A stretch of 64,000 bases of DNA from Candidatus Saccharimonadia bacterium (GTDB lineage: Bacteria > Patescibacteriota > Saccharimonadia > UBA4664). Each line of letters opens with the position of its first letter. Positions within the stretch are counted from its first letter, which is position 1. The notes under the pieces are model-generated. The model worked only from the letters and a program-made list of their open reading frames with translations. It made no database searches and had not been told where the DNA came from. The stretch is from the NCBI GenBank assembly GCA_038245115.1, contig JBBRSS010000005.1, positions 3,141 to 67,140 on the forward strand. Reading direction: 5' to 3'. A program made the position numbers and the translations under genes. This document shows positions 1 to 64,000 of this stretch, one piece after another.

Positions 1-468
1 GCCTCTTTATACTCTGCGTCTGTTTCGTACTTGATACCGTCTTTTTCAAAGGCTTCTTTGAATCCTTTTAATGATTTGTCTGAAATGTCATGATGAAGCA
101 TCATTTTTCTCCTTAATCTTCTTATCTTGATAGATATCGTAGATGAGTTGGGCGAGAGCTAGGGCATCACGCTCCCTTAACTCTTCCACGGTTGGTTCAT
201 GCGGCTTTTGTTCAGTTTTCTTTGGTTCGTATGCCATATAACACCTCCTTTATCCAATGATTACGAGACACTTCTGAATATAGCCCTTTTGTGTCCCATT
301 TGTCCCATTTTTCAGTACCACACCTCTGTTAAAGGGTTCGTGACCCGTATGGGGACGGATATCCAGCGGCTATTACTAGATGCGGCGAGCCATCCGGAGG
401 CGTAATATAGTGATGGATGGGGCGTGCCCACGGAGTGAGTTGTACAATCAAGAAAAGGGAGTATTGAG

Positions 469-924
469 ATGGCAGATGCCAAAGATTTTTTGAATTCAAT
501 TGATAAGTCCGAATTTAAGACCGACGCAACCGCCAAGCGCACCGAAAAGCCATGGGGTTACGAGATATTGCTAACCGCCGCCGATGCGCCGTACGCAGCT
601 AAGATTATCCACATTAATGCTGGGGCGCGGTTGAGCCTACAGGCACACGACCAGAAGACCGAAACTTGGTGTGTGCTGCGCGGAAAAGCTGGGGTACTAA
701 TCGAGAATGCTGAGGGGAAATTGGAGCAAATTGAGCTCAAACCGGGAGTGGGCTATACGACCGCGCTAGGGCAACGCCACCGATTGATCGGCCTGGGTGA
801 CTGCGATGTGTTTGAAGCTTCGACCCCGGAAATCGGCACCACGCTCAGGCTCGAGGATGACTATGCCCGGCCCGATGAAACTGAGGCGATGCGGGCGCAA
901 CCGAATCGCGGCTGGAACAATTAG
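469..924 (+). CDS. Cupin-fold protein, resembling the C-terminal cupin of bifunctional ManC / type II mannose-6-phosphate isomerase
   Basis: 151 aa; 'EKPWGYE ... AHDQKTETWCVLRGKAGVLIENAEGK' fits a cupin barrel with His ligands. The start is preceded by AAAAGGGAG. Confidence 0.5.
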   Translation: MADAKDFLNSIDKSEFKTDATAKRTEKPWGYEILLTAADAPYAAKIIHINAGARLSLQAHDQKTETWCVLRGKAGVLIENAEGKLEQIELKPGVGYTTALGQRHRLIGLGDCDVFEASTPEIGTTLRLEDDYARPDETEAMRAQPNRGWNN

Positions 925-2137
925 GCTCGAATACCTCAACGGACTACGCGGCCTAGCCGCTTTGGTGGTGGTGTTTCACCATTTTGCTTATGTTTTTCTA
1001 GTATTTGCCACGCGCGGGGCAGGGGCAAATCACTTTGCTATCGAGAAAACCATTTACACCACTCCCCTGCAGCTGTTGGTGGCGGGCAACTTTGCGGTAT
1101 GCATCTTCTTTATTTTGAGCGGGTATGTGCTGAGCTACGCGTTTTTTCAGACCGGCAAAACGAGCGTGGTGCAAAAAGCGGCGGTGAAGCGCTATTTTCG
1201 GCTGATGCCACCGATTTTGGGCTCGGTGCTGTTGGCGTGGGCGATTATTAGACTAGGGCTGAACTTTAGCGACGGGGCGGCGGCTATCAGCGGCTCCTCT
1301 TGGCTAGCGAACTTTTGGCCGCGGACGGTGAGCCTGGGAGAGGCGGTATATTACGGCGCTTACGGGATTCTGGTGGGCAACTCATCGCCGGGCCTGCTCA
1401 ATAACGCGCTGTGGACAATGAAGGTCGAATTAATTGGGTCGATGTTGGTATTCGGATTCTTGGGGCTATTTGGCAAACTGCGGCTGCGCTGGCTGATGTA
1501 CGCACTGCTGGCGATGGCGACGTGGAATTCGTACTATTTGGCGTTTGTGCTGGGAATTGCACTGTGCGATGTAACGAACAGGAGCTGGTCGCCAAAACAA
1601 CTGGCATGGCCGATTACGGCGGGGCTGGCGCTGGTGGGGTTATGGCTGGGGGCGGCGCCGATTCCGGGCGCCACGAGTACCATCTACAGCTCATTCGGGT
1701 GGCCCGGAGCGGATCCAAACGTGGTGTTTATTTTGACGCATATTATTGGGGCGACCATGCTACTGGGCGCGGTGGTTTACTCCCCCGTTCTCAAGCTGGT
1801 ATTTGCCAGCCGCCCGCTCCGGTACCTAGGAAAGATTTCGTTCTCGATGTATTTGTTGCATCTGTTGGTGCTGGGCACGATTAGCTCGTACATGTTTACG
1901 GTCCTGAGCGTGAGCCACGGTTATTTGCTGAGCCTGCTAGTCACGGGGGCGGCCTATTTGGTGATAGTTACGATAGCCGCCGACATCTTTACGCGGCACG
2001 TCGATGAACCAAGTGTCAAACTGGCAAACTGGCTGCAGAAACGCATAATGTCGCCGCGACGGCCCTCGACGGATACAAGACCCGCTCGACAGCCTGCTAT
2101 GATGGGAGCATCGAGGGCGGATGCATCTAATATCTAA
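875..2137 (+). CDS. Acyltransferase family 3 (OafA/YrhL-like) integral membrane O-acyltransferase
   Basis: 'LNGLRGLAALVVVFHHF' acyltransferase_3 N-terminal motif followed by ~10 hydrophobic helices. The track start at 797 overlaps the previous gene; the ATG at 875 is a more plausible start but remains uncertain. Confidence 0.65.
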   Translation: MKLRRCGRNRIAAGTIRLEYLNGLRGLAALVVVFHHFAYVFLVFATRGAGANHFAIEKTIYTTPLQLLVAGNFAVCIFFILSGYVLSYAFFQTGKTSVVQKAAVKRYFRLMPPILGSVLLAWAIIRLGLNFSDGAAAISGSSWLANFWPRTVSLGEAVYYGAYGILVGNSSPGLLNNALWTMKVELIGSMLVFGFLGLFGKLRLRWLMYALLAMATWNSYYLAFVLGIALCDVTNRSWSPKQLAWPITAGLALVGLWLGAAPIPGATSTIYSSFGWPGADPNVVFILTHIIGATMLLGAVVYSPVLKLVFASRPLRYLGKISFSMYLLHLLVLGTISSYMFTVLSVSHGYLLSLLVTGAAYLVIVTIAADIFTRHVDEPSVKLANWLQKRIMSPRRPSTDTRPARQPAMMGASRADASNI

Positions 2138-3947
2138 ACGACCAGTTGTGATGGGTATGGGCGTTGGCCTGGCGCTGGTGGGTGCTGTGGTAGGGACGGG
2201 TTGGATGCGCACGCAGGGCACCCTGAAGGTAGCAGTTGCCGGCCAGCAGGCCGTGCTGGTAGCCGGGCCGCTCAAGGTGGCCTTTAGCCAAGATGTGGCG
2301 GCCGGGTTTTCGGCCACGATCGAGCCTAAAGTGGCCGGAACGTGGCAAACTGAGCGGACTGTTTTCGGGGTGAGCGCGGTGGCGTTTACGCCGACTAAGC
2401 GGTTTGAGGCCGGGCGCACGTATTCGCTGCACATCAAGGGCATGAAGCGCGCGGTAACCAATCAGGCTCTCGGCGAGGTGCAGCAAGGATTTGCGACCCA
2501 GCTGCCATCCGGGGTGGCGAAAACTTCGCCGGCGGCCGATGCGGTGGACGTAGCGGCCAAGCCCCGGCTAACGGTAGTTTTACGCGAGGCCAACCAAGGT
2601 GTGCGCCAACTCAAGCCCACGTTAACACCGGCGATACCGCTGAAGTACATTTCGAGCGATGACAAAACATTCGTCTGGGAACCGCAGACGCCCCTAAAAC
2701 AGGGCGAAAAGTACACCTTTACGCTGGAAGACACCCGTGTTGCCGATCCGGCGAAACGTAATTTGTTTAATAATGTCTTTACGGTGGTGGCGCAGCCGGT
2801 GATTGCCTCGGCCCGCACGGGAGGATATTTTACACCCGGGCAAACCGTGGATATTGGCTTTGGGCAGCCGATGGAGCCCAGCGCGACGGCCTTTAAGTTT
2901 GATCTGGCGGGCAAGGGCAGCTGGGTGGACGACCGCACCTACCGCTACGTGCCGACGGACGGGGCGCTAAAGCCGGGCAAGACCTACAATTACGTGGTGA
3001 AAGCGGGCTTGAAGTCGAAAGCGGGTGGGGTTATGGAGGCCGACACGGCCTACCAGTTCTCCAGCACCGGCGCCGTGGGGGCGAGCATAAGCCCGGGCGG
3101 GGGCAATGTAGGGTTAAATACACCGATCAAAGTGACGTTTGATCAACCGGTGGACCATGCCTCGGCGCAGGCTCGGTTTAGTATCAGCCCTGCTGCGGCG
3201 GGGGCGTTCTCGTGGAGCGGCAACACCATGATTTACGCGCCCACGGGGTTGGCCTACCAGAGCGAATACGCGGTACGGGTAACCGCCGGAGTAGTGCCGA
3301 ACTGGGGACTGCCCAACACCGCCATACTGAGCGGGTCGCTGGCCACGCTGCCGGAGACGATAAAGCTCGGCGTGCCGGCCTATAAGACTCAGTACAAAAT
3401 GAGCTGCGAACTGGCAGCCACGCGCATGCTATTGGCATTTCGCGGCATCAATGTGAGCGATTGGGACGTACTGATGAAACTCAGCTATAATCCCCGCCCG
3501 CGGGACCTTGCTACCAACTCCTGGGACGACCCAAACGTGATGTACGTGGGCGACGTCAACGGTAATGCTAATTCCACCAGCTACGGCGTCCATGCCGGGC
3601 CAATTGCGGCGGCGGCGCGCAGCTTCGGACGTTCTGCCACGTCGCAGTTCAATGTGTCGGCCGCCTTTATAGCCACGCGCATCCATGAGGGTAATCCGGT
3701 GATCTTTTGGGGGCACAGCACGCCGGCCAAGCCGGACTCCTGGAATACTTCTAGCGGCGTAGTGCAAACCATACTGTCGTCGCACGCGCGGGTGGTGTAC
3801 GGCGTAGTGGGGAGCGCCGACGCGCCGATTGGGTTCCACATTATCGAAACCTCAAAGGGAACAACCATGTACTGGACTACCGCCGAGTTAATGGCGAATA
3901 TGAATATTATTCCCGGAGTGAGCAACCAGACGGTGGTGGTTTACTAG
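2121..3947 (+). CDS. Secreted/membrane-anchored protein with Ig-like (SbsA-type) repeats and a C-terminal peptidase C39-like (YvpB-type) domain
   Basis: N-terminal hydrophobic anchor, then repeated ~90-aa beta-rich segments. C-terminal 'YKTQYKMSCELAATRMLLAFRG' resembles the catalytic Cys region of the C39_2 family, with downstream His residues. Confidence 0.45.
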   Translation: MHLISKRPVVMGMGVGLALVGAVVGTGWMRTQGTLKVAVAGQQAVLVAGPLKVAFSQDVAAGFSATIEPKVAGTWQTERTVFGVSAVAFTPTKRFEAGRTYSLHIKGMKRAVTNQALGEVQQGFATQLPSGVAKTSPAADAVDVAAKPRLTVVLREANQGVRQLKPTLTPAIPLKYISSDDKTFVWEPQTPLKQGEKYTFTLEDTRVADPAKRNLFNNVFTVVAQPVIASARTGGYFTPGQTVDIGFGQPMEPSATAFKFDLAGKGSWVDDRTYRYVPTDGALKPGKTYNYVVKAGLKSKAGGVMEADTAYQFSSTGAVGASISPGGGNVGLNTPIKVTFDQPVDHASAQARFSISPAAAGAFSWSGNTMIYAPTGLAYQSEYAVRVTAGVVPNWGLPNTAILSGSLATLPETIKLGVPAYKTQYKMSCELAATRMLLAFRGINVSDWDVLMKLSYNPRPRDLATNSWDDPNVMYVGDVNGNANSTSYGVHAGPIAAAARSFGRSATSQFNVSAAFIATRIHEGNPVIFWGHSTPAKPDSWNTSSGVVQTILSSHARVVYGVVGSADAPIGFHIIETSKGTTMYWTTAELMANMNIIPGVSNQTVVVY

Positions 3948-4234
3948 TCCCGTAGAGGGCGATCTTGACGGATGTCACGCTGCCAAACAACCGGGTCGGT
4001 AATCTGCGAGTAGGCACCGGCGGCTTGCAACTCGTGAAGTAAAGATTGAATTCGACTACGATCCTGCTTGATATGGGGTAAGGGTAACTGAATAGTGGCT
4101 TTTTGTCCCAACTCGAGGTGAGCGTCTTTGACATATTGCCTAGGCACGCGAAGGGCGTATGAATTACCGACTTTTATTACTGTCGCGATATAGTTGCTCA
4201 TAATGCCTACTATTATAGATACTAATCTATTCAA
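3944..4234 (-). CDS. AbrB/MazE (SpoVT-AbrB swapped-hairpin) family DNA-binding protein
   Basis: 'VIKVGNSYALRVPRQYVKDAHLELG' is a typical MazE/AbrB N-terminal beta-hairpin motif; 96 aa. Confidence 0.5.
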   Translation of the reverse strand: MNRLVSIIVGIMSNYIATVIKVGNSYALRVPRQYVKDAHLELGQKATIQLPLPHIKQDRSRIQSLLHELQAAGAYSQITDPVVWQRDIRQDRPLRD

Positions 4235-4260
4235 CTGTACGATTTTTTCGTACAGTTGAA
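4231..4260. repeat. Perfect 13-bp inverted repeat TTCAACTGTACGA-TTTT-TCGTACAGTTGAA between the AbrB-like gene start and the DinD-like gene end
   Basis: Read directly. A second, near-identical core (TGTACGATTTTTTCGTACA) lies at ~4957-4980 inside the DinD-like coding region. Confidence 0.6.
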
Positions 4261-4307
4261 TGCCATTTTCAACTGGTAAAAATTTGTAACCAGCTGATTA
4301 TCTTCAG

Positions 4308-5159
4308 TTATGCTTGAGGGTGCTTCCGTGATTTGACCCTGGACTCCGCAGCGGGACCTATAGCGTTTTGACCCGTAATAATACTTTCGCCAGTTTGGCG
4401 TTCAATTTCAGCTCGAGCCTGGCCAGCGGCACCGCCACCTTCCCGAGCGACTTGCTGATTGGCAGCGAGGCCTGTGGGTCGCTTCTTTTGGGAAATGGTT
4501 TTAGTAGAAACTTCGGCCAACATATTGAGCACTAGCTCCAGGTTGGTCATATTATCGCGCAAATTCTCCTTGCGTAGACCTTTCAGCTTTTTATAATCCT
4601 TCACGGACCTGCCAGCCCAAGCTTGGGTAATCTCGTTGGTGAGAATGGCGTAGTCACGGCCTTCTTTCATCCCACGGGTCTCCCATTCATCGGTAAGTTC
4701 TTTGCGGATCTCAATGCTCTTGAGGCGCTGGTTAATCCAGTCGCGGGAGTACCCCTTTTGCAAATAAGTACGCATAGTGCGGTCAATGCCCAATTCCGGA
4801 TCTTCCATCTCTTCGATTCGCTTATAGCCAACCTGGGCGAGCCATAGCTTGAAGGGCTCGGCTTTGGGAGAGGAAATGGATTGTATGAGCCGCAACAGAG
4901 TTTCGGTGTCAGCAGCATCGGTATTATATTTTTTACCATCTGCAGCCTCGAATTTCAGTTGTACGATTTTTTCGTACACCTCACTGCCCTCTCCCTGAAG
5001 CTTTTTTTTGAGATCAGACCAGTAACGGCGCGGGATAGTGGACTCGGTGAGGATATTAATGACGTCAATGACGGCAAAATACCACAATTCGGCTACCTCG
5101 TCGTAGTGACGGCGGACCTGCTGCTGGCTGAATAAGATGATCGACTGGGATTTCTTCAT
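4308..5159 (-). CDS. DinD-like DNA-damage-inducible protein (BRO-N/KilA-N type, phage-associated)
   Basis: The C-terminal half ('KGLRKENLRDNMTNLELVLNMLAEVSTKTI ... ERQTGESIITGQNA') parallels E. coli DinD. The likely real start is the ATG at 5159 (MKKSQSIILF...), since the 27 residues before it in the track ORF look like a non-coding read-in. The gene sits in a lower-GC region. Confidence 0.5.
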   Translation of the reverse strand: MKKSQSIILFSQQQVRRHYDEVAELWYFAVIDVINILTESTIPRRYWSDLKKKLQGEGSEVYEKIVQLKFEAADGKKYNTDAADTETLLRLIQSISSPKAEPFKLWLAQVGYKRIEEMEDPELGIDRTMRTYLQKGYSRDWINQRLKSIEIRKELTDEWETRGMKEGRDYAILTNEITQAWAGRSVKDYKKLKGLRKENLRDNMTNLELVLNMLAEVSTKTISQKKRPTGLAANQQVAREGGGAAGQARAEIERQTGESIITGQNAIGPAAESRVKSRKHPQA

Positions 5160-5394
5160 ACTTGGCCCCTTATAGTACAAACAAATTATACCACACTTGT
5201 TCGGTTTTTGTATGCAAAGGCCGGTTTTAAGGTAACGCATATCTTAATATAAAAGTACTCCACCGATACCCAATTTACTTTACCTCTTTGTATCTGTTAA
5301 TATGAATTATAGTATCCCTTTTCATCTATATATATAGGTGTAGGAAGGGTAGGCGTAGCGACATAATTATCACTAAACTCGAAGTAATAACCCA

Positions 5395-6264
5395 ATGACT
5401 AATACAAGCCTTAAAGCTAAAACCGAACCTAAATACCGAAAAAAGCTAAACTCAGACCAAATAGCGGTACTACGGCTACTGCAACGATTCAGGTTTGTTA
5501 GTAATCAGCAGGTGGCCAAATTTGCCGAAAAGAAGAGCAGCAAGGACGTGCAAAAGCGGCTACAAATACTTGAGGAACAAGGACTTATTGCCAAACGCTA
5601 CGACAAGACCTACAAACTCAAGGGTAAGCCGGCCGCCTATTACCTGTTACCCAAAGGGGCGCGAAACCTGGCTGAGCAAACTACACGGAAGGCCGATGAG
5701 CCGATAAACATTAAACGCATCTACAAAGATAAAGATGTGTCCGAGAACTTTATTGAGCACTGCTTAAATATCACGAGCGCATACCTGCAATTCAAAGCTG
5801 TGCACGGCGACAAGCTGAGATTCTTCACGAAGAGCCAAATTGACACCGAGAAATATACGTATTTCCCGCAGCCGCAACCGGACGCCTACATAAGACTCAA
5901 AACCACCAAGGGCGAAAGTCAGTTCTTGCTGGATATCTATGAAGAAACGCAACCATTCTTTGTGTTGTTGCGCCGGGTGAAAAAATACGTGGCGTACGCT
6001 GCCGAGGGAGATTGGGAAGCAGACACGGGCACGGAGCTACCGATAATTCTCATGGTGGCGCAGAACGGCAGCATCCAGAAACGTTTGCGTAAAAGGATCG
6101 CCATGGAACTGAGCGATACGTATGAGGAAATCAGCGTCGCGACGACGACGCTCCCCCATCTGCTGGTAAGTGAGGCGGCCAAGGGTAAGGTGTGGCTGCC
6201 GATTGATGATGAGGGGGATGACGAGGACGAGCCGCTCAAGCCACTGGGGCTCGGTGGGCTATAG
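5395..6264 (+). CDS. Winged-helix DNA-binding protein (MarR/replication-relaxation-like) with an acidic C-terminal tail
   Basis: 'LNSDQIAVLRLLQRFRFVSNQQVAKFAEK...LQILEEQGLIAKRY' is wHTH-like; the C-terminus reads DDEGDDEDEP. An AT-rich promoter region lies upstream (5240-5394). Confidence 0.35.
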   Translation: MTNTSLKAKTEPKYRKKLNSDQIAVLRLLQRFRFVSNQQVAKFAEKKSSKDVQKRLQILEEQGLIAKRYDKTYKLKGKPAAYYLLPKGARNLAEQTTRKADEPINIKRIYKDKDVSENFIEHCLNITSAYLQFKAVHGDKLRFFTKSQIDTEKYTYFPQPQPDAYIRLKTTKGESQFLLDIYEETQPFFVLLRRVKKYVAYAAEGDWEADTGTELPIILMVAQNGSIQKRLRKRIAMELSDTYEEISVATTTLPHLLVSEAAKGKVWLPIDDEGDDEDEPLKPLGLGGL

Positions 6265-6310
6265 CAAATACTCGACCGTGATGGTCTGTAGCAACCTGGG
6301 GCGCAGCAGA

Positions 6311-7345
6311 CTAGGCGAGCTTCTTAACGATCTCTTTGACGCGCTGCGATAAGTCTTTGCGGGCGACCAGAATGCCGTTGGGGGTGTTGACCACCACCAC
6401 GTTGTCGAGGCCGATGACGGCAACTGGCTTGTCGCCGTCGTTGCGAATGTAGGAGTTCTCCACCTCGATGGTCTCCACTACCCCGTCGCCGGTGATCACG
6501 TTGCCGGCGCCGTCGTTGTTGTTGGCTTCGTATAGCTCCTTGAAGGAACCGATGTCGAGCCAGTCGAATGTAGCAGGGACCACCATGAGGTTGTCGACTT
6601 TTTCGCTAAGGGCATAGTCGATGGCGTCGTTTTCGAAGCCGAGATAGGTAGCATCGTATTCTTCGGGAGTTTTGACCTTTTGGAGACTTTGGAAGTCGGC
6701 GTAACGCTCGGGGGCGTGCTTCTTCATGGCGCCCAAGAAGACATTTACGGAACCGACGTTATAGCCACTGTTCCAAAGATACTTGCCGCTGGCAAAGAAT
6801 TCCCGGGCCTGCTCGAGTTCGGGCTTTTCTTTGAAGCTGGCAACTTCGGAAACAAAGGCGGCTTTGTCGATGATGGCGCCTTTTTCGATGTAGCCAAACA
6901 GGGTGGAGGGGTGCGTAGGCTCAACGCCAACCAGAGTGAGGCGGCCGTGGTGTTTGGACTGGGCGGCAGCCGTCCTGAAGGCGTGCACGAAACCGTCGAT
7001 GTCACGGATGAAATGATCGGCCCACAGGAAGCCGATGGGTTCGTCGAGGTCGTGATGCCGCGCTACGCGGTCGAGAGCGGCAATGAAACAGCTGGCAGTA
7101 CCGCGGCGGCCGGGCTCCACAATGAAGGCGTGGTCGGGCAGCTCGGGTAACTGCTTTTTAACATGCTCGGAGTGACTAGCCTCGGTGACCACGTAAATGT
7201 CGTCGCTAATGCGCTTGCCGCGATCATAGGCCTCTTGGACTCCCGAGCGCTCACCGGTTAGTTTTAGTAGGTGTTTGGGGTAGCTGCCGACAGACAAGGG
7301 CCAGAGCCGAGTTCCCGATCCGCCAGCGATAATCACAATAATCAT
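6311..7345 (-). CDS. manC: Mannose-1-phosphate guanylyltransferase (GDP-mannose pyrophosphorylase), nucleotidyltransferase domain only
   Basis: 'MIIVIIAGGSGTRLWPLS...PKHLLKL' is the ManC/NTP_transferase signature. A left-handed beta-helix tail is present but no cupin. Confidence 0.8.
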   Translation of the reverse strand: MIIVIIAGGSGTRLWPLSVGSYPKHLLKLTGERSGVQEAYDRGKRISDDIYVVTEASHSEHVKKQLPELPDHAFIVEPGRRGTASCFIAALDRVARHHDLDEPIGFLWADHFIRDIDGFVHAFRTAAAQSKHHGRLTLVGVEPTHPSTLFGYIEKGAIIDKAAFVSEVASFKEKPELEQAREFFASGKYLWNSGYNVGSVNVFLGAMKKHAPERYADFQSLQKVKTPEEYDATYLGFENDAIDYALSEKVDNLMVVPATFDWLDIGSFKELYEANNNDGAGNVITGDGVVETIEVENSYIRNDGDKPVAVIGLDNVVVVNTPNGILVARKDLSQRVKEIVKKLA

Positions 7346-7408
7346 GGCGAAAGTATATCAGATTTGTTTCGGTTGCGCTTCACCCAACGGGCGTCCCGAA
7401 CAACTGAT

Positions 7409-8086
7409 TTAGCCGGCCTCTTGCGTATCGGGCTCATCCTTAGCCCAGGGTAGGGTGCCTTCAATCATTCGCCGGTCTTCCTCCGACCACTTATCAGGGT
7501 CAAAGGCAACGAGATCACTGGGGTGAAACTTTGGGCTCTCAAGCATTTGCACAAAGCTAGCCGGACCGTGGATCTTAATGACATGGTGAGTCTCGGGAAG
7601 GTTGCGCATTTGGGTTCCGGCAGGAACGTCTGCCTGAATGCGCCCCTGTGCGCGGCCCAGATCGTACTGCTCGGTAGTAACGGATGAACCCAACGGGATG
7701 TCGGTAAATAGAAATGTTTCGACACCCGAGCCTCCAGTTTCTACCTCGGTATGGTGGTGCTTAGCCAACACAGCGTCATCTTGGTTCTTTTTTACGAAAA
7801 ATTGCTTGAGCCCATCGGGATAGGTTTCGAATAATTCCCGAACTTTACTTTTGATCCCCCCGTGAACAGGTGATTGTTCGCCCAGAAAGAGCGCGACGTC
7901 ATCAATGGTGTATATGCTGCGGCGATCGTCCTCATTCTCCAGTCGCAGGCCGATGGCCTCTGGGTCTAATTCGGAACTGATTTCTACGACATCAGGATTG
8001 TTCGCCATAGCTCTGGCCTCGGCTGCATTGCTGAAGCCGGCCGTCGGCTGCTGCCGATCTGGCCCTGGCAGTGTGATTTCGCTCAT
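7409..8086 (-). CDS. Hypothetical acidic protein
   Basis: 225-aa ORF with coding-like composition and no recognisable motif apart from His-rich 'HHHTEVE' and 'ETHHV' stretches. Confidence 0.35.
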   Translation of the reverse strand: MSEITLPGPDRQQPTAGFSNAAEARAMANNPDVVEISSELDPEAIGLRLENEDDRRSIYTIDDVALFLGEQSPVHGGIKSKVRELFETYPDGLKQFFVKKNQDDAVLAKHHHTEVETGGSGVETFLFTDIPLGSSVTTEQYDLGRAQGRIQADVPAGTQMRNLPETHHVIKIHGPASFVQMLESPKFHPSDLVAFDPDKWSEEDRRMIEGTLPWAKDEPDTQEAG

Positions 8087-8340
8087 AACCTAACTTCTCC
8101 TTATTTTACTCGTGTAGCCCGCCCATGGGCGCGCGTCAATTACCCGAGCCGAGTTCGATGCGATTATACCAAACTTTGAGGTGGGTGCTTTATACTGGTT
8201 ATGATGGAAGAGACGGAAGAGCCGCCGGCACGGCGCCTTCAAGAATATTGTGGCGGGAGTTTTTGCCGACGATGCTTCACATGCGATAAATTTATTTCAT
8301 ATATCCCATTGCGAAAGTAATTGTACTGTATCATAAGAGC

Positions 8341-9297
8341 ATGAATTCTGAGCCTCAACTATCAGTAGTGATCCCGGCATATAACGAAGTTGGCAATGTA
8401 GCGTTGATACATTCAGCTCTTACAAAAGTACTCGATACCGAGGAGGGCTTGGATTACGAAATAATTTTCGTGAACGACGGTAGCCTTGACGACACTTTGA
8501 TAGAGCTCCGGCAGCTGGCTAAGCACGATCACCGGGTAAGGTTGATAAGTTTTTCGCGCAATTTTGGCAAGGAGCTAGCAACGACTGCGGGGATTCATCG
8601 CGCCAAAGGGGCGGCAGTTGTAATAATTGACGCCGACGGCCAGCATCCGGTCGAATTGATTCCTGTTTTTCTCAAGAAGTGGCGGTCGGGGGCCCAGGTA
8701 GTTATCGGCGTGCGCCGGAGCAACCGCAAGGAGGGGGCGGTGAAACGCTATGGCTCCAAGTTGTTTTATAAGTTATTCAATAACACCACAGGTTCACATC
8801 TGATTCCTGGCTCGACGGATTTTCGCCTGATCGATCGTGCCGTACAACATGAGTTCTCAAGACTGACCGAGCGCAACAGGATAACTCGCGGCCTAATTGA
8901 TTGGATTGGGTACCGGCGCGAAATCGTCGAATTTGACGCTAACGCGCGGTTTAGCGGCGACCCCGCCTACAAGATCCCGCAGCTGATAGGCCTGGCCATG
9001 AACAGCTTCATCTCGCTAAGCCTGGCCCCGCTGTATTTCTCGGGCTGGGCTGGGCTGGCCATCACACCACTTGCGTTAATAGCCGGCCTCATAGTACTGG
9101 TCGAGCAGCTCATCATGCATGACCCTTTAGGCTGGAATTTCACGGGAACGGGGATGTTGGGCATTTTGCTTGTATTCTTGGTGGGGCTCCTGCTGATGTC
9201 GCAAGGATTCATCGCGCTGTACATATCGCGTATTCACACGGAAACGCAAAACCGTCCGCTTTACGTTGTGGACGAAGAAGCTTCAGTCAGGGCTTAG
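8341..9297 (+). CDS. GT2 glycosyltransferase (GtrB/ArnC/DPM1-like polyprenol-phosphate sugar transferase) with C-terminal TM helices
   Basis: 'LSVVIPAYNE ... VNDGSLDDT ... IIDADGQHP' DxD-type GT-A motifs plus two C-terminal hydrophobic helices. Confidence 0.8.
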   Translation: MNSEPQLSVVIPAYNEVGNVALIHSALTKVLDTEEGLDYEIIFVNDGSLDDTLIELRQLAKHDHRVRLISFSRNFGKELATTAGIHRAKGAAVVIIDADGQHPVELIPVFLKKWRSGAQVVIGVRRSNRKEGAVKRYGSKLFYKLFNNTTGSHLIPGSTDFRLIDRAVQHEFSRLTERNRITRGLIDWIGYRREIVEFDANARFSGDPAYKIPQLIGLAMNSFISLSLAPLYFSGWAGLAITPLALIAGLIVLVEQLIMHDPLGWNFTGTGMLGILLVFLVGLLLMSQGFIALYISRIHTETQNRPLYVVDEEASVRA

Positions 9298-9712
9298 TTG
9301 CTGCAGCTTTAAAGATAACTTTCTTGTAGAGAAAATAATTCCATATTGTTATGAGAACAGTGACGACTGGTTTTGAAATTTCCGGTCCGATTCCGTGGCT
9401 AGCCATGCCAACTACAAGAAGATTAGTGAACAATAAATTCGCAAGTACAAGCGCCCCGTACCAAGCTGCCTGCCTCAGCGAATGGTGTGGGCTCCGGGGT
9501 GCATTAAATGACCAATATTTATTGCTCAGAAAATTTGACGTGAGCCCCACTAAAAAACCGATGGTTGTGGCGACCGATAAAGGCAGATGGAATAAATGAT
9601 AAAAGCAGAGAAGAAATCCGTAGTCAATGCCAAACGATAAAATACCCACAACTAGGTAGCGGGCGAATGAACTTCTAAAAGCTTGCTTGGCCACCATTTT
9701 GGATAATTCCAA
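9287..9712 (-). CDS. GtrA-family small polytopic membrane protein (putative flippase partner of the GT2)
   Basis: 141 aa with 4 TM helices; 'FARYLVVGILSFGIDYGFL ... SNKYWSF' is GtrA-like. It converges on, and overlaps, the GT2 gene. Confidence 0.6.
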   Translation of the reverse strand: MELSKMVAKQAFRSSFARYLVVGILSFGIDYGFLLCFYHLFHLPLSVATTIGFLVGLTSNFLSNKYWSFNAPRSPHHSLRQAAWYGALVLANLLFTNLLVVGMASHGIGPEISKPVVTVLITIWNYFLYKKVIFKAAATKP

Positions 9713-9771
9713 TCTTGTAGATTCGATATTTGTAAGGTATTATTATAAGTGTAAGCGGAATAAAAAGCAAG

Positions 9772-10326
9772 ATGGCTAGCTCGCGAAACAAATCTCTTTT
9801 TCCCATACGAAACGTAATTGTTATCGCGTTTTTACTTGCCACCCTGGGCGCCTTAGGGGTACTGGCTTATGAGAAGTCAAAACCCTCTAATACTGCAGGG
9901 CAGCCGATCGACACGACCAATAAAAACCCTCTCACCGAGCAAGAAAAGCAGCAGGCCGCAGCCGAGAAAAATCAATCGGCAGAGAAGGGAGCCGGTGCAA
10001 ATGCCTCAGTTACTCCCGTGCCCGTCAAGCTGGCGGCGGTAATAAACAGGGCGATTCAAATGAGTGCGGGCCAGCCTGTCAATATTCGCGGAACCATTTC
10101 GGGGACGTCGGTTGGAACCTGTGAATTGAAATTCGTAAAAACGGGGCAGACTGCGTTTTCCAAAAGTTTTCCCATTGTCATGGATGCCACCTCAGCCACC
10201 TGCGGCCAAGCCGATGTGCCGTCCGGGGAATTCCCGGCGTCGGGTGAGTGGGAAGTTCAGCTCGTGGCTAAAAATGGGGCCACAGCGTCCGCGGCTGCAA
10301 AATCAACTGTACAGGTTAGTAAATAA
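9772..10326 (+). CDS. Membrane-anchored hypothetical protein
   Basis: N-terminal TM helix (VIVIAFLLATLGALGVLAY). Translationally coupled (TAATG) to the next gene. Confidence 0.4.
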   Translation: MASSRNKSLFPIRNVIVIAFLLATLGALGVLAYEKSKPSNTAGQPIDTTNKNPLTEQEKQQAAAEKNQSAEKGAGANASVTPVPVKLAAVINRAIQMSAGQPVNIRGTISGTSVGTCELKFVKTGQTAFSKSFPIVMDATSATCGQADVPSGEFPASGEWEVQLVAKNGATASAAAKSTVQVSK

Positions 10327-12377
10327 TGCACAGACGAGTGTTAGCCGCAATGCATATTCCACTAGGTCGTCTGGCAGCTATGGCCGTGCTGATATTTCAG
10401 AGTGGTCTTGGCGGCTTGTTCTGGTTCGGCTCAGCGCAGGCTCTGTCTGGGAGCGACTTCCGGCCAGGCCGAATTATCGACAACGCTATCTTCTACAACC
10501 GCTCCGCGATGTCTGTTGACCAGATACAGCAATTTCTCAATGCTCGCGTCCCTGTCTGCGACACGAATGGGACCAAGCCATCGGAAAATGGCGGAGGAAC
10601 CCGGGCCCAGTATGGGGCCTCGCAGGGCTACCCGGCCCCATACACCTGTGTTCGTGATTACTGGCAGAACCCCACTACCGGCGAGGACAACTATGGCGGA
10701 AAGCCCACCCCTGCCGGCGCCCAGAGCGCTGCCCAAATAATCTGGAACGCGGCTCAGCAATACAACGTCAACCCTCAGGTTTTGTTGGTATTGATTCAAA
10801 AAGAGGCTATCGGCAATATTCTCGGCGACGAGTGGCCATGGCCAAACCAATACCGGACGGCAACAGGTTTCGGGTGCCCCGATAACGGCCCCAACAATAC
10901 GGCCAACTGCAATGCACAGTATTACGGGTTTGCCAATCAAGTCACCCTCGCCGCCAAGCAGTTTCGCCTGTACGCCAACAACCCGGGCAACTATAACTTC
11001 CTGCCCAGCACTACGAACTTTATCCAGTGGAGCCCCAATGCAAGCTGTGGCGGAGCAAATGTCTATATCGAGAACCAGGCGACGGCTTCACTCTATGACT
11101 ACACCCCCTATCAGCCCAATCAGGCGGCCCTCAAAAATCTTTACGCAACCGGTGATGGCTGCAGCGCGTACGGTAACCGCAACTTCTGGCGCATTTTTAC
11201 CGAGTGGTTTGGAAACACTACAGAATCGGCCGATGAGCTCGACCGCCCCGACTCTCAGCGCAGCCTCCAGACGGTTGAATTTAACAGCCAGATTTACACG
11301 TTTTACTACGATTCATTCCAGCGCGTACTGCGGGTGGCAACGCAGAACATCTCGACCGGAGTATGGGAATACACGGTGATCGACGGCTCGAGCAAGGACG
11401 CCGGCGGCAGAATAGACGCCAGCCTCGGGAGCGGCGTCACCGTCACTACCCTCGCAAATTCGCTCCAGGTTTACTACTACGACAAAACCAACGGTGATCT
11501 GAGGCACGGCTGGAAGGATAGTAACGGGTGGCACTTTGAGACCCTCGACGGCGACGCTGGCTCGATATCCCACCAGTCGGGAGACGTAGGCGCGAACCCG
11601 AGCGTCACAACCCTCAACGGCTCGATCCAGTTATTCTACTACGACCGCGGACAGGGTAATATGCGGCACGCCTGGGCCGATGCCACCGGGTGGCATTTTG
11701 AAAACCTCGACGGCGATGCGGGCTCCTTGGGCCACCTAACTACCGACACGGGCCTATACTCGACAGTATCTACGTTCGCCGGGTTTGTTCAGCTGTATTA
11801 CTATGACCGCGGGCAAGGCAACTTGCGGCATGCCTGGACCGATGCCACCGGGTGGCATTTTGAAAACCTCGACGGCGACGTCGGTTCGATTGCTCGCCAA
11901 TCTGGTGACGTGGGTCTGAGCCCGTCGATGACCATCGTTGGCAGCTCAATCCAGTTGTTTTACTACGACCGCGGGCAAGGTAACCTGCGCCATGCCTGGT
12001 CCGATGCCACCGGGTGGCATTTTGAAAACCTCGACGGCGACGTCGGTTCGATCGCTCGCCTATCTGGTGACGTCGGCATCAACTCCAGCGTTTCCAGCTT
12101 CGGAGGCTCGATCCAGCTGTTCTACTACGACCGCGGGCAAGGCAACCTGCGCCATGCCTGGGCCAATACCACCGGCTGGCATTTTGAGGATCTCGACGGG
12201 ACCCCAGGCTCGATCGGCCGCCGCAACGGCGACACTGGAGTCGGCTCAACGGTCACGCCCTTCAGTAACTCTTTGCAGCTGTACTACTATGACCGCACCA
12301 GCGGAAACCTGCGGCACTCCTGGTCGGACACAACCGGGTGGCACTTTGAGGATCTGGGACCTTTGGTTATATACTAA
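10326..12377 (+). CDS. Secreted protein whose C-terminal half is seven ~55-aa tandem repeats (probable 7-bladed beta-propeller, lectin-like)
   Basis: N-terminal signal-like helix. The repeats follow the pattern 'Q[LV][FY]YYDRGQGNLRH.W.D.TGWHFE[ND]LDGD.GS...GD.G' seven times. Confidence 0.6.
   Translation: MHRRVLAAMHIPLGRLAAMAVLIFQSGLGGLFWFGSAQALSGSDFRPGRIIDNAIFYNRSAMSVDQIQQFLNARVPVCDTNGTKPSENGGGTRAQYGASQGYPAPYTCVRDYWQNPTTGEDNYGGKPTPAGAQSAAQIIWNAAQQYNVNPQVLLVLIQKEAIGNILGDEWPWPNQYRTATGFGCPDNGPNNTANCNAQYYGFANQVTLAAKQFRLYANNPGNYNFLPSTTNFIQWSPNASCGGANVYIENQATASLYDYTPYQPNQAALKNLYATGDGCSAYGNRNFWRIFTEWFGNTTESADELDRPDSQRSLQTVEFNSQIYTFYYDSFQRVLRVATQNISTGVWEYTVIDGSSKDAGGRIDASLGSGVTVTTLANSLQVYYYDKTNGDLRHGWKDSNGWHFETLDGDAGSISHQSGDVGANPSVTTLNGSIQLFYYDRGQGNMRHAWADATGWHFENLDGDAGSLGHLTTDTGLYSTVSTFAGFVQLYYYDRGQGNLRHAWTDATGWHFENLDGDVGSIARQSGDVGLSPSMTIVGSSIQLFYYDRGQGNLRHAWSDATGWHFENLDGDVGSIARLSGDVGINSSVSSFGGSIQLFYYDRGQGNLRHAWANTTGWHFEDLDGTPGSIGRRNGDTGVGSTVTPFSNSLQLYYYDRTSGNLRHSWSDTTGWHFEDLGPLVIY
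11440..12365 (+). repeat. Coding tandem repeats (~165-168 bp unit, ~5.5 copies, high identity)
   Basis: For example, 11800-11900 and 11960-12060 are nearly identical at the nucleotide level. Confidence 0.6.
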
Positions 12378-12382
12378 ACACT

Positions 12383-14170
12383 ATGAGCCGACCAGATGTC
12401 ACCCGGTTAAAAAGCCTGCTATGGCAATACAAGCACCACCTGCTAGCGGGTGGGCTTATTTTAATATGGTGCCTCCCCTATTTCACAACTGGCACCAAGC
12501 TGGAATGGGGCGATTTCAGCTTCTTCTGTCAGGGTTACGAGGCTATTCGAATCCAAATTATGCACTATCACGAGTTTCCCTGGTTCAACCCTTGGGTTGC
12601 CGGTGGGGTGCCGCTTTACGCCAACCCTCAATTTGGCGTGTTCTCATTCCAAACGCTATTTGTCTTGCTATTTGGGGCGCCGATTGGCCTGAAGCTGGCA
12701 CTGGTCGTCTATACGCTGCTCGGTTATGCTTCGATGTATATTCTGACCCGCCGTTTCTTCAAAATTAGTGCCACCACTGCCTGTCTAGTAAGCCTAGCCT
12801 GGGTATTTTCCTCGTTCTTTGTGGCCCATCTGCCCGCTCACTTCACCTTCGCATGGTATATGCTGGCGCCATTTTATGTGTACTTGGCACTAACGGTACG
12901 AGCCTGGCGAGGCGGATTGGGTGTGGGAACGGCCTTCGCAGTGATGGCGCTGTCGGCTTTCCATAACGCTTTTTTCCAGATCGGGCTTGTGTGTGCCTGC
13001 ATCCTCCTCATCCGTTTAGTAGTAGGTAAAGTGCCGCGCGTCCAACTGCTAGGTGCCATACTCACGACTGCAACAACGTTTTTGGTCCTCGCAGGCCACC
13101 GGATAATTTTTACGATTCAAAACGTTAGTGATTTCCCGCGCATACTGACTGACCCGCCGCTCGGGGCCGCTAAATCAGTTTTTGCCGTGGTTCTGCCCTA
13201 CTCGGTCGCTCACCCATTCAGGTTTATCCGCTACCCTTCAAGCCCGTTCGGCTGGACGGAAACTACGTCATCGGTGGGGGTATTCCTTACCGTGGCCGCG
13301 GGCCTGGGGATACTATTTCTGTTGCATTCCCGCCGCGAACGAACATTGTCCAAGCCTTTGCTGGTAATGACACTCGGGGTCTTATTGGTAGCTTTGATCT
13401 TTATTGTAATTGGAGCTGGCTCGGTACGGCCATGGGCGCCATATAGCTTGATCAAGGATCTACCGGTCTTCAATAATATGCGCGTGTCTTCCCGGTGGTT
13501 TATCTGGTTCTCGTTCGCCGTGCTAGTTTTTGTGGGGCTGGTCGCCCAGCACACCCGGAAACGTTCATTCGGCCGCTACATTTTTTACAGTCTGTTGGGG
13601 CTTGGAGTAGGCGAATTATTCGTCATGAATGCTGGCTACCAGGCCAAGGCATTCGTACACGCCGTAGTGGCCCCAGCGCAGGCATTTTCCAACTACCAAT
13701 TCGTTCAAACGGGTACCTTCGGTGAATCTATGTCCTTGCCCGGCGGTAACCGCATAAGCCAGAACGACGGGCTTATGCCCCATTTTTACCGCGAGTATGA
13801 AGCCACGCTTTATAATACTGGCGTCATACATGCCAATGACGCCCTCATAGACCTGAATACCAGGCCCACGCCCCGATGCAGCCTGGCGCAAGGCTGCGGG
13901 CTTGTGCTCACGCCTAACGCCCGTCTGGTATCGTGGACTCCGGGTAAGATCGTCATGACCCGCCTAGCACCGGGCCCAATACGGCTCGACATTAACGACT
14001 CCAACTACTTTGTAGTGAACGGAACGCGGCGATACGGGGCCAGAGTGGCCGAGCCCTATAAAGATTTTGTTATCACTGCACCGGAAAAGACGATAACGAT
14101 CGAGGTGAAACCGGCGGTGAATATCGGCGAGTTAGCCCGATCTCTGGTGCATGCCGCGCAGAATCAATAA
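12383..14170 (+). CDS. Polytopic membrane protein (YfhO/DUF2079-like putative membrane glycosyl/polymer transferase)
   Basis: 595 aa with more than 12 predicted TM helices in the N-terminal 420 aa and a soluble C-terminal domain. Confidence 0.45.
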   Translation: MSRPDVTRLKSLLWQYKHHLLAGGLILIWCLPYFTTGTKLEWGDFSFFCQGYEAIRIQIMHYHEFPWFNPWVAGGVPLYANPQFGVFSFQTLFVLLFGAPIGLKLALVVYTLLGYASMYILTRRFFKISATTACLVSLAWVFSSFFVAHLPAHFTFAWYMLAPFYVYLALTVRAWRGGLGVGTAFAVMALSAFHNAFFQIGLVCACILLIRLVVGKVPRVQLLGAILTTATTFLVLAGHRIIFTIQNVSDFPRILTDPPLGAAKSVFAVVLPYSVAHPFRFIRYPSSPFGWTETTSSVGVFLTVAAGLGILFLLHSRRERTLSKPLLVMTLGVLLVALIFIVIGAGSVRPWAPYSLIKDLPVFNNMRVSSRWFIWFSFAVLVFVGLVAQHTRKRSFGRYIFYSLLGLGVGELFVMNAGYQAKAFVHAVVAPAQAFSNYQFVQTGTFGESMSLPGGNRISQNDGLMPHFYREYEATLYNTGVIHANDALIDLNTRPTPRCSLAQGCGLVLTPNARLVSWTPGKIVMTRLAPGPIRLDINDSNYFVVNGTRRYGARVAEPYKDFVITAPEKTITIEVKPAVNIGELARSLVHAAQNQ

Positions 14171-15486
14171 GCCGAGCGCACGAAAGTGTCAAACTGTTCG
14201 TAGGTAGTATCCCAGCTCGTGGGATGGTATTTCGAAGCGATCTCCGCTTCTTTACTGGCTAATACGGGCTTATCAAGATACTTAACGATGAGGTTGAGGC
14301 AGGCGGCTGCGTCAAATGGCTCGAAATACTCGAGCAAATCTCCGGCGATCTCCGTCATAGAGGAAGTGGATGACGGAAGGCACAGCTTGCCATAGGCCAG
14401 CGACTCGGCAATCGGCAGACCCCAGCCCTCGTAGATAGCCGGGAAGACGGTAAGACGACAATTTTGATAAAGCCAGGTGAGCTGGCTATCTGAAATGCCG
14501 CTAACGATCTGGATTTGGTCACGAACATCTGGGTCATGCTCCAGCGCATAAATAACGTCACCGGTGAACCATCCCCGACCGCCAACAATAACCAGCTTCG
14601 GCAGCTCAATGCCGCGGAGCTTCGCGAGCTTCCAGACTGAGTACAAGAGAGCGTGGTTTTTGCGGACTTCGAGCGTTCCGACACAGAGGATATACTCACC
14701 CGCCTCAAGTGAGCCAACCGAGCCGGGGTGAGGGGCGGCGGACATAACATCATCCCCCAGCCGCATGATACCAATCGGCGGAACGGGCAGGCGTAATTCT
14801 TTGCAGAAGCGCTCCATATCGCGCTTGGAAGACTTGGAAATGGCCACTAGGCCGTCGGAGTTGGCTGCGACCTCAAACATATGCTGGGTGTACTGGCGGA
14901 ACAGACCAGGGCCGAAAAGGTGGGGGTGAAGCGAAGGTATGAGGTCATAAATGACCTGCACTAACTTGAAGTGCAGCGAACGGCGTAGCACGCCGAGATC
15001 GGGCATGAGATTCGGGTAATCCCAGGCTTTGCCCATGATCAAAACAGTATCGCCGGCGGAGAAAACCGCCTCGGGTCCCACAGGTCCGCGATCAATTGTG
15101 CTGCGGCGCAACTTACTCAGGAAATGGCGGCCGCGGTGGTAGTTGTGGCGCAGACGGTTCTTGTTCTCGGGTGTGAGGATGGCGCGCCGCCAAGATTCGG
15201 GGGCGCGGTGAGCCAAGCCCCTGGCGGTCTGTACGGCCTTCTGTTTTAGCCGGCCCTTGAGTGACGGCGCCATGTCGGCCGCACTCGATCCTGGGTCCTC
15301 AGTTAGCGGTATAAACTGGGTCTCAACGAAAATACGCCGGGCGTCATTGTAGAAAAAGAAACGTACATCCTCGCGTTTGGAATACCCGTACGCGAGGTGA
15401 TAAACAACCCGCTGGATGCCGGTGTGGTGCCCGGACCAGGCGCGCAGGTCAGTTAGGTCAATCCAAATAACAGGTGCATGGCTCAT
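14164..15486 (-). CDS. GT4 (GT-B) glycosyltransferase
   Basis: 'YEGWGLPIAESLAYGK' E-x7-E motif region. Start chosen at the ATG at 15486, which is ATGA-coupled to the upstream gene's stop. Confidence 0.7.
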   Translation of the reverse strand: MSHAPVIWIDLTDLRAWSGHHTGIQRVVYHLAYGYSKREDVRFFFYNDARRIFVETQFIPLTEDPGSSAADMAPSLKGRLKQKAVQTARGLAHRAPESWRRAILTPENKNRLRHNYHRGRHFLSKLRRSTIDRGPVGPEAVFSAGDTVLIMGKAWDYPNLMPDLGVLRRSLHFKLVQVIYDLIPSLHPHLFGPGLFRQYTQHMFEVAANSDGLVAISKSSKRDMERFCKELRLPVPPIGIMRLGDDVMSAAPHPGSVGSLEAGEYILCVGTLEVRKNHALLYSVWKLAKLRGIELPKLVIVGGRGWFTGDVIYALEHDPDVRDQIQIVSGISDSQLTWLYQNCRLTVFPAIYEGWGLPIAESLAYGKLCLPSSTSSMTEIAGDLLEYFEPFDAAACLNLIVKYLDKPVLASKEAEIASKYHPTSWDTTYEQFDTFVRSAY

Positions 15487-16691
15487 AATTGTGAGACCTC
15501 CTTTACAAGATCCTTCATAACGTTTGGCCATTTCACGCCCTCGACGGACTTCTGTTGCTCTGGGGTGCGGGCTATGAACGGCGCGGCGAGTGCTTTGGTC
15601 AGATTCTCGCGAAATTGATCCGGGTTATCCGTCACCCATAAGTTAGGAAGGTCACGGTAGCGCTCATAGGAACGGAAGGCGTGGTTGGTAGCGACAATTT
15701 TTCGGCCGGAGAGCAGGGCTTCGGCAGTCTTTAAGTTGGATCCCCCGCCCTCCGTAATCGGCAGCACGACCACATCGCAGAGTTCGAGCAAAGCGGCCAG
15801 ACTGTCGTCGCTTAAGCGCCCGCACGCCACTGCTCTGAGCCAGAACGTCGCGTCCTCGAGTCGCTCCCTCGTGTAGCCCTGCGAGAAATAATCTGAAATG
15901 CTGCCCGCCAGAAACAATTTAGTGTCGGGAGGAAGAAAGCCCAGCCGATTGCCGATCATTTTCTCGAACCCGAACCAGTTTGGCGGGTGGGCGCTGCCTA
16001 CAAATATAACCTTTTTGGATATGTGGTGCTTCTCAAAGTAGTTTTGCCAATATGTGCTGGCGGCAGCGGTCGCAGGCAGAAGCTCTATCCCATTGGGCGC
16101 CAGTACGCTACGAACGGCACCCATCTTCATATGTTCATTAAGGTCACTGGTACTGACAGCTGCCAGAAGATCGCAGTCGGCCGCCAACTCGTGCTCCAGA
16201 CCCTCGATTTGGTCGGCAGCAGCTTTGGCTACCGCGGGGTCCACCCCCAGCCCCAAGAGCATCTCCTCTTTCATGCTGTACTCAACATTTTGCGAGCCGA
16301 ATATTAGTTTGGGCTTGAGGCCAAGCTCCTTAAGTAGCGGCTTGAGACCCAGATAGGGGTAAACCTGCTCAATGTGAATGACGTCCGGCCGGAAGCCCTG
16401 CAACAGCGAGCTAACTTTGCGCCTCACTTTGGGTTCCCGGTAAATCGCGTCGCTGACGATTATGTCACCGGTGAAGGGCGATTGCTGGATCTTGCGCGCG
16501 CTCGCTTCGCCAACCGCCACGTCTAGGCTCCCCGCCACGGGGTAAAAGCCCCGATAGTAAACCGCCATAAACTTCACCTCGCTGAAGTTTGCCTTGTAGG
16601 CATCATAGATTGCCTTGGTCCGCTTTTGGCCACCGTGCTGGGCATTGGCGATCGGATAGGTAGTAATGATAAGAATCTTCTTTTTGATCAT
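15483..16691 (-). CDS. GT4 glycosyltransferase
   Basis: 'ITEGGGSNLKTAEALLSGRKIV' C-terminal GT-B motif; starts MIKKKILIITTYP. Confidence 0.7.
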   Translation of the reverse strand: MIKKKILIITTYPIANAQHGGQKRTKAIYDAYKANFSEVKFMAVYYRGFYPVAGSLDVAVGEASARKIQQSPFTGDIIVSDAIYREPKVRRKVSSLLQGFRPDVIHIEQVYPYLGLKPLLKELGLKPKLIFGSQNVEYSMKEEMLLGLGVDPAVAKAAADQIEGLEHELAADCDLLAAVSTSDLNEHMKMGAVRSVLAPNGIELLPATAAASTYWQNYFEKHHISKKVIFVGSAHPPNWFGFEKMIGNRLGFLPPDTKLFLAGSISDYFSQGYTRERLEDATFWLRAVACGRLSDDSLAALLELCDVVVLPITEGGGSNLKTAEALLSGRKIVATNHAFRSYERYRDLPNLWVTDNPDQFRENLTKALAAPFIARTPEQQKSVEGVKWPNVMKDLVKEVSQL

Positions 16692-18595
16692 GACTCGGAA
16701 CGACCTTCGAAATATACCTTTATCTTAGCATCCAGCTGTTTTATACCTCCGGGCGACCGAAGAATTCGCGCTAGTTCATCGTTCGGGCTGGCCGCACTCC
16801 GGCAGAATTCCGCCAATTCGTGAGCCAGTTTCCGCACATCAAACTTCAAATACTCAGAGTAGCTAGACGGCAGCCCGCCCAGGTTCTTCACCGGGATGTC
16901 TGGGTCGAGCTGGCCTCGCACCGCCTGCTCGACCTCTGCGGACATCGTAAGCACGCCGCACGACTGGTTTACCATTGAAGCCAGCCCGGCGGCTTCCGGT
17001 TGCGCAAATGATTTCTCGAGTTTGGCCGCGTGGCTCGATATCAGCCCTTCATCCACAAGTTGAGTAAGGGGAAACTCGAGATTGCCTGCCCCGAGCAGCA
17101 CAAAACCGGGTAAAGCGAGGGCGGCGCGCAGAATACGGGCAGAGTATTTGGTGTCATCAATGACATAGAGTACGGCATCGGTGGCGTGGTACCGGGCCAG
17201 GGTGAAGTCGCCGACATCGTTGGCTCGAGCGATGCGGTCGATATACGCAGGGTGGCTTCCAGGGGCATCGTGACCAGCATCAAAGTAGTACTCAATATCC
17301 CACAATTCATTTAGCGCTGAGTAGAAATACTGCATAAATTGTGCCAGCGGGCTGCCGCTGATCGGATGCGGGCAAACAATTGCTACCCGGGGTCTGGCGG
17401 GAGCAGATGGCAGCGGCATATGGTCTTGAATCTGCTTCAAGCCGCTGGCAAAGGCCTTCGCACTATTACGCCAGCTGTATTTTTTGAGCGTTGGAGCGTA
17501 CTGGGCATGTCTGTGTTCCCAGTCTTGGTGTGTTACGGCGCTCATGAGAGCGGACGTAATTTCAACAGACGAATGGGGGTCGAACATGTAAAACGCCTGC
17601 TCGGAAATCTCTTTGAATACCGGTATGGCGGAGCAGGCCACTGGCCGGCCCTTAGCCATAGCCTCAAGGACGGGCAAGCCCAGCCCCTCGATCTCGGAAG
17701 GGAATAATATAAGCTCGGCGTGGTCGAACAGCCAATCCAGCTCGCTCTCGGTGATATTGCCGGTGAATATCAAATCATCGGAGCGGGCGGACAGCTGGGC
17801 CCGGCTACGCTCACTTACAAAAGACGTAACAACCAACTTGAACTGGTTGCCAAACTGCTCGTTAAACCGGGCAAAACCCTCAACTGCCCGCAAATTGTTC
17901 TTGTGAGGGTAATCGGCAGAAGGAAGCAGTATGAACCGTTCATTGCCGAAGTCTTTCGGGCGCAGGGCCTTTTGAACGGTGCTTTCGATGGGTGCGCCAC
18001 CAATCTGAGCCGTGCGCTGGGGGTCAACTCCAAGGCGGGCCACTAAATCATCGATAGTGGTTTGAGAAATACCCGCAAGATAGTTGGCCTCAAAAATAGT
18101 ACAAAACCGTTCAAAATAAGCGTCTCCGGGGAAGTACCGATTGTAATCGCTCCATAGGACGTACGGTATAAGATCGTAAAAAATCAGGGCCTTCACTCTG
18201 GCGCGGTCGGGGAAGACGGCAAAATAATCAAAGGTGAAGTGTGACAGGATCAAATAATCGAAAGGCTGCTTCTGAAACTGCGATTCAGCCCAATAGTTGA
18301 TAGCGCGCTTGGCATCGCGGTGCTGCGCGTCCGGACGCCGGCCGTCATGCGAATCGGGTAGCGTAACCATCACTACCTCGGGCTTATAGGCAACAAATAC
18401 TGCTCGTATTTCTTCCAGCCGGGCATCATCGAACTTAAGGTTGCGGTTGAATAGCAGTATAACGTGCTCGTAATCGAGCAGCCGGTCTGCAAAGAGCTGC
18501 CGTAGAAGACTGAGCGAGTAGCGGCCCATTCCTCTGTGCCATGCTGCGGTCTGGAACAGCTGGCTGTCTATAACGATGGTTTTCGCTGGATTCAT
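16688..18595 (-). CDS. Large GT-B fold glycosyltransferase (two Rossmann-like halves)
   Basis: 'FPSEIEGLGLPVLEAMAKGRPV' motif; 635 aa. Confidence 0.65.
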   Translation of the reverse strand: MNPAKTIVIDSQLFQTAAWHRGMGRYSLSLLRQLFADRLLDYEHVILLFNRNLKFDDARLEEIRAVFVAYKPEVVMVTLPDSHDGRRPDAQHRDAKRAINYWAESQFQKQPFDYLILSHFTFDYFAVFPDRARVKALIFYDLIPYVLWSDYNRYFPGDAYFERFCTIFEANYLAGISQTTIDDLVARLGVDPQRTAQIGGAPIESTVQKALRPKDFGNERFILLPSADYPHKNNLRAVEGFARFNEQFGNQFKLVVTSFVSERSRAQLSARSDDLIFTGNITESELDWLFDHAELILFPSEIEGLGLPVLEAMAKGRPVACSAIPVFKEISEQAFYMFDPHSSVEITSALMSAVTHQDWEHRHAQYAPTLKKYSWRNSAKAFASGLKQIQDHMPLPSAPARPRVAIVCPHPISGSPLAQFMQYFYSALNELWDIEYYFDAGHDAPGSHPAYIDRIARANDVGDFTLARYHATDAVLYVIDDTKYSARILRAALALPGFVLLGAGNLEFPLTQLVDEGLISSHAAKLEKSFAQPEAAGLASMVNQSCGVLTMSAEVEQAVRGQLDPDIPVKNLGGLPSSYSEYLKFDVRKLAHELAEFCRSAASPNDELARILRSPGGIKQLDAKIKVYFEGRSES

Positions 18596-18600
18596 CCGGA

Positions 18601-19668
18601 CTACTCTACGCCTCGACGCGACCGGGTGGCGCGTTTGGCTTTGCGACCGAGCGCCCGCAGTGCCGAATAACCCTTGCGAACGATGCGAGCTAGGTGGTGC
18701 TTGGGCCGGTCAATATAGTTGCGAAGGTACTGTTCGCGAGCAGTTATAGGGGTGGTGCCCTCAACTAGGTCTAGCTTCTTGGGGCCGGCACTAGTTCTTG
18801 TGTTGAGACGCTTAATGATGGCGATATCAAATGACCTTAACAATGCCAAAGTATTATGAACGATCCCCCCCGATGCGCCTTTTAGCTCCTGCTTCGTGCG
18901 CTCGAGCTCGCGGCCCAACTCTTCTGTCTCAAGACGGGCTGCCTGCAATTCACCCTCCAGACGCTTCTGCTCCTTGTAAAGATTAAAAGGTACAACTACG
19001 GGTCCAAGCAGCATCACATCCGGGTACGAGAAGTTAGTCGCCCGCTGCTTTGCCTCGCCGGCTAGATAGTAGTCGTTCAGGCCGTCGAAGAACGCTAGGC
19101 TGTAGTTTTGGCCAAGAATAAGCTTGTGCCAGTCTTTTACTATGTGGTTCGATTCAATACAGATAACTTCAGGGCGATACTTTTCCCAATCGTTTCCCAC
19201 CAGGGCTTCATATTCATAGCCTTCAATGTCGATTTTCAAAAAGTGGATGTGCTCGACTTTGTACTGGGTGAAGATTTGAGCCAATGGCAGCAAATCAACC
19301 TCATAGTCACGGTACTCGTTGGTATGAGCGGAGGGGTTGTGTTGATATTCCGACATCATCTCATGGGAGAACGTTGATAGGCCGTGGTTATGGTACTCCC
19401 TGAACATGAGCCGGCCGGCCTCGCCTGCGACCCCGACGCCAAGGTTGATGTCGCGGGTCCGGTCGGCTTCCAGTAGCGCCAAAAGTTTGCGGTTGGGCTC
19501 GATATTAATTCCGTTCCACCCACGGGCATAGAACAGTTTAGTAACGGAGTCATTTGTAGGGTGGTTAGCACCGACATCGACATAAAACCCCTTCTCCACC
19601 TCCGGAAAGAACCCACTAAGGATAATGTCCTCGCGGTTCTGAGCATAAGAAATAGTAATATTATTCAC
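18601..19668 (-). CDS. FkbM-family SAM-dependent methyltransferase with a C-terminal coiled-coil
   Basis: 'VDVGANHPTNDSVTKLFYARGWNGINIEPN' FkbM motif. The likely true start is the GTG at 19668, which has GGAGG 5 nt upstream and overlaps the upstream stop as GTGA. The track's 79-aa N-terminal extension is probably spurious. Confidence 0.7.
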   Translation of the reverse strand: MNNITISYAQNREDIILSGFFPEVEKGFYVDVGANHPTNDSVTKLFYARGWNGINIEPNRKLLALLEADRTRDINLGVGVAGEAGRLMFREYHNHGLSTFSHEMMSEYQHNPSAHTNEYRDYEVDLLPLAQIFTQYKVEHIHFLKIDIEGYEYEALVGNDWEKYRPEVICIESNHIVKDWHKLILGQNYSLAFFDGLNDYYLAGEAKQRATNFSYPDVMLLGPVVVPFNLYKEQKRLEGELQAARLETEELGRELERTKQELKGASGGIVHNTLALLRSFDIAIIKRLNTRTSAGPKKLDLVEGTTPITAREQYLRNYIDRPKHHLARIVRKGYSALRALGRKAKRATRSRRGVE

Positions 19669-20828
19669 TTGGCCTCCACTTCCCGTATAGCATTCATTAG
19701 CTCCATGGCGCTCTGCTCCCAACCAAACATCTGCGCGCGCACCTGACCTTTGATAATAAGTTCCTCGCGAAGGTTCTGATCGGTCAGCAGGAGCTGCAAC
19801 TTGGCGGTGATATCGGCCTCGTTCTCGGCGTCTACATACACCGCAGCGTGCCCGCAAACACCCGGCAATGATGAATTGTTGCCCACTAGCACCGGAACTC
19901 CGCAAGCCATCGCTTGAAGCGGCGGGATACCGAACCCTTCGTAAAGGCTGGGCCAGGCGAGCAAGACTGCCCCCGAGAAGAGCGCCGGGAGATCGGTATC
20001 GCCAATGTATCCGGTAGGCAGGATAATCTGATCCCCCGCTGCACGCGCAGCGGCTACTTCGGCGTCAATCTCTTCTGCTCTCCACCCCCCGCCTCCGACC
20101 AAAAGGAGCGGATGGCGGCTACGGAGAGCCACCGGTAGGGCGCGGTAAGCACGGATGAGCCGGACAAGGTTTTTGCGTGGCTCGATATTCCCAAGAAACA
20201 ACAGGTAATCATCCGGGAGACTATACTTGGCCTTCAATGCGGCCACTTCACCGGAGGGACGGTTGTAATATTCGGCCCTATCTACGCCACATGGAACGAT
20301 CTGAATTTTCTCATCCGGCGTACCGAAGTATTTCATGATTTCGGTCCGGCTGAAGTCCGAAAGCGTGGCCACCTTATCGGTCCGCTTAATCCATTTGGGG
20401 ACGTTTGTGGCGAGTAGGTATTGGTGACGCTTGGTAGTTGCGTCTGGGTAAGCCATGTAGCTGGTGTCGTATACGAAAGTAATGCTCTTTGAATGCAGCA
20501 GCGGCCAGCTGCGATAATTTCCAAATAAATACAGCCCGCGGCCTAGAATAAGATCCATAAAAGGCATCAGCGGGGTGGCAGGGAGGCGGTTAAATACGCG
20601 CCAAGGCAAGGGAATCGCCCGGTACTGGGCTCCCGGAATATCCCAGGCCTTAAGATAACCCAGGCTGCGGCTAGTAGCCACTAGAACCATCTCATACTTC
20701 TCGTTGAACTCGGGTTGTTTCAGTAGGGCCGCCAGTAGGCTGTATAGATGGTGCCCGACACCGCTAACTCGCGGGAGGGCGAGCGGCATACCGTCGACGA
20801 AGAACTTACGCTTGGCAGGGGTGCTCAT
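19665..20828 (-). CDS. GT4 glycosyltransferase
   Basis: 'SLYEGFGIPPLQAMACGVPV' motif. Confidence 0.75.
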   Translation of the reverse strand: MSTPAKRKFFVDGMPLALPRVSGVGHHLYSLLAALLKQPEFNEKYEMVLVATSRSLGYLKAWDIPGAQYRAIPLPWRVFNRLPATPLMPFMDLILGRGLYLFGNYRSWPLLHSKSITFVYDTSYMAYPDATTKRHQYLLATNVPKWIKRTDKVATLSDFSRTEIMKYFGTPDEKIQIVPCGVDRAEYYNRPSGEVAALKAKYSLPDDYLLFLGNIEPRKNLVRLIRAYRALPVALRSRHPLLLVGGGGWRAEEIDAEVAAARAAGDQIILPTGYIGDTDLPALFSGAVLLAWPSLYEGFGIPPLQAMACGVPVLVGNNSSLPGVCGHAAVYVDAENEADITAKLQLLLTDQNLREELIIKGQVRAQMFGWEQSAMELMNAIREVEAK

Positions 20829-20831
20829 GTG

Positions 20832-22049
20832 CTACTTGTTCTTCTTGGTTGTAATGGTCACAAATGGTGAGACAGAGTAGGGAGTGCGATCTTCTTTGAA
20901 GACGGCAAAAGAGGTGGCGCCCTCCCACCAATCACACACGGTTATACCGTCACTGTGAACAATAGCCGGATCAAGCGTATAGGTGCCATCATTCAGTATA
21001 TTAGCTACCGACCATTCCATCTCTATCCTCTGGCCCTTCTCTAGGATGCCGATGTCGTGGCGCTTGATCTTGCTGTTTGTGCCCAGCATGTGTAGGCCCG
21101 CGGAATTGCGGATAGCGAAGCCGAAAATGGGATCATCTATGCGTTCTTGGGCGGTGGCGGTGGCTCGAATAGTTATTGTACCTTCGGCGGTTTTGTCACC
21201 AACCTCAACTGATACGTCGTCATACTTGACCTGGTTGTCCCCCCAGCGCGTAGCGCCATCACCGGAAACGGCCTTGGATTGGCGATTGAAAAGTTTGGCG
21301 TATTCCATAGCAATCTCATCAGCGGTCCCTGCCGACTTGAGTACATTCTCCTCGATCAGGATGGCGCGGTCACAGTACTCACGTACAGCGTTCATGTCGT
21401 GACTTACGAACACTACTGTAGTATGACTCTTCTTGAGTTTGCGGAAATAGTCGAAACATTTGCGCTGGAAATCAGCATCGCCGACAGCTAGGACCTCGTC
21501 AACCAAAAGAATGTCGGCCTGAGCGCGAGTAGCCAGAGAGAAGGCTAGGCGGACCTGCATACCTGACGAATAATTCTTGAGGCGTTGGTCCATAAACTGC
21601 CCAAGTTCGGCAAATTCAACGATATCGTCGTACATTTCATCAATTCTTTTCTTTGAGAACCCGAGAAGTGCGCCATTCAGATAGACATTCTCGCGACCTG
21701 TGAGCTCTCCGTTAAAACCGACTCCAAGCTCAATGAATGGCACAAGTTTGCCGCTGGTCCGTAAGTTGCCCGAGCTAGGCTGGTAAATTCCCGCGAGGAT
21801 CTTGAGCAAAGTGCTTTTGCCTGAACCGTTACGGCCAACGATGCCGAAAAATTCGCCTCGTTCAATTTCGAATGAAATATCCTTGAGTGCATGCTGTACT
21901 TCTACCTCGCGGTTGCTACTGCCAAACATCTGCACAAACGTGCTTTTTATAGTGTCTACACGCTCGTGCGGCAGAACAAAATTTTTCGAGACGTGCTTTA
22001 CGCTGATGACAATGTCTTTCTTTGCCATACCCTTATACCTCCTCCGCAA
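20832..22049 (-). CDS. wzt: ABC transporter ATP-binding protein for polysaccharide export (Wzt/TagH type) with a C-terminal ~150-aa glycan-binding-like extension
   Basis: Walker A 'GRNGSGKST', ABC signature 'YSSGMQVRL', Walker B 'ILLVDE'. The extra C-terminal beta-rich domain resembles Wzt_C. Confidence 0.85.
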   Translation of the reverse strand: MRRRYKGMAKKDIVISVKHVSKNFVLPHERVDTIKSTFVQMFGSSNREVEVQHALKDISFEIERGEFFGIVGRNGSGKSTLLKILAGIYQPSSGNLRTSGKLVPFIELGVGFNGELTGRENVYLNGALLGFSKKRIDEMYDDIVEFAELGQFMDQRLKNYSSGMQVRLAFSLATRAQADILLVDEVLAVGDADFQRKCFDYFRKLKKSHTTVVFVSHDMNAVREYCDRAILIEENVLKSAGTADEIAMEYAKLFNRQSKAVSGDGATRWGDNQVKYDDVSVEVGDKTAEGTITIRATATAQERIDDPIFGFAIRNSAGLHMLGTNSKIKRHDIGILEKGQRIEMEWSVANILNDGTYTLDPAIVHSDGITVCDWWEGATSFAVFKEDRTPYSVSPFVTITTKKNK

Positions 22050-22836
22050 AGAATCGCGAACGGCGCCGGAAATAACTAACCGAGACTAGGGCAGTCACAA
22101 GAACAATACCTAAAGGTACTAGCCGAACAAGGGGGTTGGGGTAGAAGGTAGAGATAGTTTGGGAAGTAGGGTCGAGAAGGACGTACCTGGAGTCTTGAAT
22201 GATCTGAGCCAAAGGGTTAAGGATGAGATACTTTGCGTATTTGGCAGGGATAAAGTTCAGAGTATAGATGATGGGCGTCATATAAAATCCAGCCTGCAGG
22301 ACCAATTCCCAGATGTGACTGAGGTCGCGGAAGCGAACAAAAAGTGCGCTGAGATAGAAGGCTAACGAGACTGATAGAACAAAGATTTCAAGTATCAGCA
22401 GTGGGAGTAATAGCGCGTCGAGTCGAAGGGCAGTATGGGTGAAGACCATAAATATGCCTACAACCACCAGGTTCAAGAATAAGTTTATAAGTGCCGAAAA
22501 AGCCGTGGATAAGACTATGACGTAGCGGGGGAAATTGAGCTTACGCAGCAGGTCTCCGCGGCCGACGATGGAACCAATACCCTGTAGGGTAACCTCGGCA
22601 AAGTAGGTCCACAGTACGATGCCCAAAAACAAAGGAACCGGCCCAACCCCGAATCTCAAAAACCTCACAAACACCACATAAAGAATGGAGAATAGCGCGA
22701 GGGGCTTGAGTAGAGACCAGACATAGCCGAGCACAGAGCCTTGGTACCGAAGCTTGAAGTCGGTAATAACTAGCTGCCGGAGCAGGATTATGGAGTAGCG
22801 GTATCGATTGGCTAGATTGCTAAAGAATTGTTTCAC
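22033..22836 (-). CDS. wzm: ABC-2 type polysaccharide export permease (Wzm/TagG type)
   Basis: 267 aa with 6 TM helices. It overlaps the wzt start by 17 nt, consistent with an operon. Confidence 0.75.
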   Translation of the reverse strand: MKQFFSNLANRYRYSIILLRQLVITDFKLRYQGSVLGYVWSLLKPLALFSILYVVFVRFLRFGVGPVPLFLGIVLWTYFAEVTLQGIGSIVGRGDLLRKLNFPRYVIVLSTAFSALINLFLNLVVVGIFMVFTHTALRLDALLLPLLILEIFVLSVSLAFYLSALFVRFRDLSHIWELVLQAGFYMTPIIYTLNFIPAKYAKYLILNPLAQIIQDSRYVLLDPTSQTISTFYPNPLVRLVPLGIVLVTALVSVSYFRRRSRFFAEEV

Positions 22837-22965
22837 AAGCGGAAGTACACCTTTACGGATTTATCTAGATAATGAACAGGGTTCTTGGCCCACCTCACGG
22901 GTAGACTGTTCTTATGATATCTCATACCATAGGATTTATCACACCTAAACGGATCTGGAGCACGA

Positions 22966-23895
22966 ATGAAAGTATTAGTTACGGGCGCGAATGGATTTGT
23001 GGGGCCGCATTTATTGAGCGCTCTGCTGGCAGCCGGGCATCAAGTGGTGGCGACTGGGAGCAAGGGCAAGAGTGAATTACCCGAAGGGCTAACGTTTGCT
23101 AGTCTCGATCTGACCGACCGGGCTCAAGTGGACACGCTCGATTTTACGGAGATCGACGGGGTAGTACACTTGGCGGGACTGGCCGCGGTGGGGCCGTCGT
23201 TTGATGCGCCGATGCACTACATCCAGGTGAACGGCGGTATTGAATTGAACTTATTTGAGGCGGCGGCGGAGCAAGGGGCGAAGCCGCGGTTTGTGATTGT
23301 GAGCAGCGGCAGTTTGTATGACCCCACTTCCCCATTGCCGCTCACCGAGACTTCGCGGGTGAAGTGCGCTTCGCCCTACTCTGTGAGCAAGCGGTTGCAG
23401 GAAGAATTAGCCGGATACTTCGGGGTGCGGGGGTTCGAGTATGTGATAGCTCGACCGTTTAACCACATTGGGCCGGGCCAGAACGAGGGATTTATAGTGG
23501 CCGACCTGGCAAAACAGGTGGCTGAGGCCGGGAAGTCGGGGGCTAAGACTATTGCTGTCGGGAATTTGTCGGCGCGGCGTGACTACACCGATGTACGAGA
23601 TATCGTACGAGCCTATATAGCGCTGCTAGAGAAGGGCAAGAACGGGGAGACCTACAACATTTGCTCGGGGCGCTCGGTGAGCGGAGACGAGATCCTAACG
23701 GGTCTGCTGGCGCACGCCAAGAATGCCGATCTGAAACCGGTGGTGGACGAAGCCAAGGTGCGGCCGGTGGATGCGCCCGAGATATATGGCGACTACGGAA
23801 AACTGAAGGCCGATACGGGCTGGGAGCCTAGGATTGCATTGGAGCAGACGCTGGGCGAAGCGCTGGAGGACTGGCGGGGGAGAGTTGAGGGCTAG
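22966..23895 (+). CDS. NAD(P)-dependent epimerase/dehydratase (short-chain reductase), probably a GDP-4-keto-6-deoxy-D-mannose reductase/epimerase (Rmd/Fcl-like)
   Basis: 'MKVLVTGANGFVGPHL' Rossmann motif and a YxxxK-type catalytic region. Located adjacent to gmd. Confidence 0.65.
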   Translation: MKVLVTGANGFVGPHLLSALLAAGHQVVATGSKGKSELPEGLTFASLDLTDRAQVDTLDFTEIDGVVHLAGLAAVGPSFDAPMHYIQVNGGIELNLFEAAAEQGAKPRFVIVSSGSLYDPTSPLPLTETSRVKCASPYSVSKRLQEELAGYFGVRGFEYVIARPFNHIGPGQNEGFIVADLAKQVAEAGKSGAKTIAVGNLSARRDYTDVRDIVRAYIALLEKGKNGETYNICSGRSVSGDEILTGLLAHAKNADLKPVVDEAKVRPVDAPEIYGDYGKLKADTGWEPRIALEQTLGEALEDWRGRVEG

Positions 23896-23909
23896 GGCTT
23901 CGCTAGCTA

Positions 23910-23939
23910 TTGACAAACATAAGTGTTATAGGGTATAAT
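23910..23939 (+). promoter_or_regulatory. Sigma70-like promoter: TTGACA, 18-nt spacer, TATAAT
   Basis: TTGACA at 23910-23915 and TATAAT at 23934-23939, about 60 nt upstream of the 24002 CDS. Confidence 0.4.
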
Positions 23940-24001
23940 AACCTGCGTCATCAGAGACACCGTTCCGGCAACCTTGCCGACAAGTGAAATGAGATGAGCA
24001 C

Positions 24002-24379
24002 ATGTTCGATTCAACCATCATCCCGATGGCTATGGTCAGCTCGGACGACCGCCGCACCATCTCCGAGGCCACAGTCACGCATGGTGACGGAAGCGTTGAG
24101 CGCACTACGCTCATTGTGACCAAACCCGATGCGGCCCCGGTGGGCAACCACTACCATGAAGGCCGCGAGACCTTCATCCTGGTTGCCGGCTCCGGCGAGA
24201 TCCTGACTCAGGACGTGGTGGACGGTGGGGTCTACCGACGGCTGGTGCTTGCACCGGAACTGATCGAGATCCCGGCTGGCGTCGCCCACACCTTCGTGCC
24301 CAACGGGCCGATCACACTGGTGTGCCTCACGCACTGCTCATATGAGGACTTGGGGACGCATCCCTGGAAACTCGCCTGA
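24002..24379 (+). CDS. Small cupin-fold protein (possibly a WxcM/FdtA-like sugar ketoisomerase)
   Basis: 125 aa; 'GNHYHEGRETFILVAGSGEI ... VAHTF' is a cupin His motif. Confidence 0.35.
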   Translation: MFDSTIIPMAMVSSDDRRTISEATVTHGDGSVERTTLIVTKPDAAPVGNHYHEGRETFILVAGSGEILTQDVVDGGVYRRLVLAPELIEIPAGVAHTFVPNGPITLVCLTHCSYEDLGTHPWKLA

Positions 24380-24415
24380 GTGTGCCTGCCCCAGCCCCGC
24401 GAGCATCAAGCTCGC

Positions 24416-24462
24416 AGCCCCGCCGACATGTAGTCGGCGGGGTGTTTTGCTTTTATGCGAGT
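24416..24462. terminator. Rho-independent terminator
   Basis: GC stem CCCCGCCGAC-ATGTA-GTCGGCGGGG followed by TGTTTTGCTTTT. It sits between the convergent 24002 gene and gmd. Confidence 0.55.
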
Positions 24463-24472
24463 TTATTTCGGG

Positions 24473-25486
24473 CTAGGCGCCAGAACTTACGGAGCCGCGC
24501 TCTTTTTTGCCTTCAATTTCGAGATCGTTGGCGACCATCATTTTCACTAATTCGGGGAACTTAACTGTTGGCTCCCAGCCAAGCTTGGCTTTGGCTTTGC
24601 TCGGGTCGCCCAGAAGCAGGTCGACTTCGGCGGGGCGCATAAAGCGAGGATCTTGCTTCACATAGGGCTTCCAATCGGTAATGCCAACTTCGGCAAAGGA
24701 GAGGTCGAGGAGCTCGCTGATGGGGTGAGTAACACCGGTAGCCAAGACGTAGTCATCGGGCTCGTCCTGCTGGAGCATCCGCCACATGCCTTCAACGTAA
24801 TCGCCGGCAAAGCCCCAGTCGCGCTGCGAGTCGATGTTGCCAAGCGCGATCTCCTTCTGGAGACCGAGCTTGATGCGGGCAACGGAGCTAGTAATCTTGC
24901 GGGTGACGAATTCATAGCCGCGGCGAGGAGATTCGTGGTTGAAGAGGATGCCGCAGGAGGCGTGGATGCCGTAGCTTTCGCGGTAGTTGACGGTCATGAA
25001 GTGGGCATAACCCTTAGCGACGCCGTAGGGGCTGCGCGGGTGGAAGGGAGTGAGCTCATTTTGAGGAGTTTCACGGACCTTGCCATAGAGTTCGCTGGTG
25101 GAAGCCTGGTAGTAGCGCATCTTGCCCTTGCCACCATCTACGACGCGAATGGCCTCAAGCAGACGCAGAGCGCCCAAGCCAGTTATGTTGCCGGTGAGCT
25201 CGGGCTGCTTAAACGACATGGCGACAAAGCTAATGGCGCCAAGGTTGTAGACCTCGTCGGGCTGGGAGATCTCGAGGGCCGCGATGAGTGAACCCATATC
25301 AGACAGGTCGCCCTCGATGAGCTCAACCCATGGGAAGTGCTGCTCGAGGATGTGCCGTTTGGGGTTGTGCTGACCCCGGATTAATCCATAAACCTGATAA
25401 TTCTTCTCGTGGAGTAACTCAGCGAGATACATTCCATCTTGACCGGTGATGCCCGTGATGAGGGCGCGTTTCTGCGTGTTTGCCAT
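24473..25486 (-). CDS. gmd: GDP-mannose 4,6-dehydratase
   Basis: '[31 protein letters not shown] ... YNLGAISFV ... [20 protein letters not shown]' is a canonical Gmd sequence. Confidence 0.9.
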
Positions 25487-25600
25487 GTGTATATCACAAC
25501 CTCTTTACCTTATCGATTTTGCCGTCTTTGCTATCTGAAGTCAAACCGAGGTACGGGTCTAGGGTGGACGGTGGCCGTACTGAGGTGCTAGCGTGTCCAT

Positions 25601-26716
25601 ATGAAGATCGCAATTGACGCTCGCATGTTGTACTGGACCGGAATTGGGCGCTATACCAAGGCGCTGCTGGATGAACTGCAGCAAATTGATACTGAAAATA
25701 CTTACATTGTACTTATGCGCAAGGCGGATTGGGGTATATGGGAGCCAACGGCGGCTAATTTCACCAAGGTGGAGGCGAGCATAAATCCTTATACGCTGGG
25801 GGAGCAGTGGGCGTTTTATCTGCAGTTACGGGCTCTGAACGTGGACCTGGTGCACTTTACCGCGCCGAATACTCCCCTGCTCTACCAAGGACGTCGCGTG
25901 GTAACGATTCACGACCTGACGCTGGTGGATTTTGATACCAGCCGCGGACGAGGATTGGCAAAATTATTGCGGAGTGCCAAACGGCTGCCGTTTCGGCTGG
26001 TGTTTGGGAATAATATCCGGTTTGCAAACCAGCTGGTGACAGATACGGATTATGTACACGATCAGTTGGTGGAGCGGTTTGGGGTCAAGCACGGCCGGGT
26101 GCGCACGACCTTGCTGGCAGTGGATGCGAACGTGGCCGAACCGGCGCCAATTGAGCGGCTGGGGCCGCTGGGGCGGTATGTGTTTTATATCGGCAACGTG
26201 TACCCTTATAAGAATTTGAGCTCGACATTGAAGGCAATGGCTTTAATGGATATGAAATATAGTGATGTGAAACTGATAGTGGCGGGCAAGCGCGATGCGT
26301 TTAGTGCCGAGCTGGAGCGCGAGGCGGCGGAATTGGGGCTGGCCGAGCGGGTGAAATTCGTGGGCTACGTGAGCGATGGCGAGATGATCTCGTTGTACCG
26401 CGGGGCGGCCGCCTACGTGAACCCGTCGCTGTCGGAGGGTTTTGGGCTGCAGGGCTTGGAGGCAATGGCCCAGGGCACGCCGGTGGTGGCGGCCAAGGCG
26501 ACGTGCCTACCCGAGGTTTACGGCGAGGCGGCAGAGTATTTTGACCCTAAGGACGCGAGTGATCAGGCGGCGGCACTGGGGCGGGTGCTGGATGACAAGG
26601 CGTTGGCAAATAAGTTGCGCACGGCGGGCAAGGAGCGCGTGAAGGCGTTCTCGTGGCGGCGAATGGCCGAGCAGACGTTGGAGGCTTATGAGGCGGCGGG
26701 GGCGGCCTCTAAGTAG
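25601..26716 (+). CDS. GT4 glycosyltransferase
   Basis: 'SLSEGFGLQGLEAMAQGTPVV' motif. Confidence 0.75.
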   Translation: MKIAIDARMLYWTGIGRYTKALLDELQQIDTENTYIVLMRKADWGIWEPTAANFTKVEASINPYTLGEQWAFYLQLRALNVDLVHFTAPNTPLLYQGRRVVTIHDLTLVDFDTSRGRGLAKLLRSAKRLPFRLVFGNNIRFANQLVTDTDYVHDQLVERFGVKHGRVRTTLLAVDANVAEPAPIERLGPLGRYVFYIGNVYPYKNLSSTLKAMALMDMKYSDVKLIVAGKRDAFSAELEREAAELGLAERVKFVGYVSDGEMISLYRGAAAYVNPSLSEGFGLQGLEAMAQGTPVVAAKATCLPEVYGEAAEYFDPKDASDQAAALGRVLDDKALANKLRTAGKERVKAFSWRRMAEQTLEAYEAAGAASK

Positions 26717-26719
26717 GCT

Positions 26720-26767
26720 AACCGGCCTCGCCTGCGCCCGCACCGGTGAGGCCGGTTAGCCTTGGGT
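26720..26767 (+). terminator. Terminator-like hairpin with a perfect 15-bp stem
   Basis: Stem AGGCTAACCGGCCTC ... GAGGCCGGTTAGCCT with an ~18-nt loop, immediately 3' of the GT4 gene. No clear U-tract follows. Confidence 0.3.
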
Positions 26768-26865
26768 TGGCTGGATTTACTACGAGACTATTAGATGTAA
26801 GCCGATATTTACTTTCGTATTACGTTGAGATAGAATGTAAGAAATTGGAGCTTACTGTGGCTATA

Positions 26866-27105
26866 ATGAAACCATCTTCGAAAAATCAGATCGTAATCCC
26901 ACGTGCAATCCGGGAGAAGCTGGGCATTGGGCCAGGGACGCCGGTATTTATCAATATGGTTGGCGACGATGAGGCTCGGATAAGCACGAAATCGGTGCTG
27001 GAACGCTACGCCGGGACGATGCCGGGAGTGTGGGGGGAGGATCCCGCGGCGACTATCCGCCGCGACCGGGACGAATGGGATGAGCGGCTGGACGTAGATC
27101 GGTGA
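26866..27105 (+). CDS. vapB: VapB-type antitoxin (SpoVT/AbrB domain)
   Basis: 'MKPSSKNQIVIPRAIREKLGIGPGTPV' swapped-hairpin motif. It overlaps vapC by 4 nt. Start could be the ATG at 26866 or the GTG at 26857; the track's longer 26746 start is unlikely. Confidence 0.6.
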   Translation: MKPSSKNQIVIPRAIREKLGIGPGTPVFINMVGDDEARISTKSVLERYAGTMPGVWGEDPAATIRRDRDEWDERLDVDR

Positions 27106-27521
27106 GGATAGCGCTCGACTCCAATATATTCATCTACGCCCTAGAGCAAAATAGCGACTGGAGTAAGTCCGCGATCGCAGTATTGAGGCAACTAGAGGGA
27201 GACCGTGTCACGGGGGTGGCGTCGGTGTTGTGCCTGAGTGAGGTGTTGGCGGCTCCTTTTATGGAGTCCCAACAGATGGGAGATGACGCCCAGCTGTTTA
27301 TGGAGGGGCTGGAGGGGCTGGATTATATACCGATGAATGCGGAGATAGCTATACGGGCGGGGCGATTGCGAGCCGCGCATGGGCCAAAACTCAAAACGCC
27401 AGATTCAATTCATCTGGCGACAGCGCTATGGGAACGAGCGGACTATTTTGTGACGAATGATCGCGAGCTGCTAAAGCTCGCTAACTTAAAGATAATATTA
27501 CTGGGTGAGCCACTGAGCTAG
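27102..27521 (+). CDS. vapC: VapC-type PIN-domain toxin
   Basis: 'MRIALDSNIFIYALE' with conserved acidic residues (D6, E, D near TNDRELL); 139 aa. Confidence 0.7.
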   Translation: MRIALDSNIFIYALEQNSDWSKSAIAVLRQLEGDRVTGVASVLCLSEVLAAPFMESQQMGDDAQLFMEGLEGLDYIPMNAEIAIRAGRLRAAHGPKLKTPDSIHLATALWERADYFVTNDRELLKLANLKIILLGEPLS

Positions 27522-27536
27522 GGCTCAAACCGGCGG

Positions 27537-27992
27537 CTATTTGGCGGGTAGCACAACGATGCGGCGGTCGTGGGATTCGCCGCGAGACTCGGTGGCAACT
27601 CCGTCGATGTCGCGCAGGGTCATGTGGACGATGCGGCGATCGGCGGGATTCATGGGCTTGAGCTCTTCTTCGGCGCCGGATTCTTTGACACGCTCAGCGA
27701 CTTCGCGGGCGAGCTCTTCGAGCTGGGCGCGGCGGGCTTCTTTGTAGCCGGCGACGTCCACAAGGACGCGCGGGGACAGGCCGTCGTGGGCTTTGACCAT
27801 CTGATTGATCAGGTATTCGATGGCGCGCAGGGTTTCGCCGCGGTGGCCGATGAGGCGGGGGCTATCGGGGGTGCCGTCGATTTTGAGCTCGATGCCATCG
27901 TCGGTAACATCGGCGGCGACTTTGACGTTAATGCCAAAAAAAGAAACCAGCTCTTCGAGACGCAATTTGGAGAATTCTAAAGTATCACTCAT
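27537..27992 (-). CDS. Jag/KhpB-like RNA-binding protein (KH + R3H domains)
   Basis: 'GIELKIDGTPDSPRLIGHRGETLRAIEYLINQMV' matches a KH domain. Its position immediately downstream of yidC is the conserved one. Confidence 0.7.
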   Translation of the reverse strand: MSDTLEFSKLRLEELVSFFGINVKVAADVTDDGIELKIDGTPDSPRLIGHRGETLRAIEYLINQMVKAHDGLSPRVLVDVAGYKEARRAQLEELAREVAERVKESGAEEELKPMNPADRRIVHMTLRDIDGVATESRGESHDRRIVVLPAK

Positions 27993-28783
27993 TATTTCTT
28001 CCTCTTCTTCTTACCCTTGGAACGATGTGAGTGCTCCTTGGGCAGTGCTACCGGAGTAGGGGTGCCGTCTTCGAGCTCTTGGACGTCACGCTTGAGAACG
28101 AGGTATTGCTGGAGAATGGCGATTGAGCTGGCGGTAAACCAGTAGAGCGGCAGGGCGGAAGGTAGTGACAGGCCAATGAAGAAGGTGACGGCAGGAAAAA
28201 TGTAGACCATGCCCGTCATCATTTGCGCCTGGGTGTCTCCGGGGGTGTGTTTGGGGGTGATCTGCTTGGTCTGAATAAACTGGGCGAGCCCGGCCATGGC
28301 GGCCAGGAGGATAGAGGGTTTGGTGAGGTTGATGGCGCCAAACAGGGTGGGGTGGAAAATAGCGTTGTTCTTGATAATCTCGGCAATTGGGGTGAGGTGA
28401 GCGACCGGAGCGTAAACCAGTTTGGCGATTTCACCAACTTTGACGATATCCTTGAGCACAATAAAGAGAGCAAAGAAAATAGGTAGCTGGATGATTAAGG
28501 GTAGGAACGAGGCGAAGGGGTTAATTTCGCGCTCTTTGTAGAGCTCCATGGTGAGTTTACCCTCGAGGGTGCGATCGCCGGCGGCTTCGGTTTTGATGCG
28601 CTTGAGCTCGGGCTGGAGCTCCTGGAGGGCGCGCTGCGAATGGAGCTGCTTGGTGACGAGAGGCCAGAGGGCGCCGCGGATGATTATGGTGAGCAGAATA
28701 ATGGCCAGACCAAAGTCCCCAACAATGGCGTAGCAAACCGCCAAGAGGTTGAAGATCGGTTGGACGAACAGAGTGTTAAACAT
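27992..28783 (-). CDS. yidC: YidC/Oxa1-family membrane protein insertase (short form)
   Basis: 263 aa with 5 TM helices, a conserved 'PLYWFTASSIAILQQYLV' C-terminal helix and a Lys-rich tail. It lies in the rnpA-yidC-jag synteny. Confidence 0.8.
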   Translation of the reverse strand: MFNTLFVQPIFNLLAVCYAIVGDFGLAIILLTIIIRGALWPLVTKQLHSQRALQELQPELKRIKTEAAGDRTLEGKLTMELYKEREINPFASFLPLIIQLPIFFALFIVLKDIVKVGEIAKLVYAPVAHLTPIAEIIKNNAIFHPTLFGAINLTKPSILLAAMAGLAQFIQTKQITPKHTPGDTQAQMMTGMVYIFPAVTFFIGLSLPSALPLYWFTASSIAILQQYLVLKRDVQELEDGTPTPVALPKEHSHRSKGKKKRKK

Positions 28784-28807
28784 ATCTGATTGAAGCTCCG
28801 AAAGTGA

Positions 28808-29155
28808 TTAACGTTGGTCGACGTGGGCGCGGGCGAGAGCTTTCGCAAGATGGCTGGTGAGCTCTGCGGCGGGCAATTCGCTGATGTCGGCATGAACACT
28901 TACTACTATATCGTAACCGGGTTGGACTGTCGCCCAACTTTCGCGCAGCAGCTCAATGAGCCGGCGGCGAATGCGGTTGCGCACGACGGCGCGTTTGCTA
29001 ACTTTCTTGCCGACAACCACCACTAAACGGGTGACGGGGCGGCCGGAAGTTGCGGCCTTAACCGACAAAACGCCCCCAGAACCTCCATAGGCACCGCGTT
29101 TGTATACACGGGCAATGTCGGCGGCGGAGCGCAGGCGGTTGGCACGAGCCAGCAC
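28808..29155 (-). CDS. rnpA: Ribonuclease P protein component
   Basis: 'VKAATSGRPVTRLVVVVGKKVSKRAVVRNRIRRRLIE' is the RnpA RNR motif. It is 4 nt downstream of rpmH. Confidence 0.85.
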   Translation of the reverse strand: MLARANRLRSAADIARVYKRGAYGGSGGVLSVKAATSGRPVTRLVVVVGKKVSKRAVVRNRIRRRLIELLRESWATVQPGYDIVVSVHADISELPAAELTSHLAKALARAHVDQR

Positions 29156-29159
29156 GAGG

Positions 29160-29297
29160 CTAGATCGCGACGCGGGCGCGGCCCTTGAGGCGGCGGCGCT
29201 TTAAGACCAGTCGACCAGCACGGGTAGACATCCGTTGGATGAACCCGTGGACGCGCTGACCGTGGATTTTCTTGGGTTGGTAAGTTCGCTTAGACAT
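29160..29297 (-). CDS. rpmH: 50S ribosomal protein L34
   Basis: Not in the ORF track (45 aa). Translation reads [45 protein letters not shown], a canonical L34. Confidence 0.9.
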
Positions 29298-29699
29298 AAC
29301 TTTGGTACTTTACGCTATCTGGAGGCTAGAGTCAACGGGTTTGAGGGTGAGTCTGAGTAGCTTAAGCGGGTTGATTGGGCGCCTGGATTTGGTTTAACTG
29401 GGCCGCTTCGGGGCTCCGCCACGTTCTTGCTCAAGAACTCGACCCCCATGTTCATCGACGCGTTGTCTTGTCTGGCTCTCGCTGCGAAGTGGCGTGTCCC
29501 CTCTTCGGCTTGGAGGAAGACCAGAAAACATTTATCTCCTCGCAACGGCGGTATGAGGGCTCGCGCCAGTAAAGTGAGCGCCTGACAAGAAAAAGGGCTG
29601 AAAAGCAGGCGGGTTGAGTTCGTGAACGAGCTGGTGTGAGACCTTGTCCGGCCAGATAAATTCTTGCAATGTTCGGTTTTCACCCAAGATTTTTCCCCG

Positions 29700-29770
29700 C
29701 CTTATCCCCACCTATCCACGGGGTTATCCACCTAGGCCATACCTGTTGGAGAGCAATTTCTGTGGATAAG
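29700..29770. promoter_or_regulatory. DnaA-box cluster upstream of dnaA
   Basis: TTATCCCCA (29702), TATCCACGG, TTATCCACC (29724) and a perfect TGTGGATAA (29761-29769). Confidence 0.5.
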
Positions 29771-29858
29771 TTGGGCATAATTATTAGTTTACAAATTGCC
29801 GTTGTGGAAAAGGCTCATGCTCTCTATGATAGTTGTAACGTTAGGAGTCGGGAGCTTT

Positions 29859-31277
29859 ATGCAGGATGTGAAGGGGCTTTGGCAATCTGTGCTTGGTGAG
29901 TTGGAAATGAGCGTTTCCGAAGCTCATTTTAAGACTTGGCTGAAACCAACCTTTATTTTGTCGAGTGAAGACGGCCACATAGTGGTAGGGGTGCCCAACA
30001 TCTTCAATAAGAAGCGGCTCGAGACTAATTATCACGCTGATATTAAGGGGCTGCTGACACGTCTGGATAGCGGCATTCAGACAGTAGAGTACAAGATTGT
30101 GGGCAAAGGACCGGCGGGAGCGGCGGCGGAGAGTTCGTCGGCCCCGGCACGGGCAACCAATCGAGCAGAACCAGTTGCTCGCCGTGAAGCACCCGCCAGA
30201 CGAGGCGAGCAAACGGCGATTCCGACCTCGGCCCCGGCGGCGCATTCGAACCTGAACCCACGCTATACCTTCGAGAGTTTTGTGGTGGGTTCGAGTAATG
30301 ATTTTGCCCACGCGGCCTGCCAGGCGGTGGCCAAGAGCCCCGGCACTAAGTACAATCCCCTGTTTATCTACGGCGGTGTTGGGTTGGGCAAGACACACCT
30401 AATGCAGGCCGTGGGTAATGAGATTATCCGACGCGACGCTTCGAAGCGGGTGGAATACGTGACCATCGAAGGTTTCACGAATGAGTTTATTAATTCGATT
30501 TCCAAAAAGAAAAACGAGAGCTTCGTTGAGAAGTATCGCAACGTAGACGTACTAATAATTGACGATATGCAATTCTTGGCCGGCAAGGAAAAAACCCAGG
30601 ATGAATTCTTCCACACATTTAATGCGCTACACCAGACCAACAAACAGATCATTATCTCGAGCGATAAGCCACCTAAACAGTTAGTGATGCTCGAAGACCG
30701 TCTGATATCGCGGTTTGAGATGGGGATCACCGTTGATATTCAGTCGCCGGACCTGGAGACCCGCTCGGCGATTATTCAGAGTAAGGCAACCAGCAAGGGC
30801 ATAGTGCTGCCGCTCGAGGTAGTGGACTACATTGCCCGACACGCGCAGAGCAACATTCGTGAGCTCGAGGGGACGCTAACTAAGGTGTTGGCCGATCTGG
30901 ACTACAATGGCGGTGAACCAAACTTGGCGAGACTCAAGCATTTGCTGGCGGCGGATGTGGCATCGCGCCCCAAGCTTCGGCCAATATCACCCAAGACCAT
31001 TATTGAGCGGGTGGCGGCTTATTTTGATCTGTCGGCGGCAGATATTTGTGGTACTAAGCGTGACAAAGAAATAGTGGTTCCACGGCAAGTCACGATGTAT
31101 TTGATGCGCGAGGAGTTGGCTCTGAGTTTTCCAAAGATCGCGGCGGCCGTGGGCGGACGGGACCACACGACCGCTATGCACTCGGTATCGAAGATTGAGA
31201 AGTTGGTAGAGACCGATGATAACCTGCGAGGCGACATTGGCGCTATTCGTGAGCGCTTGAACGCCGCTATTGTTTAG
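29859..31277 (+). CDS. dnaA: Chromosomal replication initiator DnaA
   Basis: AAA+ motifs 'LFIYGGVGLGKTHL' and 'LIIDDMQF', plus a C-terminal DnaA-box-binding HTH 'VTMYLMREELALSFPKIAAAVGGRDHTTAMHS'. The start is taken at the ATG at 29859, which has AGGAG 11 nt upstream. Confidence 0.9.
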   Translation: MQDVKGLWQSVLGELEMSVSEAHFKTWLKPTFILSSEDGHIVVGVPNIFNKKRLETNYHADIKGLLTRLDSGIQTVEYKIVGKGPAGAAAESSSAPARATNRAEPVARREAPARRGEQTAIPTSAPAAHSNLNPRYTFESFVVGSSNDFAHAACQAVAKSPGTKYNPLFIYGGVGLGKTHLMQAVGNEIIRRDASKRVEYVTIEGFTNEFINSISKKKNESFVEKYRNVDVLIIDDMQFLAGKEKTQDEFFHTFNALHQTNKQIIISSDKPPKQLVMLEDRLISRFEMGITVDIQSPDLETRSAIIQSKATSKGIVLPLEVVDYIARHAQSNIRELEGTLTKVLADLDYNGGEPNLARLKHLLAADVASRPKLRPISPKTIIERVAAYFDLSAADICGTKRDKEIVVPRQVTMYLMREELALSFPKIAAAVGGRDHTTAMHSVSKIEKLVETDDNLRGDIGAIRERLNAAIV

Positions 31278-31571
31278 GTTAAGATTTGTCCCCACCCGTG
31301 CATAACCTATGGGGATAACCGGGCTGAAGATTGTTGAAAACGTAAGCATTATGGGCAGTTTTACCCAGCGAGTCTAAGGGCGTCCACAGGCCCGTCCCAA
31401 ACTCATCCCCAGGAATTGGAGCTAGTTATCCCCTCGAGGTGGATGAGTTTTGGAGCGCAAGTAAGCCACAAACTGACTTATACCCACTTTCCACAGCCCT
31501 TATGATTACTACGATTACTTTTAATTAATATCTGTATAATGAAGAAAAGCTGGATAAGGGGAGGATAAGTT
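31278..31571. other. Probable oriC: dnaA-dnaN spacer with DnaA boxes and an AT-rich unwinding element
   Basis: TGGGGATAAC (31308), TTATCCCCT (31426), TGGATAAGG (31549), and an AT-rich stretch 'ATTACTACGATTACTTTTAATTAATATCTGTATAATGAAG' at ~31503-31542. Confidence 0.5.
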
Positions 31572-32681
31572 TTGCGACTCAGTTTAACTCAGGAAAATTT
31601 ATCTAGGGCACTGGCAAGTGTAGGACGAGTAGTATCTACCAGAGCTAGTCTACCGGTGCTTGCTAATGTGTTATTGGCGACCGACGGTAATCGCTTAAGG
31701 TTATCGGCAACGAATCTAGAGATAGGGATTAATTATTGGATTGGTTCGAAGGTGGAGGAGCAGGGATCACTGACGGTACCGGCCAGGTTGTTTGCGGAGT
31801 TTGTATCGAGTCTCCCCCACGGTAATATTGAGTTGCACGGGCTAGATAGCATATTGACGGTGAAGAGCCCGCATTATGAGTCGAAGATTAATGGTATTTC
31901 GGCAGAAGAGTTTCCATTGATCCCGACGCTTACGAGTGACCCGGCGCTAACCTTGGATGCGGCGATATTTCGAGATGCATTGGCCCAGGTAGTCGTGGCG
32001 GCGTCGGCGGATGAGGCCAGGCCGGTGTTGGCTGGGGTTTATATGTATATTGAAGACGAATCGTTATTTATTGTGGCGACCGACTCATACCGGTTGGCTG
32101 AGAAGCGCGTAGAGCTGCCTCAGGGTGCTCCCAAGGAATTTTCAGTACTGGTGCCGGCTCGGACAATGCAGGAGCTGGTAAAGCTTCTGGGTGACGCAGA
32201 GGGTGACGTGGAAGTGTATGTGGATGAGAATCAAGTGATGTTTAGAATTGCAGACGTGGAGGTGGTGTCGCGGTTGATTGAGGGGCAGTTCCCCCCTTAT
32301 CGACGGATTATTCCGGAGAGCGCCGAGACCTCGTTTGATATTGCTACGGCGGAGCTGGCGAGAATTACCAAGGTGGCAAGTTTGTTTGCTCGGGAGAGTG
32401 CCGGTAGTATTCGGTTGGAAATTAAGGCTGAGGGCGAAGTGAGTGTGGTGTCGAACGATTCCGAGGTGGGCGGCAATAAATCGTCGGCGGAATGCGACGT
32501 GAACGGTGAGGATGGTGAGATTTCGTTGAATGCTCGGTATCTGACCGATGCACTGGCAGTAGTGAAGAGCCCGATGGTGACGGTGGCAATTAGCGGTAAG
32601 TTGAGCCCGTGTGTAATATCGCCGGCCGGTGAAAACGCGGCGGATGATTATTTGCACATCGTGATGCCGCTGCGAACTTAG
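31572..32681 (+). CDS. dnaN: DNA polymerase III beta sliding clamp
   Basis: 369 aa with the three-domain clamp pattern ('MRLSLTQENLSRALASVGRVVSTRASLPVLANVLL'). TTG start preceded by GGGGAGG. Confidence 0.9.
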   Translation: MRLSLTQENLSRALASVGRVVSTRASLPVLANVLLATDGNRLRLSATNLEIGINYWIGSKVEEQGSLTVPARLFAEFVSSLPHGNIELHGLDSILTVKSPHYESKINGISAEEFPLIPTLTSDPALTLDAAIFRDALAQVVVAASADEARPVLAGVYMYIEDESLFIVATDSYRLAEKRVELPQGAPKEFSVLVPARTMQELVKLLGDAEGDVEVYVDENQVMFRIADVEVVSRLIEGQFPPYRRIIPESAETSFDIATAELARITKVASLFARESAGSIRLEIKAEGEVSVVSNDSEVGGNKSSAECDVNGEDGEISLNARYLTDALAVVKSPMVTVAISGKLSPCVISPAGENAADDYLHIVMPLRT

Positions 32682-32721
32682 TTTGTATTATCGGCTCGAA
32701 ATAATTGCGTAGACATAGTGA

Positions 32722-32774
32722 GGCCCCCGACGTGACCTTACTTTCATCTGATGAATGGGGCCCCGTCGGGGGCG
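32722..32774. terminator. Putative bidirectional terminator hairpin between dnaN and the convergent lipoprotein gene
   Basis: 9-bp GC stem CCCCCGACG ... CGTCGGGGG with a ~31-nt loop; no clear U-tract. Confidence 0.3.
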
Positions 32775-32783
32775 TTGTTGAGC

Positions 32784-33443
32784 TCAGGGGCGATGGTTGA
32801 CCACCGCTTGAGCGAGCTTGATCGCGATTTTCGTATTGCGATCTGTGTCGTCCGGTGCGTGGTAGTAGACGATAGTGACGATCCACTTACCGGTGCCAAC
32901 CTGGGCAGAGCTCTCTCCTTTGTCTGTGCCAGTTCCTGGGGAGGCTTTGATGAGTGCACCGTACCCGGCCGGGTAGTCTCTGACCCAATTGAGAGCGGTG
33001 GCTGCGGCGTGCTCATTTTGCTTCAGCATTTCGAATGCGACCCGGGCTACCTTTGCAGTTGGGTACATTTGTGCGTACATGTCGATCACCGGGATGTCGA
33101 AATGCATGGGGTCACCCCAGGCGCAGATAGTCAGGTTGTTTGGAGCGACGATTGCCCCTGACCGATCGATGTGGCCCGGGCCGGGGTCAAACCCAAGGGC
33201 GGCCGTGGCGTCGGCCTTGGTGATGAAGTCGCACGCAAACTCAGTGGACGCCCGAGTAATCGGCGCCGCAGGTGCGGCAACCGCTGAACGCGTTGTCATA
33301 ACAGAGGGCTTTGGGGTGGCGGGGTTTGCGACGGCCGTATTTCCGTGCGATGAACCGCACGCCGTAAGGCTTATCGCTAGGAGGAAGGCGGATATGACCA
33401 CCAGCCCCCTAATCGTGGTGCGAGAAAGCGACCAGTACGTCAT
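32784..33443 (-). CDS. Putative lipoprotein
   Basis: Signal peptide plus lipobox 'LLAISLTAC'; 219 aa. Preferred over the overlapping plus-strand ORFs 32751-33161 and 32989-33474. Confidence 0.5.
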   Translation of the reverse strand: MTYWSLSRTTIRGLVVISAFLLAISLTACGSSHGNTAVANPATPKPSVMTTRSAVAAPAAPITRASTEFACDFITKADATAALGFDPGPGHIDRSGAIVAPNNLTICAWGDPMHFDIPVIDMYAQMYPTAKVARVAFEMLKQNEHAAATALNWVRDYPAGYGALIKASPGTGTDKGESSAQVGTGKWIVTIVYYHAPDDTDRNTKIAIKLAQAVVNHRP

Positions 33444-33612
33444 GATTTTTCCCTCCTATAGGGACCTTGACTAGGGTTGTCAACCTCGGGTGAGGTCAAA
33501 CAGGTGGCATGCAGTCACACGCCCGTTCAAGCTATATAATAATCTAAAAATGCAAATCTGTCAAGCTTATGCTTACTAAGATAAACAAATTTTAATCAGA
33601 TACAATAGAGAT

Positions 33613-34680
33613 ATGAGAGTAGAAAGCTTGGAGTTAACTAATTTTCGGTCGTATGAAACGGCGCGGTTTGAGCTGCACCCCGATGTGACGTTGGTGGTGG
33701 GGCCAAATGCCAGCGGTAAAACTAACCTGCTGGAGAGTTTGTACGTGTTGGCGTCGACAAAGAGTTTTCGGGCTAAGGATCGGGATTTGGTAAGGCACGG
33801 GCAGGATCATTTTCGGTTGGTGGCTCAGACTGACGGGACTGAGTACGCTTTAGGTTACGCGGCAGGGGCAACGACTGAGAAGAAAATTACTCATGACGGC
33901 GTTAAGCGTACGTTAGTGGGACACGTGGGGCAGATTCAGGTGACATTATTTGAGCCGACCGATCTGGAATTGGTAGCGGGAGCACCGGAGGCTCGGAGGC
34001 GGTACTTGGATTTTTTGTTATGCCAAACCGACCGGACTTATTTGAAAACCTTGCAGCAGTACCGCCGGGTTCTGAAGCAGCGCAATGCCCTGCTGGATGG
34101 GTTTGATATGGAGCGGATCCGGCAGCAAATATTTACCTGGGATATTAAACTGGCCGAGTTGGCCGTGGAAATTTACCGCCAACGACAGAAATTGCTGGCG
34201 GTTCTATCGGAGGCGACTCCCCTGCTGTACCGCGATATAGCTAATGAAACGGTGGAGGTGGGGTTTGAGTATCTTCCGAGCGTAGCGGGAGTATATGAGG
34301 ATGAATTTTTGGAGGCGTTGGCGCGCAATTTGACACGAGATTTGGGGGCCGGGTTTACGACGATTGGACCGCACCGGGAAGATTTTAAAATTCATTTTAA
34401 GAATAATGATATAACCAAGGTGGCCTCACGGGGCGAGACGCGCACGTTGGTATTGGCGATGAAGCTGGCGGAGCTGGGATATGCGGAGCAGCACACGGGC
34501 GTGCGTCCCCTATTATTGCTGGATGATGTGTTTAGTGAGCTCGATAAGTACCGGCGTGGGTATCTGCTGAACCGGCTGGAGGGCTATCAGACGATGGTAA
34601 CTACGACTGATGCTGACGCAATTGCGCGGGAATTCAAAACCGCCCACAAAATTATCTCTACGGAGACAGCCAATGCTTGA
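33613..34680 (+). CDS. recF: DNA replication and repair protein RecF
   Basis: Walker A 'GPNASGKTN' and a C-terminal signature/Walker B region 'LLLDDVFSELD'. Confidence 0.85.
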   Translation: MRVESLELTNFRSYETARFELHPDVTLVVGPNASGKTNLLESLYVLASTKSFRAKDRDLVRHGQDHFRLVAQTDGTEYALGYAAGATTEKKITHDGVKRTLVGHVGQIQVTLFEPTDLELVAGAPEARRRYLDFLLCQTDRTYLKTLQQYRRVLKQRNALLDGFDMERIRQQIFTWDIKLAELAVEIYRQRQKLLAVLSEATPLLYRDIANETVEVGFEYLPSVAGVYEDEFLEALARNLTRDLGAGFTTIGPHREDFKIHFKNNDITKVASRGETRTLVLAMKLAELGYAEQHTGVRPLLLLDDVFSELDKYRRGYLLNRLEGYQTMVTTTDADAIAREFKTAHKIISTETANA

Positions 34681-34948
34681 GCCGGATTATTTTAGTAAGC
34701 TGCGGGCGAAGCTGGGGATGGAGCGCGAGGATATTCTCGTAGGGGTGCAGAGGGTGCTGGACGGCTGGTATCCGGGGCAAGTGAGGGCGAGGCAGTTGCA
34801 TCAAGGGATATTGCGCTTGGATACACAGAGCGCGGGGGTGGCGGGAGAGCTGCGGATGCGGCAGGTGGAGCTGCTCAACGTGGTAGAGGCACTGGCCGGT
34901 GAGCGGCCGAAGCGGCTGGCGATAAATATTGGGCAGCTGCGGGACTGA
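34673..34948 (+). CDS. DUF721-family small protein, at its usual position downstream of recF
   Basis: ~91 aa starting 'MLEPDYFSKLRAKLG'. The ATG overlaps the recF stop (ATGCTTGA). Confidence 0.5.
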   Translation: MLEPDYFSKLRAKLGMEREDILVGVQRVLDGWYPGQVRARQLHQGILRLDTQSAGVAGELRMRQVELLNVVEALAGERPKRLAINIGQLRD

Positions 34949-34951
34949 AGG

Positions 34952-36493
34952 CTATAGAGGTTGGGTGATGTTGATGACGTAGGTGTTGCGATCAATTCCG
35001 GCTTTATCGGCGGCATTCATGATGCCCGCGTTGATCTTGCCCTGAACTGTTGGATCGGGGGCATTAGTTTTATTGACGTAATCCATGATATTTACGCCTT
35101 TCGGCACGATGTAGATAACGTTACCTACGATGGAAAGCGTATTGACGTCGCCATAGGATTCGAGAACCAGGACTTTTTTGTCGATACTGTCGGTATTGTT
35201 GGCCTGTTGGCTGATATGAAGGACTACATTGTTGCCCTCCGGATTTATCAGGCACAACAAAGGTCCGTTGACGCTAGCTTGGAGGCCGCATGATTGGTAT
35301 CGACCCAGGCTGTATTCGATGTAGCCGACTTTGGATTCGGGGTCTATGCGCAGAAGTCCGTCTTGCCGTAATGCGAGGATGCCATGATCGTCTGTAGCGG
35401 CCTTAGAGACGTTATGTATGGCAAATATTTGATTGGTACTGGTTCCGGAAATGGTATTAATTTCGAGGATGTGTTTGTCCGAGTTAAGCATGCAGAGGTT
35501 GGCGCCACAGTAGCTAATGGTCGAGTAGCGAGCATTAAATGTTAAGTGGGTGGATTTGTCGTTTTCGGAAACTATGATTTCTGTGTTCGTGGATTTGTTT
35601 CTATTTTTTGAGGCCTCTTCGTCTTCGATTGCTGAGGCATAGGCAACTGCTAGCTCGCCCTTTTCATTTGAGCTTAGGGAGAGAGCGTTAAGTCCGGAGG
35701 TTTTGGGTTGTTCGAGGGTAATATTGACGGGTTTAGCGTGGATAGAGGCGTAATAAAATACTTGTGTAAATTGTTTGTCGTAGGCTATGAAGCCGTCACG
35801 GTAGGCTTGGAGTGAGTAGGATTCGCCACTGGACAATCCGTCGAGCACTGCCTTTTCCTTCGGTTGGAACGTGGCGCCAGTTGGGTCGTAGGTATAGACG
35901 GTGTGCAGGATAGGCGGTGCTGCATCGACATTGTCTGGCACCGGAGGCTGGCTGGCAAATAGTGCCAGGGTGCCTGCCTTGGTTCTGGCATTGCCTTCAA
36001 AGTGACCATAGGGAGAGAGGGCTGTGTCGACATATGTAGGCTGGGTTGGGGTTGATGGAATGTGGGTGTAAATGTCACTCGAAAGACCGCCACAGTCATT
36101 TGATAGCAGTGTTGTGCCCAATAGGCTCATGCAGACGGCTGGATTATCGCCGACGAAGGATCGGGCGAGCTCGGGCTTCAAGTCGGCGGTTATCTTTGTA
36201 GTACGAAAGAAGCCGGCAGTTTTGACGACGGCGTAAGAGCTAAGACTGCCTTGTGTGACCTTTACTTCATATGATCCGGTCGCAAGCGTCTTGCTAAATA
36301 CATTGGAGTCGCTCTTGGTGCTTGATGACTTATCGTTGGATTGTTTCATGACGGCATAAGAATAGTTAGTCTGACTGCCGCCGGTGGTGGTGATCTCTAG
36401 GCGCGAGGTTTGCGAGAGGCCGTAGACTATGAACACTGAAGCCAGAGCGATAGCGATGAGTATGAGTCGATTTTTCATAGGTATGCTTTCCAT
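34952..36493 (-). CDS. Membrane-anchored Ser/Thr-rich surface protein, first gene of the type IV secretion-like operon
   Basis: Start at MESIPMKNRLILIAIALASVFIV (one TM helix), then ~490 aa of beta-rich, Ser/Thr/Asn-rich sequence. There is no ATPase motif, so it is not VirD4. Confidence 0.45.
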   Translation of the reverse strand: MESIPMKNRLILIAIALASVFIVYGLSQTSRLEITTTGGSQTNYSYAVMKQSNDKSSSTKSDSNVFSKTLATGSYEVKVTQGSLSSYAVVKTAGFFRTTKITADLKPELARSFVGDNPAVCMSLLGTTLLSNDCGGLSSDIYTHIPSTPTQPTYVDTALSPYGHFEGNARTKAGTLALFASQPPVPDNVDAAPPILHTVYTYDPTGATFQPKEKAVLDGLSSGESYSLQAYRDGFIAYDKQFTQVFYYASIHAKPVNITLEQPKTSGLNALSLSSNEKGELAVAYASAIEDEEASKNRNKSTNTEIIVSENDKSTHLTFNARYSTISYCGANLCMLNSDKHILEINTISGTSTNQIFAIHNVSKAATDDHGILALRQDGLLRIDPESKVGYIEYSLGRYQSCGLQASVNGPLLCLINPEGNNVVLHISQQANNTDSIDKKVLVLESYGDVNTLSIVGNVIYIVPKGVNIMDYVNKTNAPDPTVQGKINAGIMNAADKAGIDRNTYVINITQPL

Positions 36494-36494
36494 A

Positions 36495-38705
36495 TTAATT
36501 CCCCGTGGCTGACCAGTGCCAGGCCTCTCGCGGGTAGTTGCTATATCCGTATGTGGCGGCATTTTTGGTAAGCCAAGCCCATAATGGATTGCCCGGAATC
36601 GGACCTGGACTACTAGGGAGATTACCACCAAAGTCGATGGCTAGGCCCATCTGGTGGTTGGAGGTGCCTGGAAGGGCAACCGTAACGGCATCGCAGGGGC
36701 AAAGGGATTGCTGGTGGGCCATGGTGCGGAAGGCACTGGAGGCGATAATATTGAGGCCAGATTTCTTCATGGCAGTCGCCATAGCAGATACTTGCCCAGA
36801 TACACGGGAATTTACTACCGAACCCCCGTTGGCACCATTTACGCCGAAGCCGTTATGGCTTTCCTGGCCAGTGTTGGGGAGATTAGGAATGGCGCAGATG
36901 CGGATTTTTATGAGTATATTCTTGTGGTAACCATCGGCGATTCCGAGGTCTTTGGTGCCGGGGGCACATCGAATATTCGATGAATCTTGGAATATGGTCC
37001 TGGGGTCTGCGGTTGCGGAAAGAGTGTTGTCGCAGGTAAGTATACTGGATATGTTGTTGGCGGAGTTGAGTATTGCAGTTGTGCTGGAGCCGTATTTCGT
37101 TAAAATGGCTTGGGCTTGGCTATATCGGGCAGGTTGGGGGCTTCCGGCGTGCCGTTCATATAGCAGTTCAAACGCATCGGAGGCTTTCCGGAGGTCGGTC
37201 CCAGCGGCGATAAGGGCAGCGCCGGCGGCTTTCTCGCCGGAAGCACCTTTTCCGTCCAGCTGCTCCTTGAGCGCCAGAATTTCGGTGGGGACGTTGGGCT
37301 TGCTGCCGTGCAGATAAGGTATAAGTTTTGAGCCTGGTGTCCATTGAACTAGTCCATAGCCTCCGCCGCCGGCGGCGGCGGGGTCGGAGGAATGTCCGCC
37401 GCCCTGGATGATTAACGGGTCGAAGCCAGATTCTGATTGCATATTGCCCATGATGCCGGCAGTCTGAGTGGGGTTGAATCCTTGAGCCCTTAGGTTATCC
37501 CAGACGTCTTTGGGGTTGTTGCCTGTGGGGGCTACGCTGTTGGCGTCGCTGCTGGGGCAACAGCCGCCACTACCGGCAGTGTTGGTAGTGACAGTCTTGC
37601 CGGTTTTGAAGCTCATCACCTTAGCATCGGCGGCGGCGATGGCCGCCGGTGTTACGCCGGCTTTGACCTTATTGATGATGGCTTGAATGCCCGCGTCGCC
37701 GGGATTGGCAAATAGCGGCATGCTGACGCCGGCTGCGAGCGACCTGGTAACAGAGTTGGCTAAAGAGCCGGTAGCGGCAGTGACAGATTTGACCGCTAAG
37801 TCGTCGGTGGTGACCATACCGGAAAAGCCGATAGTGCTACGTAGATAAGAAACGGATTTCGCGCTGAGGCTGGTGGGGTTGGCGCTATCGAGGGCGGTAA
37901 CGTACATATTGCCCATCATCACGCCAGCATTCGGGAACTTGGTTGCGAGGGCTTTGTAAGGTGCGGTGGTATTGGCGATTGAGCCGGACATAACCACTTT
38001 AACGTCGTCAGTAGAGCCTTTGGTAGTACTATCAAACCCCGGGAAGTGCTTGAATATAGGGGTGATTCCGCTTGTGTCTAGACCGGTCGCAAAGGCTTCG
38101 GCTTGAGTGGCTACGGTGGTGGGATTACTTGAGAAAGAGCGGCCCTTGAGTCCGGTGCCTACATCGCGGAGGTCGAGTACGGGGGCAAGATCGGTTGTCA
38201 GGCCGTTTTTCCTCATAACGATGCCGGCGGCAGTACCGATTTTTTCCGCGTTGGCACCCATACTGGCGGCTGGCGGGAAGGAGGCGGCTGGGTAGCTGTA
38301 GCGAGTAACTACGCCCTCTTCATCGCTGGAGGCGACTATGGGCACGCCTGCAGCGGCGTCGAGTTTGGCATATAGGGCGGCATCAAAGCCTGCGGCGGCG
38401 GCATTGTGAGTGCCGGTGATGTACATTCCGCCGATTCGGTATTTCTTGAAGAGAGCTTCAATTGTTGCCTTGGGCGTTCCGGCATCGAAGCCTAGGATGA
38501 AAGTTTGGGCGATTTTTTGATCGAGGGTGGCGTCTGCGGGAAGTGCTGCGCTTGGGCTTGGGCTAACGGTTTCGCATTTTGGGCCGGCGTCGCTAGGGTC
38601 GTACCAGCTAGTTTCGCGATTGAGGATATGGGTAGTGTCTGGGGTAACGGCGAGGGCCTGGAGCGGAATGAGCGATAGAGAAAATATTACTAGTAGGCGT
38701 TTCAT
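36495..38705 (-). CDS. Secreted multi-domain peptidoglycan hydrolase: GH3 (NagZ-like) N-domain + lysozyme-like middle + C-terminal peptidase M15 (VanY-like)
   Basis: Signal peptide MKRLLVIFSLSLIPLQALA. GH3-like 'GGMYITGTH ... SSDEEGVVTRY ... DLAPVLDL'. Middle 'GGGGYGLVQWTPGSK'. C-terminal 'SNHQMGLAIDF ... EAWHW' Zn-ligand motifs of the M15 family. Confidence 0.55.
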   Translation of the reverse strand: MKRLLVIFSLSLIPLQALAVTPDTTHILNRETSWYDPSDAGPKCETVSPSPSAALPADATLDQKIAQTFILGFDAGTPKATIEALFKKYRIGGMYITGTHNAAAAGFDAALYAKLDAAAGVPIVASSDEEGVVTRYSYPAASFPPAASMGANAEKIGTAAGIVMRKNGLTTDLAPVLDLRDVGTGLKGRSFSSNPTTVATQAEAFATGLDTSGITPIFKHFPGFDSTTKGSTDDVKVVMSGSIANTTAPYKALATKFPNAGVMMGNMYVTALDSANPTSLSAKSVSYLRSTIGFSGMVTTDDLAVKSVTAATGSLANSVTRSLAAGVSMPLFANPGDAGIQAIINKVKAGVTPAAIAAADAKVMSFKTGKTVTTNTAGSGGCCPSSDANSVAPTGNNPKDVWDNLRAQGFNPTQTAGIMGNMQSESGFDPLIIQGGGHSSDPAAAGGGGYGLVQWTPGSKLIPYLHGSKPNVPTEILALKEQLDGKGASGEKAAGAALIAAGTDLRKASDAFELLYERHAGSPQPARYSQAQAILTKYGSSTTAILNSANNISSILTCDNTLSATADPRTIFQDSSNIRCAPGTKDLGIADGYHKNILIKIRICAIPNLPNTGQESHNGFGVNGANGGSVVNSRVSGQVSAMATAMKKSGLNIIASSAFRTMAHQQSLCPCDAVTVALPGTSNHQMGLAIDFGGNLPSSPGPIPGNPLWAWLTKNAATYGYSNYPREAWHWSATGN

Positions 38706-38707
38706 GA

Positions 38708-41179
38708 TTATTTGGCCTGCTTGTTATGTAATACGACGAGGGCGTGGGAAGCGCGTTGATCCATCTTGTATATGCGGTAGCGGTTCATGGCTTCGTCGTT
38801 TTCGGCGCTGCAATAGGCGAGATCTGTTAGGCCCGGTTCGGTTAACATCTTATTCATGGGTGTGCTGAAGCATAGTTCGAATTTGGTTTTGGTTTCGGCG
38901 TTGACATTGGCGGTAACCCAGCGGCTGTTTTCGATGACGCCGTATCTGTCGGTTTCGGCATCGGTGACTCCCCAGTCTGGGAGGCCGTAGGTCTGGTACT
39001 CGGCGGTGGCCGCGAAGGCAGTTGCGGGGTTGGCAGTAGCGAGCTGGTTGAGCATGGCAAACCAGCGGCTGGGGACCGCACTATTGATGATGGCGGTCTG
39101 GACGAGCGTGACGGCGCTGCCAACATGCGTGGGAACGCGATCCGCCAACATACCTAATGCCGAGGTGGGATTTTTGGGGCTGAAAAGGCGGTAGGCAATA
39201 CCCTGGCGGCGGGCGTAGTCGATTTGGTCTGCGTGGATGGAGTCGGTGAGTTGCTGGTTTTGAGTGGGGGTGAGCTGGTGGCAACCGCTGCGCATGCAGG
39301 CGTCGGAGCTGAGAACTTTGGTGCCGGCGTCCATCATGTTGCCCATTTGGGTGGGGGTGTAGGGGCCACGGAAGATGAGGCCCGCATAATGCAGGACGGC
39401 ATCAACAGCGAGGGCTGTGCCAGCCTTGGTGCCGATAATTTGAAGAGCGGTGATGGTGGCAGCTAAGAGGACATCGCTGAGGCCGAAGTCGACCACACCG
39501 GTGGCGGCCAGGAAGGCTTGGGCGCCTACTATTACGATCGTAGAGACGATCTGGAAGGTTGGTTCGAGAACCAGCGCACAGACATCTCCTAGGCCCGGAA
39601 AGCGGGCCATGCTATCTACCATGCTCATAAGCTCACCAAAGATTCCGGTGCCGCGATTGATCGGTTCCATGGCGGGGTCTAAATCGCGGCTAGTTTTGGC
39701 ATAAGTGACGGGCTGACTAGTGGCGCGTTGGTACCCGGCCGTATTAATGAATGATTCGGTAGCGGAGTCAAACATTTGCGAGACGGCGGCTTCACTGGTT
39801 AATCCGCAGAGGTTGTCGGTTTCGCGGCGGCAATCGGCGTGTTTGAAGACGGAGGCGGCGGTACGAGCCAGTGCGGCGAGCTTGATTTGGGAGAACAGGT
39901 CGGCGCTGGTGATGTAGATGTCGCGGGCAATACAGCCGATGGTGGCGATGAAAAGGCCTTTTGTGAGTGCAGGAAGCGGGCCCTGTATTGCTTTGGCGAC
40001 ATTTTCGAGGGCGGATGCTTTTATTTCTGCGGGGGAAGCTCCGGCGGCATCTTGAGCTTGGGCTTCTTTGACTGCATCGTCCAGTATTCCAGGAGCCTTA
40101 GGTATATCACCTTTGGGGCCACGAATATCGCTTTCAATATCAGCTTTCACGGCGGCTCGAGCTTTTGCAGGGTCGGTCTCTTCTTCTACCGGTACGCTGC
40201 GCTTAATGCCGAACTCTAAGTCGCCCTCACCTGTTACCCCGGCTTTGGTCTGTTCGAAATCCGTGCCGGCTTTGGCGTCTTTCTCGATCGCGGACGGGTC
40301 ATTTTTGATTTTGTTCAGTTCTTCCTCGTTGGCTCCTTTGAGCTGATCTTCGGGCGAGGCGGTGGCAGGAACTTCGGTATCGGCGTTTCCTGTGGCCTTG
40401 GCTTCTTTGACAGCTTTATCGAGCCGGCGGCTAAAACCGCGGTTGAATTTGGCAAATTCATAATCAATATAGATGTTGCGGATGTGGACGCTCTTGAAGA
40501 GCATCAAAAAGAATAGAACGCCAATGATAAAAAATGCGATGGTTCCGGTTGGCAGGGCGAAGCCGAAGATCCATTTAAACGCGGCACGCTTGGCGGTTTT
40601 TTTGGCGGCCTTCTTGGCGCCGGACTTGGCGGCTTTCTTGACCATTTCGCCGGTAACTTTTTTGCTCTCATGCCTGGCGGCATTTCTGGCTGCCCCATGG
40701 GCAACTTCTTTGGTTGCGTCGATAGCGATCTCTTTGCCAATTTCGGCGCCGGCATAGAGGGCGGTACGCCTAGTAGTGTCCTTGGCGGCCTGCTTGGCCA
40801 TAGATTTTTTCTCTTCTTCGGGCGGTTCTTTTTGGGCCGACTCATCTTGAGGATGCGGATTTTTCTGATTCTCTTCGGGCGGTGTGTCCGGATGAGATTG
40901 GGGCTGATGATCTGTGGGGGGGTTATTTGTAGGTTGAGTGTTGGGTGCCGATTGCTGAGGTGCGTCGTCAACTTCCTCGGCATCGGAATAATCTTGAGGT
41001 AATTGCTCTGGTTCTGCAGCTTCAGTGGATCCGTATCCGGCTTCAATCTGATCCATTGAGGCTTGCTCGCTAGGAGTTAGTGGCGCGCCGTCGATGTGTG
41101 GTGTATTAATTGGCCCTTGGTCGGGTTGGTTGGGATTATCGGTAGATTGCTTGCCGTAAGATTTAAAACCAGTCGCCAT
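38708..41179 (-). CDS. T4SS-associated membrane protein with an acidic, Pro-rich N-terminal region
   Basis: 823 aa with ~150 aa of low-complexity D/E/P/Q, a Lys/Ala-rich amphipathic region, a TM helix (FFIIGVLFFLMLF) and a C-terminal hydrophobic multi-helix domain. No clear family assignment. Confidence 0.4.
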   Translation of the reverse strand: MATGFKSYGKQSTDNPNQPDQGPINTPHIDGAPLTPSEQASMDQIEAGYGSTEAAEPEQLPQDYSDAEEVDDAPQQSAPNTQPTNNPPTDHQPQSHPDTPPEENQKNPHPQDESAQKEPPEEEKKSMAKQAAKDTTRRTALYAGAEIGKEIAIDATKEVAHGAARNAARHESKKVTGEMVKKAAKSGAKKAAKKTAKRAAFKWIFGFALPTGTIAFFIIGVLFFLMLFKSVHIRNIYIDYEFAKFNRGFSRRLDKAVKEAKATGNADTEVPATASPEDQLKGANEEELNKIKNDPSAIEKDAKAGTDFEQTKAGVTGEGDLEFGIKRSVPVEEETDPAKARAAVKADIESDIRGPKGDIPKAPGILDDAVKEAQAQDAAGASPAEIKASALENVAKAIQGPLPALTKGLFIATIGCIARDIYITSADLFSQIKLAALARTAASVFKHADCRRETDNLCGLTSEAAVSQMFDSATESFINTAGYQRATSQPVTYAKTSRDLDPAMEPINRGTGIFGELMSMVDSMARFPGLGDVCALVLEPTFQIVSTIVIVGAQAFLAATGVVDFGLSDVLLAATITALQIIGTKAGTALAVDAVLHYAGLIFRGPYTPTQMGNMMDAGTKVLSSDACMRSGCHQLTPTQNQQLTDSIHADQIDYARRQGIAYRLFSPKNPTSALGMLADRVPTHVGSAVTLVQTAIINSAVPSRWFAMLNQLATANPATAFAATAEYQTYGLPDWGVTDAETDRYGVIENSRWVTANVNAETKTKFELCFSTPMNKMLTEPGLTDLAYCSAENDEAMNRYRIYKMDQRASHALVVLHNKQAK

Positions 41180-43050
41180 TATTGTTCCTCGCCTGCGGCC
41201 GGTTGGGGATTCTTGGTCCCGCCGGGATTAGTTGATATGAGCTCGGTCTCGGTATCGGACGCTAAGATGCGGATAATTACATGGTTGAGGCCGGCAAAGA
41301 AGAGGCCCTCGCCTACCGGGAATTGGCTGAGGCGGTTTTTCTCCCCTTCGGTGAGTTTGAAGGTCTCGGCGATGATGTCGGTGGCGCTGGGGGCCTGCTT
41401 GAGGAGGAGCTGGAGGGATGAGTTGGCGACTACGGCCCGGCCCATTTTGCTGCCCAAGAAGTCCTCGACGTCTTGCGAGATGGTGGTGAGGCCGAGGTAA
41501 TACTTACGGGCGCGTTTGGCGAGCGAGAACATGAAGCTGGCGGAGTCGTCATACTTCATGAGCTGCCAGGCTTCATCGACTATGAGCAGGCGTTTGCGGC
41601 GGTCGGATTTGACTTTGTTCCAGATGTAATTGAGCACAATGTACATACCGACGGGGCGGAGGGCGTCTTCGAGGTCGCGGATGTTGAAGACCAGGAAGGG
41701 GTTGTCGAGCTCTACGTTGGACTGTTCGGAGAAGATGCCCGAGAACGTGCCGGTGGTGTACTGGCGAAGGCGCTGGGCGAGACTGGCGCCGGTGCCGGTC
41801 ATAGAGGCAAGCGTGTTGTAGAGGTCGTTCATGGTAGGCGGGGTGGCGCTGTGGGTGAGGGGGTCACGGGTGATGCCGGCGCGGGCGTAGGTGTTGATGA
41901 TGGCGGCGTCTAGATCGGCTTCTTCGCCCGGGGTGAGGGGGCTAGAAAGGGTGGCGCCGGTGGAGGTGTTGACGGTAGCGCCACCCATCATTAGCCGCAG
42001 GAGGCCGTGGAGCGAGATAATGTTGGCCTGGAGGGCGTTGTCGGCCTCATCTTGGTCGAAGACGCGGGGAAGGTCGAAGGGGTTGATGCGGGTTTTGGAG
42101 GCTAGGCTGAGACGCAGGTAGGTGCCGCCGACGGCGTCGCAGAGCGGCTTGTACTCATCTTCCGGGTCGATGATGATGCATTCGACGCCCATCATGAGGC
42201 TGCGCAGAGCTTCCAGCTTGATGGCAAAAGATTTGCCGGCGCCGGACTTGGCGAAGACAACCATGTTGGCGTTTTCGAGGCTGAATCGGTCGAAGAGAAC
42301 GAGGCCGTTGTTGTGACGGTTGAGGCCATACAATATGCCCTCGTTGCGCGAAAGGTCGGATGAGGTAAAAGGAAAGCTAGTGGAGAGGGCGCCGGTGTTC
42401 ATGTTGCGCGAGATCTGCATTTGGTCGGTGCCGAGCGGGGTGGTGGAGTTGAAGCCCTGCTCCATTTGCATGGTGGTGGGCTTGGTGTAAACCAGTGATT
42501 GGCCAAAGATGCCTTCGATTTTACGGGTGACTTGAGTAAGGTCCTCGATGGTGTCGGCGTACATGGTGAGGTAAAGACCAAAGCGGAAGAAGCGCTCCTC
42601 CCCTACTTGGAGCTTGTCGCGCAGTTCTTCGGCGTCCTGAATGGCGGCTTCGAGTCCAGGGTCGCGCACGAGACCTTTTTCTTGGTTGATGGTGTGGCTG
42701 GCCTCGAGTTGGCCCATTTTGCGCTTGAGGTTGGTGAGTACAATTTGGCTTTCCACCGGGTAGATAAAGAGTGAGATATCGATGAGCTCATCAAGGTTAA
42801 TGATGGGCGATAACCAGCCGGTGAAGACTTGGCGGGGGTAACCGTAAACATAGATGGTTTTGCAGTAGCGCTTGCCGAGGCGCAAATAGGCTGACTCGAC
42901 TTCGATAGACGGCGGCGCAATGAGGTCGCGCATCGTGACGATACCTTGGCGATAGATGAGGTCGGCTTCGCGAGATTCCATGGTTTTTTGCATGTGCTCA
43001 AGCTGGGCCTGATCGATCTGGGGTGTCGATTTTTTGCCAAATAATCCCAT
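41179..43050 (-). CDS. virB4: VirB4/TrbE/CagE-family T4SS ATPase (ATPase domain portion)
   Basis: Walker A 'VVFAKSGAGKSFAIK', Walker B 'LLIVDEAWQLM'; 623 aa. Confidence 0.85.
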   Translation of the reverse strand: MGLFGKKSTPQIDQAQLEHMQKTMESREADLIYRQGIVTMRDLIAPPSIEVESAYLRLGKRYCKTIYVYGYPRQVFTGWLSPIINLDELIDISLFIYPVESQIVLTNLKRKMGQLEASHTINQEKGLVRDPGLEAAIQDAEELRDKLQVGEERFFRFGLYLTMYADTIEDLTQVTRKIEGIFGQSLVYTKPTTMQMEQGFNSTTPLGTDQMQISRNMNTGALSTSFPFTSSDLSRNEGILYGLNRHNNGLVLFDRFSLENANMVVFAKSGAGKSFAIKLEALRSLMMGVECIIIDPEDEYKPLCDAVGGTYLRLSLASKTRINPFDLPRVFDQDEADNALQANIISLHGLLRLMMGGATVNTSTGATLSSPLTPGEEADLDAAIINTYARAGITRDPLTHSATPPTMNDLYNTLASMTGTGASLAQRLRQYTTGTFSGIFSEQSNVELDNPFLVFNIRDLEDALRPVGMYIVLNYIWNKVKSDRRKRLLIVDEAWQLMKYDDSASFMFSLAKRARKYYLGLTTISQDVEDFLGSKMGRAVVANSSLQLLLKQAPSATDIIAETFKLTEGEKNRLSQFPVGEGLFFAGLNHVIIRILASDTETELISTNPGGTKNPQPAAGEEQ

Positions 43051-43784
43051 TATACTGGTGCCCCTGGGAGCGGCCCGCGAGGAGCGGAACCAGTACCCTT
43101 GGTGACGGCGGGCGCGCCAATTTGGGAGGTATCGATGAGCTTCTGGTTGGCGGCGACGTCGGGGTTGTACCAGGAATAGTAAAGGTCTACCAGTTCCTGG
43201 GTGCCGAGCGAGATGGCTCGAACGCCCATCTGGGCCATGCCGTTGGCGGCCAAAGCCATGCGCTGCGATAGTTCTTGCTTGTGTTTATGAAAGTCTTCTT
43301 CGCTGATGGTGATCATTGGAGTGGTTTCAAAGGCACCTTTGAGCTTGTCGATCAAGTTGGAGCTTTTTTGCACGGCTGAGGGCGGAAAATATGGGATGAC
43401 CACGTAGAATTGCTTGTCCATGATGTTTACCTCTTCCACGAGAGCACGAATATTGGCGATGTAGTCTTCCATGAGAACCCCAAGAAGTTCGTTGGGCTGT
43501 TCGGCGCGTAACTTATCGAGCTTTTCAAGGTAGTTAGAAATATCGATTTTCTGGCTCTTAATAGATATTTGTACGGGGAAGTGCAGGGAATTGAGAAAGC
43601 CCTGATAAGCCGACTCTACTGCTTCTTGTTCGCTCGGGTTCATGAGATCAAAGTTGATGGCACTACTGAGGATGACTCCGCGCAGGGAGCCATCTTTCAT
43701 TACCACAATTCCATCCTTGATCTCGGCGATCAGGAGGGTATCTTGGGCACTCTTTCCGCTGTGGTTACTGGCGTTAGCTGCCAT
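43050..43784 (-). CDS. VirB4 N-terminal-domain-like protein, apparently a split-off N-terminus of VirB4
   Basis: 'LLIAEIKDGIVVMKDGSLRGVILSSAINFDLMNPSEQEAVESAYQGFLNSL' resembles the conserved N-terminal region of Gram-positive-type VirB4 homologs. It is TAATG-coupled to the ATPase ORF. Confidence 0.45.
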   Translation of the reverse strand: MAANASNHSGKSAQDTLLIAEIKDGIVVMKDGSLRGVILSSAINFDLMNPSEQEAVESAYQGFLNSLHFPVQISIKSQKIDISNYLEKLDKLRAEQPNELLGVLMEDYIANIRALVEEVNIMDKQFYVVIPYFPPSAVQKSSNLIDKLKGAFETTPMITISEEDFHKHKQELSQRMALAANGMAQMGVRAISLGTQELVDLYYSWYNPDVAANQKLIDTSQIGAPAVTKGTGSAPRGPLPGAPV

Positions 43785-44583
43785 TTACGGGAATCTCCAA
43801 GGTTTGTCCGTTTGGCAGCTGAACCCGGCGGGTTGCCTGGGCAGCAAGCTGCGTCACCGTTAACTCATCACTCTGCGTTGCTAGTTGGATTATATCGTTT
43901 GGGGGCGCTACTGTCACGCCGCTTATGCTTGTAGGAGCTGGGGCACCTTTGGTGGGGCGAGCCACTTTGCCGGTCATTTGCTGGAGGGCTTCCTGGCGAA
44001 CATCTTCGGCCGAGGCACGGAGTAGTTCGGCCAGGTTGAGCGCGAGTGGGCTTTGTTGGAGGTCGAGGATGTCGTTGGGTACTTCGCCTGGTATGGGTGG
44101 CGGTGTTGGAACTATGCGGTCGGCGTGGGCAACAGAGGGCGCAATCGGGGATGTTTCCGGCACCTGAGGGTGGTTCCAGCCGCGCGAGTCGATGAGACTG
44201 GCGAGTTTTTCGAGCTCACTTCGAACTTCGTCGGGGTTACGTTGGGTAGCTTCGGCGGCGAGTACGGTGGCTTCCACGTGGAAGGTCTCGATGATGTCGT
44301 CTTTGGCCCAGGCACGGTGGCGAGACGTGGCAAAAAAGCCGACCATAGCAACCAATAGCTGCTCAAAACTCTGGCCGTCGCGATTGTAGAAGGCTAGCAG
44401 GAATAGTAGTAGTGCGGGCGGGAAGCCGATGACTATCAACAGTATGGGAACCTGGCGAAACAGCGCGAAACTGATGGCTGACCAACCAAAACCCATCAAG
44501 AAGTAAATAAACTCCTTGAAAGTTAACGGGCCAAGAATCTTGTCCTCGGCCTCAACATTTTGCGGCACCTTATACTGGCCCAT
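43774..44583 (-). CDS. VirB3/PrgI-like two-TM T4SS protein with a C-terminal extension
   Basis: 'NVEAEDKILGPLTFKEFIYFLMGFGW' followed by two TM helices, typical of VirB3-like proteins; 269 aa. Confidence 0.4.
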   Translation of the reverse strand: MGQYKVPQNVEAEDKILGPLTFKEFIYFLMGFGWSAISFALFRQVPILLIVIGFPPALLLFLLAFYNRDGQSFEQLLVAMVGFFATSRHRAWAKDDIIETFHVEATVLAAEATQRNPDEVRSELEKLASLIDSRGWNHPQVPETSPIAPSVAHADRIVPTPPPIPGEVPNDILDLQQSPLALNLAELLRASAEDVRQEALQQMTGKVARPTKGAPAPTSISGVTVAPPNDIIQLATQSDELTVTQLAAQATRRVQLPNGQTLEIPVNGS

Positions 44584-44640
44584 AAACTAGGAGCTCCACC
44601 TCGATATCACATTAAGCTTACGCTAAAACTAGGCGGGGGG

Positions 44641-47600
44641 CTAGGGGGTCGGAGGGGGCGGTTCTGGCGGAAGTACGGCGCCGTCTGAGTCGATATAAGC
44701 CTTGAGAATATCTGGCTGGCCGGTGCCGCCCTGTTTTTTTAGCCATTTATCTTCGGCTCCGGCCTTGTCACCTGCCTCCGCTATGAGCTTTATTATGTCT
44801 TTACCCGCTTTACCGTTTGATCCCTGTCGTGCGTTTAGAGCCCTGAGAGCCTTGGGGTCTTGCAGGTAGATCCACATTTGCGCATAGTCATCGGAATTCA
44901 GGTCCTTTAGAACCTGTGCGTTACTCAGAGATTGTTGGATGTTACGGGTGGATTCATCATAAATACTCGGCTTATCCACTCGTTTGGCGTATTCGAAATA
45001 GTTCTTTTTTTCGCCCCAACCGGATCGGCCAAAATCCGATGAACTGTAGCCATCGTAGGCTGCGTCTTCGGGCATAAAGAAGTCTTTGGAGACAGAGGAA
45101 CTGTTCTTTGATTGGATAATTTCCCAAAGTTCGCTGGCACGGCCGCCAAATCTATCGGGGTCGATTAAGCGGTCTTCGTTGCGCCCAAACAAATCTCTTT
45201 GGATTTGGCGAACTCTTTCTCGCCCGCTACCCGTTAGAGAAAGTCTTCCCATAAGCGCAATGGCACGATCCTCGTTTTCGGGTGTTAGTTTGTCGCCGTC
45301 TTTCAGGAGTGTTCTGATTTCAGCATCTTGGGCAGTAACTCCTTCTGGGCCTAAGTTGGCATTCTTAACAGTGTCGGTATGTGCGACTCCGTCAGCGTCC
45401 ATGAAGGTAAAGTCTTCGTTGCCAGCCTTTTCGACGCGATCACTTAGTATCTTTAAGCGCTCGGACTTGACTACATGGCCTTCGGCGGCTTGATAAGTTT
45501 GATTTAGCGATGCTCCGGGACGCGTAAGGTCGTAGCGGGCTCTGGCGGCGCCAGATTCGGCAGCTAATGTTGCTACGGAGCCTTCGGTTTGGGCGGCTAG
45601 GCGCTCTCGCGCATTGAGTCTGGTGGTAGAAGAATCAACCGCTTGATTGAGGGCGGCAGTTTGTGCTTGGTTGGAGGCTTCTGTGCGCATCGCCGATTCT
45701 TCTGCGGCTGTTGCGGCAGATGCGATTACAGCCTGTTCGCCTTCTATTGGATTTAATATTCCTGCGCTTGCGCTCGTGATTTTGTCGGCTGCTGCTCTGC
45801 CAGCTTTTTCGCCTCGTTCGGCACCGAGGGTATCTCGAGCCTTTGCGGCCTGGTTTCGTGCTTCCTTTTCGGTGAACAGGAGGGCTGCCGTATCCTTACC
45901 GTTCTTATCCTTTATCTTGGCAGTTTTAGCGGCTTTATAGGATTCTTCATAAGTGTCAGTGCGGGCGTTTTCATCGGCACGTTCATAGGCCGCTGCCTTG
46001 GCTTTTCGCAAGGGGGCTTCTCGGGCCTGCTCGATGGCCGCATCATATGCCTGGATAATACCCCTGTCTTTTGCAGTAGTCGTAGCAAATTCTGTGCTCG
46101 TAGCAATTTGTTTGGCGCGGGCGGCGACTTTGAGATTATCGGCGCGGACTTTCTGGGCCGCGGCCGCGGTGGTGATGCCGCCTACAGCAGCGGCGGCGGC
46201 AATTTCGGCATTGACGGCGGCGGCGGTAGTTTTGACGGCAGCGTCGGAGATGGCGGTGGTGCGTTCGGCGGCGTAGACGGCAGCGTCGGTGTGTTGGCGG
46301 GTGGAGGCGGCGGTGCCGGTGCGCACGGCGTTGACGGCGGCGAGGCGTTGAGCGGAGTCTTGCGCTGTTTTAGCTTTGGCGGTTTCGGTACCGGCGATTA
46401 CGTGGTCTGCCAGTCGGGGGGCAGGGTTGCCGTCACGCTTGGCTTTGGCGATATCCTCTTCCTCCTGGGCGATCTCTTGTTTTTGGGCTCCGATGCTCGT
46501 ACCGATACGTTTATTGGCTTCGCTTCGACTAGCTCTCATGGTGTCTGATGTCGACAGGTAGCCTTCGGGTGTGGCCTGGAAGTCGGCGCGGGCCTCACGA
46601 ATAGTGCGGGCGCTGGCTAGTTGTTCGCGGGCGGCTAGCGTTTCGCCGGTAACGAGTTTATTGAGATTTTCTTGTCCCGAAGCTGATGTGATGGCGTTGC
46701 GGGCGTTGATTTGGCCTTCGGTGGCCCCAATCTTTTCGCGTTCTTGGGTATGGGTGGCGGCGGACAGGTTTTGCAGTCGCATACTGCGGGCCTCTGCCAG
46801 ACTGACGCCACCGGCATGAGCGGCCTCTCGTGCATCGAGGGCGGCATTGGTGGAGACGTTGGTATTGGCGGTTTGTTGGGCGGCTACAACTTCTGCTACG
46901 CCGGTGTTGGTTTTGGCGGTAGTGACATTTCGCAGGCGCATATTCCGCGCGTCGGTAGCGCTGATACCGAGGTTTTTTTGCATAATCTTTTCCGCTGCGG
47001 CGCCGCCCTCAACTACGGAATTGATTCCAGCAAGCTTTTCCGAAGCTGAAAGAGCAGCGGTTGTCTGTGCGGCAGACACCTTTTTGGCGGCGCTAACGTA
47101 TTCGCTCGTACCCTTGAGGCTCTCGTTGAGTTTATCGCGCTCAATGTCGCCTTTGGCCGTGCCTGCGGCGGCTAAGTAGGTGTCACGGGTATTAATGCGT
47201 GCCTGGTTTTGTTTGTCTAACGCACTCGGCTTTCCGGCACCGTTGTAGCCCGCTAGGACGCCTTCGCGCGCACCGCGGTTGGCGGCTTTTTCATCGAGGA
47301 TGCTCTGAGTGGTGGACAGGCGGCGTTGGCGGAAGTCTTCGGGCCTAGCCTCTTTGGACATGCGGTTATCGGCATCAATTGTGCTTAATTCTTTATCGGC
47401 TTTGCCCACGGCTTCGCCGCGTCTTAGCTTTGCACTACCGGAACTTCCCGACAGGCCGGCTCGGCGCCAGTTCATGGCAGCTTTGCGGTTGAGAGCGGCT
47501 TTATGTAAGCCGTGGGCGTTTTTGGCATTGCTCTCGGCAATCTTGGCAGCGGCGACATTTTTGCGCTGGCGGCCTTCGGAAAGGTCTCTGGCGAGATCGC

Positions 47601-49278
47601 TGTCTTTGCCGTAGCGCTTGTCGACAGCGCCACCGAGCTTGCCGATGGCACCACTTCCCATTGCGAGGCCCTTGCCGGCGAATTTAAACGCGAACGGGAC
47701 GACAAATAGCGGGACGGTGAGTCCGGCGATGGCAAAGAATGGTGCAATCCAAGCGGCTCCCGTGAGACTACTGCCTGCACCGGCAGTCTTGGAAAATAGT
47801 CGACCGATCTCGATGAGCAGCATGATGATTGGATACAGCATGACGAGCTTGAAAAAGTTCTGCCACCATTCCCGGAACCATTTTTCGGTGTTGGGCAGAA
47901 TCCAGAGTAGGATCGCAAACGGACTGATGACAATAAGCATCAGAATTAATATTTTGCGGAATATCAGAGTGAGGAACACGCCGGCGAATGCGATGAGAAG
48001 CGAGACTATGGCACAAAAACCTAGGACGGTAACGGCCCCAACTAAAGCAAAGGTGCCAAGGCCGCCGCCGGTTCCAAGGAATAGTGTGGTGAAGTTGGAG
48101 GTAAGGTCGATTGTCGGCGTACCAATAACATCGGTCATGAGCGAGACGAGACCTTGGCCGAGTACGTTGCCGATGTCAATTAAGAAGGCGCAAAGCTGCC
48201 AGGAGAATGGCACCAGTATAGCTCCCGCCACCAAATGCGGTAAAACTTTTTTGATAGTGTAGTTGTCGAAGCCAATAGCCGTGCCGATGATGACGAGGAA
48301 GAATATAAGTATAAAGAAGACACTCGCGACATTTCTGAAAGCAGACCAAATGGCGTATACGGGTTTAACGTCAGTTTGGTTTTTGTCGAGCGGGGGCTCT
48401 TTGAGGAACGGTATGATGATGTCGTCACGGATTTGGTCGACTACACCTACAAGTGTAGTAATGGCGTCGCAAATCAGCCAAGTGAAACGGGCAGCCTCAC
48501 AGTTGACGGGCTTCTCTGCTGCGGACGTTGCGGACGTTGTGGGCGTTGTGGGCGAAGGCGGAGCGGTGCCCTGCTGGAGCGTAACGGAGTTGGTGCCGGC
48601 TGCTAGAACAACACCTGTTTTGGTGATGTTTATGCCAGTGGTTAAGCCGGTCGGGCTCCGGTATTGGCCGGAGGCTTTAACGGTGTATGTGCCCGGCTTG
48701 ATGCCACTAATCGAGAATGTGCCATTGGTGATTGGGGCCGGACTAGGCGTGCCGGAGTTGGGCGTAAGGGTAACGAAACCAGATTGCACACTTACGAACT
48801 GTTTGGCTGCAGGGTCGTAGAATTGTACCGTACCACTAAGACTGGCGTTTTTAACGGCTACCTTGATAGGGGTGACCGTAATGGTTCTTTTAGTCAACGT
48901 ATTGGATGGAGCGCACACGCCAGTTGCGCTGCCGAGTATTGTTCCCCAGGTTGTAGAGCTCGTAGGGCTACCGGTAGCGTCCGTTACCGAAATATTGAAG
49001 CGACGGATGTTTGTACAGGCGTCGCCAACGCCGGAATTAGTGAAGCCGATGGGGCCCGATTTCCAGGTCTGAGATGCGCTATCGAATGTGAAATTAATGA
49101 AAACAGGTTGTTGGGTAGTATCTACGCGTCTAGCCGATACTTCGACGTTGCTAACCTTGGGGTTTAACGTTATTTCGAATGATGCGTCTCCGGGGGCGCC
49201 CATAGCTGGAGCTGAAGACAACAAAACAGATATGCTCGAAAAAAGCGCGAGAAAAATTCCGAACCACCTACGTCTCAT
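44641..49278 (-). CDS. Giant VirB6/TrbL-like polytopic membrane protein (1545 aa) with an N-terminal secreted beta-rich domain and a ~700-aa Ala/Lys/Glu-rich low-complexity region
   Basis: Signal peptide. A ~6-8 TM block ('ISPFAILLWILPNTEKWFREWW') is VirB6/TrbL-like. A long A/K/E/T-rich tract follows, then a C-terminal globular domain. A 9-bp x4 tandem repeat at ~48523-48560 encodes a Pro/Thr linker. Confidence 0.5.
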   Translation of the reverse strand: MRRRWFGIFLALFSSISVLLSSAPAMGAPGDASFEITLNPKVSNVEVSARRVDTTQQPVFINFTFDSASQTWKSGPIGFTNSGVGDACTNIRRFNISVTDATGSPTSSTTWGTILGSATGVCAPSNTLTKRTITVTPIKVAVKNASLSGTVQFYDPAAKQFVSVQSGFVTLTPNSGTPSPAPITNGTFSISGIKPGTYTVKASGQYRSPTGLTTGINITKTGVVLAAGTNSVTLQQGTAPPSPTTPTTSATSAAEKPVNCEAARFTWLICDAITTLVGVVDQIRDDIIIPFLKEPPLDKNQTDVKPVYAIWSAFRNVASVFFILIFFLVIIGTAIGFDNYTIKKVLPHLVAGAILVPFSWQLCAFLIDIGNVLGQGLVSLMTDVIGTPTIDLTSNFTTLFLGTGGGLGTFALVGAVTVLGFCAIVSLLIAFAGVFLTLIFRKILILMLIVISPFAILLWILPNTEKWFREWWQNFFKLVMLYPIIMLLIEIGRLFSKTAGAGSSLTGAAWIAPFFAIAGLTVPLFVVPFAFKFAGKGLAMGSGAIGKLGGAVDKRYGKDSDLARDLSEGRQRKNVAAAKIAESNAKNAHGLHKAALNRKAAMNWRRAGLSGSSGSAKLRRGEAVGKADKELSTIDADNRMSKEARPEDFRQRRLSTTQSILDEKAANRGAREGVLAGYNGAGKPSALDKQNQARINTRDTYLAAAGTAKGDIERDKLNESLKGTSEYVSAAKKVSAAQTTAALSASEKLAGINSVVEGGAAAEKIMQKNLGISATDARNMRLRNVTTAKTNTGVAEVVAAQQTANTNVSTNAALDAREAAHAGGVSLAEARSMRLQNLSAATHTQEREKIGATEGQINARNAITSASGQENLNKLVTGETLAAREQLASARTIREARADFQATPEGYLSTSDTMRASRSEANKRIGTSIGAQKQEIAQEEEDIAKAKRDGNPAPRLADHVIAGTETAKAKTAQDSAQRLAAVNAVRTGTAASTRQHTDAAVYAAERTTAISDAAVKTTAAAVNAEIAAAAAVGGITTAAAAQKVRADNLKVAARAKQIATSTEFATTTAKDRGIIQAYDAAIEQAREAPLRKAKAAAYERADENARTDTYEESYKAAKTAKIKDKNGKDTAALLFTEKEARNQAAKARDTLGAERGEKAGRAAADKITSASAGILNPIEGEQAVIASAATAAEESAMRTEASNQAQTAALNQAVDSSTTRLNARERLAAQTEGSVATLAAESGAARARYDLTRPGASLNQTYQAAEGHVVKSERLKILSDRVEKAGNEDFTFMDADGVAHTDTVKNANLGPEGVTAQDAEIRTLLKDGDKLTPENEDRAIALMGRLSLTGSGRERVRQIQRDLFGRNEDRLIDPDRFGGRASELWEIIQSKNSSSVSKDFFMPEDAAYDGYSSSDFGRSGWGEKKNYFEYAKRVDKPSIYDESTRNIQQSLSNAQVLKDLNSDDYAQMWIYLQDPKALRALNARQGSNGKAGKDIIKLIAEAGDKAGAEDKWLKKQGGTGQPDILKAYIDSDGAVLPPEPPPPTP

Positions 49279-49385
49279 GTGTCATATTGTACAACGCTTA
49301 TGCTAAATAAATGAAGAACAAAATTTGGCTCCCCTTAAATATTAAGCACTAGAGTTTTTGACTTTAAGACCGATGGGTCGGTACA

Positions 49386-49931
49386 ATGCAGTCAATGAAG
49401 CGCTTACAAATCTTTCTATTTGGTATCTTGGTGGCGATGGTAATGGCGCCGGTTTTTGTCGATGCTGCTCCTGCAGCCATCCCTCTGGGCTGCCCCGGGA
49501 GTAAGTTGCAGGGTCCTATTTCGCCAACCGCCAATTACTCGTGCCCGGGTGGCGGTTCGGTAGTAAACGGGGTATATCATGCACCCGGAATCGTTGCGGG
49601 TGGCGGGCCGGTGTGCGTGGCGTTGCCCGTTTTTGCAGGCTCGCAGGGGTCGTGCGCGAAGGGTCAGGTGGAGATACCAAATAACCCTGGTGATGGCGGC
49701 GCCATCATTTACTATCTCAAGCTGGTCTTGAGGCTCCTTAACCTATTGATCGGGGGAATCATCATTCTTGTGTTGGTGATCGCCGGGATCCAGTACATAA
49801 CCTCGATGGGTGACCCCACTAACGTTAAGAATGCCAAAAAGCGGATATCTAACGCCGTAATTGCACTGATATTGTACCTGATGATGTTTGCTATTTTGAA
49901 TTTCTTGGTCCCCGGAGGAATTCTTTCGTGA
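49386..49931 (+). CDS. VirB2/TrbC-like T4SS pilin paralog 1
   Basis: Signal-like N-terminus (alternative start MKRLQIFLF at 49395), a Cys-containing region, and a C-terminal two-helix hairpin 'LIGGIIILVLVIAGIQYITSMGDPTNVKNAKKRISNAVIALILYLMMFAILNF'. Confidence 0.55.
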   Translation: MQSMKRLQIFLFGILVAMVMAPVFVDAAPAAIPLGCPGSKLQGPISPTANYSCPGGGSVVNGVYHAPGIVAGGGPVCVALPVFAGSQGSCAKGQVEIPNNPGDGGAIIYYLKLVLRLLNLLIGGIIILVLVIAGIQYITSMGDPTNVKNAKKRISNAVIALILYLMMFAILNFLVPGGILS

Positions 49932-50278
49932 CCAGCGTGTTGCAGCTTTTTCGTTTGGCGGCCAATGCTTGTGGTACTTCCACGGGCGTGCTGCCAAGCT
50001 TGTATGACAATATTCCATGTACCGGCGGTAATACTCCATCCATAACTACCATATCGCAGGTGGTAGTACTCATCGCGAATGTGCTGCGGATATTGATAGC
50101 AGTTTCGGGCTCACTCGCCGTGATAGCTATTTTGGTGTCGGCAATTTACTACATTACTTCGACCGGAGATCCGGCTAGAGTTAAGAAGGCAAAAGACATC
50201 CTGATCAATACCGCTACGGGTCTAATTCTTATTATTATGTCTTATGCGGCAGTTACGTTTATTGCGGGGAATTTCTAG
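49928..50278 (+). CDS. VirB2/TrbC-like pilin paralog 2
   Basis: Shares the architecture '...IAVSGSLAVIAILVSAIYYITSTGDPARVKKAKDILINTATGLILIIMSYAAVTFIAGNF'. GTG start overlaps the previous stop (GTGA). Confidence 0.55.
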   Translation: MTSVLQLFRLAANACGTSTGVLPSLYDNIPCTGGNTPSITTISQVVVLIANVLRILIAVSGSLAVIAILVSAIYYITSTGDPARVKKAKDILINTATGLILIIMSYAAVTFIAGNF

Positions 50279-50593
50279 ATGGTGGGGACGTGGTTGGTTG
50301 CGGCAACGCCGGTGGTAGTAAAGGTTACATGTGCTGAAATCGGAATCGGGAATTGTACGGATAAAACCAAGACTTTGAGCGCGGGTTTTACCAATATCGC
50401 CGGTGGCCTGGTTATATTAATTGGTATGTTGGCGGTGATTTTTATAATTATCAGCGGGTTGCAGATAGCATTATCGGCGGGGGATGCTAAGCGGTATCAG
50501 CAAGGGCTGGATGGATTGAAGTATTCGGTGGCAGGGGTGGTATTGGCGATAATGGCTTACGCAATAGTATCTTTTATTGCAAGCGGTTTCTGA
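50279..50593 (+). CDS. VirB2/TrbC-like pilin paralog 3
   Basis: 'LVILIGMLAVIFIIISGLQIALSAGDAKRYQQGLDGLKYSVAGVVLAIMAYAIVSFIASGF'. Confidence 0.55.
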   Translation: MVGTWLVAATPVVVKVTCAEIGIGNCTDKTKTLSAGFTNIAGGLVILIGMLAVIFIIISGLQIALSAGDAKRYQQGLDGLKYSVAGVVLAIMAYAIVSFIASGF

Positions 50594-50627
50594 TAAAGTA
50601 TAGTAGTAGAAAATAGAGGAGAGAAAA

Positions 50628-50945
50628 ATGAGTGCATTTACGATCTTACTGGGTTCGGCTTCGACTGTCATTACTTCGGGTGCGAATGCTGCCTGCGGTA
50701 GCTCGTGCAACAAGTCGCTGTTACCCGCAACATTTGCGACTATCGCAAATACGCTAACGTATCTAGTGGGCGCAGTATCGGTGATCATGATCATTGTCGG
50801 GGGTTTGCGCTACGTAACTTCTAACGGTGACCAGAAGAACGTGACAGCGGCCAAGGATACTATTCTCTACGCCGTTATTGGCGTGGTAGTGGCAATTGTG
50901 GCCTTCGCGGTTGTGCAGTTTGTGGCCACTCATATTGGAAGTTGA
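50628..50945 (+). CDS. VirB2/TrbC-like pilin paralog 4
   Basis: 'LVGAVSVIMIIVGGLRYVTSNGDQKNVTAAKDTILYAVIGVVVAIVAFAVVQFV'; AGGAGAG RBS upstream. Confidence 0.6.
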   Translation: MSAFTILLGSASTVITSGANAACGSSCNKSLLPATFATIANTLTYLVGAVSVIMIIVGGLRYVTSNGDQKNVTAAKDTILYAVIGVVVAIVAFAVVQFVATHIGS

Positions 50946-51012
50946 TTGCTTGTCGTAAGCGCTTATGCTAATGTCACATCAAACTGAATTTTTATTAAGG
51001 AGTTTATTTCCA

Positions 51013-51462
51013 ATGAGCATAGAAACGTTAGTAAAGAAAGTGGCGCTGTCGCTCCAGGCGCTCGTGTTGGTGTTGGGAGTAGGCTCAGCATCGGTAGTGG
51101 GCTTGGCGGTTTCCGCTGGACCGGCATATGGTGCCTCCACAAACTGTAACGACTCCACAGCGATATCAGACCCTTTAACGGCTGGTGCTTCGTGTTCGCA
51201 AGGCAATAGCCAGAAGGATAATTTGTTTGGCAACGGTGGAATTTTTACAATCATTGCCAATACCTTGATTTTCCTCGTGGGTGCGATTTCGGTAATTTTC
51301 CTCATTATCGGTGGACTGCGTTACGTAGTCTCGAACGGTGACTCCAAGAATGTTACGGCGGCCAAGGATACTATCTTGTACGCAGTTATTGGTGTCGTGG
51401 TGGCCGTGGTTTCCTTTGCGCTAATCCAGTTCGTCATCAAGGCCTTGAACCAAGCAAGCTAA
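51013..51462 (+). CDS. VirB2/TrbC-like pilin paralog 5
   Basis: Start at MSIETLVKK, with AAGGAG 11 nt upstream. The C-terminus 'LVGAISVIFLIIGGLRYVVSNGDSKNVTAAKDTILYAVIGVVVAVVSF' is nearly identical to paralog 4. Confidence 0.6.
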   Translation: MSIETLVKKVALSLQALVLVLGVGSASVVGLAVSAGPAYGASTNCNDSTAISDPLTAGASCSQGNSQKDNLFGNGGIFTIIANTLIFLVGAISVIFLIIGGLRYVVSNGDSKNVTAAKDTILYAVIGVVVAVVSFALIQFVIKALNQAS

Positions 51463-51478
51463 CAGTTCCGGCCTTTTA

Positions 51479-51506
51479 GAAGAGACCCGTAAGGGTCTTT
51501 TTTAAT
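51479..51506 (+). terminator. Rho-independent terminator after the pilin array
   Basis: AGAGACCC-GTAA-GGGTCT followed by TTTTTTAATGTTT. Confidence 0.6.
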
Positions 51507-51519
51507 GTTTAAGGGTGGG

Positions 51520-51558
51520 CCGACAAAGAATAACACCGCCAGTGAGGCGGTGTTATTG
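51520..51558 (-). terminator. Terminator-like hairpin downstream of hsp20
   Basis: Perfect 12-bp inverted repeat AATAACACCGCC-AGTGA-GGCGGTGTTATT. Confidence 0.4.
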
Positions 51559-51576
51559 GTGAGCTGGAGACTTGGG

Positions 51577-52014
51577 CTATACGACAGGTTTGACCTTGAT
51601 CTTCTTGACCTTGTCTTGGGCAACCTTGGGAATAGTCACCGTGAGGACGCCGTCCTTGAGAGACGCAGCGGCCTTCTCGGCAATCGTGGAGGTCGGCAGA
51701 ATGACTGAGCGGGAGAACGAGCCCCAGTAGCATTCCTGGACATAGTAGTGCTCGCGGTCAACTTCTTTTTCTTCGATGCGTTCGCCGCGAATAGTAACGA
51801 CGTCTTCGGCGACTTCGATATCAATCTTGTCTGGTGTAACCCCGGCGATGGGGGCCTTGATGACGACGTTTTCTTTGGTCTGGTAGACGTCGACGGCCAG
51901 CTGGCCTTCGGCCTCGGCCATCCAGTCTTCCTCACCCTCGACAGAGGTGTCTAGGAAGTCGTCTTGTAATACGTTTTCTTGATCGTTGAGGGGAGCGTTT
52001 TTCTTGCCCGGCAT
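51577..52014 (-). CDS. Hsp20/alpha-crystallin family small heat-shock protein
   Basis: 'WMAEAEGQLAVDVYQTKENVVIKAPIAGV...IDIEVAEDVVTIRGER...GSFSRSVILP...DGVLTVTIPK' alpha-crystallin domain. Start is the ATG at 52014 with GGAGG upstream; the track's longer start is spurious. Confidence 0.85.
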   Translation of the reverse strand: MPGKKNAPLNDQENVLQDDFLDTSVEGEEDWMAEAEGQLAVDVYQTKENVVIKAPIAGVTPDKIDIEVAEDVVTIRGERIEEKEVDREHYYVQECYWGSFSRSVILPTSTIAEKAAASLKDGVLTVTIPKVAQDKVKKIKVKPVV

Positions 52015-52130
52015 GCAGGTGAGCCTCCGCGTTAATGACTTCATGATTTTACAGGCCTGCTTTGTAATTTGCGATGCAGGTAAGTTTTCCCTATTATAGC
52101 CAAATGTTGCGTTGAAAGGCAAGCAAGGGA

Positions 52131-52793
52131 GTGATAATTGATCGATTATTGGAAATTTTAGCGCCGATTAACTGCTTGGGATGCGGATTCGAGGGTGCTG
52201 TAGTTTGTACAACATGCATGGATGGCTTGAGCGCGCCAAGCCGGACAATATGCTTTGGTTGCGGCAGAAATAGCCCCGGCGGAAAAACCTGCGAGCTATG
52301 CGTCAGACGCAGTTCGTTGGCCGGAGTGAGCGTGGGGGCGAATTATGACGGCACGGTGAAGGAGCTGATTCTGCAACTGAAGTTCCATCGTTTGCGCGCA
52401 GCAACCGAGGCGGCAGCAGAGATTATGTTGCGTACGGAGCCGTATTGGCCACGGGTTCACATGGTAACTAGTGTGCCGGTATCGGCGTCGCGCCAGCGTG
52501 AGCGGGGGTACAACCAGTCGGAATTGTTGGCTAAGGCTGTAGCGAGGCGAGTCGGCTTGCCCTACTCCGCGGCGCTAGGGAGACTCACTACGACGCATCA
52601 GATCGGTTTGGATCGCCGTAGCCGCTTCGAACAGGTTGAGAGTGCTTTTTATGCCAAGCGGGCCCTGATGGGCCAGCAGGTGCTGCTGGTGGACGATGTG
52701 GTGACTACTGGCGCAACTTTATCGGCTTGCGCCGGGATGTTGCGGGATGCTGGCGCCGCCGGGATTTGGGCTGTGGCCGTCGCTCGGCACTAA
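52131..52793 (+). CDS. comF: ComF-family (ComFC-like) phosphoribosyltransferase-domain protein
   Basis: N-terminal Cys4 zinc finger 'CLGCGFEGAVVCTTC...CFGCG' and a PRTase motif 'VLLVDDVVTTGATL'. Confidence 0.7.
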   Translation: MIIDRLLEILAPINCLGCGFEGAVVCTTCMDGLSAPSRTICFGCGRNSPGGKTCELCVRRSSLAGVSVGANYDGTVKELILQLKFHRLRAATEAAAEIMLRTEPYWPRVHMVTSVPVSASRQRERGYNQSELLAKAVARRVGLPYSAALGRLTTTHQIGLDRRSRFEQVESAFYAKRALMGQQVLLVDDVVTTGATLSACAGMLRDAGAAGIWAVAVARH

Positions 52794-52802
52794 GCGCAGT
52801 GC

Positions 52803-54128
52803 ATGAGGGTTTTTGGTATGATTCTCGCAATGAAGTGGTTTGTAATTGGACTGATGTATGTGGGGGTATTCGCGGCTGTGGCCGTGGGTTCATATATTTC
52901 GCCGAACTATAGATTCAACGGCGCCGGAGTGCTGACGGTCCTTAGTATTATCGGAGTAGTTGCGATAGTGATGTGGCGGCGGCGTAAACTCACCCGTCTG
53001 GACTGGCTCTTACCGGTATTGTTGATATTGATTGCCCTGGCGAGTTTTCCGAATACCTCGCGAGATCATTTACGATATTTGTTTGACGGCGAAATGATTC
53101 GGCTGATGCACCTATCGCCGTACGTCCATTTGCCCTATGAATTTCCCGTAGACCAATACTCGCAGGCGTTTGATCACATCTGGTGGACGCAGATCCCCAG
53201 CCCTTACGGACCATTGTGGCAGGCGTTGATGGTAGCGATAAATTTTGTTTCGGATAATCAGATTGTTTGGGGCGTGGTGGCGCTGAAGTTGGTGAATTTG
53301 GCAGGCTTGCTGGTGTGCGCGCGGTATATTTTCTTGATTACGCGTAAAGCATGGATAAGCTACGTTTTTTTAATTAACCCCGTAATTTTAATTAATACTG
53401 TGGCAACGCCACACTCCGACATCGTGATAGCAGCGGGTTTGATGGTGGCAGTTTATCACCAAAATGCGTCGGTCCGGGGAGTGCTCGTTGGTGCGGCAGG
53501 TTTAATAAAGGCCCATTCACTAATTTTCTGGCCGTTTTTGGTTAAAAGCAGGCGTAGCGCAATCGCATTAGCGGGCTGGACATCGGGCGCGCTGGTGGTA
53601 TTTTTGTTGGCGCTAAAGCCCCTAGTTGGGTTTGAGTGGCGGCCGATGCTGCAGGCTGGCCAGGGCGGAGGGGTAACGGGGATGGTCTCATTACTGATGT
53701 ACCATTTGCTGCCTGGGGCTTCGGCAAATCATGTTATCTTGGCTTCGTATGGGCTTTTTCTGGTAATGTATGGATTCATTTTGGGATTATATGTCCGGCA
53801 GAGGGTGTCGTCTTTGACCGGGCTGGCATTAGCCAGTCTAGCAGTACCCCTTTGTTTGACGGGTGTATTGCTGCCTTGGCATTTTATTATTCCGTTCGCC
53901 TGCTTGTTGATTTGCGAGAAGCCCCTGGCGACTGCGGCGGTCTTGGTTGTTACGCTTCTATGTATGAGGTCCGCCGTAACTGTGCCGGAATTAATTGGGC
54001 TGTCGGTGCTCATTGCGGCAGCTTACTTGGCATTGCGTTGGACTTACGGAAAAATCTCGGATCCGCCAGAACTGATTGTTCGAATCGGAGGATATTTGAA
54101 ATATGAGCACGAGCCTCAGGCTAAATAG
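52803..54128 (+). CDS. Polytopic membrane protein (DUF2029/GT87-like putative glycosyltransferase)
   Basis: 441 aa with about 11 TM helices. Confidence 0.4.
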   Translation: MRVFGMILAMKWFVIGLMYVGVFAAVAVGSYISPNYRFNGAGVLTVLSIIGVVAIVMWRRRKLTRLDWLLPVLLILIALASFPNTSRDHLRYLFDGEMIRLMHLSPYVHLPYEFPVDQYSQAFDHIWWTQIPSPYGPLWQALMVAINFVSDNQIVWGVVALKLVNLAGLLVCARYIFLITRKAWISYVFLINPVILINTVATPHSDIVIAAGLMVAVYHQNASVRGVLVGAAGLIKAHSLIFWPFLVKSRRSAIALAGWTSGALVVFLLALKPLVGFEWRPMLQAGQGGGVTGMVSLLMYHLLPGASANHVILASYGLFLVMYGFILGLYVRQRVSSLTGLALASLAVPLCLTGVLLPWHFIIPFACLLICEKPLATAAVLVVTLLCMRSAVTVPELIGLSVLIAAAYLALRWTYGKISDPPELIVRIGGYLKYEHEPQAK

Positions 54129-54153
54129 GCCCTTACATTAAGGGTGAGTTATC

Positions 54154-54807
54154 CTAGTCGAAAAGACCTTTTTGGCTGTCTGTTTCTATTGCGGCGTCCA
54201 GAATGTCGTCGATGTCTTGGGTGGATAATGGTTTTACGCCTGCATCCAATAAGCGCATAAGTGCTAACTTGGCAGTCTCGCCATCGTTGTCTTCGTGGTT
54301 CATCTCGGCGTCATTAGTTTCGTAAAGGAGTGAGTTGGCGCGGAATCGGCTGGCATATCCTTCGGGCAATTCTCCTTGATCTTCAAGGTGTACGGCTCGG
54401 ACTACTTCGTCGGGAATAAAGCTTAAGGCAGCTATTAAATTTGAATGTCTGTCTAGGAATGAGTTAATTTTTGTCGCCTTAACATTTTGCTCATTTACGC
54501 TGCCGGACAATATAGGCTGAATTTCATCGTTCTCGGGGTCTCTTTTCAAATCGAAGTCGACTATTTTGGACTCCATGAGCCGTTCTAGCGCAATTCCTAT
54601 CGGATACGATGGATTCGCGACGAGCCGTGCAAGTTTATCGGCGGCGCTTTGGCCGCCATGGGTTGTGCTGTCTGGCGGCATAGGCATTTCGATCATGTTA
54701 ACGATATCCCCTTCTACAGCGTCATCTGGATTTTCGTAAATGGAATTTACAAATTCTTCGGCACGTTTCCAGTCTGGGCCTCGATAGGAGGGTTCGTACT
54801 CGCCCAT
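54154..54807 (-). CDS. Hypothetical acidic protein
   Basis: 217-aa ORF with no recognisable motif. Confidence 0.35.
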   Translation of the reverse strand: MGEYEPSYRGPDWKRAEEFVNSIYENPDDAVEGDIVNMIEMPMPPDSTTHGGQSAADKLARLVANPSYPIGIALERLMESKIVDFDLKRDPENDEIQPILSGSVNEQNVKATKINSFLDRHSNLIAALSFIPDEVVRAVHLEDQGELPEGYASRFRANSLLYETNDAEMNHEDNDGETAKLALMRLLDAGVKPLSTQDIDDILDAAIETDSQKGLFD

Positions 54808-54914
54808 TCTTTTCTCCCGTTAACATTTTGTGATTCAATTATAGTGTAAAAAACTCGGGGCGGGTCTTGAGTGAAAGCTTGCTGCGCGGTATAGTATCGA
54901 GGTTCAGCTAGTAC

Positions 54915-55007
54915 GGAGAGGTACCCAAGTGGCTGAAGGGGCGGGTTTGCTAAACCTGTAGGGGGGAGTAATCCCCCGCGAGAGTTCGAATCTCTCCCTC
55001 TCCGCCA
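54915..55007 (+). tRNA. tRNA-Ser (anticodon GCU), class II with a long variable arm
   Basis: Sequence GGAGAGGTACCCAAGTGGCTGAAGGGGCGGGTTTGCTAAACC... The acceptor stem GGAGAGG pairs with CCTCTCC. The anticodon loop is TTGCTAA. There is a long variable stem (GGGGGGAG/CTCCCCC region), a T-arm GTTCGAATC and an encoded CCA. Confidence 0.85.
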
Positions 55008-55066
55008 GAGCATTAGCCCGATTTCGCATTGCGGATCGGGTTTTTGCTTTGCTATTTTTCCCGCGA

Positions 55067-56602
55067 TCACGGTGAAACGATCACCCAATCGGCGTTTTGA
55101 TAGTCGGTTTTGTAGCGGCAGGCTGCAAAGTAATCTATCTGAGGTTTCATGGTAGTTCGATCAAGAATAACGCCGGATACCCGGCCGTTTTTAAGGTGCT
55201 GAGTTATTAGATTACACGGGAATGCGGGGGTGGCGATGTCACGAAGGAGGTTGTTCCAGGCGTGATAATTTGGGCTTTCCGGGGGTTGAACGTTGAGCAT
55301 GCGGGTACGGCTGAGCCACGGGAATCGCATAACGGCCCAATGGCTGCCGATGAAGGACTGCTGGGGATGATTCTCGAGGTAATGCGCCGTCTGCCGATCG
55401 GTGGCGGTGACGGTGACGGGTCGGAGATTTGCGGCAAGATATTGGCTTTGGGCTTCGTAGCTTATGGCTATGAGAATGATTACATTGGTGGCAAGAACGG
55501 CTAATATATATTTTCGATAATGGCGGGCTAGCGTGAGATTGGCGAGCCGCACGGTTGTCAGAGTGAGAGGGAGCAGCAGAATTAGGACAGAACGACGCCA
55601 GCTGTGAACGGGAATAAGCTGCCAGACGGTCGAAACCGTAAGCCATACGCCAAGGTATGGATCGATGGCGCGAGTTATCATCACGCGGGTAATCTGATCT
55701 TTTCTGAGCGTGAGTGCTGCCAATATTAGAGCGATTATGATGCCAATGAGTAGCGGTAGTAAGGTTTTGGGCTCGAAGAGAGTGATATTGGTGGCGAGTT
55801 GGTTGCGGAAGAATTCGTTGGTGTTCCCCAACCAGGCGTAGTAGGCGCCGGCCAAGAGGGTGGGCAAGATAAGTGTTGACGTTCGAAGGTGGCGGAGCCT
55901 GTTGGATTTGCCGGAGATTAATGCCCAGGCGACGATAATGGTTAGCCAATAAAAAATATAATACGGATGAATTAGAGCCCATGCTCCTGCCAGTAGCCCC
56001 AGTAGCGGCCAAGTACGAGTATTTTCACGGTTAATATACAGGCCGCCGAGGCAAACTATGGTCATGAGGATTGAGAATAGATCCGATGGCGAGGCAATTG
56101 TTGCGTACACGAGGGAGGCATCGGTGAGCTCGCGGCCGAAGCCGAGTAGCATTAGCGGAAATGGTATGAACACCAGGAGGCCGCATAGCCATAGCATGGT
56201 GCGGTTGGGATTTTGGTCGGTTTGACGGCACCAGGCGCGATTGAAATAGAATAGTGCAATCCCGATGCCGATAAGTAAGATGAGGCGGAGGCCGATGGCG
56301 GCTAACGCGGGTGAGTCGAAGTGATATAACGAGTGGCTGAAGCTCCAGAGGAGCTGGACGCGGCAACCGCCTTCGTTGAGCGTGGAGGTGAGGTTTTGCA
56401 GGCAGATGGTGGGGCTGGCAATCAGGATGTTGTAGATCCGATCGTCGACTGTGAAAGCGGGGATGACCTGGGTGGAGCCGGCGGTGAATACTGTTCGGAG
56501 CAGGGCAACAATGAAGCCGCCGAACCCTATGAGCAGAGCAAGAATTAGGCTCAGGCTGAGGGTAAGTGCGGCCGGAGGAGATTTGAGAGACAGTCGTGTC
56601 AC
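55067..56602 (-). CDS. Polytopic membrane protein (PMT/ArnT-like glycosyltransferase candidate)
   Basis: 511 aa with more than 12 TM helices. It is the last gene of a four-ORF translationally coupled operon. Confidence 0.45.
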   Translation of the reverse strand: MTRLSLKSPPAALTLSLSLILALLIGFGGFIVALLRTVFTAGSTQVIPAFTVDDRIYNILIASPTICLQNLTSTLNEGGCRVQLLWSFSHSLYHFDSPALAAIGLRLILLIGIGIALFYFNRAWCRQTDQNPNRTMLWLCGLLVFIPFPLMLLGFGRELTDASLVYATIASPSDLFSILMTIVCLGGLYINRENTRTWPLLGLLAGAWALIHPYYIFYWLTIIVAWALISGKSNRLRHLRTSTLILPTLLAGAYYAWLGNTNEFFRNQLATNITLFEPKTLLPLLIGIIIALILAALTLRKDQITRVMITRAIDPYLGVWLTVSTVWQLIPVHSWRRSVLILLLPLTLTTVRLANLTLARHYRKYILAVLATNVIILIAISYEAQSQYLAANLRPVTVTATDRQTAHYLENHPQQSFIGSHWAVMRFPWLSRTRMLNVQPPESPNYHAWNNLLRDIATPAFPCNLITQHLKNGRVSGVILDRTTMKPQIDYFAACRYKTDYQNADWVIVSP

Positions 56603-56862
56603 CGATTTCGGCTTCGAATGAAGGCGATGAGTTGCTGTTTGAGCTGGCTGTAGGCCGGTTTGCCCAGGGTTGCAACGCCAGCTATAAAACTGATCTCGGC
56701 TGATACGAGGACGATGATCCAGATGAGCCCTTGATGGCTCACGTGGGTAAATGGGATGATGAATTCAGCTGCCCAACCAAGACCGGCCAGATAAATAAAT
56801 GTGATCCCAATTTTGAGGCGGTGTGTTAGGAGCGGCAGATTGGGTTTTGGGCGGGCAATCAT
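56599..56862 (-). CDS. Small two-TM membrane protein
   Basis: 87 aa; ATGA overlaps on both sides. Confidence 0.4.
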   Translation of the reverse strand: MIARPKPNLPLLTHRLKIGITFIYLAGLGWAAEFIIPFTHVSHQGLIWIIVLVSAEISFIAGVATLGKPAYSQLKQQLIAFIRSRNR

Positions 56863-57020
56863 TGTAAGGATTTGAGCTCACGCTGCAGATTGGCGCAGAG
56901 CAAGATTTGCTGTGTAGGCTCGAGGTAGTCGAAAATTTCTAGCCAGTAATTGAGCTCGCCCGGATCTTCGCCGAGCCCGATTAGCTGGTGAACGAGGGTA
57001 GTGAGTTCAAGCTTGTCCAT
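56859..57020 (-). CDS. Small ORF (53 aa), translationally coupled
   Basis: Reads MDKLELTTLVHQLIGLGEDPGELNYWLEIFDYLEPTQQILLCANLQRELKSLQ. Stop/start overlap TAGATG upstream and ATGA downstream. Not in the track (below 60 aa). Confidence 0.3.
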   Translation of the reverse strand: MDKLELTTLVHQLIGLGEDPGELNYWLEIFDYLEPTQQILLCANLQRELKSLQ

Positions 57021-57665
57021 CTATGCGGCCCTCTCAGCTTCAATTTGGGGGCCACTCTTAGGGTAATCTCGAATGTCGGCGATTATCTTTCTAATCTTGA
57101 GCTCGGTGGCTGTTTCGGCTTTGGCGGTGAGGTTCGGGTTGGAGGCCATGAACTTGGCCGATATTTCGAAAATACGAGCCGATTTGGCGGCTCCTTTTTC
57201 GGCCAGGCTGGCAGCCAACTTTCCGACTAGGTTTACGCTTTTACCGGCCAACATAGTCCCCTCTGGGATATCTTCGATACCGGTGAAGTCTAAGGCCAGA
57301 CTGCCGGCACCCATAGCGGCGTGTATGATCCGACTTCTTCCACTGACCTCATTGCCGTCAAGGGTTGTACTGGCGATAGATTCGGTGAGCAGCTTGCTTC
57401 CGCCTAAGAATGGAACAAGATTGAGGCCGTTGCTGACTAGGGGCGAGGTTAGGACACCCTTGAGAATGTTTCCGCGTTCGGCACTAGCTTGCTCGATGAC
57501 TTTGTCTCTCTCCGCGCCTGACTCGGGCGTAGCTTGGGTGTCACGATGAGCTTCTGGGTGAGCGCCGGCTTCGGCACGGATAGCGAGAAGCTCGTCGGTG
57601 AGGGCGTCGTGTGATTCGGCTTCGTTTATATCGGGCTGATCTTCCATTAAGTCATTGGTGTCCAT
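57021..57665 (-). CDS. Hypothetical protein, first gene of the coupled operon
   Basis: 214 aa, acidic N-terminus, no recognisable motif. Confidence 0.4.
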   Translation of the reverse strand: MDTNDLMEDQPDINEAESHDALTDELLAIRAEAGAHPEAHRDTQATPESGAERDKVIEQASAERGNILKGVLTSPLVSNGLNLVPFLGGSKLLTESIASTTLDGNEVSGRSRIIHAAMGAGSLALDFTGIEDIPEGTMLAGKSVNLVGKLAASLAEKGAAKSARIFEISAKFMASNPNLTAKAETATELKIRKIIADIRDYPKSGPQIEAERAA

Positions 57666-57764
57666 AAGTTTAGCCGCCTATTGTTAGAGCAAGAATTGGC
57701 GGAACACACGGGTCTGGAACTCAGAATATGTATCAATTTTTTACACTTTACAGATAATAATGGG

Positions 57765-57808
57765 ACAAATGAGACACAGAACACCTATATGCGTCGTGTC
57801 TCATTTAT
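57765..57808. repeat. Palindromic element copy 1: AAATGAGACAC-N18-GTGTCTCATTT
   Basis: Reads GGGACAAATGAGACACAGAACACCTATATGCGTCGTGTCTCATTTATAGG. The 11-bp arms are perfect reverse complements. Confidence 0.6.
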
Positions 57809-57840
57809 AGGTAGCTAGTAATGTTTTTGGGCTTTTGCGG

Positions 57841-58905
57841 CTACGCTGCTGAGCTCTGTTCTTTGTCGTTGTATGTTGGTCGCGCTTCGGCAGGTGCAGC
57901 AGCAGGTAACTGATATAGCTTATCTGCGCCTAGGTCTGCAACGATTTGACTGCGTACGGCTTCCATTTTGATCTTGTATTCTTCACGAGCAGCTACAACT
58001 TCAGAGGCTTTCTTGTCGAGCATAGCCTGTAGCATTTCCTTAGCAGCGTCACTACTTGCCGTAGCAAGCCGCTCCTCAAGTTTGATAATTTCATCGCCAA
58101 AGACTTCATCTGTAATTGTTTGCAGCTCTGCAACGCCTGCTTCTCCCACGGCAATTTTTTCCTCTACAGTAGCTTTTGCCTGCTCAAGGTCAGTAGAAAA
58201 CTTTGCGTATTCCGTTGCGTGTATACCACGAATGCCTTTTAATAGTCCGAGTGAGTCGTTTGTCTCGCGGAAGTTCTCGACAAGGTCAGGATGATTGTTG
58301 AGTAGATTATCGAAGTCTCCGCTCATTAGTAGTCCAGAACTATCTGTATAGCCACCGGTATCACGGCCGCGATGTACGCGGTTTCCGTCAACATCATGCA
58401 TGACTCGCTTATTCTCAACGCTGAACATCTCGTATTTACGAAAACGTTCCATCGCACTAACGTGTGTATTGGCGTCTGCTACGCCGCCAAGCGTTTGATC
58501 CAATCGCTCTGCAAGTGCGGCCATCGGCTCGGCTTTTATTGCTCCGTAAAGTTCTTTTTGCTCGCTTTTCTCTGGGGCAAGCTTTTGTATAACATCCTGA
58601 AGCGTACCTGCTCGCCGTCCATCTTTGTCATAGCCTTGCATTGCATCGAGGAACTTGTCTGCTCCATAACGATCAACCATTACTTGAAGTCCTGCACCTA
58701 TAATACTACCCTCAAGTCCTCGCTGTACCTCGTCTATACCATGTAGCTCGCCGGCTTTTTGTTGTAGGGTGTCAATATCGCTTTTTTCAAGAGTTTTCTC
58801 TTGCTCTAGAAGCATAAGTCCAGTTTCAACAGGCGCATTTTGTTCAACCGTGTCGCTAGTTTGCTCTTGGGGTTGTTCTGGTGTCATTCGGATGAGTTCA
58901 CTCAT
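57841..58905 (-). CDS. Hypothetical protein in the lower-GC segment
   Basis: 354 aa (MSELIRMTPEQPQEQ...). Predicted helical; no recognisable motif. Confidence 0.4.
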   Translation of the reverse strand: MSELIRMTPEQPQEQTSDTVEQNAPVETGLMLLEQEKTLEKSDIDTLQQKAGELHGIDEVQRGLEGSIIGAGLQVMVDRYGADKFLDAMQGYDKDGRRAGTLQDVIQKLAPEKSEQKELYGAIKAEPMAALAERLDQTLGGVADANTHVSAMERFRKYEMFSVENKRVMHDVDGNRVHRGRDTGGYTDSSGLLMSGDFDNLLNNHPDLVENFRETNDSLGLLKGIRGIHATEYAKFSTDLEQAKATVEEKIAVGEAGVAELQTITDEVFGDEIIKLEERLATASSDAAKEMLQAMLDKKASEVVAAREEYKIKMEAVRSQIVADLGADKLYQLPAAAPAEARPTYNDKEQSSAA

Positions 58906-59203
58906 GCTTTCCTTTTCCCTTGTAGTGTTATTTTAGTTGTTTGTTTTTGTTCTAACCTGCTAACAATATAGCATACGTAGGTAATATTGTCAAGGTAACG
59001 CAACCGTTCGGGGAGGTTCACTATTGAAATCACAAGAAACTAAATAGCCAGTAGTTTATATTCGGAGACATATCCTGTACTAGTTGGCCCATGTTGTTTT
59101 ACAATATATTCCTCTTCTAGGAGTATGTCAGTGTAGTCAGCCTCTAGGTGGCCGATTGTTAAACTCCTGGACTTTGTACCCCATTGCGGTACATTGTCCT
59201 TGT

Positions 59204-59983
59204 ATGGAATCAATCGTATCCCAACAGACACCACAGGTAGCAAAAACAGCACTGATTCGCTGGTGTTTGTACGCTCGCAAATCCAGCGAGCAAGACGAAC
59301 GCCAAGCCTTATCAATCGAGCAACAAATCAAGGAAATGCTACTACTTGCCGACCATTGGGGCATAGAAATAGCCGAAGTTCGCAAAGAGAGTCATTCCTC
59401 CAAAGAATCAGGCACTAGGCCGATCTATAACCGACTTATTAAGGACATTCAACTTGGCTACTTCAACGGAATTGTGACATGGGCACCTGATAGGTTGTCC
59501 CGAAATGCCGGTGACCTTGGTATTCTGGTAGATTTGATGGATCAGGGTAAGCTCGCGGAGATCCGCACTCACGGTCAAACGTTCACTAACTCGCCAAATG
59601 AGAAGTTCCTGCTGATGATTCTTGGCTCACAGGCCAAGCTAGAGAACGATAACAGAGGCCTCAATGTCATCCGGGGACTACACAACAAAGCCGCCAACGG
59701 CTGGAGACCTGGAGTTGCGCCGATCGGCTACCTGAATAATGGTCTCGGCGATGAGAAGATAATTGTCGATGAAATTCGATCACCGATCATTGTAGAAATG
59801 TTTGAGAGAGTCGCCAAACAAGCCTACACCGGCCGGGAAGTAAAACGCTGGCTCGATGGCATAGACTTCGTAAGCAGACATGGTAAACGCCTCGTCTTAA
59901 GCCATATTTACCGTACGCTAAAGAATCCCTTCTACTACGGCGAGTTCCAATACCCCAAGACCAGCGAAACGATGCATCACTGA
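59204..59983 (+). CDS. Large serine recombinase, N-terminal catalytic (resolvase-type) domain; the ORF ends at an in-frame TGA
   Basis: 'TALIRWCLYARKSSEQDERQ' has the Ser nucleophile in a YAR-x-SS context. 'GIVTWAPDRLSRNAGDLGILVDLMDQGKLAEIRTHGQ' is a resolvase motif, and the recombinase-domain motif begins at 'GWRPGVAPIGY'. The likely start is the ATG at 59204; the track begins at 59084. Confidence 0.6.
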   Translation: MESIVSQQTPQVAKTALIRWCLYARKSSEQDERQALSIEQQIKEMLLLADHWGIEIAEVRKESHSSKESGTRPIYNRLIKDIQLGYFNGIVTWAPDRLSRNAGDLGILVDLMDQGKLAEIRTHGQTFTNSPNEKFLLMILGSQAKLENDNRGLNVIRGLHNKAANGWRPGVAPIGYLNNGLGDEKIIVDEIRSPIIVEMFERVAKQAYTGREVKRWLDGIDFVSRHGKRLVLSHIYRTLKNPFYYGEFQYPKTSETMHH

Positions 59984-60568
59984 AAACATGCACCGATAAT
60001 CAGCAAAGATCTGTTTGACGAAGTCCAGATCCAGCTGACGGTAGCCCCAAAGGCTCCAGCAGGTACCAAAGAGTTTAGTTTCACTAGGATGATCAAATGT
60101 GGTGTTTGTAAAACGGGTGTTACAGCAGAAGAAAAGTTGAAGAAGCTCAAAACTGGCGAGATCAGACGGTATGTGTACTACCACTGCGGTAGGGCAAACG
60201 ATCTTGACTGCATCCAGCCATACATTCGCGAAGGCGAACTGATGATCGAGTTGCTTAATGTTATCGATGAGCTTGAAATAGATGAAATAGGTGCTCACCA
60301 ACAGTTCAAAGAAGAACTCATACGATATGAGAGGTTTATAGGCGTATTAGAGCAAAGTAACAATAGTAGTTCTCAAAAAACCAAGCCAACGATCGATCTG
60401 AAAGCATACTCAAAGTATGTGCTGCAACATGGAACTAAAGAAGAAAAGCGTGAGATTCTCCAATATGTAACCGGCGAATTATTCCTCAAAGATCAAAAGG
60501 TCTATGTTGAGCGAAAAACGAGGTCTAAAAAGTTTATCCCGGCCAGTTCGAATCCCATCGCCATCTGA
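59984..60568 (+). CDS. Large serine recombinase, C-terminal recombinase/zinc-ribbon portion, same frame as the N-part
   Basis: The region immediately after the TGA reads 'KHAPIISKDLFDEVQ', typical of large serine recombinases. It is followed by a zinc ribbon 'CGVCKTG...YYHCGRAND' and a coiled-coil. The track ORF starts at 60089. The 59984-60088 interval is 35 in-frame codons with no stop. Confidence 0.55.
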   Translation, partial: KHAPIISKDLFDEVQIQLTVAPKAPAGTKEFSFTRMIKCGVCKTGVTAEEKLKKLKTGEIRRYVYYHCGRANDLDCIQPYIREGELMIELLNVIDELEIDEIGAHQQFKEELIRYERFIGVLEQSNNSSSQKTKPTIDLKAYSKYVLQHGTKEEKREILQYVTGELFLKDQKVYVERKTRSKKFIPASSNPIAI

Positions 60569-60738
60569 ACGGGAATGGTCAAAATTCACGCACCACATAA
60601 CATTTTGCGGTAATTAAAAACGACCTTGTACCTTTAGTATGCACTTTAGGTGGACGGGTCGTTTTAGAACTTTATTCTTGGCGGAGCAGCCGGGTCAGGA
60701 ACTTTCCGACTGTCTCAAGGATTATATCCCTTAAGGAG

Positions 60739-60791
60739 GAAATGAGACAAATAAGACACTATAAAAAGGGGATTGTTTCGTGTCTCATTTC
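60739..60791. repeat. Palindromic element copy 2: GAAATGAGACA-N31-TGTCTCATTTC
   Basis: Reads GGAAATGAGACAAATAAGACACTATAAAAAGGGGATTGTTTCGTGTCTCATTTCGAAG. It shares its arms and a loop ACAC(C)TATA core with copy 1. Confidence 0.6.
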
Positions 60792-60924
60792 GAAGCCCTC
60801 GTAGCCTTGACTTGACTGAATCGCTATTACAACGCATGGGCTAGCGTTCTGACCTTTTAATCCGCTTAAGCTTGCATTATCAGATAGGGAGAGTAGTTAA
60901 TGGTGCCTTAAATAGGAATAAATC

Positions 60925-61088
60925 ATGGTACAAATTAGCAAACAGGATCTCGAAGAATTTAAGCGTATTACTAGGGAAATGCGTGACCTAGAGTTTCCCA
61001 ATGATGAAGCGGCAATGCGGGCAGCTCAGAGGCTAGTCCGTTTGTTCGAAAAGAGACGCACCCTAAAACTTCCAACTTTGAAGTCTTA
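60925..61088 (+). CDS. Small ORF (54 aa), speculative
   Basis: Reads MVQISKQDLEEFKRITREMRDLEFPNDEAAMRAAQRLVRLFEKRRTLKLPTLKS. A 9-bp stem hairpin GCACCCTAA...TTAGGGTGC at ~61055-61095 overlaps its stop. Confidence 0.2.
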
Positions 61089-61107
61089 GGGTGCGGCCCG
61101 ACCGAAG

Positions 61108-61743
61108 TCAGGCCTGCTCCTCGAGAATTCCTTTGGACCTCAAGAAGTCTTCGGGATCTTCGACCCCGTTCTCGATCAGGAGCGTGAAGGCGCAGCCAAG
61201 CGCCTCATCCATTGGCATTATAGCCAGTTCCTCGCAATCCTCAGCTGAGAGCACCTCGCCGCAGACATTGGCAAGTTGCTCGCTGGTTGGCTCTTTGGTG
61301 GCCACTTCTGGGATTCTTTCGCCGTCGGTTTGAACACCTAGTGCTTCTTCCAAAACCGGCATAACGTCTGCAAAGCCCATATTGTCGGCATAGGTCAGTG
61401 CATCCTGCAGATCTTCGGCGTAATTCTCGCTCCGGCCGCCATCACGACGAATCAGACCCATTTGCACAATCAGGCCAATCTGAGCTTTCGCAAAGTCATC
61501 ACCCTCTCGTTGATTGACTACCTCTTCGGCGAGCAAGTGGTAGCGAGTAGCCAACTCTTTGACATCAGCACCGGCCGACATGGCTTCAACCAGCTGTCCA
61601 CGGAGCTGGCCCAGTTCTTCCGTCTCAACAAAGCCCAATGTTTCAGGCAGAGCGTCAATGGCAGGTCTTGCCTCCATTTCGGGGCTCCTTTCAGAATCTG
61701 GTGGCTGTGAAGAATCAAAGCCTAATGGATGTTCATGCTCCAT
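61108..61743 (-). CDS. Hypothetical acidic protein downstream of the zinc-ribbon gene
   Basis: 211 aa, very acidic and helical. A 5-nt gap separates it from the upstream gene. Confidence 0.4.
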   Translation of the reverse strand: MEHEHPLGFDSSQPPDSERSPEMEARPAIDALPETLGFVETEELGQLRGQLVEAMSAGADVKELATRYHLLAEEVVNQREGDDFAKAQIGLIVQMGLIRRDGGRSENYAEDLQDALTYADNMGFADVMPVLEEALGVQTDGERIPEVATKEPTSEQLANVCGEVLSAEDCEELAIMPMDEALGCAFTLLIENGVEDPEDFLRSKGILEEQA

Positions 61744-61748
61744 AGCCT

Positions 61749-63194
61749 CTATTCTAACTTGTCTTTGGCGTCAGTTCTCCTTATTTCTCGGCCCAAGCTG
61801 TCTTTTTTGACGTTAGGGATCTCTTCTTTACCGCTGCTCATCTTAAAATCGAATGTCCGGATAAAGTCAGGCACTGAGTCATCATTATCGCGCATCGGTA
61901 TGATCACTCGGAGTAGCGGATTCATTTTGGATCGAATAAAAGGAATACTGGTCGACTTTTTCTTGCCGCTCTTAAGGGTGATCTCGGCTGGTACCGAATC
62001 CAGAGTCATATTGTGCAGGTAAACCAGGGACGATTCACGAAGGTTGCGCTCTCTTGGGCTCAGCGTTGTCGGTGGATGATCCGGCAGTTCTTCAACTGGC
62101 TTCGCTGTTGGTGGCGGTAAGGTGCCATGCTTGGCTTTTTGCTCGATTAGCTTCCGTAGTTCATCTTCGCTTTCGTAGGCTCGGAGCCGACCGGTCAAAT
62201 AGCCAACTCGGTAACTCACCCCCTCGCTCATCAGTCGCCAATTTGTGTCTTCAAGGGTCTTACCGATCAGTTTTTGCAGATCTTTTTTGCTGTTATATTC
62301 TTCACGCTCTGGTTTAGCGTCTAGGCAACTGAAACCAACAGCCACCTCGCGGCCTAGCTGCGGCTGATCCAGCTTAAACTCGGTGTAGCTAGCTTTCTCT
62401 AGGATTGGTTTCAAGATCTCAGCCAACTGAGCAATTTTGAGCTTCTTGATATCTTTGATGGTCTCATAGATATCGGTATGCACAGCTTGATCAGCGACGG
62501 TAGCCTCGAGCTTCATTAGACGCTCGAGATGACGGCGTTTCTGCTCGTACTTAAACATCATGTCACTATCGAAGACAAACCGCTTATTATCCAGCTCATA
62601 GTTAGGATCGGGTGGCTCTTCTTCGGTACTTCCACCAAGCTCAAAGCTGTCTTGGTAACTATGTCCACATTTTGGGCATTTGTAGGTAATTGTGACAATC
62701 TTGTTATCAGTTTTGCCGGTATGATCCATTGATTCGCCGCATTTCTCGCATAAGGTCTTGGCACCCTCCCACTCGGTGCCGTCTTGCCAGTAAGCCTGGC
62801 GCTTATTGCAGCTATCACACTCAAACATCAGTAGGATATCATCTTCATTGCGACCCTCGCGACGCATATAGTTCTTGCTAATCACCCGCATATCTTTGCC
62901 GCAACTGCGGCAGTACATACTACCCTCGACGTGGGCGTTAGCTAAGACACGGTCTTTCTCTTCGTCCCGAGCCAGCCAGTCATTGATGGTCTGATCACCC
63001 TTTACTGCTCGCGCGGCTGCCTGGGACTCAACGAGGCCAAAATAAAGCTGGCTATAGAACAAGTACCAGGCAGGACGACGTTGTTCAATTTCTGACGGTG
63101 GCACTTTCCGTTCCATCTCGCGGAAAGTGCCATTAACTATTCGTTCGCCAGAGCGACAGCCCTCAACTGTGATCTCGTCATAGACGATCCTCAT
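61749..63194 (-). CDS. Zinc-ribbon-rich protein (four CxxC pairs), tightly linked downstream of the reverse transcriptase
   Basis: 'CRSCGKD ... CDSCNK ... CEKCGES ... CPKCGHS' form two probable zinc ribbons. The C-terminal half is helical and charged; 481 aa. It lies 19 nt after the RT stop. Confidence 0.5.
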   Translation of the reverse strand: MRIVYDEITVEGCRSGERIVNGTFREMERKVPPSEIEQRRPAWYLFYSQLYFGLVESQAAARAVKGDQTINDWLARDEEKDRVLANAHVEGSMYCRSCGKDMRVISKNYMRREGRNEDDILLMFECDSCNKRQAYWQDGTEWEGAKTLCEKCGESMDHTGKTDNKIVTITYKCPKCGHSYQDSFELGGSTEEEPPDPNYELDNKRFVFDSDMMFKYEQKRRHLERLMKLEATVADQAVHTDIYETIKDIKKLKIAQLAEILKPILEKASYTEFKLDQPQLGREVAVGFSCLDAKPEREEYNSKKDLQKLIGKTLEDTNWRLMSEGVSYRVGYLTGRLRAYESEDELRKLIEQKAKHGTLPPPTAKPVEELPDHPPTTLSPRERNLRESSLVYLHNMTLDSVPAEITLKSGKKKSTSIPFIRSKMNPLLRVIIPMRDNDDSVPDFIRTFDFKMSSGKEEIPNVKKDSLGREIRRTDAKDKLE

Positions 63195-63212
63195 ATCTTT
63201 TACGATCCATGT

Positions 63213-64000
63213 CTAATCCTCCTGCTTGGTTAATGCCTTTATTGTAATAAGCTGGCTCAGCTCATATGCGTCGGCGTGAGAGCACAACCCAACGTAAGAC
63301 GTCAGACTGATGATATCCACCCTCTCGAGCGCTCGTAGCTTGGTCTTGTGGCGCAGAACGATACATTGAGGCTTGAGCACATAGCCCAAGAAGTCTATTC
63401 CCTGACCCCAGCTCCGGATGGTGATCTTATTGGGGTGGATCGTAAGACCCAGCCGCACACTTAAGAACTGAGTAATCGGCTCAATCAAATCGAGTAAATG
63501 CTGTCGGTTGGTACTGAGAACAATGAAATCATCACAGTAGCGCAGATAATGCCTCTCACGTAAGCGATTCTTCACGAACCAATCAAACTCATGCAAGTAA
63601 ATATTAGCAAAGAGCTGGCTGGTGAGATTGCCGAGTGGAATACCTTTGCCTGGGCTTGTAGAGAGGCTGTCGATTATCGTTTGAAGCAACTTGAGTGTAT
63701 CTGCGTCAGTAACTTTCTGCTTCAGTAGATCCATAAGAATCTCGTGATCAACCGAGGCAAAGAACTGCTTCACATCACACTTGAGGGCGTACACCGTTTG
63801 GGTGTTGTTATGGCTAGCTTGTCGCAAGAAGGTTCGCAAACGCCTAACTGCCGCGTGAGTGCCTTTTTTCTTGCGGCAGGAATAGCTGTCATAGATAAAC
63901 TGGCGTTCGAATAGTGGCTCAATGGCACTAACGAGCGCCTGATGAACTAAGCGGTCTTGGACAGTAGCCTTATGGATTCGGCGCGTTTTTGGATCGCAAA
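63213..64000 (-). CDS. Reverse transcriptase with diversity-generating-retroelement (DGR)-type signatures; the 5' end runs off the window
   Basis: Manual translation beyond the track ORF gives ...DPKTRRIHKATVQDRLVHQALVSAIEPLFERQFIYDSYSCRKKKGTHAAVRRLRTFLRQ... This covers RT motifs 1-2 ('KCDVKQFFASVDH'), motif 4 'GIPLGNLTSQLFANIYL' with SQ in place of the QG..SP of group II introns, motif 5 'RYCDDFIVL' (YxDD), and a thumb 'IRSWGQGIDFLGYVL'. Confidence 0.7.
   Translation of the reverse strand, partial: CDPKTRRIHKATVQDRLVHQALVSAIEPLFERQFIYDSYSCRKKKGTHAAVRRLRTFLRQASHNNTQTVYALKCDVKQFFASVDHEILMDLLKQKVTDADTLKLLQTIIDSLSTSPGKGIPLGNLTSQLFANIYLHEFDWFVKNRLRERHYLRYCDDFIVLSTNRQHLLDLIEPITQFLSVRLGLTIHPNKITIRSWGQGIDFLGYVLKPQCIVLRHKTKLRALERVDIISLTSYVGLCSHADAYELSQLITIKALTKQED

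Follow-up and report, generated by a model that had tools for sequence, protein, structure and literature searches.

The 64-kb stretch of DNA that we analysed (hereafter, the window) contains exactly five pilin-like ORFs, all in tandem on the + strand between 49395 and 51462. They lie approximately 3 kb past dnaA-dnaN-recF and are divergent from a monoderm-type T4SS cluster. The genes, their bit scores against the Pfam family PF18895 (T4SS_pilin) and the flanking signals are as follows:

49358-49387, + strand: promoter P1, with TTGACT at 49358-49363, an 18-nt spacer and TACAAT at 49382-49387 (10/12 consensus matches)
49395-49931, + strand: p1 (pilin paralog 1), 178 aa; PF18895 36.5 bits
49928-50278, + strand: p2 (pilin paralog 2), 116 aa, GTG start; PF18895 30.5 bits
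50279-50593, + strand: p3 (pilin paralog 3), 104 aa; PF18895 40.7 bits
50628-50945, + strand: p4 (pilin paralog 4), 105 aa; PF18895 43.9 bits
50946-51002, + strand: putative promoter P5 and ribosome-binding site of p5, with TTGCTT at 50946-50951, a 17-nt spacer ending TGc, TAATGT at 50969-50974 and AAGGAG at 50997-51002
51013-51462, + strand: p5 (pilin paralog 5), 149 aa, equal to the public gene call; PF18895 31.2 bits
51476-51505, + strand: hairpin plus U-run resembling an intrinsic terminator, at the end of the pilin operon

A p5 start at 50965 was replaced by 51013, in agreement with the public gene call, and 49395 was taken for p1 instead of the ATG at 49386, which overlaps the -10 hexamer and is absent from one relative (L006). 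For antisense ORFs within the array (e.g., 50471-50794 and 50979-51305), the identical public contig carries no gene call, and we discarded them as spurious. We also considered a 217-aa ORF at 54154-54807 as an extra pilin, and it is not pilin-like. An Rfam scan of 49000-52200 returned nothing meaningful.

The neighboring T4SS cluster was annotated by Pfam scans and from precomputed Pfam matches on identical or orthologous genes:

34952-49278, - strand: divergent T4SS cluster, comprising the seven genes below
44641-49278, - strand: giant VirB6-like protein (TrbL_3)
43774-44583, - strand: PrgI/VirB3-like protein
43050-43784, - strand: TraC-like protein
41179-43050, - strand: VirB4-like ATPase
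38708-41179, - strand: T4SS cluster gene with no assigned family
36495-38705, - strand: wall hydrolase (GH3, tail lysozyme and VanY)
34952-36631, - strand: T4SS cluster gene with no assigned family

A distance of 6.3 kb separates the pilin genes from virB4, and the VirB6-like gene is their immediate divergent neighbor. Among the 36 window ORFs scanned with Pfam, we found neither a relaxase nor a coupling protein, and no VirB5-like tip protein was detected.

All five ORFs scored above the PF18895 gathering cutoff (30.5-43.9 versus 26.6 bits), and the family was matched by 35/35 pilins from seven species. Other Pfam matches of the five ORFs each fell below their own cutoffs; sub-threshold matches among the pilins were to DctQ, cytochrome bd subunit II, TctB and Hol-Tox. 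The cutoff of the TrbC/VirB2 family (PF04956, 27.9 bits) was not reached by any of the five; p3 alone matched this family, below threshold (15.3 bits, E 0.024). Across the seven species, 12/35 pilins matched the TrbC/VirB2 model at E <= 0.05 (best 4.3e-6), which suggests relatedness at the superfamily level rather than membership.

Each of the five proteins has two hydrophobic segments joined by a short turn (in p1, residues 101-141 and 149-178); these and all signal-peptide calls are made from a Kyte-Doolittle scan only. The S, G and D of the S-x-G-D turn are invariant among the paralogs, p3 carrying the most divergent turn variant (SAGDAKRY). The AlphaFold2 model of p4 consists of helices at 32-64 and 69-102 (pLDDT 81-85). 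Each protein probably enters the membrane as a pair of helices folded back around a short charged turn (S-x-G-D...K), its Cys-containing N-terminal part remaining outside. A Foldseek search of the PDB with the p4 model had no match at E <= 0.001; ATP synthase c subunits and similar generic helical hairpins ranked highest. PDB sequences searched with a profile yielded no pilin and a single chance match to a proteasome subunit. With hhalign, the 35-pilin profile matched R388 TrwL alone at a probability of 0.1%, and a 5-sequence TrwL/VirB2 profile made from plasmid records at 0.3% (E 0.21). A sequence-only reading of this DNA had proposed five tandem VirB2/TrbC-like pilin paralogs, each with a variable Cys-containing middle and a C-terminal hydrophobic hairpin around a conserved turn; the PF18895 matches, the modeled hairpin and the T4SS neighbors bear out the pilin family and the hairpin, and Cys is present in the N-terminal parts.

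The N-terminal parts are more individual. p1 is composed of a Sec-type signal peptide (MKRLQIFLFGILVAMVMAPVFVDA), a Cys/Gly/Pro-rich exposed region with four Cys, and the hairpin, and it is indel-rich across species. The signal peptide of p5 is long, of the Sec type, and finishes with an A-x-A-type motif (AYG/ALA/AYA/NAA); a conserved Cys pair follows. The p5 hairpin is the most conserved of the five, with orthologue identity averaging 76-77%. A signal-like N-terminus had been read into all five proteins. It is clear for p1 and p5, whereas p2-p4 have short N-termini that lack a basic n-region and whose hydropathy does not exceed the 1.6 cutoff. The two Cys of p2 are kept in 7/7 species, and p4 has a conserved ACG..C motif. 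We retrieved 676 homologues of p4, nearly all of which belong to PF18895; those with names are from Saccharibacteria/Saccharimonadia, and some carry the automatic JGI name 'cytochrome bd-type quinol oxidase subunit 2'. Identity across species is 22-42% for the N-terminal parts versus 45-76% for the hairpins. This difference lends a little weight to an earlier suggestion of ongoing diversification of the exposed portion, but p2, p4 and p5 keep the same lengths and Cys pair from species to species, and the N-terminal variation looks like ordinary sequence divergence, except in the indel-rich p1.

The same five genes occur in the same order, between the VirB6-like gene and Hsp20, in six other species (L004, L005, L006, L008, L010 and L020), whose ComF proteins are only ~50% identical to that of the window. 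We note that the L004 array is in the same contig region as L002. In a neighbor-joining (NJ) tree, the bootstrap values of the position-specific clades were 1.0 for p1, 0.995 for p2, 0.785 for p3, 0.475 for p4 and 0.985 for p5; the p4 clade is thus weakly supported, and p4 and p5 together form a group at 0.975. The paralogs are old, because gene order is fixed and p1, p2, p3 and p5 each form a supported orthologue clade in the seven species. More broadly, nearly all of 79 species loci have tandem arrays of 5-8 pilin genes, and linkage to VirB4, VirB6 and PrgI is kept across these loci. p1 invariably leads the array, and in most arrays of other Saccharibacteria the first gene matches p1 best among the five window pilins. 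We tried to assign positions 2-5 of distant arrays by best match and abandoned this as too noisy, since p4 and p5 draw most matches; position 1 alone was stable.

Over 90 residues, p4 and p5 have 63% identity; most paralog pairs have 27-42%. The sequence-only reading had described their ends as near-identical in protein and DNA, and the two genes as recently duplicated. A 20-residue block, KNVTAAKDTILYAVIGVVVA, is indeed identical in both, but its 20 codons are only 82% alike in DNA. DNA identity is 71% over 191 nt and 79% over the best 103 nt, and the longest common word is 17 nt. Over 67 codons, residue identity is 73% but nucleotide identity only 66%; synonymous sites are saturated (dS 1.4-2.2), with dN of 0.02-0.24. 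The window p4 is 69% identical to its own p5 and 60-68% identical to the p5 of other species, which we judged to be no closer, and the window p4 and p5 were sisters in 0.5% of bootstraps. Together with the shared gene order in six other species, these values contradict a recent duplication. Based on these comparisons, the five copies are old, distinct subunits, not fresh duplicates.

We then considered how the array may be expressed. P1 is present as the sequence-only reading had described it, and the conserved ATG of p1 at 49395 lies 7 nt past its -10 hexamer. The arrangement TTGACT-N17/18-TACAAT-N7/8-ATG is found in 6/7 related species (L004, L005, L006, L008, L010 and L058), the seventh (L020) having TTGCAT at -35, and the spacing from P1 to the ATG is kept among relatives while the spacer sequence drifts. 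We assigned the p1 start to 49395 because this arrangement recurs. The earlier proposal of a near-leaderless transcript translated from this second ATG thereby gains strong comparative support: conservation places the 5' end of the p1 transcript such that it would be leaderless or near-leaderless. In more distant Saccharibacteria, 48/55 arrays lack the strict leaderless motif upstream (7/55 have it), and the motif is not general in the window, where it occurs 6 times, 2 of them at long ORFs. An inverted repeat in the P1 spacer (GACCgatgGGTC) is unconserved in relatives and was dropped from consideration.

Downstream of p1, the GTG start of p2 overlaps the p1 stop (GTGA) and has a GGAGGA site 8 nt upstream, within the 3' end of p1; hence, translation of p2 is probably coupled to that of p1. 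The start of p3 directly abuts the p2 stop. A GGGAGG-type site and the stop/start overlap or abutment are kept in 7 species. p4 has a strong GAGGAG site at 50616-50621. P5 fails a strict E. coli-type promoter scan, and its case therefore rests on conservation: in an alignment of 7 species, TTTGC, TATG.TAA and the AAGGAG region are conserved. p5 thus appears to have its own conserved, putative extended -10 promoter and an AAGGAG site, which are new in this analysis. The terminator-like hairpin downstream of p5 has a minimum free energy of -19.6 kcal/mol (z-score -3.8), equalled by 0/200 shuffles.

The pilin array is an already described arrangement, not a new kind of system. VirB2-like pilin arrays of Patescibacteria T4SS loci have been published (PMC10633639, Wang 2023; PMC12102498, Quinonero-Coronel 2025; PMC12857230, a 2025 FEMS review, which notes six VirB2-like pilins). 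The closest described counterpart is in Southlakia epibionticum ML1 (SEML1_0014-0019, PMC10633639), where tandem PF18895 genes are likewise divergent from a giant VirB6-like gene. The order of the window cluster equals SEML1_0006-0013 (wall hydrolase, VirB4, PrgI, VirB6-like), and both loci continue with an oppositely oriented Hsp20 gene, a ComF-like gene and tRNA-Ser, near dnaA/dnaN/recF. S. epibionticum has six pilins versus five, and the window p2-p4 are shorter (104-116 aa) and without an obvious signal peptide. It also has an extra, non-essential downstream pilin, SEML1_0024, of which no counterpart was found in the 64-kb window. The six pilins of its syntenic array, which sit inside the T4SS cluster, are each individually required for growth on the host, and their essentiality pattern matches that of the remaining T4SS genes (PMC10633639, Table S1). 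The T4SS and its pilins are essential for epibiotic life in the one Saccharibacteria species tested.

Arrays of 2-11 tandem pilin genes, PF18895 or PF04956, near virB4 are abundant in Saccharimonadia (PMC12102498). The window fits this definition, including low identity for most paralog pairs, although p4/p5 exceed the stated maximum of 54%. That study proposes versatility for different hosts, whereas the fixed order and position-specific orthologue clades of the window array point to fixed, distinct subunits; it makes no mention of promoters, leaderless transcripts or orthology.

The window proteins resemble diderm VirB2/TrbC pilins (PF04956; R388 TrwL, Agrobacterium VirB2) in their small size, in the N-terminal leader that some of them have, in their two hydrophobic helices with a short charged loop between them, in being encoded beside VirB3 and VirB4, and in that some of their orthologues match the TrbC model. 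They differ in scoring below the TrbC cutoff and in having no significant profile match to TrwL relatives. Diderm T4SSs have one VirB2 plus VirB5, whereas the window has five distinct paralogs with extracellular Cys pairs, in a monoderm with an MPF-FATA-like machine. With type IV pili and the pseudopili of type II secretion there is an analogy only: several non-redundant small subunits in fixed order, one of them conserved and probably abundant and the rest specialised. Their fold and machinery are unrelated, type IV pilins being a single N-terminal helix with a globular head rather than a hairpin, and the window pilins lack a prepilin peptidase motif.

Judging the favored explanation as a whole, we consider it likely that the five genes encode the pilins of a chromosomal, monoderm-type T4SS of a Saccharimonadia (Saccharibacteria) bacterium. 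In such a system, the adjacent VirB4/VirB6/VirB3-like machine would pull the hairpins out of the membrane and polymerise them into a heteromeric filament or conduit across the cell wall toward the host bacterium. p5 may be the major subunit, because it is the most conserved and has its own extended -10 promoter and a strong ribosome-binding site; this assignment comes only from conservation and expression signals. p1-p4 would then be lower-abundance, specialised subunits, made from a leaderless transcript whose first codon is the p1 ATG, with coupled translation of p2 and p3. The fuller picture, which we offer tentatively, is a heteromeric filament of fixed, ancient, non-interchangeable VirB2-like subunits, with a separately transcribed major subunit (p5), minor subunits from the leaderless operon (p1-p4), and a variable p1 domain for initiation or host contact. 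If true, its logic would be like that of the minor-pilin complexes of type IV pili. To our knowledge, such major/minor logic is known for no T4SS pilus, the normal T4SS pilus being one VirB2 plus VirB5. The comparative analysis presents the paralogs as a fixed set of distinct subunits, not a diversity generator, with p5 singled out as the likely major one; the two conserved promoters, one of them probably leaderless, are concrete targets in cultivated relatives.

A rather less probable reading is that the five hairpin proteins remain within the membrane or immediately above it and form the stalk or lining of a wall-crossing channel, with no extended filament. Gram-positive T4SSs normally lack a pilus (PMC10633639, PMC12102498), and the absence of a VirB5-like protein among the scanned ORFs, the lack of clear cleavable signal peptides in p2-p4 and the five non-redundant subunits, which suit a complex of defined stoichiometry, all fit such a channel. 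The family is nevertheless classed with VirB2/TrbC pilins, 12/35 members match the TrbC model, and a separate strong promoter for one subunit suits a polymer with one abundant component. The channel overlaps with the favored explanation, because the present evidence does not separate a short conduit from a long pilus.

We regard it as improbable that the array holds interchangeable, recently duplicated, diversifying versions of one pilin that vary the surface or match different hosts, like the VirB2 paralogs of Anaplasma and Bartonella, an idea also raised in PMC12102498. The less conserved exposed N-termini, the indel-rich p1, the range of array sizes across the class and the block shared by p4 and p5 could be read this way. 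Against it stand the fixed gene order with 4/5 positions forming supported orthologue clades in seven divergent species, the saturated p4/p5 dS, a p4 no closer to its own p5 than to those of other species, the conserved lengths and Cys pair, the single operon with coupled translation, and the individual essentiality of all six S. epibionticum pilins (PMC10633639).

Least probable are unrelated small membrane proteins (holin-like, transporter subunits or immunity proteins) that are pilin-like through hydrophobic composition alone. The weak sub-threshold matches and some of the JGI automatic names point that way, as does the failure of the structure and profile searches to match a solved pilin significantly. 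However, the curated PF18895 cutoff is passed by all five proteins, with each of the other matches below its own, the S-x-G-D turn is invariant, the linkage to T4SS genes holds over the 79 species loci, and the S. epibionticum pilins resemble the rest of the T4SS genes in their pattern of essentiality (PMC10633639).

We listed open reading frames over positions 48000–53000 and found that 49386–51462 is filled by five co-oriented ORFs on the plus strand, as the sequence-only reading had claimed. The five-pilin array is real, and no further pilin-like ORF occurs in the whole 64-kb window. The genes, numbered p1 to p5 in order, are as follows.

p1: start 49395 (the second ATG), + strand, 178 aa
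p2: GTG start 49928, + strand, overlapping the p1 stop (GTGA); GGAGGA 8 nt upstream
p3: start 50279, + strand, immediately 3′ of the p2 stop
p4: start 50628, + strand; GAGGAG ahead of the start
p5: start 51013, + strand; AAGGAG ahead of the start; 149-aa product, the same length as the public call for this gene on an identical contig

All five products match PF18895 (T4SS_pilin) at 30.5–43.9 bits, above the curated Pfam cutoff of 26.6. A Kyte-Doolittle scan gave two hydrophobic C-terminal segments per protein, and alignment of the five showed that the S, G, and D of the turn between these stretches are invariant. An AlphaFold2 model of p4, built from 16 homologues, has helices at 32–64 and 69–102 (pLDDT 81–85). 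A p4 homologue search returned 676 relatives, nearly all with PF18895; source names, where given, were Saccharibacteria or Saccharimonadia. The family matches, the hairpin, and the T4SS neighbors (below) bear out the earlier assignment to a pilin family.

None of the window pilins is a member of PF04956 (p3 gave the sole match, at 15.3 bits), and the TrbC model matched 12 pilins in a set of 35 from seven species (the window and six related loci with a five-gene array; best E, 4.3e-6). When a profile of all 35 was compared with R388 TrwL plus four relatives, the two helices and the KDT-containing loop between them fell into a sensible register, but the probability was only 0.3%, and no solved structure matched the pilins, either by sequence or by Foldseek. 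We therefore use "VirB2-like" as a superfamily-level statement resting on Pfam's models.

A T4SS cluster on the minus strand diverges from p1, and dnaA, dnaN, and recF lie directly upstream of it, which places the pilin operon approximately 18 kb from dnaA. The neighborhood comprises:

29796–31277, dnaA
31572–32681, dnaN
33613–34680, recF
34952–36631, − strand, 559-aa protein, a conserved part of the T4SS cluster
36495–38705, − strand, 736-aa wall hydrolase (GH3 glycosidase, phage tail lysozyme, VanY D,D-carboxypeptidase)
38708–41179, − strand, 823-aa protein, a conserved part of the T4SS cluster
41179–43050, − strand, VirB4-like ATPase
43050–43784, − strand, 244-aa protein; precomputed data give PF26593 (TraC-like) for its orthologue
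− strand, in the same cluster, PrgI (VirB3-like) protein
start 49278, − strand, 1545-aa VirB6-like protein with a weak Pfam TrbL match
3′ of the pilins, a terminator-like hairpin, Hsp20 (opposite strand), a ComF-like phosphoribosyltransferase, and tRNA-Ser

On the identical public contig, where the VirB6-like gene is cut at the locus end and recorded as 1520 aa, TrbL_3 is precomputed for it. The 823-, 559-, and 244-aa proteins had no significant Pfam match in our scans, and no relaxase or coupling protein was found among 36 ORFs scanned. The wall hydrolase is an unusually complete wall-cutting module to lie inside a T4SS cluster; its counterpart in the cultivated relative S. epibionticum, SEML1_0006, has the lysozyme together with a glucosaminidase domain.

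This pilin-array system is already published. The S. epibionticum T4SS was described as Gram-positive-like (Wang et al. 2023, PMC10633639), and Table S1 of that study lists six small plus-strand genes (SEML1_0014-0019), each scored growth-defective then essential, with Hsp20, a K02242 (ComFC) gene, and tRNA-Ser after them. The window has the same synteny, and individual essentiality of the paralogs has been shown in this relative. Across 383 assemblies, 441 arrays of 2–11 VirB2-like genes were reported, most commonly in Saccharimonadia and with the T4SS often near dnaA (Quinonero-Coronel et al. 2025, PMC12102498), a location with which the window agrees; a 2025 FEMS review makes the same statement on arrays (PMC12857230). 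Since these three sources describe such arrays, that of the window belongs to a known kind. Our additions are modest: a fixed paralog order, position-specific orthology, a probably leaderless p1 start that is conserved, and p5 as a candidate major subunit with its own predicted promoter.

The sequence-only reading held that p4 and p5 were recently duplicated, with near-identical DNA over the shared C-terminal part. Our comparison contradicts both statements. In the C-terminal part, 67 codons align without gaps; across these, p4 and p5 are 73% identical in amino acids and 66% in nucleotides (dS 2.2); over 40 codons from GGLRY the values are 85% and 74% (dS 1.4), and over the 20 codons of identical meaning (KNVTAAKDTILYAVIGVVVA) 100% and 82% (dS about 1.4). 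Their longest common DNA word is 17 nt, and a repeat finder gave 71% identity over 191 nt. We scanned GTDB species genomes and obtained 79 loci, in which 5–8 tandem pilin ORFs are the rule (mode 6). Six of these (L004, L005, L006, L008, L010, and L020) share the five-gene size pattern of the window. They have diverged considerably, with identities of 48–52% in ComF, 87–94% in Hsp20, and 29–64% in the VirB6-like N-terminus. A neighbor-joining tree placed p1 to p5 in clades by position (bootstraps 1.0, 0.995, 0.785, 0.475, and 0.985) and p4 with p5 jointly (0.975), and the window p4 and p5 were sisters in 0.5% of replicates. Over 72 hairpin columns, window p4 shares 69% of residues with the p5 of the window and 60–68% with p5 of the other species. 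These data indicate ancient, distinct paralogs whose duplication predates the seven species, and a common block that reflects purifying selection rather than recency.

Ongoing diversification of the exposed parts, also proposed earlier, may hold for p1 only. Orthologue identity is 22–42% in N-terminal parts and 45–76% in hairpins, but the lengths of p2–p5 are nearly fixed among the seven species, where every copy of p2, p4, and p5 has exactly two Cys. This pattern suggests ordinary relaxed constraint on exposed loops, p1 excepted. p1 has the sole clearly indel-variable exposed region of the array: in the window its N-terminal part (49395–49700) carries approximately 30 extra residues (PAAIPLGCPGSKLQGPISPTANYSCPGGG...) and two more Cys relative to six orthologues, and may be genuinely changing.

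The sigma70-like TTGACT-N18-TACAAT before p1 is present at 49358–49387, but a lone match carries little weight because a scan gave 7 promoter-like sites versus 3.4 expected. Its layout recurs in relatives: TTGACT-N17/18-TACAAT-N7/8-ATG in L004, L005, L006, L008, and L010, TTGCAT-N18-TACAAT-N7-ATG in L020, and the same arrangement with TTGACA and TATGAT in a further related locus, L058. In each species an MKR/MRR signal peptide begins at this ATG, the sequence of the 7-nt spacer changes from one species to the next, and L006 lacks the ATG overlapping the -10 hexamer. From this recurrence, together with L006, we take 49395 as the p1 start; its transcript probably carries no leader, or one of just one or two bases, in line with the earlier suggestion. 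Ahead of the VirB6-like gene, TACAAT and the ATG are likewise exactly 7 nt apart (49276–49291), with TATAAT-N6-ATG in L004 and TATACT-N6-ATG in L005 at the same place; no good -35 element was seen for it. Because of this hexamer, both divergent transcripts may be leaderless. The sole other TTGNNN-N16-19-TANNNT-N6-8-ATG at a long ORF in the window is TTGAGG-N18-TATACT-N7-ATG (12345–12385), before a 595-aa ORF (12383–14170) without a Pfam match.

Within the operon, a GGGAGG-type site for p2 is conserved inside the 3′ end of p1, and the p1 stop and p2 start overlap or adjoin; p3 follows p2 without a gap, and p4 has its own strong site. The p4-p5 spacer, which the earlier reading had not mentioned, is conserved in all seven species: TTGC(C/T/A)N, a 17-nt spacer ending TGn, TA(A/G)nnT, then AAGGAG approximately 10 nt ahead of the ATG. 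We read it as an extended -10 promoter that serves p5 specifically. The 12-mer CGCTTATGCTAA has exactly two copies in the window, one in the VirB6-like/p1 intergenic region (49295–49306) and one in this promoter's spacer (50960–50971), the second containing the palindrome TAAGCGCTTA. Allowing up to 2 mismatches gives 14 matches versus 5.35 expected, and 0 of 100 shuffles reach 14; the 12-mer may be a shared regulator site or chance.

We envisage that the pilins would insert N-out/C-out: p1 and p5 through Sec, p2–p4 perhaps with no cleavable signal. Their exposed loops would be stabilised by disulfides. The VirB4/VirB6/VirB3-like machine would then extract the proteins and polymerise them; the product would be a heteromeric filament or conduit spanning the wall toward the host, with p5 as its abundant subunit and p1–p4 as specialised subunits. 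The main rival, with which the data are also compatible, is a short complex lining a channel instead of an extended pilus.

Elsewhere in the window, the minus strand at 14164–22836 encodes successive GT4 glycosyltransferases together with an FkbM methyltransferase and a Wzt-type ABC ATPase bearing a Wzt_C domain. This stretch resembles a cluster for surface polysaccharide synthesis and export and has no relation to the pilin array. Over 58000–64000, GC falls to 0.465–0.489 and, past 58 kb, a GC skew of about +0.17 gives way to one of about 0, with a serine recombinase (Resolvase and Recombinase domains; 59084–59983) at the boundary. This could be an integrated element or the point at which the skew switches.

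Follow-up and report, generated by a model that had tools for sequence, protein, structure and literature searches.

The two palindromes that bracket a serine recombinase gene in this DNA are most likely not sites at which the recombinase cuts, but part of a conserved end module of small mobile elements of the candidate phyla radiation (CPR). The analysis covered a window of 64,000 nt on a contig from a Candidatus Saccharimonadia bacterium (JBBRSS010000005.1, assembly GCA_038245115.1). The module would mark the distal (left) terminus of a family of small integrative elements with a large serine recombinase (LSR) in Patescibacteria. The part of the window at 57.70–60.68 kb most likely represents a single such element, small and decayed (element A), beside a second one of the same family (element B). 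To the explanation as a whole, which combines the end module with LSR-mediated integration at tRNA genes and an operator-like array of 9-mers, we assign a probability of about 0.6.

The initial annotation had described two palindromic copies, and these are real and beyond chance: the window contains two occurrences of the pattern GAGACA-N8..38-TGTCTC, where shuffled sequences predict 0.03. In the first copy (c1), the arms GGGACAAATGAGACAC (57762–57777) and GTGTCTCATTTATAGG (57796–57811) enclose an 18-nt loop, as described, at coordinates ~3 nt from those first given; in the second (c2), GGAAATGAGACA (60738–60749) and CGTGTCTCATTTCGAAG (60779–60795) are separated by 29 nt and not by 31. The arms had been given as 11 bp in both copies; their common part is 10 nt (AAATGAGACA / TGTCTCATTT), and pairing over 11 bp, via an extra C:G, occurs in c1 alone. 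The ACAC(C)TATA core was confirmed in both loops, neither copy was called as a terminator-like site, in line with the earlier view that these are not simple terminators, and the ~3 kb between them indeed contains the 354-aa ORF and the recombinase gene and nothing else. This interval is, as noted before, more AT-rich than its flanks, with a GC content of 45.7% (57812–60738) against 51.8% on the left, 49.2% on the right and 53.1% in the window.

Each palindrome forms the inner portion of a ~115-nt module that consists of a junction box, a spacer and tandem 9-mers with or without an inverted copy (Table 1). The box is 24–26 nt long (TGGCGGARCA-N4-GGTCWGGAAC; family alignment, n=32), and its reverse complement matches a tRNA 3' end in length and in its ...TCCGCCA terminus; that of the c1 box mimics a tRNA 3' end as GTTCCAGACC + 3 + 7 + G + CCA. 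Beyond a spacer of 27–140 nt follow two tandem copies of AAATGAGAC, the second of which serves as the palindrome's left arm, and in about half of the family members an inverted GTGTCTCATTT lies 7–37 nt further on. In the window the boxes stand 36–45 nt upstream of the copies. A third copy (c3, ~265–358, minus strand) was found 57 kb away in a recombinase-free neighbourhood; all three align across box, tandem 9-mers and arm, and the register ATGRGACAAATRRGACAC-N18/19/20-GTGTCTC fits 3/3. From its arm, c3 leads to a ribosome-binding site (AAGGAGG) and a start codon at 237, and the ORF that follows is homologous to the 54-aa ORF in Table 1. A promoter-like GGGACA-18-TATATT lies at c3 in motif orientation, and promoter-like hexamers overlap the 9-mer array in both c3 and c2. 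This copy would be the end of a third element, reading leftward out of the window. The third copy, the tandem 9-mers, the upstream box and an in-frame TGA in the recombinase gene had been missed in the initial annotation.

Table 1. Features of the end modules and of the putative elements in the window (positions are those of the window)
Feature	Position	Strand	Basis or remark
c3 inverted arm GTGTCTC	265..271	-	19-nt loop; then AAGGAGG
c3 tandem 9-mers AAATGGGAC-AAATGGGAC-AC	291..310	-	sequence
c3 junction box (reverse complement CCGTCCCCATACGGGTCACGAACCC)	334..358	-	homology to IMG/VR locus L003 begins inside
c1 junction box TTGGCGGAACACACGGGTCTGGAACT	57696..57721	+	direct repeat D3, 85% identical to 60678-60703
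Putative element A (~2.98 kb)	57700..60681	.	box spacing 2982 bp, GC 45.7%, recurring architecture
c1 tandem 9-mers TAATGGGAC-AAATGAGAC-AC	57758..57777	+	second 9-mer is the left arm; sequence
c1 inverted copy GTGTCTCATTT, right arm	57796..57806	+	sequence, 18-nt loop
354-aa ORF, element A cargo	57841..58905	-	convergent on c1
LSR gene	59204..60568	+	Pfam Resolvase + Recombinase + Zn_ribbon_recom
tRNA T-arm-like fragment CCAGTTCGAATCCCATCGCC	60543..60562	+	within 3' extension of recombinase ORF
c2 junction box TTGGCGGAGCAGCCGGGTCAGGAACT	60678..60703	+	left end of putative element B; L192 synteny stops here
c2 tandem 9-mers AAATGAGAC-AAATAAGAC-AC	60740..60759	+	sequence
c2 inverted copy GTGTCTCATTT	60780..60790	+	sequence
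54-aa ORF	60925..61089	+	N-terminal domain of small-protein family SKExIDEFKxIYKKEYGKELSDxEA...

The ~3 kb between the palindromes is plausibly one discrete recombinase-borne insertion. Element A, with boundaries set inside the two junction boxes, comprises the end module c1, the 354-aa cargo ORF (no match in Pfam, PHROG or PADLOC), an LSR pseudogene and a right arm that bears no mirror of the box. Among solved proteins, the SPbeta YokA and TP901-1 integrases are nearest to the LSR, and alignment with three intact homologues placed an in-frame TGA (59981–59983) at an invariant Gly codon; the C-terminus is 17 aa longer than in homologues. The T-arm-like fragment in this extension resembles the tRNA-Asp tail beside the LSR in locus L036. 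The arrangement of box and motif, LSR and next box recurs at three other loci (L152, L098 and L095), and the c1 box may be the element-side half of attL of element A. In metagenomes the c1 box 24-mer was found with two unrelated left flanks, and the assembly graph of SRR19962014 branches at 57696–57724. The closest relative, a Saccharimonadia MAG (L192), is syntenic over 60672–64000 at 87–89% identity up to the c2 box, beyond which it carries an unrelated SDR gene; since its DNA left of c2 is different, the boundaries of element A rest on analogy. Neither an empty site nor a circular junction was found for element A, and no intact tRNA was found on the expected side in the window or within 4.4 kb beyond in L192. 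Element B would start at c2, extend past 64000 and carry a defence-type reverse transcriptase, with element A as an older, inactivated insertion. The small-protein family of the 54-aa ORF adjoins the motif in 20 loci (neighbour clustering) and has no recognised DNA-binding domain.

A scan of 596 Gb of genome sequence, and of IMG/VR, with a degenerate 18-mer core identified at least 120 genome loci, mostly from Patescibacteria (~72 of the genome stretches are labelled as such lineages), and 16 IMG/VR stretches; the 50,697 GenBank phage records contained no match. AAA precedes the core, and 57% of copies have the inverted arm no more than 60 nt away, where ~6% would be expected; flanks shared beyond the core support homology of the family members. 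A junction box was recognisable within 170 nt in only 32/141 of them. The copies elsewhere, which the initial annotation had advised looking for, are linked to recombinases: an LSR homologue accompanies the motif in 6/7 motif-bearing viral contigs and in 17/120 8-kb genome tiles among the matches listed. Motif and LSR homologue are co-oriented in 27/28 pairs (18/19 in tiles, 9/9 in LSR-ascertained loci), and the LSR catalytic domains at three loci found only through the motif are 60–67% identical. The LSR gene either ends 28–256 nt before a module (L095, L098, L152 and c2 in the window) or starts 89–205 nt after one (L090, L116, L162, L152, L199).

The module is also associated with tRNA genes. 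Within 5 kb downstream of the motif, 21 tRNAs were on the opposite strand and 3 on the same strand (Ser ×8, Gln ×8, Arg ×3, others), a convergent tRNA lies 95–190 nt past the LSR homologue in at least 6/48 cases, and the box begins with TGGCGG near tRNA-Ser and with TGGCTG near tRNA-Gln. In six independent locus pairs (c2/L192; L008/L014; L098/L133/L010; L152/L199; L204-205/L206; c3/L003), homology begins at the outer border of the tRNA-like box, 40–165 nt upstream of the motif, and never in the palindrome. These breakpoints indicate that c1 and c2 are homologous left ends of two adjacent elements and not one attL/attR pair, and they would bracket the recombinase as the same end of two neighbours. 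At least two modules occurred in 9/120 tiles among the matches listed, co-oriented in 8/9, and one locus (L197) has three successive modules followed by tRNA-Gln. Reconstruction of attP gave an imperfect palindrome of ~40 bp (GTTCCA-N28-TGGAAC) that is clear in one contig only (L026/L008). An element would run from junction box through a spacer of 27–140 nt, 9-mers and cargo to an outward-reading LSR and the 3' end of a tRNA on the opposite strand. The LSR would recombine attP, whose element-side half would be the box as a mimic of the tRNA T-loop and acceptor, with the 3' end of a tRNA gene; crossover would take place in or beside the boxes, ~60 nt upstream of the palindromes, and repeated insertion at one place would stack elements head to tail.

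As judged from sequence, the 9-mer array has the appearance of a binding site for a protein, because the arms do not covary, their spacing is variable and the copies change jointly in variants: L047 has AAAGTGACA twice plus inverted GTCACTTTT, all altered together, and L045 has AATGCGACA twice, likewise altered together. The tandem and inverted 9-mers may form a site cluster for one sequence-specific DNA-binding protein. Tentatively, the array might act like an operator that controls transcription across the element end, including that of a directly following recombinase gene; the shared operator named as an alternative in the initial annotation comes close to this. The gene after the module shares its strand in 39 cases and lies on the other strand in 55, which counts against a simple rightward promoter, and no −10/−35 pair at a fixed position was found across the family.

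The array could instead be an accessory recombination site for the LSR or a directionality factor, required in cis for integration or excision and comparable to res sites II/III, the arm or Xis sites of lambda or the Cox boxes of P2, which we consider unlikely. In every case it lies on the element's side of the box, co-oriented with the LSR, and is kept in tiny LSR-less units (L197) and in the decayed element A; its 9-mer copies co-vary in the divergent L045 and L047, its sequence resembles a resolvase half-site, and element A, L047 and L116 have no protein in common except the LSR. However, the distance of 40–165 nt between box and array has no helical phasing, the 18-mer is unchanged between elements whose LSRs are merely 44–56% identical, and the motif is absent within 10 kb of most LSR homologue loci. 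To our knowledge, the known LSRs (phiC31, Bxb1, TP901-1) do without accessory DNA, sites of ~40–50 bp being enough.

A pac/cos site for a small terminase, or a replication or transfer origin of the excised circle, is rather less probable still. Some 10 loci have the order module, small protein, ParB_N-methyltransferase, HTH_Tnp_1_2-type small-terminase-like protein and terminase, which matches the usual position of such sites; direct and inverted repeats by an A/T-rich stretch are typical of them, and LSR-less mini-elements retain the module. Yet the window has three copies and no homologues of the terminase, ParB-methyltransferase or helix-turn-helix protein, the repeats are short and just two or three in number, neighbour clusters lack a relaxase or Rep gene, and the GenBank phage records, as stated above, have no match.

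It is very unlikely that the module acts as RNA, whether by terminating transcription in both directions, as a hairpin at a 5' end or as a small structured RNA, the last of which had also been raised in the initial annotation. On the minus strand, c1 and c2 fold more stably than shuffled sequences do (z = −2.4), the c1 hairpin lies 34 nt past the stop codon of the 354-aa ORF that converges on it, many of the copies have ATTTT at their end, and opposite-strand genes flank the module more often than not. Against this, there was no Rfam match at gathering score or E<=1, arm covariation was 0.093 against 0.091 in shuffles (187/500 scoring as high), GG left arms retain a TC right arm with no change to CC, 52% of copies have no hairpin, terminators lack sequence conservation across phyla, and none was called at c1 or c2.

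The initial interpretation of the palindromes was partly right; its proposal that they are themselves crossover sites (attL/attR, or of the hix/res inversion type) for excision or inversion of the 3 kb is highly improbable and largely refuted by the six locus pairs with breakpoints at the upstream box. Two dyad-symmetric copies in direct orientation do flank the recombinase, the motif is linked to LSR homologues at other loci, and the arm TGTCTCATTT agrees at 9/12 positions with the Tn3 res site I half-site TGTCTGATAATT (as printed in PMC4499144). Inter-arm distances cluster at 7–8, 11–12, 17–22 and 37 nt, and no right arm lies within 48 nt in 52% of copies; as crossover by serine recombinases needs a fixed geometry, this argues against a crossover site. 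In addition, the half-sites are turned inside out compared with res site I, with TGTCT towards the loop and not outside, a domain search showed the enzyme to be an LSR without the small-resolvase C-terminal helix-turn-helix, LSR attL and attR would be hybrids rather than two full copies of one palindrome, and the third full copy has no adjoining recombinase. A generic REP/MITE-like repeat or a chance likeness unconnected with recombinases is scarcely credible, for although three unrelated contexts share a sharp-edged 118-nt unit at 100% identity, like a small mobile repeat, and the at least 120 raw 18-mer matches are near the ~140 estimated at random in 596 Gb, the matches share extended flanks, lineage and neighbour genes, are biased in orientation towards LSR (27/28) and tRNA genes (21 vs 3) and number 1–3 per locus, not the genome-wide REP-like scatter that the initial annotation had named as evidence against a recombination role.

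The proposed end-module elements resemble LSR prophages and islands (phiC31, Bxb1, TP901-1, SPbeta SprA/YokA) in having the same Resolvase, Recombinase and Zn-ribbon domains, a recombinase gene at the extreme end of the element by the junction and, in the one case reconstructed, an imperfectly palindromic attP of ~40 bp. They differ in the apparent target, which is tRNA 3' ends (Ser, Gln, Asp, Glu, Arg), in the additional conserved tandem 9-mer module 30–140 nt inside one end, and in being often tiny and stacked. Targeting of tRNA 3' ends is typical of tyrosine integrases. Tandem accretion at one att site is known from ICE/CIME arrays (ICESt1-related, Streptococcus thermophilus), in which, as here, co-oriented head-to-tail elements are bounded by att-like repeats and the integrase is present, absent or dead depending on the element (compare A and B in the window, L152 and L197). 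Those arrays have tyrosine integrases and identical core repeats, whereas here an LSR is found, the boxes are just ~85% alike and each element has the same conserved 9-mer array. Tn3/gamma-delta res and hix/gix sites likewise have short half-sites starting with TGTCT followed by A/T, unequal half-site spacing (res sites I, II and III being half-site pairs at differing spacing) and an adjoining serine recombinase gene, but here polarity is everted, direct tandem copies occur at 9-bp spacing, the resolvase helix-turn-helix is lacking and breakpoints fall outside these sites. Arm-type, Xis and Cox arrays and phage operators also place tandem direct repeats of ~9–10 bp beside a crossover region, and in some elements here the repeats overlap promoter-like hexamers; the recombinase class is different in our case and the repeats lie at varying distances from the junction. 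Read from the tRNA, as in L197 and on the minus strand of the window, the order tRNA-[gene(s)-imperfect palindrome-junction box]n, in which the cargo is short and poor in promoters, is similar to integron cassette arrays (attI, attC). Unlike integrons, the arrays lack an IntI tyrosine recombinase and the R/L boxes of attC, conservation of the palindrome arms is one of sequence where that of attC sites is one of structure, and whole small elements are stacked, some with their own recombinase.

The low-G+C stretch that carries the window's serine recombinase is most likely an integrated element of 2982 bp (element A), which extends from the junction box of one module copy, c1, to that of the next, c2, and contains one cargo ORF and a probably dead large serine recombinase (LSR). 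We assign a probability of about 0.7 to 57.70-60.68 kb being a single integrated LSR element delimited at the boxes. The initial annotation had described a pair of palindromes bracketing an AT-rich recombinase segment and, apart from coordinates that were a few bases off, this pair is real. The pattern GAGACA-N8..38-TGTCTC occurs exactly twice in 64 kb compared with 0.03 occurrences expected, and the interval between c1 and c2, with a G+C content of 45.7% against 53.1% for the window, contains only a 354-aa ORF (minus strand) and the serine recombinase. A one-mismatch search identified a third copy, c3, near 265-310 on the minus strand. Alignment of c1-c3 gave the common register ATGRGACAAATRRGACAC-N18/19/20-GTGTCTC, with the left arm of every palindrome formed by the second member of a tandem 9-mer pair (AAATGAGAC AAATGAGAC AC). 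The palindromes are part of an end module of ~115 nt consisting of a junction box, a spacer and tandem 9-mers with or without an inverted arm, the 9-mers in both orientations being referred to as the array. The boxes of c1 and c2 form an 85% direct repeat with a spacing of 2982 bp; on this reading, the two copies would lie on either side of the recombinase as equivalent ends of two adjacent elements. The second of these, element B, would start at c2 and contain a small ORF of the SKExIDEFK type and a defence-type reverse transcriptase, and c3 would be the end of a third element, reading out of the window.

The boundaries of the elements were located by comparing related loci (L numbers) from IMG/VR, genome tiles and metagenomes. 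In six independent comparisons, similarity begins at the outer edge of the upstream box with unrelated DNA beyond it, and in none of the six does the breakpoint fall inside a palindrome. In these six pairs the mobile DNA thus ends at the junction box (TGGCGGARCA-N4-GGTCWGGAAC), as expected of an LSR att site, and not at the palindrome; an LSR gene also adjoins the module in several loci. The palindromes also lack the geometry of LSR att sites (an imperfect inverted repeat of ~40-50 bp with fixed half-sites and a central dinucleotide): the distances between their arms cluster at 7-8, 11-12, 17-22 and 37 nt, and a right arm within 48 nt is missing from 73 of 141 copies. Given this variable arm spacing and the position of the breakpoints at the upstream boxes, the palindromes are very probably not the crossover sites that they had been proposed to be. 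The 118-nt unit common to one set of loci matches at 100% identity between a Woesebacteria MAG (L098), a Paceibacterota MAG (L133) and an IMG/VR contig (L010), whereas the flanking DNA differs on both sides.

Module features in the window and locus comparisons with a breakpoint at a junction box
Feature	Position in window	Sequence or remark
c1 palindrome	57762-57777, 57796-57811	GGGACAAATGAGACAC, 18-nt loop, GTGTCTCATTTATAGG; read from sequence
c2 palindrome	60738-60749, 60779-60795	GGAAATGAGACA, 29 nt, CGTGTCTCATTTCGAAG; read from sequence
9-mer array		AAATGAGACAAATGAGACAC; general tandem 9-mer form NNNGNGACA
c1 junction box	57696-57721	TTGGCGGAACACACGGGTCTGGAACT
c2 junction box	60678-60703	TTGGCGGAGCAGCCGGGTCAGGAACT
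c3 junction box	334-358	reverse complement reads CCGTCCCCATACGGGTCACGAACCC
Breakpoint pair, c2 and L192		other side in L192 is a short-chain dehydrogenase gene absent from the window
Breakpoint pair, L008 and L014
Breakpoint set, L098, L133 and L010		common 118-nt unit, 100% identity
Breakpoint pair, L152 and L199
Breakpoint pair, L204/L205 and L206		found with the 24-mer of the c1 box
Breakpoint pair, c3 and L003

Both ends of an element are legible in the viral contig 3300033402_000781, in which the LSR-side junction is GTTCCACTTTCTATCTGGC|GGAGAGGGTGGGATTCGAAC, running into a tRNA-Ser gene, and the far junction is ...ACTTTGGC|GGAACACTCGGGTCTGGAAC. An attP rebuilt from L026 and L008 reads GTTCCACTTTCTATCTGGC|GGAACACTCGGGTCTGGAAC, an imperfect palindrome of 40 bp with GTTCCA...TGGAAC ends; in the window's own LSR-side arm, an attP-type palindrome with the box is not evident. 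Based on this anatomy, our reading is that these LSR elements may insert into the 3' ends of tRNA genes, the box being the half of their distal junction that belongs to the element. Read in reverse complement, the box (GTTCCAGACC + 3 + 7 + G + CCA) has the length and end of a tRNA from the T loop to CCA (compare the tail of the window tRNA-Ser, GTTCGAATCTCTCCCTCTCCGCCA); the mimicry covers only the last 24-25 nt at the 3' end of the tRNA, and the T-stem partner is usually absent. The box starts with TGGCGG near tRNA-Ser genes and with TGGCTG near tRNA-Gln genes. Where tRNA genes are present within 5 kb downstream of the motif they are on the opposite strand in 21 cases versus 3, and at least six LSR homologues have a convergent tRNA 95-190 nt beyond them. 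The layout expected of a tRNA-targeting element with tandem accretion (an integrase at one end, a proximal tRNA and a distal tRNA-3'-like repeat) fits the related loci L026, L116, L090 and L197. The window has the distal boxes, but no tRNA gene was seen where this layout would place it, either in the window itself or in the adjoining 4.4 kb of L192; the expected tRNA of the window array would lie beyond 64000. Beside the modules, no direct repeats of nearby tRNA tails were detected at up to 5 mismatches in 24 nt. The module itself is not a tRNA or tmRNA gene, as ARAGORN and Rfam identified only the tRNA-Ser at 54915-55007 in the window. A gene start at a fixed distance of ~30 nt outside the box was noted at c1, L192 and L010; across all 32 boxes, 20 had an ORF of this kind at up to 140 nt, a frequency that does not clearly exceed chance.

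By domain content (Resolvase PF00239, 7e-20; Recombinase PF07508; Zn_ribbon_recom PF13408), the window enzyme is an ordinary LSR, with an N-terminal resolvase catalytic domain, a recombinase domain and a zinc ribbon, and its nearest solved relatives in the PDB are the SPbeta YokA and TP901-1 integrases. The gene is interrupted at 59981-59983 by an in-frame TGA, at a position occupied by an invariant Gly in three intact homologues (a change from GGA to TGA would suffice), and the ORF has a C-terminal extension of 17 residues beyond the ends of its homologues; the LSR is therefore probably dead. Recoding of TGA (genetic code 25 or 4) was rejected, since TGA serves as a stop codon in the other long ORFs and also ends the recombinase ORF itself. 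Within the 3' extension, CCAGTTCGAATCCCATCGCC at 60543-60562 resembles a tRNA T-arm/acceptor fragment, similar to the tRNA-Asp tail following the LSR in L036, and might be what remains of a former att core.

Association of the motif with recombinases at other loci, the absence of which had been named as evidence against the initial annotation, is present: LSR homologues were found on six of seven motif-bearing viral contigs (these being among 52 LSR-homologue loci) and in 17 of the 120 listed 8-kb genome tiles. In three viral loci found by the motif alone, the LSRs have catalytic domains with 60-67% identity to that of the window enzyme. Motif and LSR have the same orientation in 18 of 19 pairs from the genome tiles and in 9 of 9 LSR-ascertained loci. 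The LSR gene ends 28-256 nt before the module in L095, L098, L152 and at window c2, starts 89-205 nt after it in L090, L116, L162, L152 and L199, and in other loci is found a few kb beyond the module. The earlier interpretation is thus partly supported, namely in the link between motif and recombinase, but not for the palindromes as crossover sites.

Evidence for movement of element A was sought in sequence databases. Neither its predicted circle junction (...GTTTTAGAACTTTATTCTTGGCG|GAACACACGGGTCTGGAACTCAG...) nor the predicted empty site (...TTGTTAGAGCAAGAATTGGCG|GAGCAGCCGGGTCAGGAACTTTCC...) is present in IMG/VR. L192 lacks element A, yet it also lacks the window's left flank, and the window has no counterpart of the SDR gene that flanks c2 there. 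As possible read-level evidence of excision, a break at 57696-57724 was seen in the Logan contigs of SRR19962014, but the 24-mer at this position recurs in other elements (L204-L206); the break is therefore explained by a common repeat and is not evidence of excision. Modules within one locus are co-oriented in eight of the nine listed multi-module tiles. In L197 (Saccharibacteria MAG, 2600-5000), three modules occur in a row, each with one or two small convergent ORFs behind it, and tRNA-Gln and dnaX come last; the arrangement is cassette-array-like, with no recombinase within this 8-kb tile. In L152 the order is LSR, module, LSR, and elements A and B in the window follow this pattern. The behaviour is like the tandem accretion described for ICE/CIME arrays, with small elements piling up at one site and some of them lacking an integrase or carrying a dead one. 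As integrative elements that use a serine integrase they belong to a known kind; what would set them apart is the apparent use of tRNA 3' ends as targets and, secondly, a deeply conserved cis module. A 9,117-bp unit is repeated head to tail in L010 (IMGVR_UViG_3300020195_001307), as judged by an ORF pattern recurring at that offset; the contig probably represents the concatemeric assembly of a small circular element, and its genes include those for methyltransferases, terminase-like proteins and a ribonucleotide reductase.

In sequence, the module arm TGTCTCATTT resembles the half-site of Tn3 res site I, TGTCTGATAATT (PMC4499144), agreeing with it at 9 of 12 positions. The polarity of the module is everted, with TGTCT facing the loop, and the adjoining enzyme is an LSR without the resolvase helix-turn-helix. 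The palindromes accordingly have neither the outermost conserved end nor the recombinase with a C-terminal helix-turn-helix that characterise res and hix sites, and the likeness of the arm to a resolvase half-site may serve as a lead only. A stacked array of these elements looks like an integron array when read in the tRNA direction; however, the R''/L''-L'/R' boxes of attC sites and IntI are absent, the arms are conserved in sequence and the sole recombinase is an LSR.

A degenerate 18-mer of the motif was found in 16 IMG/VR stretches and in at least 120 stretches of species-representative genomes, the latter raw count being near the random expectation, by our estimate, for a 33-bit pattern in 596 Gb. 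The matches share more than the pattern, including an AAA prefix and recurring upstream boxes, and an inverted arm is present within 60 nt in 57% of copies versus roughly 6% by chance. By record title, ~72 of the 120 listed genome matches are from Patescibacteria lineages, including Paceibacterota, Saccharibacteria, Kaiser-, Magasanik-, Uhr-, Woese-, Falkow-, Doudna-, Dojka- and Gracilibacteria. A 20-nt core is identical from Saccharimonadia to Paceibacteria, Woesebacteria and Gracilibacteria, and the closest relative of the window among the matches listed was the Candidatus Saccharimonadia MAG L192, with 87-89% identity over window 60672-64000. A few Dehalococcoidia and Acidobacteriota were also among the listed matches. 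Dehalococcoidia MAGs (L113, L132, L138, L146, L174, L175) contain several tandem-9-mer copies per genome, with a 37-nt loop before GTGTCTCAT, and the motif is therefore not confined to Patescibacteria. A further group of listed matches is titled 'uncultured Gammaproteobacteria', with module contexts that look like those of the candidate phyla radiation (CPR). Many of these MAGs (TPA co-assemblies; for example, L096, L118, L152 and L162) contain CPR-type modules and LSRs together with a tRNA-Ser 82% identical to that of the window, and their taxonomic labels look unreliable. The module is present in 3 copies in 64 kb, all at element ends, and in 1-3 copies per 8-kb tile, with two or more in 9 of the 120 listed tiles. 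With one to three copies per locus, counted per 8-kb tile, a dispersed repeat of the REP/BIME or MITE type, named beforehand as evidence against the initial annotation, was rejected. GenBank phages contained no match to the module or the recombinase, and the literature search returned no paper containing the core sequence or combining Patescibacteria, serine recombinase and integrative; no prior description of the module was found in either.

In variant elements all 9-mer copies change together, L047 having AAAGTGACA twice plus inverted GTCACTTTT, and L045 having AATGCGACA twice; this was taken as the behaviour of a protein recognition site. We tentatively consider the array to be an operator-like, putative protein-binding site at the element end, for which a regulatory role is possible, at clearly less than even odds. 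Two other readings are live rivals, namely an accessory recombination site and a packaging or replication site. Candidate binding partners are the LSR, the only protein common to the smallest elements; a small protein family (SKExIDEFK) encoded beside the motif in 20 loci, without Pfam or PHROG assignment and with only four database relatives in a word-based search; and a small-terminase-like helix-turn-helix protein, which occurs with a ParB-methyltransferase and a terminase in ~10 loci, a group without homologues in the window.

A fixed sigma-70 promoter would fit c3, where a promoter-like GGGACA-18-TATATT overlaps the array immediately ahead of a ribosome-binding site and start codon; promoter-like hexamers also overlap the array at c2. 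This reading was rejected, as the hexamers hold no constant position among family members and gene orientation does not agree, the next gene after the module being convergent in 55 cases versus 39. The structured RNA suggested in the initial annotation was likewise rejected: Rfam gave no match to the module at any threshold and the covariation score of the arms was 0.093 compared with 0.091 in shuffles. Left arms with GG retain a right arm with TC, half of the copies have no right arm, and the complementarity of the arms reflects no more than the conservation of each. The statement that the palindromes are not simple intrinsic terminators was confirmed; no terminator-like site was called at c1, c2 or c3, the base of each stem is A/T-rich where a G+C-rich stem and U tract would be required, and sequence conservation across phyla is not expected of terminators. 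A promoter of the SP6/T7 phage type (GACACTATA in common with SP6) was rejected with TATA directly after the core in only 32 of 138 copies, and the box-to-array distance of 40-165 nt, without helical phasing, counts against a phased architectural site. DnaA boxes, the consensus of which has a CACA end, were dismissed as the 9-mer does not match that end, and tiny peptide ORFs from the motif ATG (MRQMRHYKKG...) as their variants differ by non-synonymous changes (Arg/Gly) and the reading frame is not maintained through the A run.

CPR mobile DNA is almost undescribed, and the conserved 20-nt core offers a simple sequence handle on it. Together with the tRNA-mimic box, the core can be used to find and delimit elements in CPR genomes and to trace gene flow between phyla. 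The module is therefore a useful, apparently undescribed marker of CPR mobile DNA and provides a testable recombinase-target hypothesis. If the boxes were confirmed as LSR half-sites, large serine integrases would be targeting tRNA 3' ends, a niche normally occupied by tyrosine integrases, and such natural, highly conserved integrase targets would be of interest for the development of recombinase tools. A protein reading the 9-mers would offer a testable route into regulation in hard-to-culture organisms. In a wider and, in our judgement, improbable scheme, Patescibacteria would carry an LSR-driven, integron-like system of gene capture, with cassettes stacked at tRNA 3' ends and each tagged by the ~115-nt module, the tRNA-mimic box acting as a recombination half-site and the 9-mers as LSR-bound accessory sites in a res-like synapse. 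Such a synapse, if true, would be a new mode of control for the LSR class. Some of the cassettes would carry defence genes, for example, DRT-type reverse transcriptases and OLD/GajA ATPases.

In L047, an OLD/GajA/AriA-like ATPase (253-2175, minus strand) is encoded as cargo directly after a variant end module, and the elements therefore carry anti-phage defence genes. In the element beginning at c2, the ORF at 63213-63839 (minus strand) matches defence reverse transcriptases (PADLOC RT/DRT UG17 and UG4, E ~1e-30; PHROG reverse transcriptase) and adjoins a gene for a 481-aa zinc-ribbon protein. The Logan contig L203 (SRR19962014) is identical to window 61749-63194 except for one 1-nt indel, which splits the 481-aa ORF into ORFs of 86 and 377 aa and reflects strain variation or an assembly error.

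A different repeat family is present in five IMG/VR loci (L002, L004, L006, L011, L016), with three direct copies of GGGACAAAT, TGTCCCATTTGTCCCAT ~70 nt further on, and TGTCCCG three times upstream at 11-nt spacing; judged by these repeats, it looks like the iteron array of another mobile element. Elsewhere in the window, a block of large genes at 36495-49278 (minus strand) has the appearance of a gene cluster for type IV secretion or a conjugation-like process. It includes a P-loop ATPase of the TraG/VirB4 type at 41179-43050, a protein at 36495-38705 in which glycosyl hydrolase 3, phage tail lysozyme and VanY are fused, and a 1545-aa ORF without a Pfam match.

Follow-up and report, generated by a model that had tools for sequence, protein, structure and literature searches.

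The large serine recombinase gene and its reading frame

The window, that is the whole stretch of DNA analysed with its length of 64,000 nucleotides, encodes a large serine recombinase (LSR) in a gene of 454 codons which starts at an ATG (59204), ends at a stop at 60566-60568 and is interrupted only once, by an in-frame TGA at codon 260 (Table 1). A first-pass annotation had described two ORFs (59084-59983 and 60089-60568) in the same frame with no further stop in the 105 nt between them, and both the sequence and its translation confirm this: the ORFs belong to one reading frame, the linking segment (59984-60088) is free of stops and translates to KHAPIISKDLFDEVQIQLTVAPKAPAGTKEFSFTR, and the TGA at 59981-59983 is the sole interruption. 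The TTG at 59084 is merely the first mechanical start of the 5' ORF, and the likely start of the gene is the ATG at 59204 (MESIVSQQ...), matching the database proteins P0001 and P0131. The 5' part is identical to P0131 (259 aa) and the mechanical ORF from the ATG at 60089 corresponds to P0129 (159 aa); both proteins are recorded on one NCBI contig of 67,334 bp.

Table 1. Features of the recombinase locus and of the small element that carries it (positions in the window)
Feature	Positions	Strand	Description
W1	57696..57808	+	first copy of module W; nhmmer E = 2e-28
g354	57841..58905	-	the one additional gene in the ~3-kb element; matches no family
LSR 5' part	59204..59980	+	codons 1-259; Resolvase catalytic domain and most of the Recombinase domain
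In-frame TGA, codon 260	59981..59983	+	stands where the closest DNA relatives have the Gly codon GGC
LSR 3' part	59984..60568	+	codons 261-454 and TGA stop; end of Recombinase domain, linker, zinc ribbon, C-terminal region
Inverted repeat AAAAACGACC ... GGGTCGTTTT	60614..60665	+	conserved LSR 3' UTR; kept in L001, L009 and L010
TGGCGGAG core	60679..60686	+	homology with relatives ends here; followed by the tRNA-Ser body in relatives and by W2 in the window (attP-like junction)
W2	60678..60792	+	second copy of module W; tRNA-like TGGCGGAGCAGCCGGGTCAGGAAC and ATGAGACA/TGTCTCAT repeats; nhmmer E = 4e-24

The read-through enzyme of about 455 amino acids that had been predicted, with a catalytic serine, a recombinase domain and a zinc ribbon, is recovered as a joined product of 454 aa with three Pfam domains: Resolvase at residues 22-166 (1.8e-20), Recombinase (PF07508) at residues 192-278 (9e-12), which crosses the stop site at residue 260, and Zn_ribbon_recom (PF13408) at residues 293-350 (7.8e-6). 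The catalytic motifs YARKSS and APDRLSR can be read in the translation, and the joined product aligns with the solved SPbeta LSR YokA/SprA through the position of the stop. A database search returns thousands of full-length homologues of 420-460 aa that cover both halves (best E = 0), which together with the domains that extend across the stop places the continuity of the two halves far beyond chance. The upstream part has the catalytic domain with the nucleophilic serine and the DRLSR-type motif that characterise an LSR; the Recombinase domain and zinc ribbon that should reside on the same polypeptide are, under the standard code, separated from it by the TGA. Judged by its sequence, the locus descends from an LSR gene, and its predicted product is an incomplete LSR.

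The two ends of the gene vary between relatives. The terminal stop is TGA in the window and TAA in relatives, and the related protein P0123 is without the last eight codons (SSNPIAI and the stop, 60545-60568 in the window) and reads into the 3' UTR, a difference that corresponds to a 24-nt indel polymorphism. At the other end, DNA homology between the LSR genes of different elements starts sharply at codons 20-21 (CLYARKSS), as seen by comparing 59204-59263 of the window with relatives, and the first 20 or so codons and all sequence upstream of them are unrelated among element types. The N-terminal tail of the LSR seems to travel with the cargo side of the element and not with the core of the enzyme.

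The elements of intact relatives

The gene was compared with 94 related loci comprising 95 gene copies of 45-96% identity, almost all of them labelled as metagenome-assembled genomes (MAGs) of Saccharibacteria or other Patescibacteria, and some of the relatives of 45-50% identity come from bins with a Gammaproteobacteria or Pseudomonadales label. Among the close relatives, at 75% identity or above, 28 extend far enough downstream of the LSR to be assessed, and every one of them has a tRNA-Ser gene 103-147 bp past the LSR on the opposite strand, and the anticodons of the tRNA-Ser genes beside relatives' LSRs are CGA, GGA, GCT and TGA. DNA homology between elements ends at TGGCGGAG, which is the reverse complement of the tRNA-Ser 3' end. 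Several kb upstream of the LSR and on the same strand, relatives carry one copy of a module of about 113 bp, here termed W, which consists of a tRNA-like start, TGGCGGAACACACGGGTCTGGAAC, and four ATGAGACA/TGTCTCAT repeats after it; over its first 25 positions W agrees with the end of the tRNA at about 15. Copies are located at 6074-6178 in L001, 443-556 in L009 and 6327-6440 in L024 and occur in others as well, across many Saccharimonadales MAGs. Module W and the tRNA junction bound elements of about 2.7-9.3 kb which contain unrelated cargo.

A role of W as a structured RNA was considered and rejected: Rfam gives no hit, and an alignment of 11 copies has no covarying pair. Conservation of the repeats resides in their sequence, pointing to protein-binding sites, and the module as a whole looks like an att arm combined with these putative sites. 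The contigs themselves provide a view of the element boundaries. The ENA contig L011 (6583 bp) spans exactly from the TTGGCGG at the start of W to the TTGGCGG past the LSR 3' UTR, and the contigs of L005, L006, L007 and L014 end at or near the TTGGCGG core. A contig that runs from core to core and assemblies that break at the junction are as expected if these positions are recombination boundaries, and they suggest that the elements occur in several contexts, or as circles, in those metagenome samples. The intact enzyme presumably integrates a small circular element at tRNA-Ser 3' ends via a short core within TGGCGGAG, and the att crossover presumably takes place at this 8-bp core beside the tRNA-Ser.

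L012 and L009 at first seemed to show one element at two different tRNA-Ser genes, but they represent the same locus with a difference in the anticodon; the pair is no independent insertion and does not count toward mobility. The 6.6-kb LSR element of L009 contains a pair of 115-nt repeats (3619-3733 and 4066-4180) in which 20 out of 20 mismatches between variable and template repeat fall on template adenines, and a reverse transcriptase gene lies immediately upstream of its LSR gene. To judge from this pattern, the L009-type element carries a genuine diversity-generating retroelement (DGR).

The window copy in a putative tandem array

The LSR of the window is followed by a second copy of W instead of the usual tRNA-Ser, so that the intact adjacent tRNA gene which makes the relatives' elements tRNA-gene islands is not found next to this copy, as would suit a distal member of a tandem array. 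A 26-nt repeat (D4) joins 57696-57721 and 60678-60703 with 85% identity. W1 is presumed to be the left end of the element of about 3 kb which carries the broken LSR, and W2 is presumed to be that of a second element, which continues past the window. The arrangement looks like two elements in tandem, with the broken LSR in the outer one of about 3 kb, composed of W1, g354 and the LSR gene. The inverted repeat in the LSR 3' UTR probably acts as a terminator and also belongs to the att arm on the element side. g354 has no match in Pfam or PADLOC, none of the 94 related loci has a homologue of it, and g565, g214 and g211 likewise yield nothing in Pfam or PADLOC. From W2 onwards the presumed second element comprises a 54-aa ORF (g54), two orphan genes (g211 and g481) and a reverse transcriptase.

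The tandem order would follow from the properties of the module. As W mimics the end of the tRNA, the outer junction of an integrated element resembles the original target and a second element may integrate there; the outer element with the broken LSR would then be the most recently added member of the array, and the tRNA end would lie beyond position 64,000. The attP-like junction between LSR and W has no match in scans of metagenome and viral contigs.

An alternative derivation of the locus would account for the missing tRNA by an inversion of 5.7 kb, with one end at the 3' end of a tRNA-Ser(GCT) gene (55000-55007) and the other at the inverted TGGCGGAG at 60679-60686. It was rejected because this tRNA gene (54915-55007) has a terminator-like hairpin of its own downstream, because W2 follows the LSR as in a tandem array, and because a relative shows the tRNA gene in synteny with the same chromosomal neighbours.

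Several further features of the window are worth recording. The tRNA-Ser(GCT) gene and its HSP20 and phosphoribosyltransferase neighbours (51577-52793) are syntenic with L001, and the genes at 55067-57665, between this tRNA gene and W1, are orphans with no family match. The reverse transcriptase (63213-63998, minus strand) runs off the end of the window; it matches Pfam RVT_1 (1e-24) and has the motif LGNLTSQ, which is typical of DGR reverse transcriptases, and the window itself holds no template/variable repeat pair for it. Adjoining it is a 481-aa multi-zinc-ribbon protein (61749-63194) that has homologues near more distant LSRs in L054, L081 and L072. A third, more divergent W-like sequence is located at 263-351 on the minus strand (CATACGGGTCACGAACCC ... 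AATGGGACAAATGGGACAC ... GTGTCTCG; nhmmer E = 5e-5). Its closest likeness is to the L054 variant, and a small ORF lies beyond it toward the start of the window; the sequence may mark the end of a further element that the window edge truncates.

Codon 260 in relatives

The aligned codon specifies glycine in 95 of the 95 related gene copies (GGC in 45, GGA in 26, GGT in 17 and GGG in 7), and TGA is found in none of them. The position is nearly but not absolutely invariant, since the cluster member P0130 has a serine. The closest DNA relatives, L015 and L009, read CAC GGC AAA where the window reads CAC TGA AAA, and the best homologue, P0001 (454 aa), equals the read-through product except for a glycine at the stop and a glutamate in place of Asp-269. 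Exact-pattern scans of genome and metagenome collections found no match to a TGA or other NGA allele with these flanks. The first-pass annotation had named, as an outcome that would speak against its reading, homologues in which the two halves are normally separate genes; this was not borne out: the homologues are single genes, alignment to intact LSRs identifies glycine as the residue expected at this position, and in the comparison with related genomes the stop is confined to the window.

Age and nature of the lesion

Changes specific to the window lineage were defined as positions at which L015, L009 and L001 agree against the window, and the variable first 20 codons of the LSR were excluded from the counts. 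After codon 20 the lineage has accumulated 26 synonymous changes, no missense change and a single nonsense change. Downstream of the stop all nine window-specific changes are synonymous, and dN/dS against L015 in this part is about 0.005/0.24. Apart from the stop, the pattern of substitution is that of a gene which is under strong purifying selection up to the present sequence. A ratio of 26 synonymous to zero missense changes implies that the stop either arose at the very tip of the lineage, or is unreal, or is read through; as a lesion it must be very recent, because the rest of the gene shows no decay. These possibilities coincide with the three that had been put forward at the outset, namely fresh inactivation, a sequencing or assembly error and a recoded stop, of which the last is the least supported.

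The stop is probably a real and very recent nonsense mutation. A point change would have converted the conserved Gly-260 codon into TGA, which is one step away from GGA and two from GGC. Under the standard code translation would end after residue 259, and the product would keep the catalytic domain and most of the Recombinase domain while losing the end of the latter, the zinc ribbon and the C-terminal region. Characterised LSRs need these parts for att-site recognition and synapsis, so the truncated enzyme should be inactive. With the presumed loss of recombinase activity, the element of about 3 kb (57696-60686) would no longer move by its own enzyme, as the earlier suggestion of a fixed mobile element would have it. 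A second recombinase encoded beyond the window could act on it in trans; the window itself encodes no second serine recombinase. Two observations speak against a fresh nonsense mutation. The codon differs from GGC at two positions, which makes a single recent event less likely unless the immediate ancestor had GGA, and a perfectly preserved downstream half is also what is expected if that half is still translated.

A consensus or strain-mixing error in a MAG would look identical to a nonsense mutation. It is possible, though clearly less probable, that the stop is such an artefact of assembly, consensus calling or strain mixture, and that the real gene is intact with glycine at codon 260 and the TGA absent or a minor variant. 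The source is a metagenome-assembled genome, as are all of the relatives, and the two halves are recorded on a single NCBI contig; the pattern scans found the TGA allele in no other assembly, and an intact allele that encodes an otherwise near-identical protein exists in P0001. That two of the three codon positions differ from the closest DNA relatives in a gene otherwise free of decay would also fit an artefact. On the other hand, substitution errors in a consensus are rare, and the interruption is neither an indel nor a homopolymer slip and leaves the frame intact. The flanking codons are clean, and the 26 ordinary synonymous differences of the lineage suggest a coherent haplotype, all of which speaks against an artefact.

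Genetic code and recoding

UGA is decoded as glycine in the Gracilibacteria and Absconditabacteria (code 25), and the presence of UGA where glycine is expected in a genome of the Patescibacteria invites the comparison. It is nevertheless very unlikely that the UGA at codon 260 is decoded to give the full-length recombinase, whether as glycine, by near-cognate read-through or as selenocysteine (Sec). Such decoding would account for the perfect preservation of the downstream half, which would still be translated, and members of the LSR family do occur in Gracilibacteria MAGs (P0075); a low level of the product might then limit integrase expression. However, TGA behaves as a genuine stop throughout the window, where it terminates recF and four genes with glycosyltransferase domains, several of these with their domains covered in full, and ORFs that reach 1546 codons in length lack any internal TGA. 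No other homology-supported gene with an in-frame TGA was found across the 64 kb, and the only other pairs of ORFs of at least 100 codons each that are joined by a TGA involve one shadow ORF and one overlap ORF. The frequent internal UGA codons and the loss of UGA as a terminator that define code 25 are therefore not seen in the window, and the opinion in the first-pass annotation that a genome-wide reassignment of UGA is unlikely stands. The site itself shows no conservation as a UGA, given that none of the 95 relatives uses TGA here.

The window is also without the machinery that recoding would require. It has no suppressor or Sec tRNA, ARAGORN finding only the tRNA-Ser(GCT), and an Rfam search of the window gives no match beyond that tRNA. 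A hairpin at 60000-60038, 19 nt downstream of the UGA, has a predicted stability of -13.6 kcal/mol (z = -2.7), and it is more stable than its counterparts in relatives, which could be taken in favour of a recoding signal. Its extra stability comes from an Asp/Glu polymorphism, which is also present in L016 with an intact GGC codon. The hairpin is modest and closed by a GAA triloop unlike bacterial SECIS elements, and a SECIS or read-through structure was rejected on these grounds; the downstream hairpin that had been proposed as a check is thus present but not SECIS-like. Sec normally takes the place of cysteine and not of glycine, and with glycine rather than cysteine in the homologues and a hairpin that is only weakly significant the gene does not qualify as a bacterial selenoprotein. 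Recoding is unlikely because TGA is a real stop here and is accompanied by no other in-frame TGA, suppressor tRNA or SECIS-like element.

The narrower proposition that UGA-260 is sometimes read as glycine, through a UGA-reading tRNA-Gly or leaky termination, and yields a little full-length recombinase is highly improbable. If true, it could represent a first step toward the UGA=Gly code of the sister lineages, or alternatively the trace of an element that moves between hosts with different codes. Least probable of all is a split enzyme made of a 259-aa catalytic fragment and a 159-aa zinc-ribbon fragment initiated separately at the ATG at 60089, for although public annotation calls both ORFs separate proteins (P0131 and P0129), every homologue is a single polypeptide, no other genome has the gene split, and the arrangement would lose 35 residues between the stop and that ATG including the conserved KHxPII motif.

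Comparison with known systems

The layout of Resolvase, Recombinase and zinc-ribbon domains is shared with well-known LSRs including SprA/YokA of SPbeta and the integrases of TP901-1, A118 and phiC31. By sequence the window LSR matches SprA/YokA and the TP901-1 integrase and has both YxRxS and DRLSR motifs, and like known LSRs its gene is located at the edge of an integrated element beside a short att core. It differs from the solved LSRs in its low identity to them (E about 1e-9) and in that the window copy is stopped at residue 260. In the scans its clade is found almost only in MAGs of Saccharibacteria and other Patescibacteria, and its elements, in contrast to those of phage LSRs, are non-phage elements with a very small size of about 2.7-9.3 kb.

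The elements also resemble the tDNA islands and tandem island arrays of the Islander catalogue (PMC4383910): those of the relatives lie at the 3' end of a tRNA gene and supply tRNA-like sequence, a displaced or mimic fragment is present at the far end, and two elements are apparently in tandem at one target. The Islander study states that tyrosine integrases usually catalyse insertion into tDNA (PMC4383910), whereas the present elements use a serine recombinase and have a shared core of only some 8 bp (TGGCGGAG).

A single disabling mutation in a recombinase gene is reminiscent of the pseudogenised integrases of decaying prophages and islands. In contrast to these, the window gene is without frameshifts or missense changes and its att-like flanks are intact, and it is either an artefact or a gene whose decay has only just begun. 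The likeness to code 25 ends with the single codon, which occurs in a Saccharimonadales host that follows the standard code in the window.

Significance

The stop codon in itself is nothing unusual: the integrase gene has either been broken recently or been assembled wrongly, and the LSR should be annotated as a pseudogene or as needing verification by reads. The broader interest lies in the elements to which it belongs. No description of these tRNA-Ser serine-integrase elements of Saccharibacteria was found in the literature, and the clade of Saccharibacteria serine integrases beside tRNA-Ser 3' ends, with four anticodons, is apparently undescribed. Its elements are very small, carry cargo, in at least one case include a DGR that appears to be in working order, and have an end module that partly mimics the tRNA. 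Saccharibacteria are hard to manipulate genetically, and a compact integrase whose natural target is defined could therefore be of practical interest, an interest that rests on the intact relatives and not on the broken copy in the window.

Follow-up and report, generated by a model that had tools for sequence, protein, structure and literature searches.

At the right-hand edge of the window (the whole stretch of 64,000 nucleotides analyzed here), the minus-strand frame 63213-63998 is open up to the window end and translates into 261 amino acids of a reverse transcriptase (RT). It carries a Pfam RVT_1 domain (E = 1.2e-24) and matches residues 93-353 of P0001, a 353-aa protein, at 261 of 261 positions; the start of the gene is predicted at ~64274, beyond the window. 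Two further genes follow on the same strand, and the features at this end of the window are as follows.

63213..64000, minus strand: 3' 787 nt of the DGR RT gene, assigned by translation, RVT_1, identity to P0001, and the match to 8ub7_A
63981..63983, minus strand: Arg codon (R98 of P0001), aligning with Arg74 of bRT
63956-63933, minus strand: RT motif DRLVHQAL, from the translation
63887-63849, minus strand: RT motif SYSCRKKKGTHAA, from the translation
63782-63744, minus strand: RT motif KCDVKQFFASVDH, from the translation
63615..63635, minus strand: LGNLTSQ, the DGR RT signature [I/V/L]GxxxSQ, aligning with I181-Q187 of bRT
63516..63542, minus strand: RYCDDFIVL, the catalytic motif with the YxDD box, aligning with RYMDDIVVL of bRT
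63213-63215, minus strand: RT stop codon
61749-63194, minus strand: zn481, encoding 481 aa, of a family found across Saccharimonadia in which four CxxC pairs are invariant, placed outside the DGR
61108-61743, minus strand: gene for an acidic protein of 211 aa that belongs to a small family, placed outside the DGR

Every RT motif quoted in an earlier, sequence-only reading of the window, LGNLTSQ included, was recovered at these coordinates in the minus-strand frame. A motif check found neither QGxxxSP nor VTG in the window RT, in line with that reading's remark on the absence of VTG. Its length estimate of ~300 aa was too low, the full protein having 353 aa (P0001 and P0262).

In a search against all PDB sequences, the best relative of the RT was 8ub7_A (328 aa; E = 1.1e-46), with an alignment that spans 287 residues. 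The second-best matches were 8bgj_A (1.4e-20) and the group II RT 6ar1_A (1.7e-19), while Drt2, Drt3a, and retron RTs scored 1e-6 or weaker. We take 8ub7_A to be the bRT of Bordetella phage from its residue numbering. R74, I181, and Q187 of 8ub7_A sit exactly at the positions given for Bordetella phage bRT in PMC7826257, from which the definition of the [I/V/L]GxxxSQ motif and the bRT residue numbers are taken, and in which Arg74 is reported to promote adenine mutagenesis. At the bRT-equivalent positions, the window RT keeps Arg, L-G-N-L-T-S-Q, and YCDD. A literature search for the PDB code 8UB7 gave no match. Judged by these alignments, the RT belongs to the DGR clade. The earlier proposal that the SQ signature marks a DGR RT is borne out by the best PDB match (1e-46 to the bRT-numbered 8ub7_A vs. 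1e-19 to a group II RT), and the comparison that it had recommended, of the RT with DGR, group II, retron, and DRT enzymes in profile and structure databases, favors DGR.

It is almost inconceivable that the RT is instead that of a group II intron or a retron. Its best NCBIfam E-value does come from a group II RT/maturase model (TIGR04416, E = 1.1e-40), yet at 139.9 bits against a cutoff of 300, and some databases name the protein a 'retron-type reverse transcriptase'. All NCBIfam group II, Drt, AbiA, and retron models match the generic RT domain only and fall far below their curated cutoffs (retron St85, 56 bits vs. 235; Drt3a, 77 vs. 200; Drt2, 63 vs. 390; AbiA, 30 vs. 250). An RT/maturase of a group II intron was rejected on this score and because the motif is LGxxxSQ rather than QGxxxSP, and because one tRNA is all that Rfam detects in the whole window at gathering thresholds, with neither a group II intron nor any further RNA family. 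A retron was rejected on the missing VTG, the St85 score, and an upstream neighbor that is Avd instead of an msr/msd ncRNA. Against both stand the PDB values, 1e-46 for bRT and 1e-19 or weaker for any group II or retron RT, and the fact that relatives of the RT carry Avd and TR/VR, as described below.

P0001 is encoded on L001, a 1,425-bp Logan contig that is 99.6% identical to the window over the common RT sequence. Within the shared RT coding sequence the two differ at three positions, all third-codon and synonymous, and the other apparent mismatches amount to one 1-nt indel at 63185. L001 reaches 595 nt beyond coordinate 64000, which adds the RT N-terminus, and ends ~38 nt before the predicted TR 3' end. 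It contains one further feature.

L001 396..10, antisense to the RT: avd, a 129-aa ORF matching Pfam bAvd (E = 1.2e-17; 64.8 bits vs. a cutoff of 40)

An intact Avd gene lies next to the RT on this near-identical contig, outside the window. The statement of the sequence-only reading that the RT has no known DGR accessory holds for the window itself but not for the sequence just outside it; the accessory seemed to be missing because avd falls past the window edge. Two observations speak for maintenance of the RT gene: its differences between L001 and the window are purely synonymous, and its catalytic residues are intact. For this clade of DGRs, we also noted that the maximal avd and RT ORFs diverge, with 5' ends that overlap by ~75 nt (322-396 in L001; 10001-10075 in L004, the related genome locus described below). 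The conserved cores begin at about residue 20 of avd and about residue 31 of the RT and are ~70 nt apart, suggesting that the true starts of both genes are probably internal. This ~70-nt gap is likely a divergent promoter.

A genome scan for relatives of the RT gave 77 loci and a metagenome scan gave 80 more; 159 loci have an RT match, and 112 of these have at least 1.1 kb of sequence upstream of the RT start. An adenine-biased TR was found within 1.2 kb upstream of the RT in 80 of the 112 loci, avd was antisense to the RT in 73 of 74 detectable cases, and the order TR-(avd)-RT was seen in 70 of the related loci. Across these loci, TR-VR mismatches fall at TR adenines in 1403 of 1467 instances (95.6%). 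Where RT identity is at least 55% and at least 1.1 kb lies upstream, every locus (28/28) has an antisense avd and, immediately upstream, a TR/VR pair with adenine bias; the adenine-mismatched repeat pair that the sequence-only reading had proposed to look for near the RT is found in relatives. In the metagenome scan, the closest relatives of the RT reached 61-65% identity across most of its length, apart from one 169-residue fragment (locus L151) at 73%. In another RT subclade (L014, L094, and L100; 57-65% identity), a different conserved gene of ~380-440 aa lies directly downstream.

The order TR-(avd)-RT is architecture B3, which accounts for 90% of the published set of CPR DGRs (Wu et al., 2018; PMC5758913). 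As far as gene order can tell, the layout of our locus is this B3 architecture, typical of CPR DGRs. Roux et al. (2021; PMC8144416) described a CPR-restricted, cell-encoded DGR clade with targets that are usually devoid of recognizable domains. A literature search for Saccharibacteria-specific descriptions of DGRs and Avd found none.

The closest retrievable genome contributes L004, a Saccharimonadia MAG locus with a 92% identical RT. L004 is colinear with the window over 64000-61780 and 61052-60672, and has the order target(VR)-TR-(avd)-RT:

L004 8341-9153: target gene, 270 aa, with the VR at its 3' end
L004 9016-9140: VR, at the 3' end of the target gene
L004 9518-9642: TR
L004 10075..9686, minus strand: avd
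L004 10001-11062: RT

All 21 TR-VR mismatches in L004 are at TR adenines. At their 3' ends, TR and VR share an identical, GC-rich stretch of 26 nt, and a GC-rich hairpin follows the VR while none follows the TR. The L004 target gene has no Pfam match. Since the TR lies downstream of the avd 3' end, a TR transcript continuing in the direction of the RT would cross avd in antisense. Mapping the L004 cassette onto window coordinates, on the assumption of no indels, gives the following predicted positions past the window edge.

64200-64589, plus strand: predicted avd
64633-64757, minus strand: predicted TR
65135-65259, minus strand: predicted VR
65122-65934, minus strand: predicted target gene

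We infer that the strain's own TR, VR, and target are located ~0.6-1.9 kb past 64000. Within the 64-kb window, a self-comparison that sought imperfect repeats, one copy of which has A (or T) at 75% or more of the mismatches, detected no adenine-biased repeat pair anywhere, and a search of the window for a remote VR, with the L004 VR and five relatives' TRs as queries, stayed at chance level (best E = 0.45). Both results agree with the earlier observation that no TR/VR is in view. One of the two explanations then offered, a DGR with its TR and target just past 64000, is strongly supported by the DGR-clade RT, avd on L001, and the 28 of 28 relatives.

We then turned to the genes downstream of the RT. 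As had been described from sequence, a 481-aa protein with four CxxC pairs is encoded there; zn481 starts 18 nt past the RT stop codon on the same strand. The pairs are at C95, C126, C149, and C173, and all eight cysteines are invariant among 36 homologues; the family comprises at least 337 proteins, mostly of ~482 aa, from Saccharimonadia. The 211-aa protein is indeed acidic (pI 4.05; 48 D+E vs. 14 K+R). It has 20 homologues only and is absent from every RT locus examined, L004 included, where ~68 bp take the place of the ~730 bp (61053-61779) that the gene occupies in the window. The acidic protein (P0241) is also found on a 3.4-kb contig that begins four codons inside the RT. In Pfam, NCBIfam, and PADLOC, no model matched zn481 or the acidic protein above its curated cutoff.

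Upon inspection of the zn481 reading frame, we noted that the window has a 1-nt indel relative to both L001 and L004 at ~63185, at the 5' end of the gene; the conserved N-terminus MDRKRYED... is therefore out of frame and the ORF begins at a downstream ATG (63194). L004 zn481 is itself frameshifted near residue 335 (L004 12051-12126). These disruptions may be assembly errors or decay.

The other explanation offered by the sequence-only reading was that the RT and zn481, possibly with the acidic protein, make up a functional module of their own, for example a defence-type RT system with a zinc-ribbon partner. The RT and zn481 do share a strand across a gap of 18 nt, with no promoter- or terminator-like site between them in a consensus scan; the RT-then-zn481 order repeats in L004 and in L151, whose RT is 73% identical and whose zn481-like protein is only 33% identical; and PADLOC DRT/UG profiles match the RT domain (UG17, E = 1.7e-33). 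By contrast, an HMM of the zn481 family run against all ORFs of the 159 RT loci matched in L004 and L151 only. Of the 119 loci whose sequence continues for 1.5 kb or more past the RT, 117 therefore lack zn481 and two have it, and the first genes downstream vary by lineage among close relatives of the RT. Conversely, zn481 homologues at 55-72% identity occur in five independent contexts, all devoid of an RT, alongside restriction-modification, TrbC/TrbL-type pilin, FtsK, AAA, and prepilin-peptidase genes; a divergent ParB_N-N6_N4 methyltransferase is present in three of the five. The NCBIfam Drt matches lie far under their cutoffs (as for Drt3a above), zn481 and the acidic protein match nothing in PADLOC, the acidic gene is absent in L004, and a full set of DGR partners is already available to the RT. 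A separate module is thus highly improbable, and a defence RT of the DRT/UG/Abi kind was rejected on the sub-cutoff curated models, the adjacency of RT and zn481 in 2 of 119 loci, and the lack of PADLOC matches for the neighbors. What had been taken for unusual downstream partners, zn481 and the acidic gene, show no linkage to the RT across relatives; by this comparison, zn481 is an unrelated neighbor and not part of the DGR. Because zn481 directly follows the RT in two lineages (window/L004 and L151), on the same strand, with a gap of at most ~50 nt and with zn481 proteins far less alike than the RTs, a lineage-specific coupling rather than coincidence could be imagined, with zn481 acting, for example, as a nucleic-acid-binding retrohoming helper or marking a preferred DGR landing site, but we regard this as unlikely.

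As no promoter- or terminator-like site separates the RT from zn481, read-through transcription is conceivable, and zn481 and the acidic gene are possibly, at most, co-transcribed with the RT in this way. The same consensus scan placed its strongest terminator-like hairpin 3' of the RT on the minus strand after the acidic gene, and a weaker site inside zn481:

62340-62354, within the zn481 gene: weaker terminator-like site, 6 bp
61057-61095, minus strand: terminator-like hairpin with a 16-bp stem (consensus scan only)

The 61057-61095 hairpin could terminate both the minus-strand genes and a convergent 54-aa ORF at 60925-61089.

The surroundings are those of a Saccharimonadia chromosome with a type IV secretion-like cluster, a tRNA-Ser, and an interrupted serine recombinase:

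34952-49278, minus strand: type IV secretion/conjugation-like cluster
36495-38705, within this cluster: fusion protein of GH3, phage-tail-lysozyme, and VanY
41179-43050, within this cluster: VirB4/TraG-type P-loop ATPase
43774-44583, within this cluster: PrgI-family protein
54915-55007, plus strand: tRNA-Ser(GCT), ~4 kb from the recombinase
59084-60568, plus strand: large serine recombinase with Resolvase, Recombinase, and Zn_ribbon_recom domains

The 823-aa and 1545-aa proteins of the type IV secretion-like cluster have no Pfam match. The recombinase is split by one in-frame TGA (59981-59983) into ORFs of 299 and 159 aa, while its homologue in locus L018 is uninterrupted in a single frame; the TGA could be a nonsense mutation (making a pseudogene), a sequencing error, or recoding. 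Synteny between L004 and the window is limited to 60672-64000. GC content falls to ~0.47, and after ~58 kb nothing remains of the strongly positive GC skew seen at 22-58 kb. The region 55007-60672 suggests an integrated element or island; a search for att-like direct repeats between the tRNA-Ser and the recombinase region found none that were convincing.

Might the DGR be an orphan or in decay, with the RT surviving but the TR/VR pair or the target lost, so that nothing is diversified? The observed sequence of this strain does contain no TR or VR, and there are signs of decay or flux nearby, namely the in-frame TGA in the serine recombinase, the 1-nt indel at the 5' end of zn481, and the frameshifted zn481 of L004. 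Nevertheless, the catalytic and DGR-specific residues of the RT are all intact, its gene differs from L001 by three synonymous third-position changes only, and avd is intact in L001. Moreover, the cassette of L004, the closest genome, is complete and its VR diversified, and close relatives are complete in 28 of 28 cases. We consider a decayed element very unlikely.

The locus resembles most closely the CPR-type B3 DGRs (PMC5758913), or DGR clade 2 (PMC8144416), with which it shares a Saccharimonadia host, a cell-encoded element, an [I/V/L]GxxxSQ RT, and avd antisense to the RT. With the cassette taken from relatives, it also shares the place of avd between TR and RT and a single short target directly upstream that bears the VR at its 3' end and no Pfam domain. 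Nothing substantive is different, the window holding only the 3' part of the RT. Similarity to the DGR of Bordetella phage BPP-1 (mtd-avd-TR-brt) extends to the RT residues (R74, I/L181-Q187, and YxDD), to the type of accessory (the bAvd-family four-helix bundle of bRT-Avd, PDB 8ub7 series), and, in relatives, to the adenine specificity of TR-to-VR changes, the AAC-rich TRs, and the GC hairpin that follows the VR. The genes of BPP-1 are, however, all on one strand with avd upstream of the TR, whereas avd here runs antisense and would sit between TR and RT; the host here is a bacterial chromosome rather than a phage; and the target, unlike that of BPP-1, is not recognizable by sequence as Mtd or a C-type lectin. 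With defence RTs (DRT/UG, Abi), the only shared feature is the generic palm and fingers domain of the RT, and in contrast to systems with zinc-ribbon effectors, zn481 is not retained alongside the RT across relatives and gives no match to a defence profile.

In DGRs, RT-Avd reverse-transcribes the TR RNA and misincorporates opposite adenines, and the resulting cDNA replaces the VR. At this locus, the RT-Avd complex would likewise copy the TR RNA with errors opposite template adenines, and the mutagenized cDNA would replace the VR at the 3' end of the target gene, diversifying what would be the ligand-binding surface of the target. zn481 and the acidic gene would take no part in this, being presumably unrelated chromosomal neighbors in a variable region rich in mobile elements. 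Collectively, our results make us highly confident, as far as sequence can tell, that the RT gene cut by the window edge belongs to a canonical Saccharimonadia DGR of architecture B3 that is probably active; its activity we infer.

The locus would then add another CPR-type DGR to a group in which such elements are known to abound, and would matter little beyond its correct annotation. An RT at the edge of a window or contig is to be judged by extending the sequence and by comparing relatives. As a by-product, zn481 stands out as a conserved Saccharimonadia family found in mobile-element, restriction-modification, and secretion-system neighborhoods.
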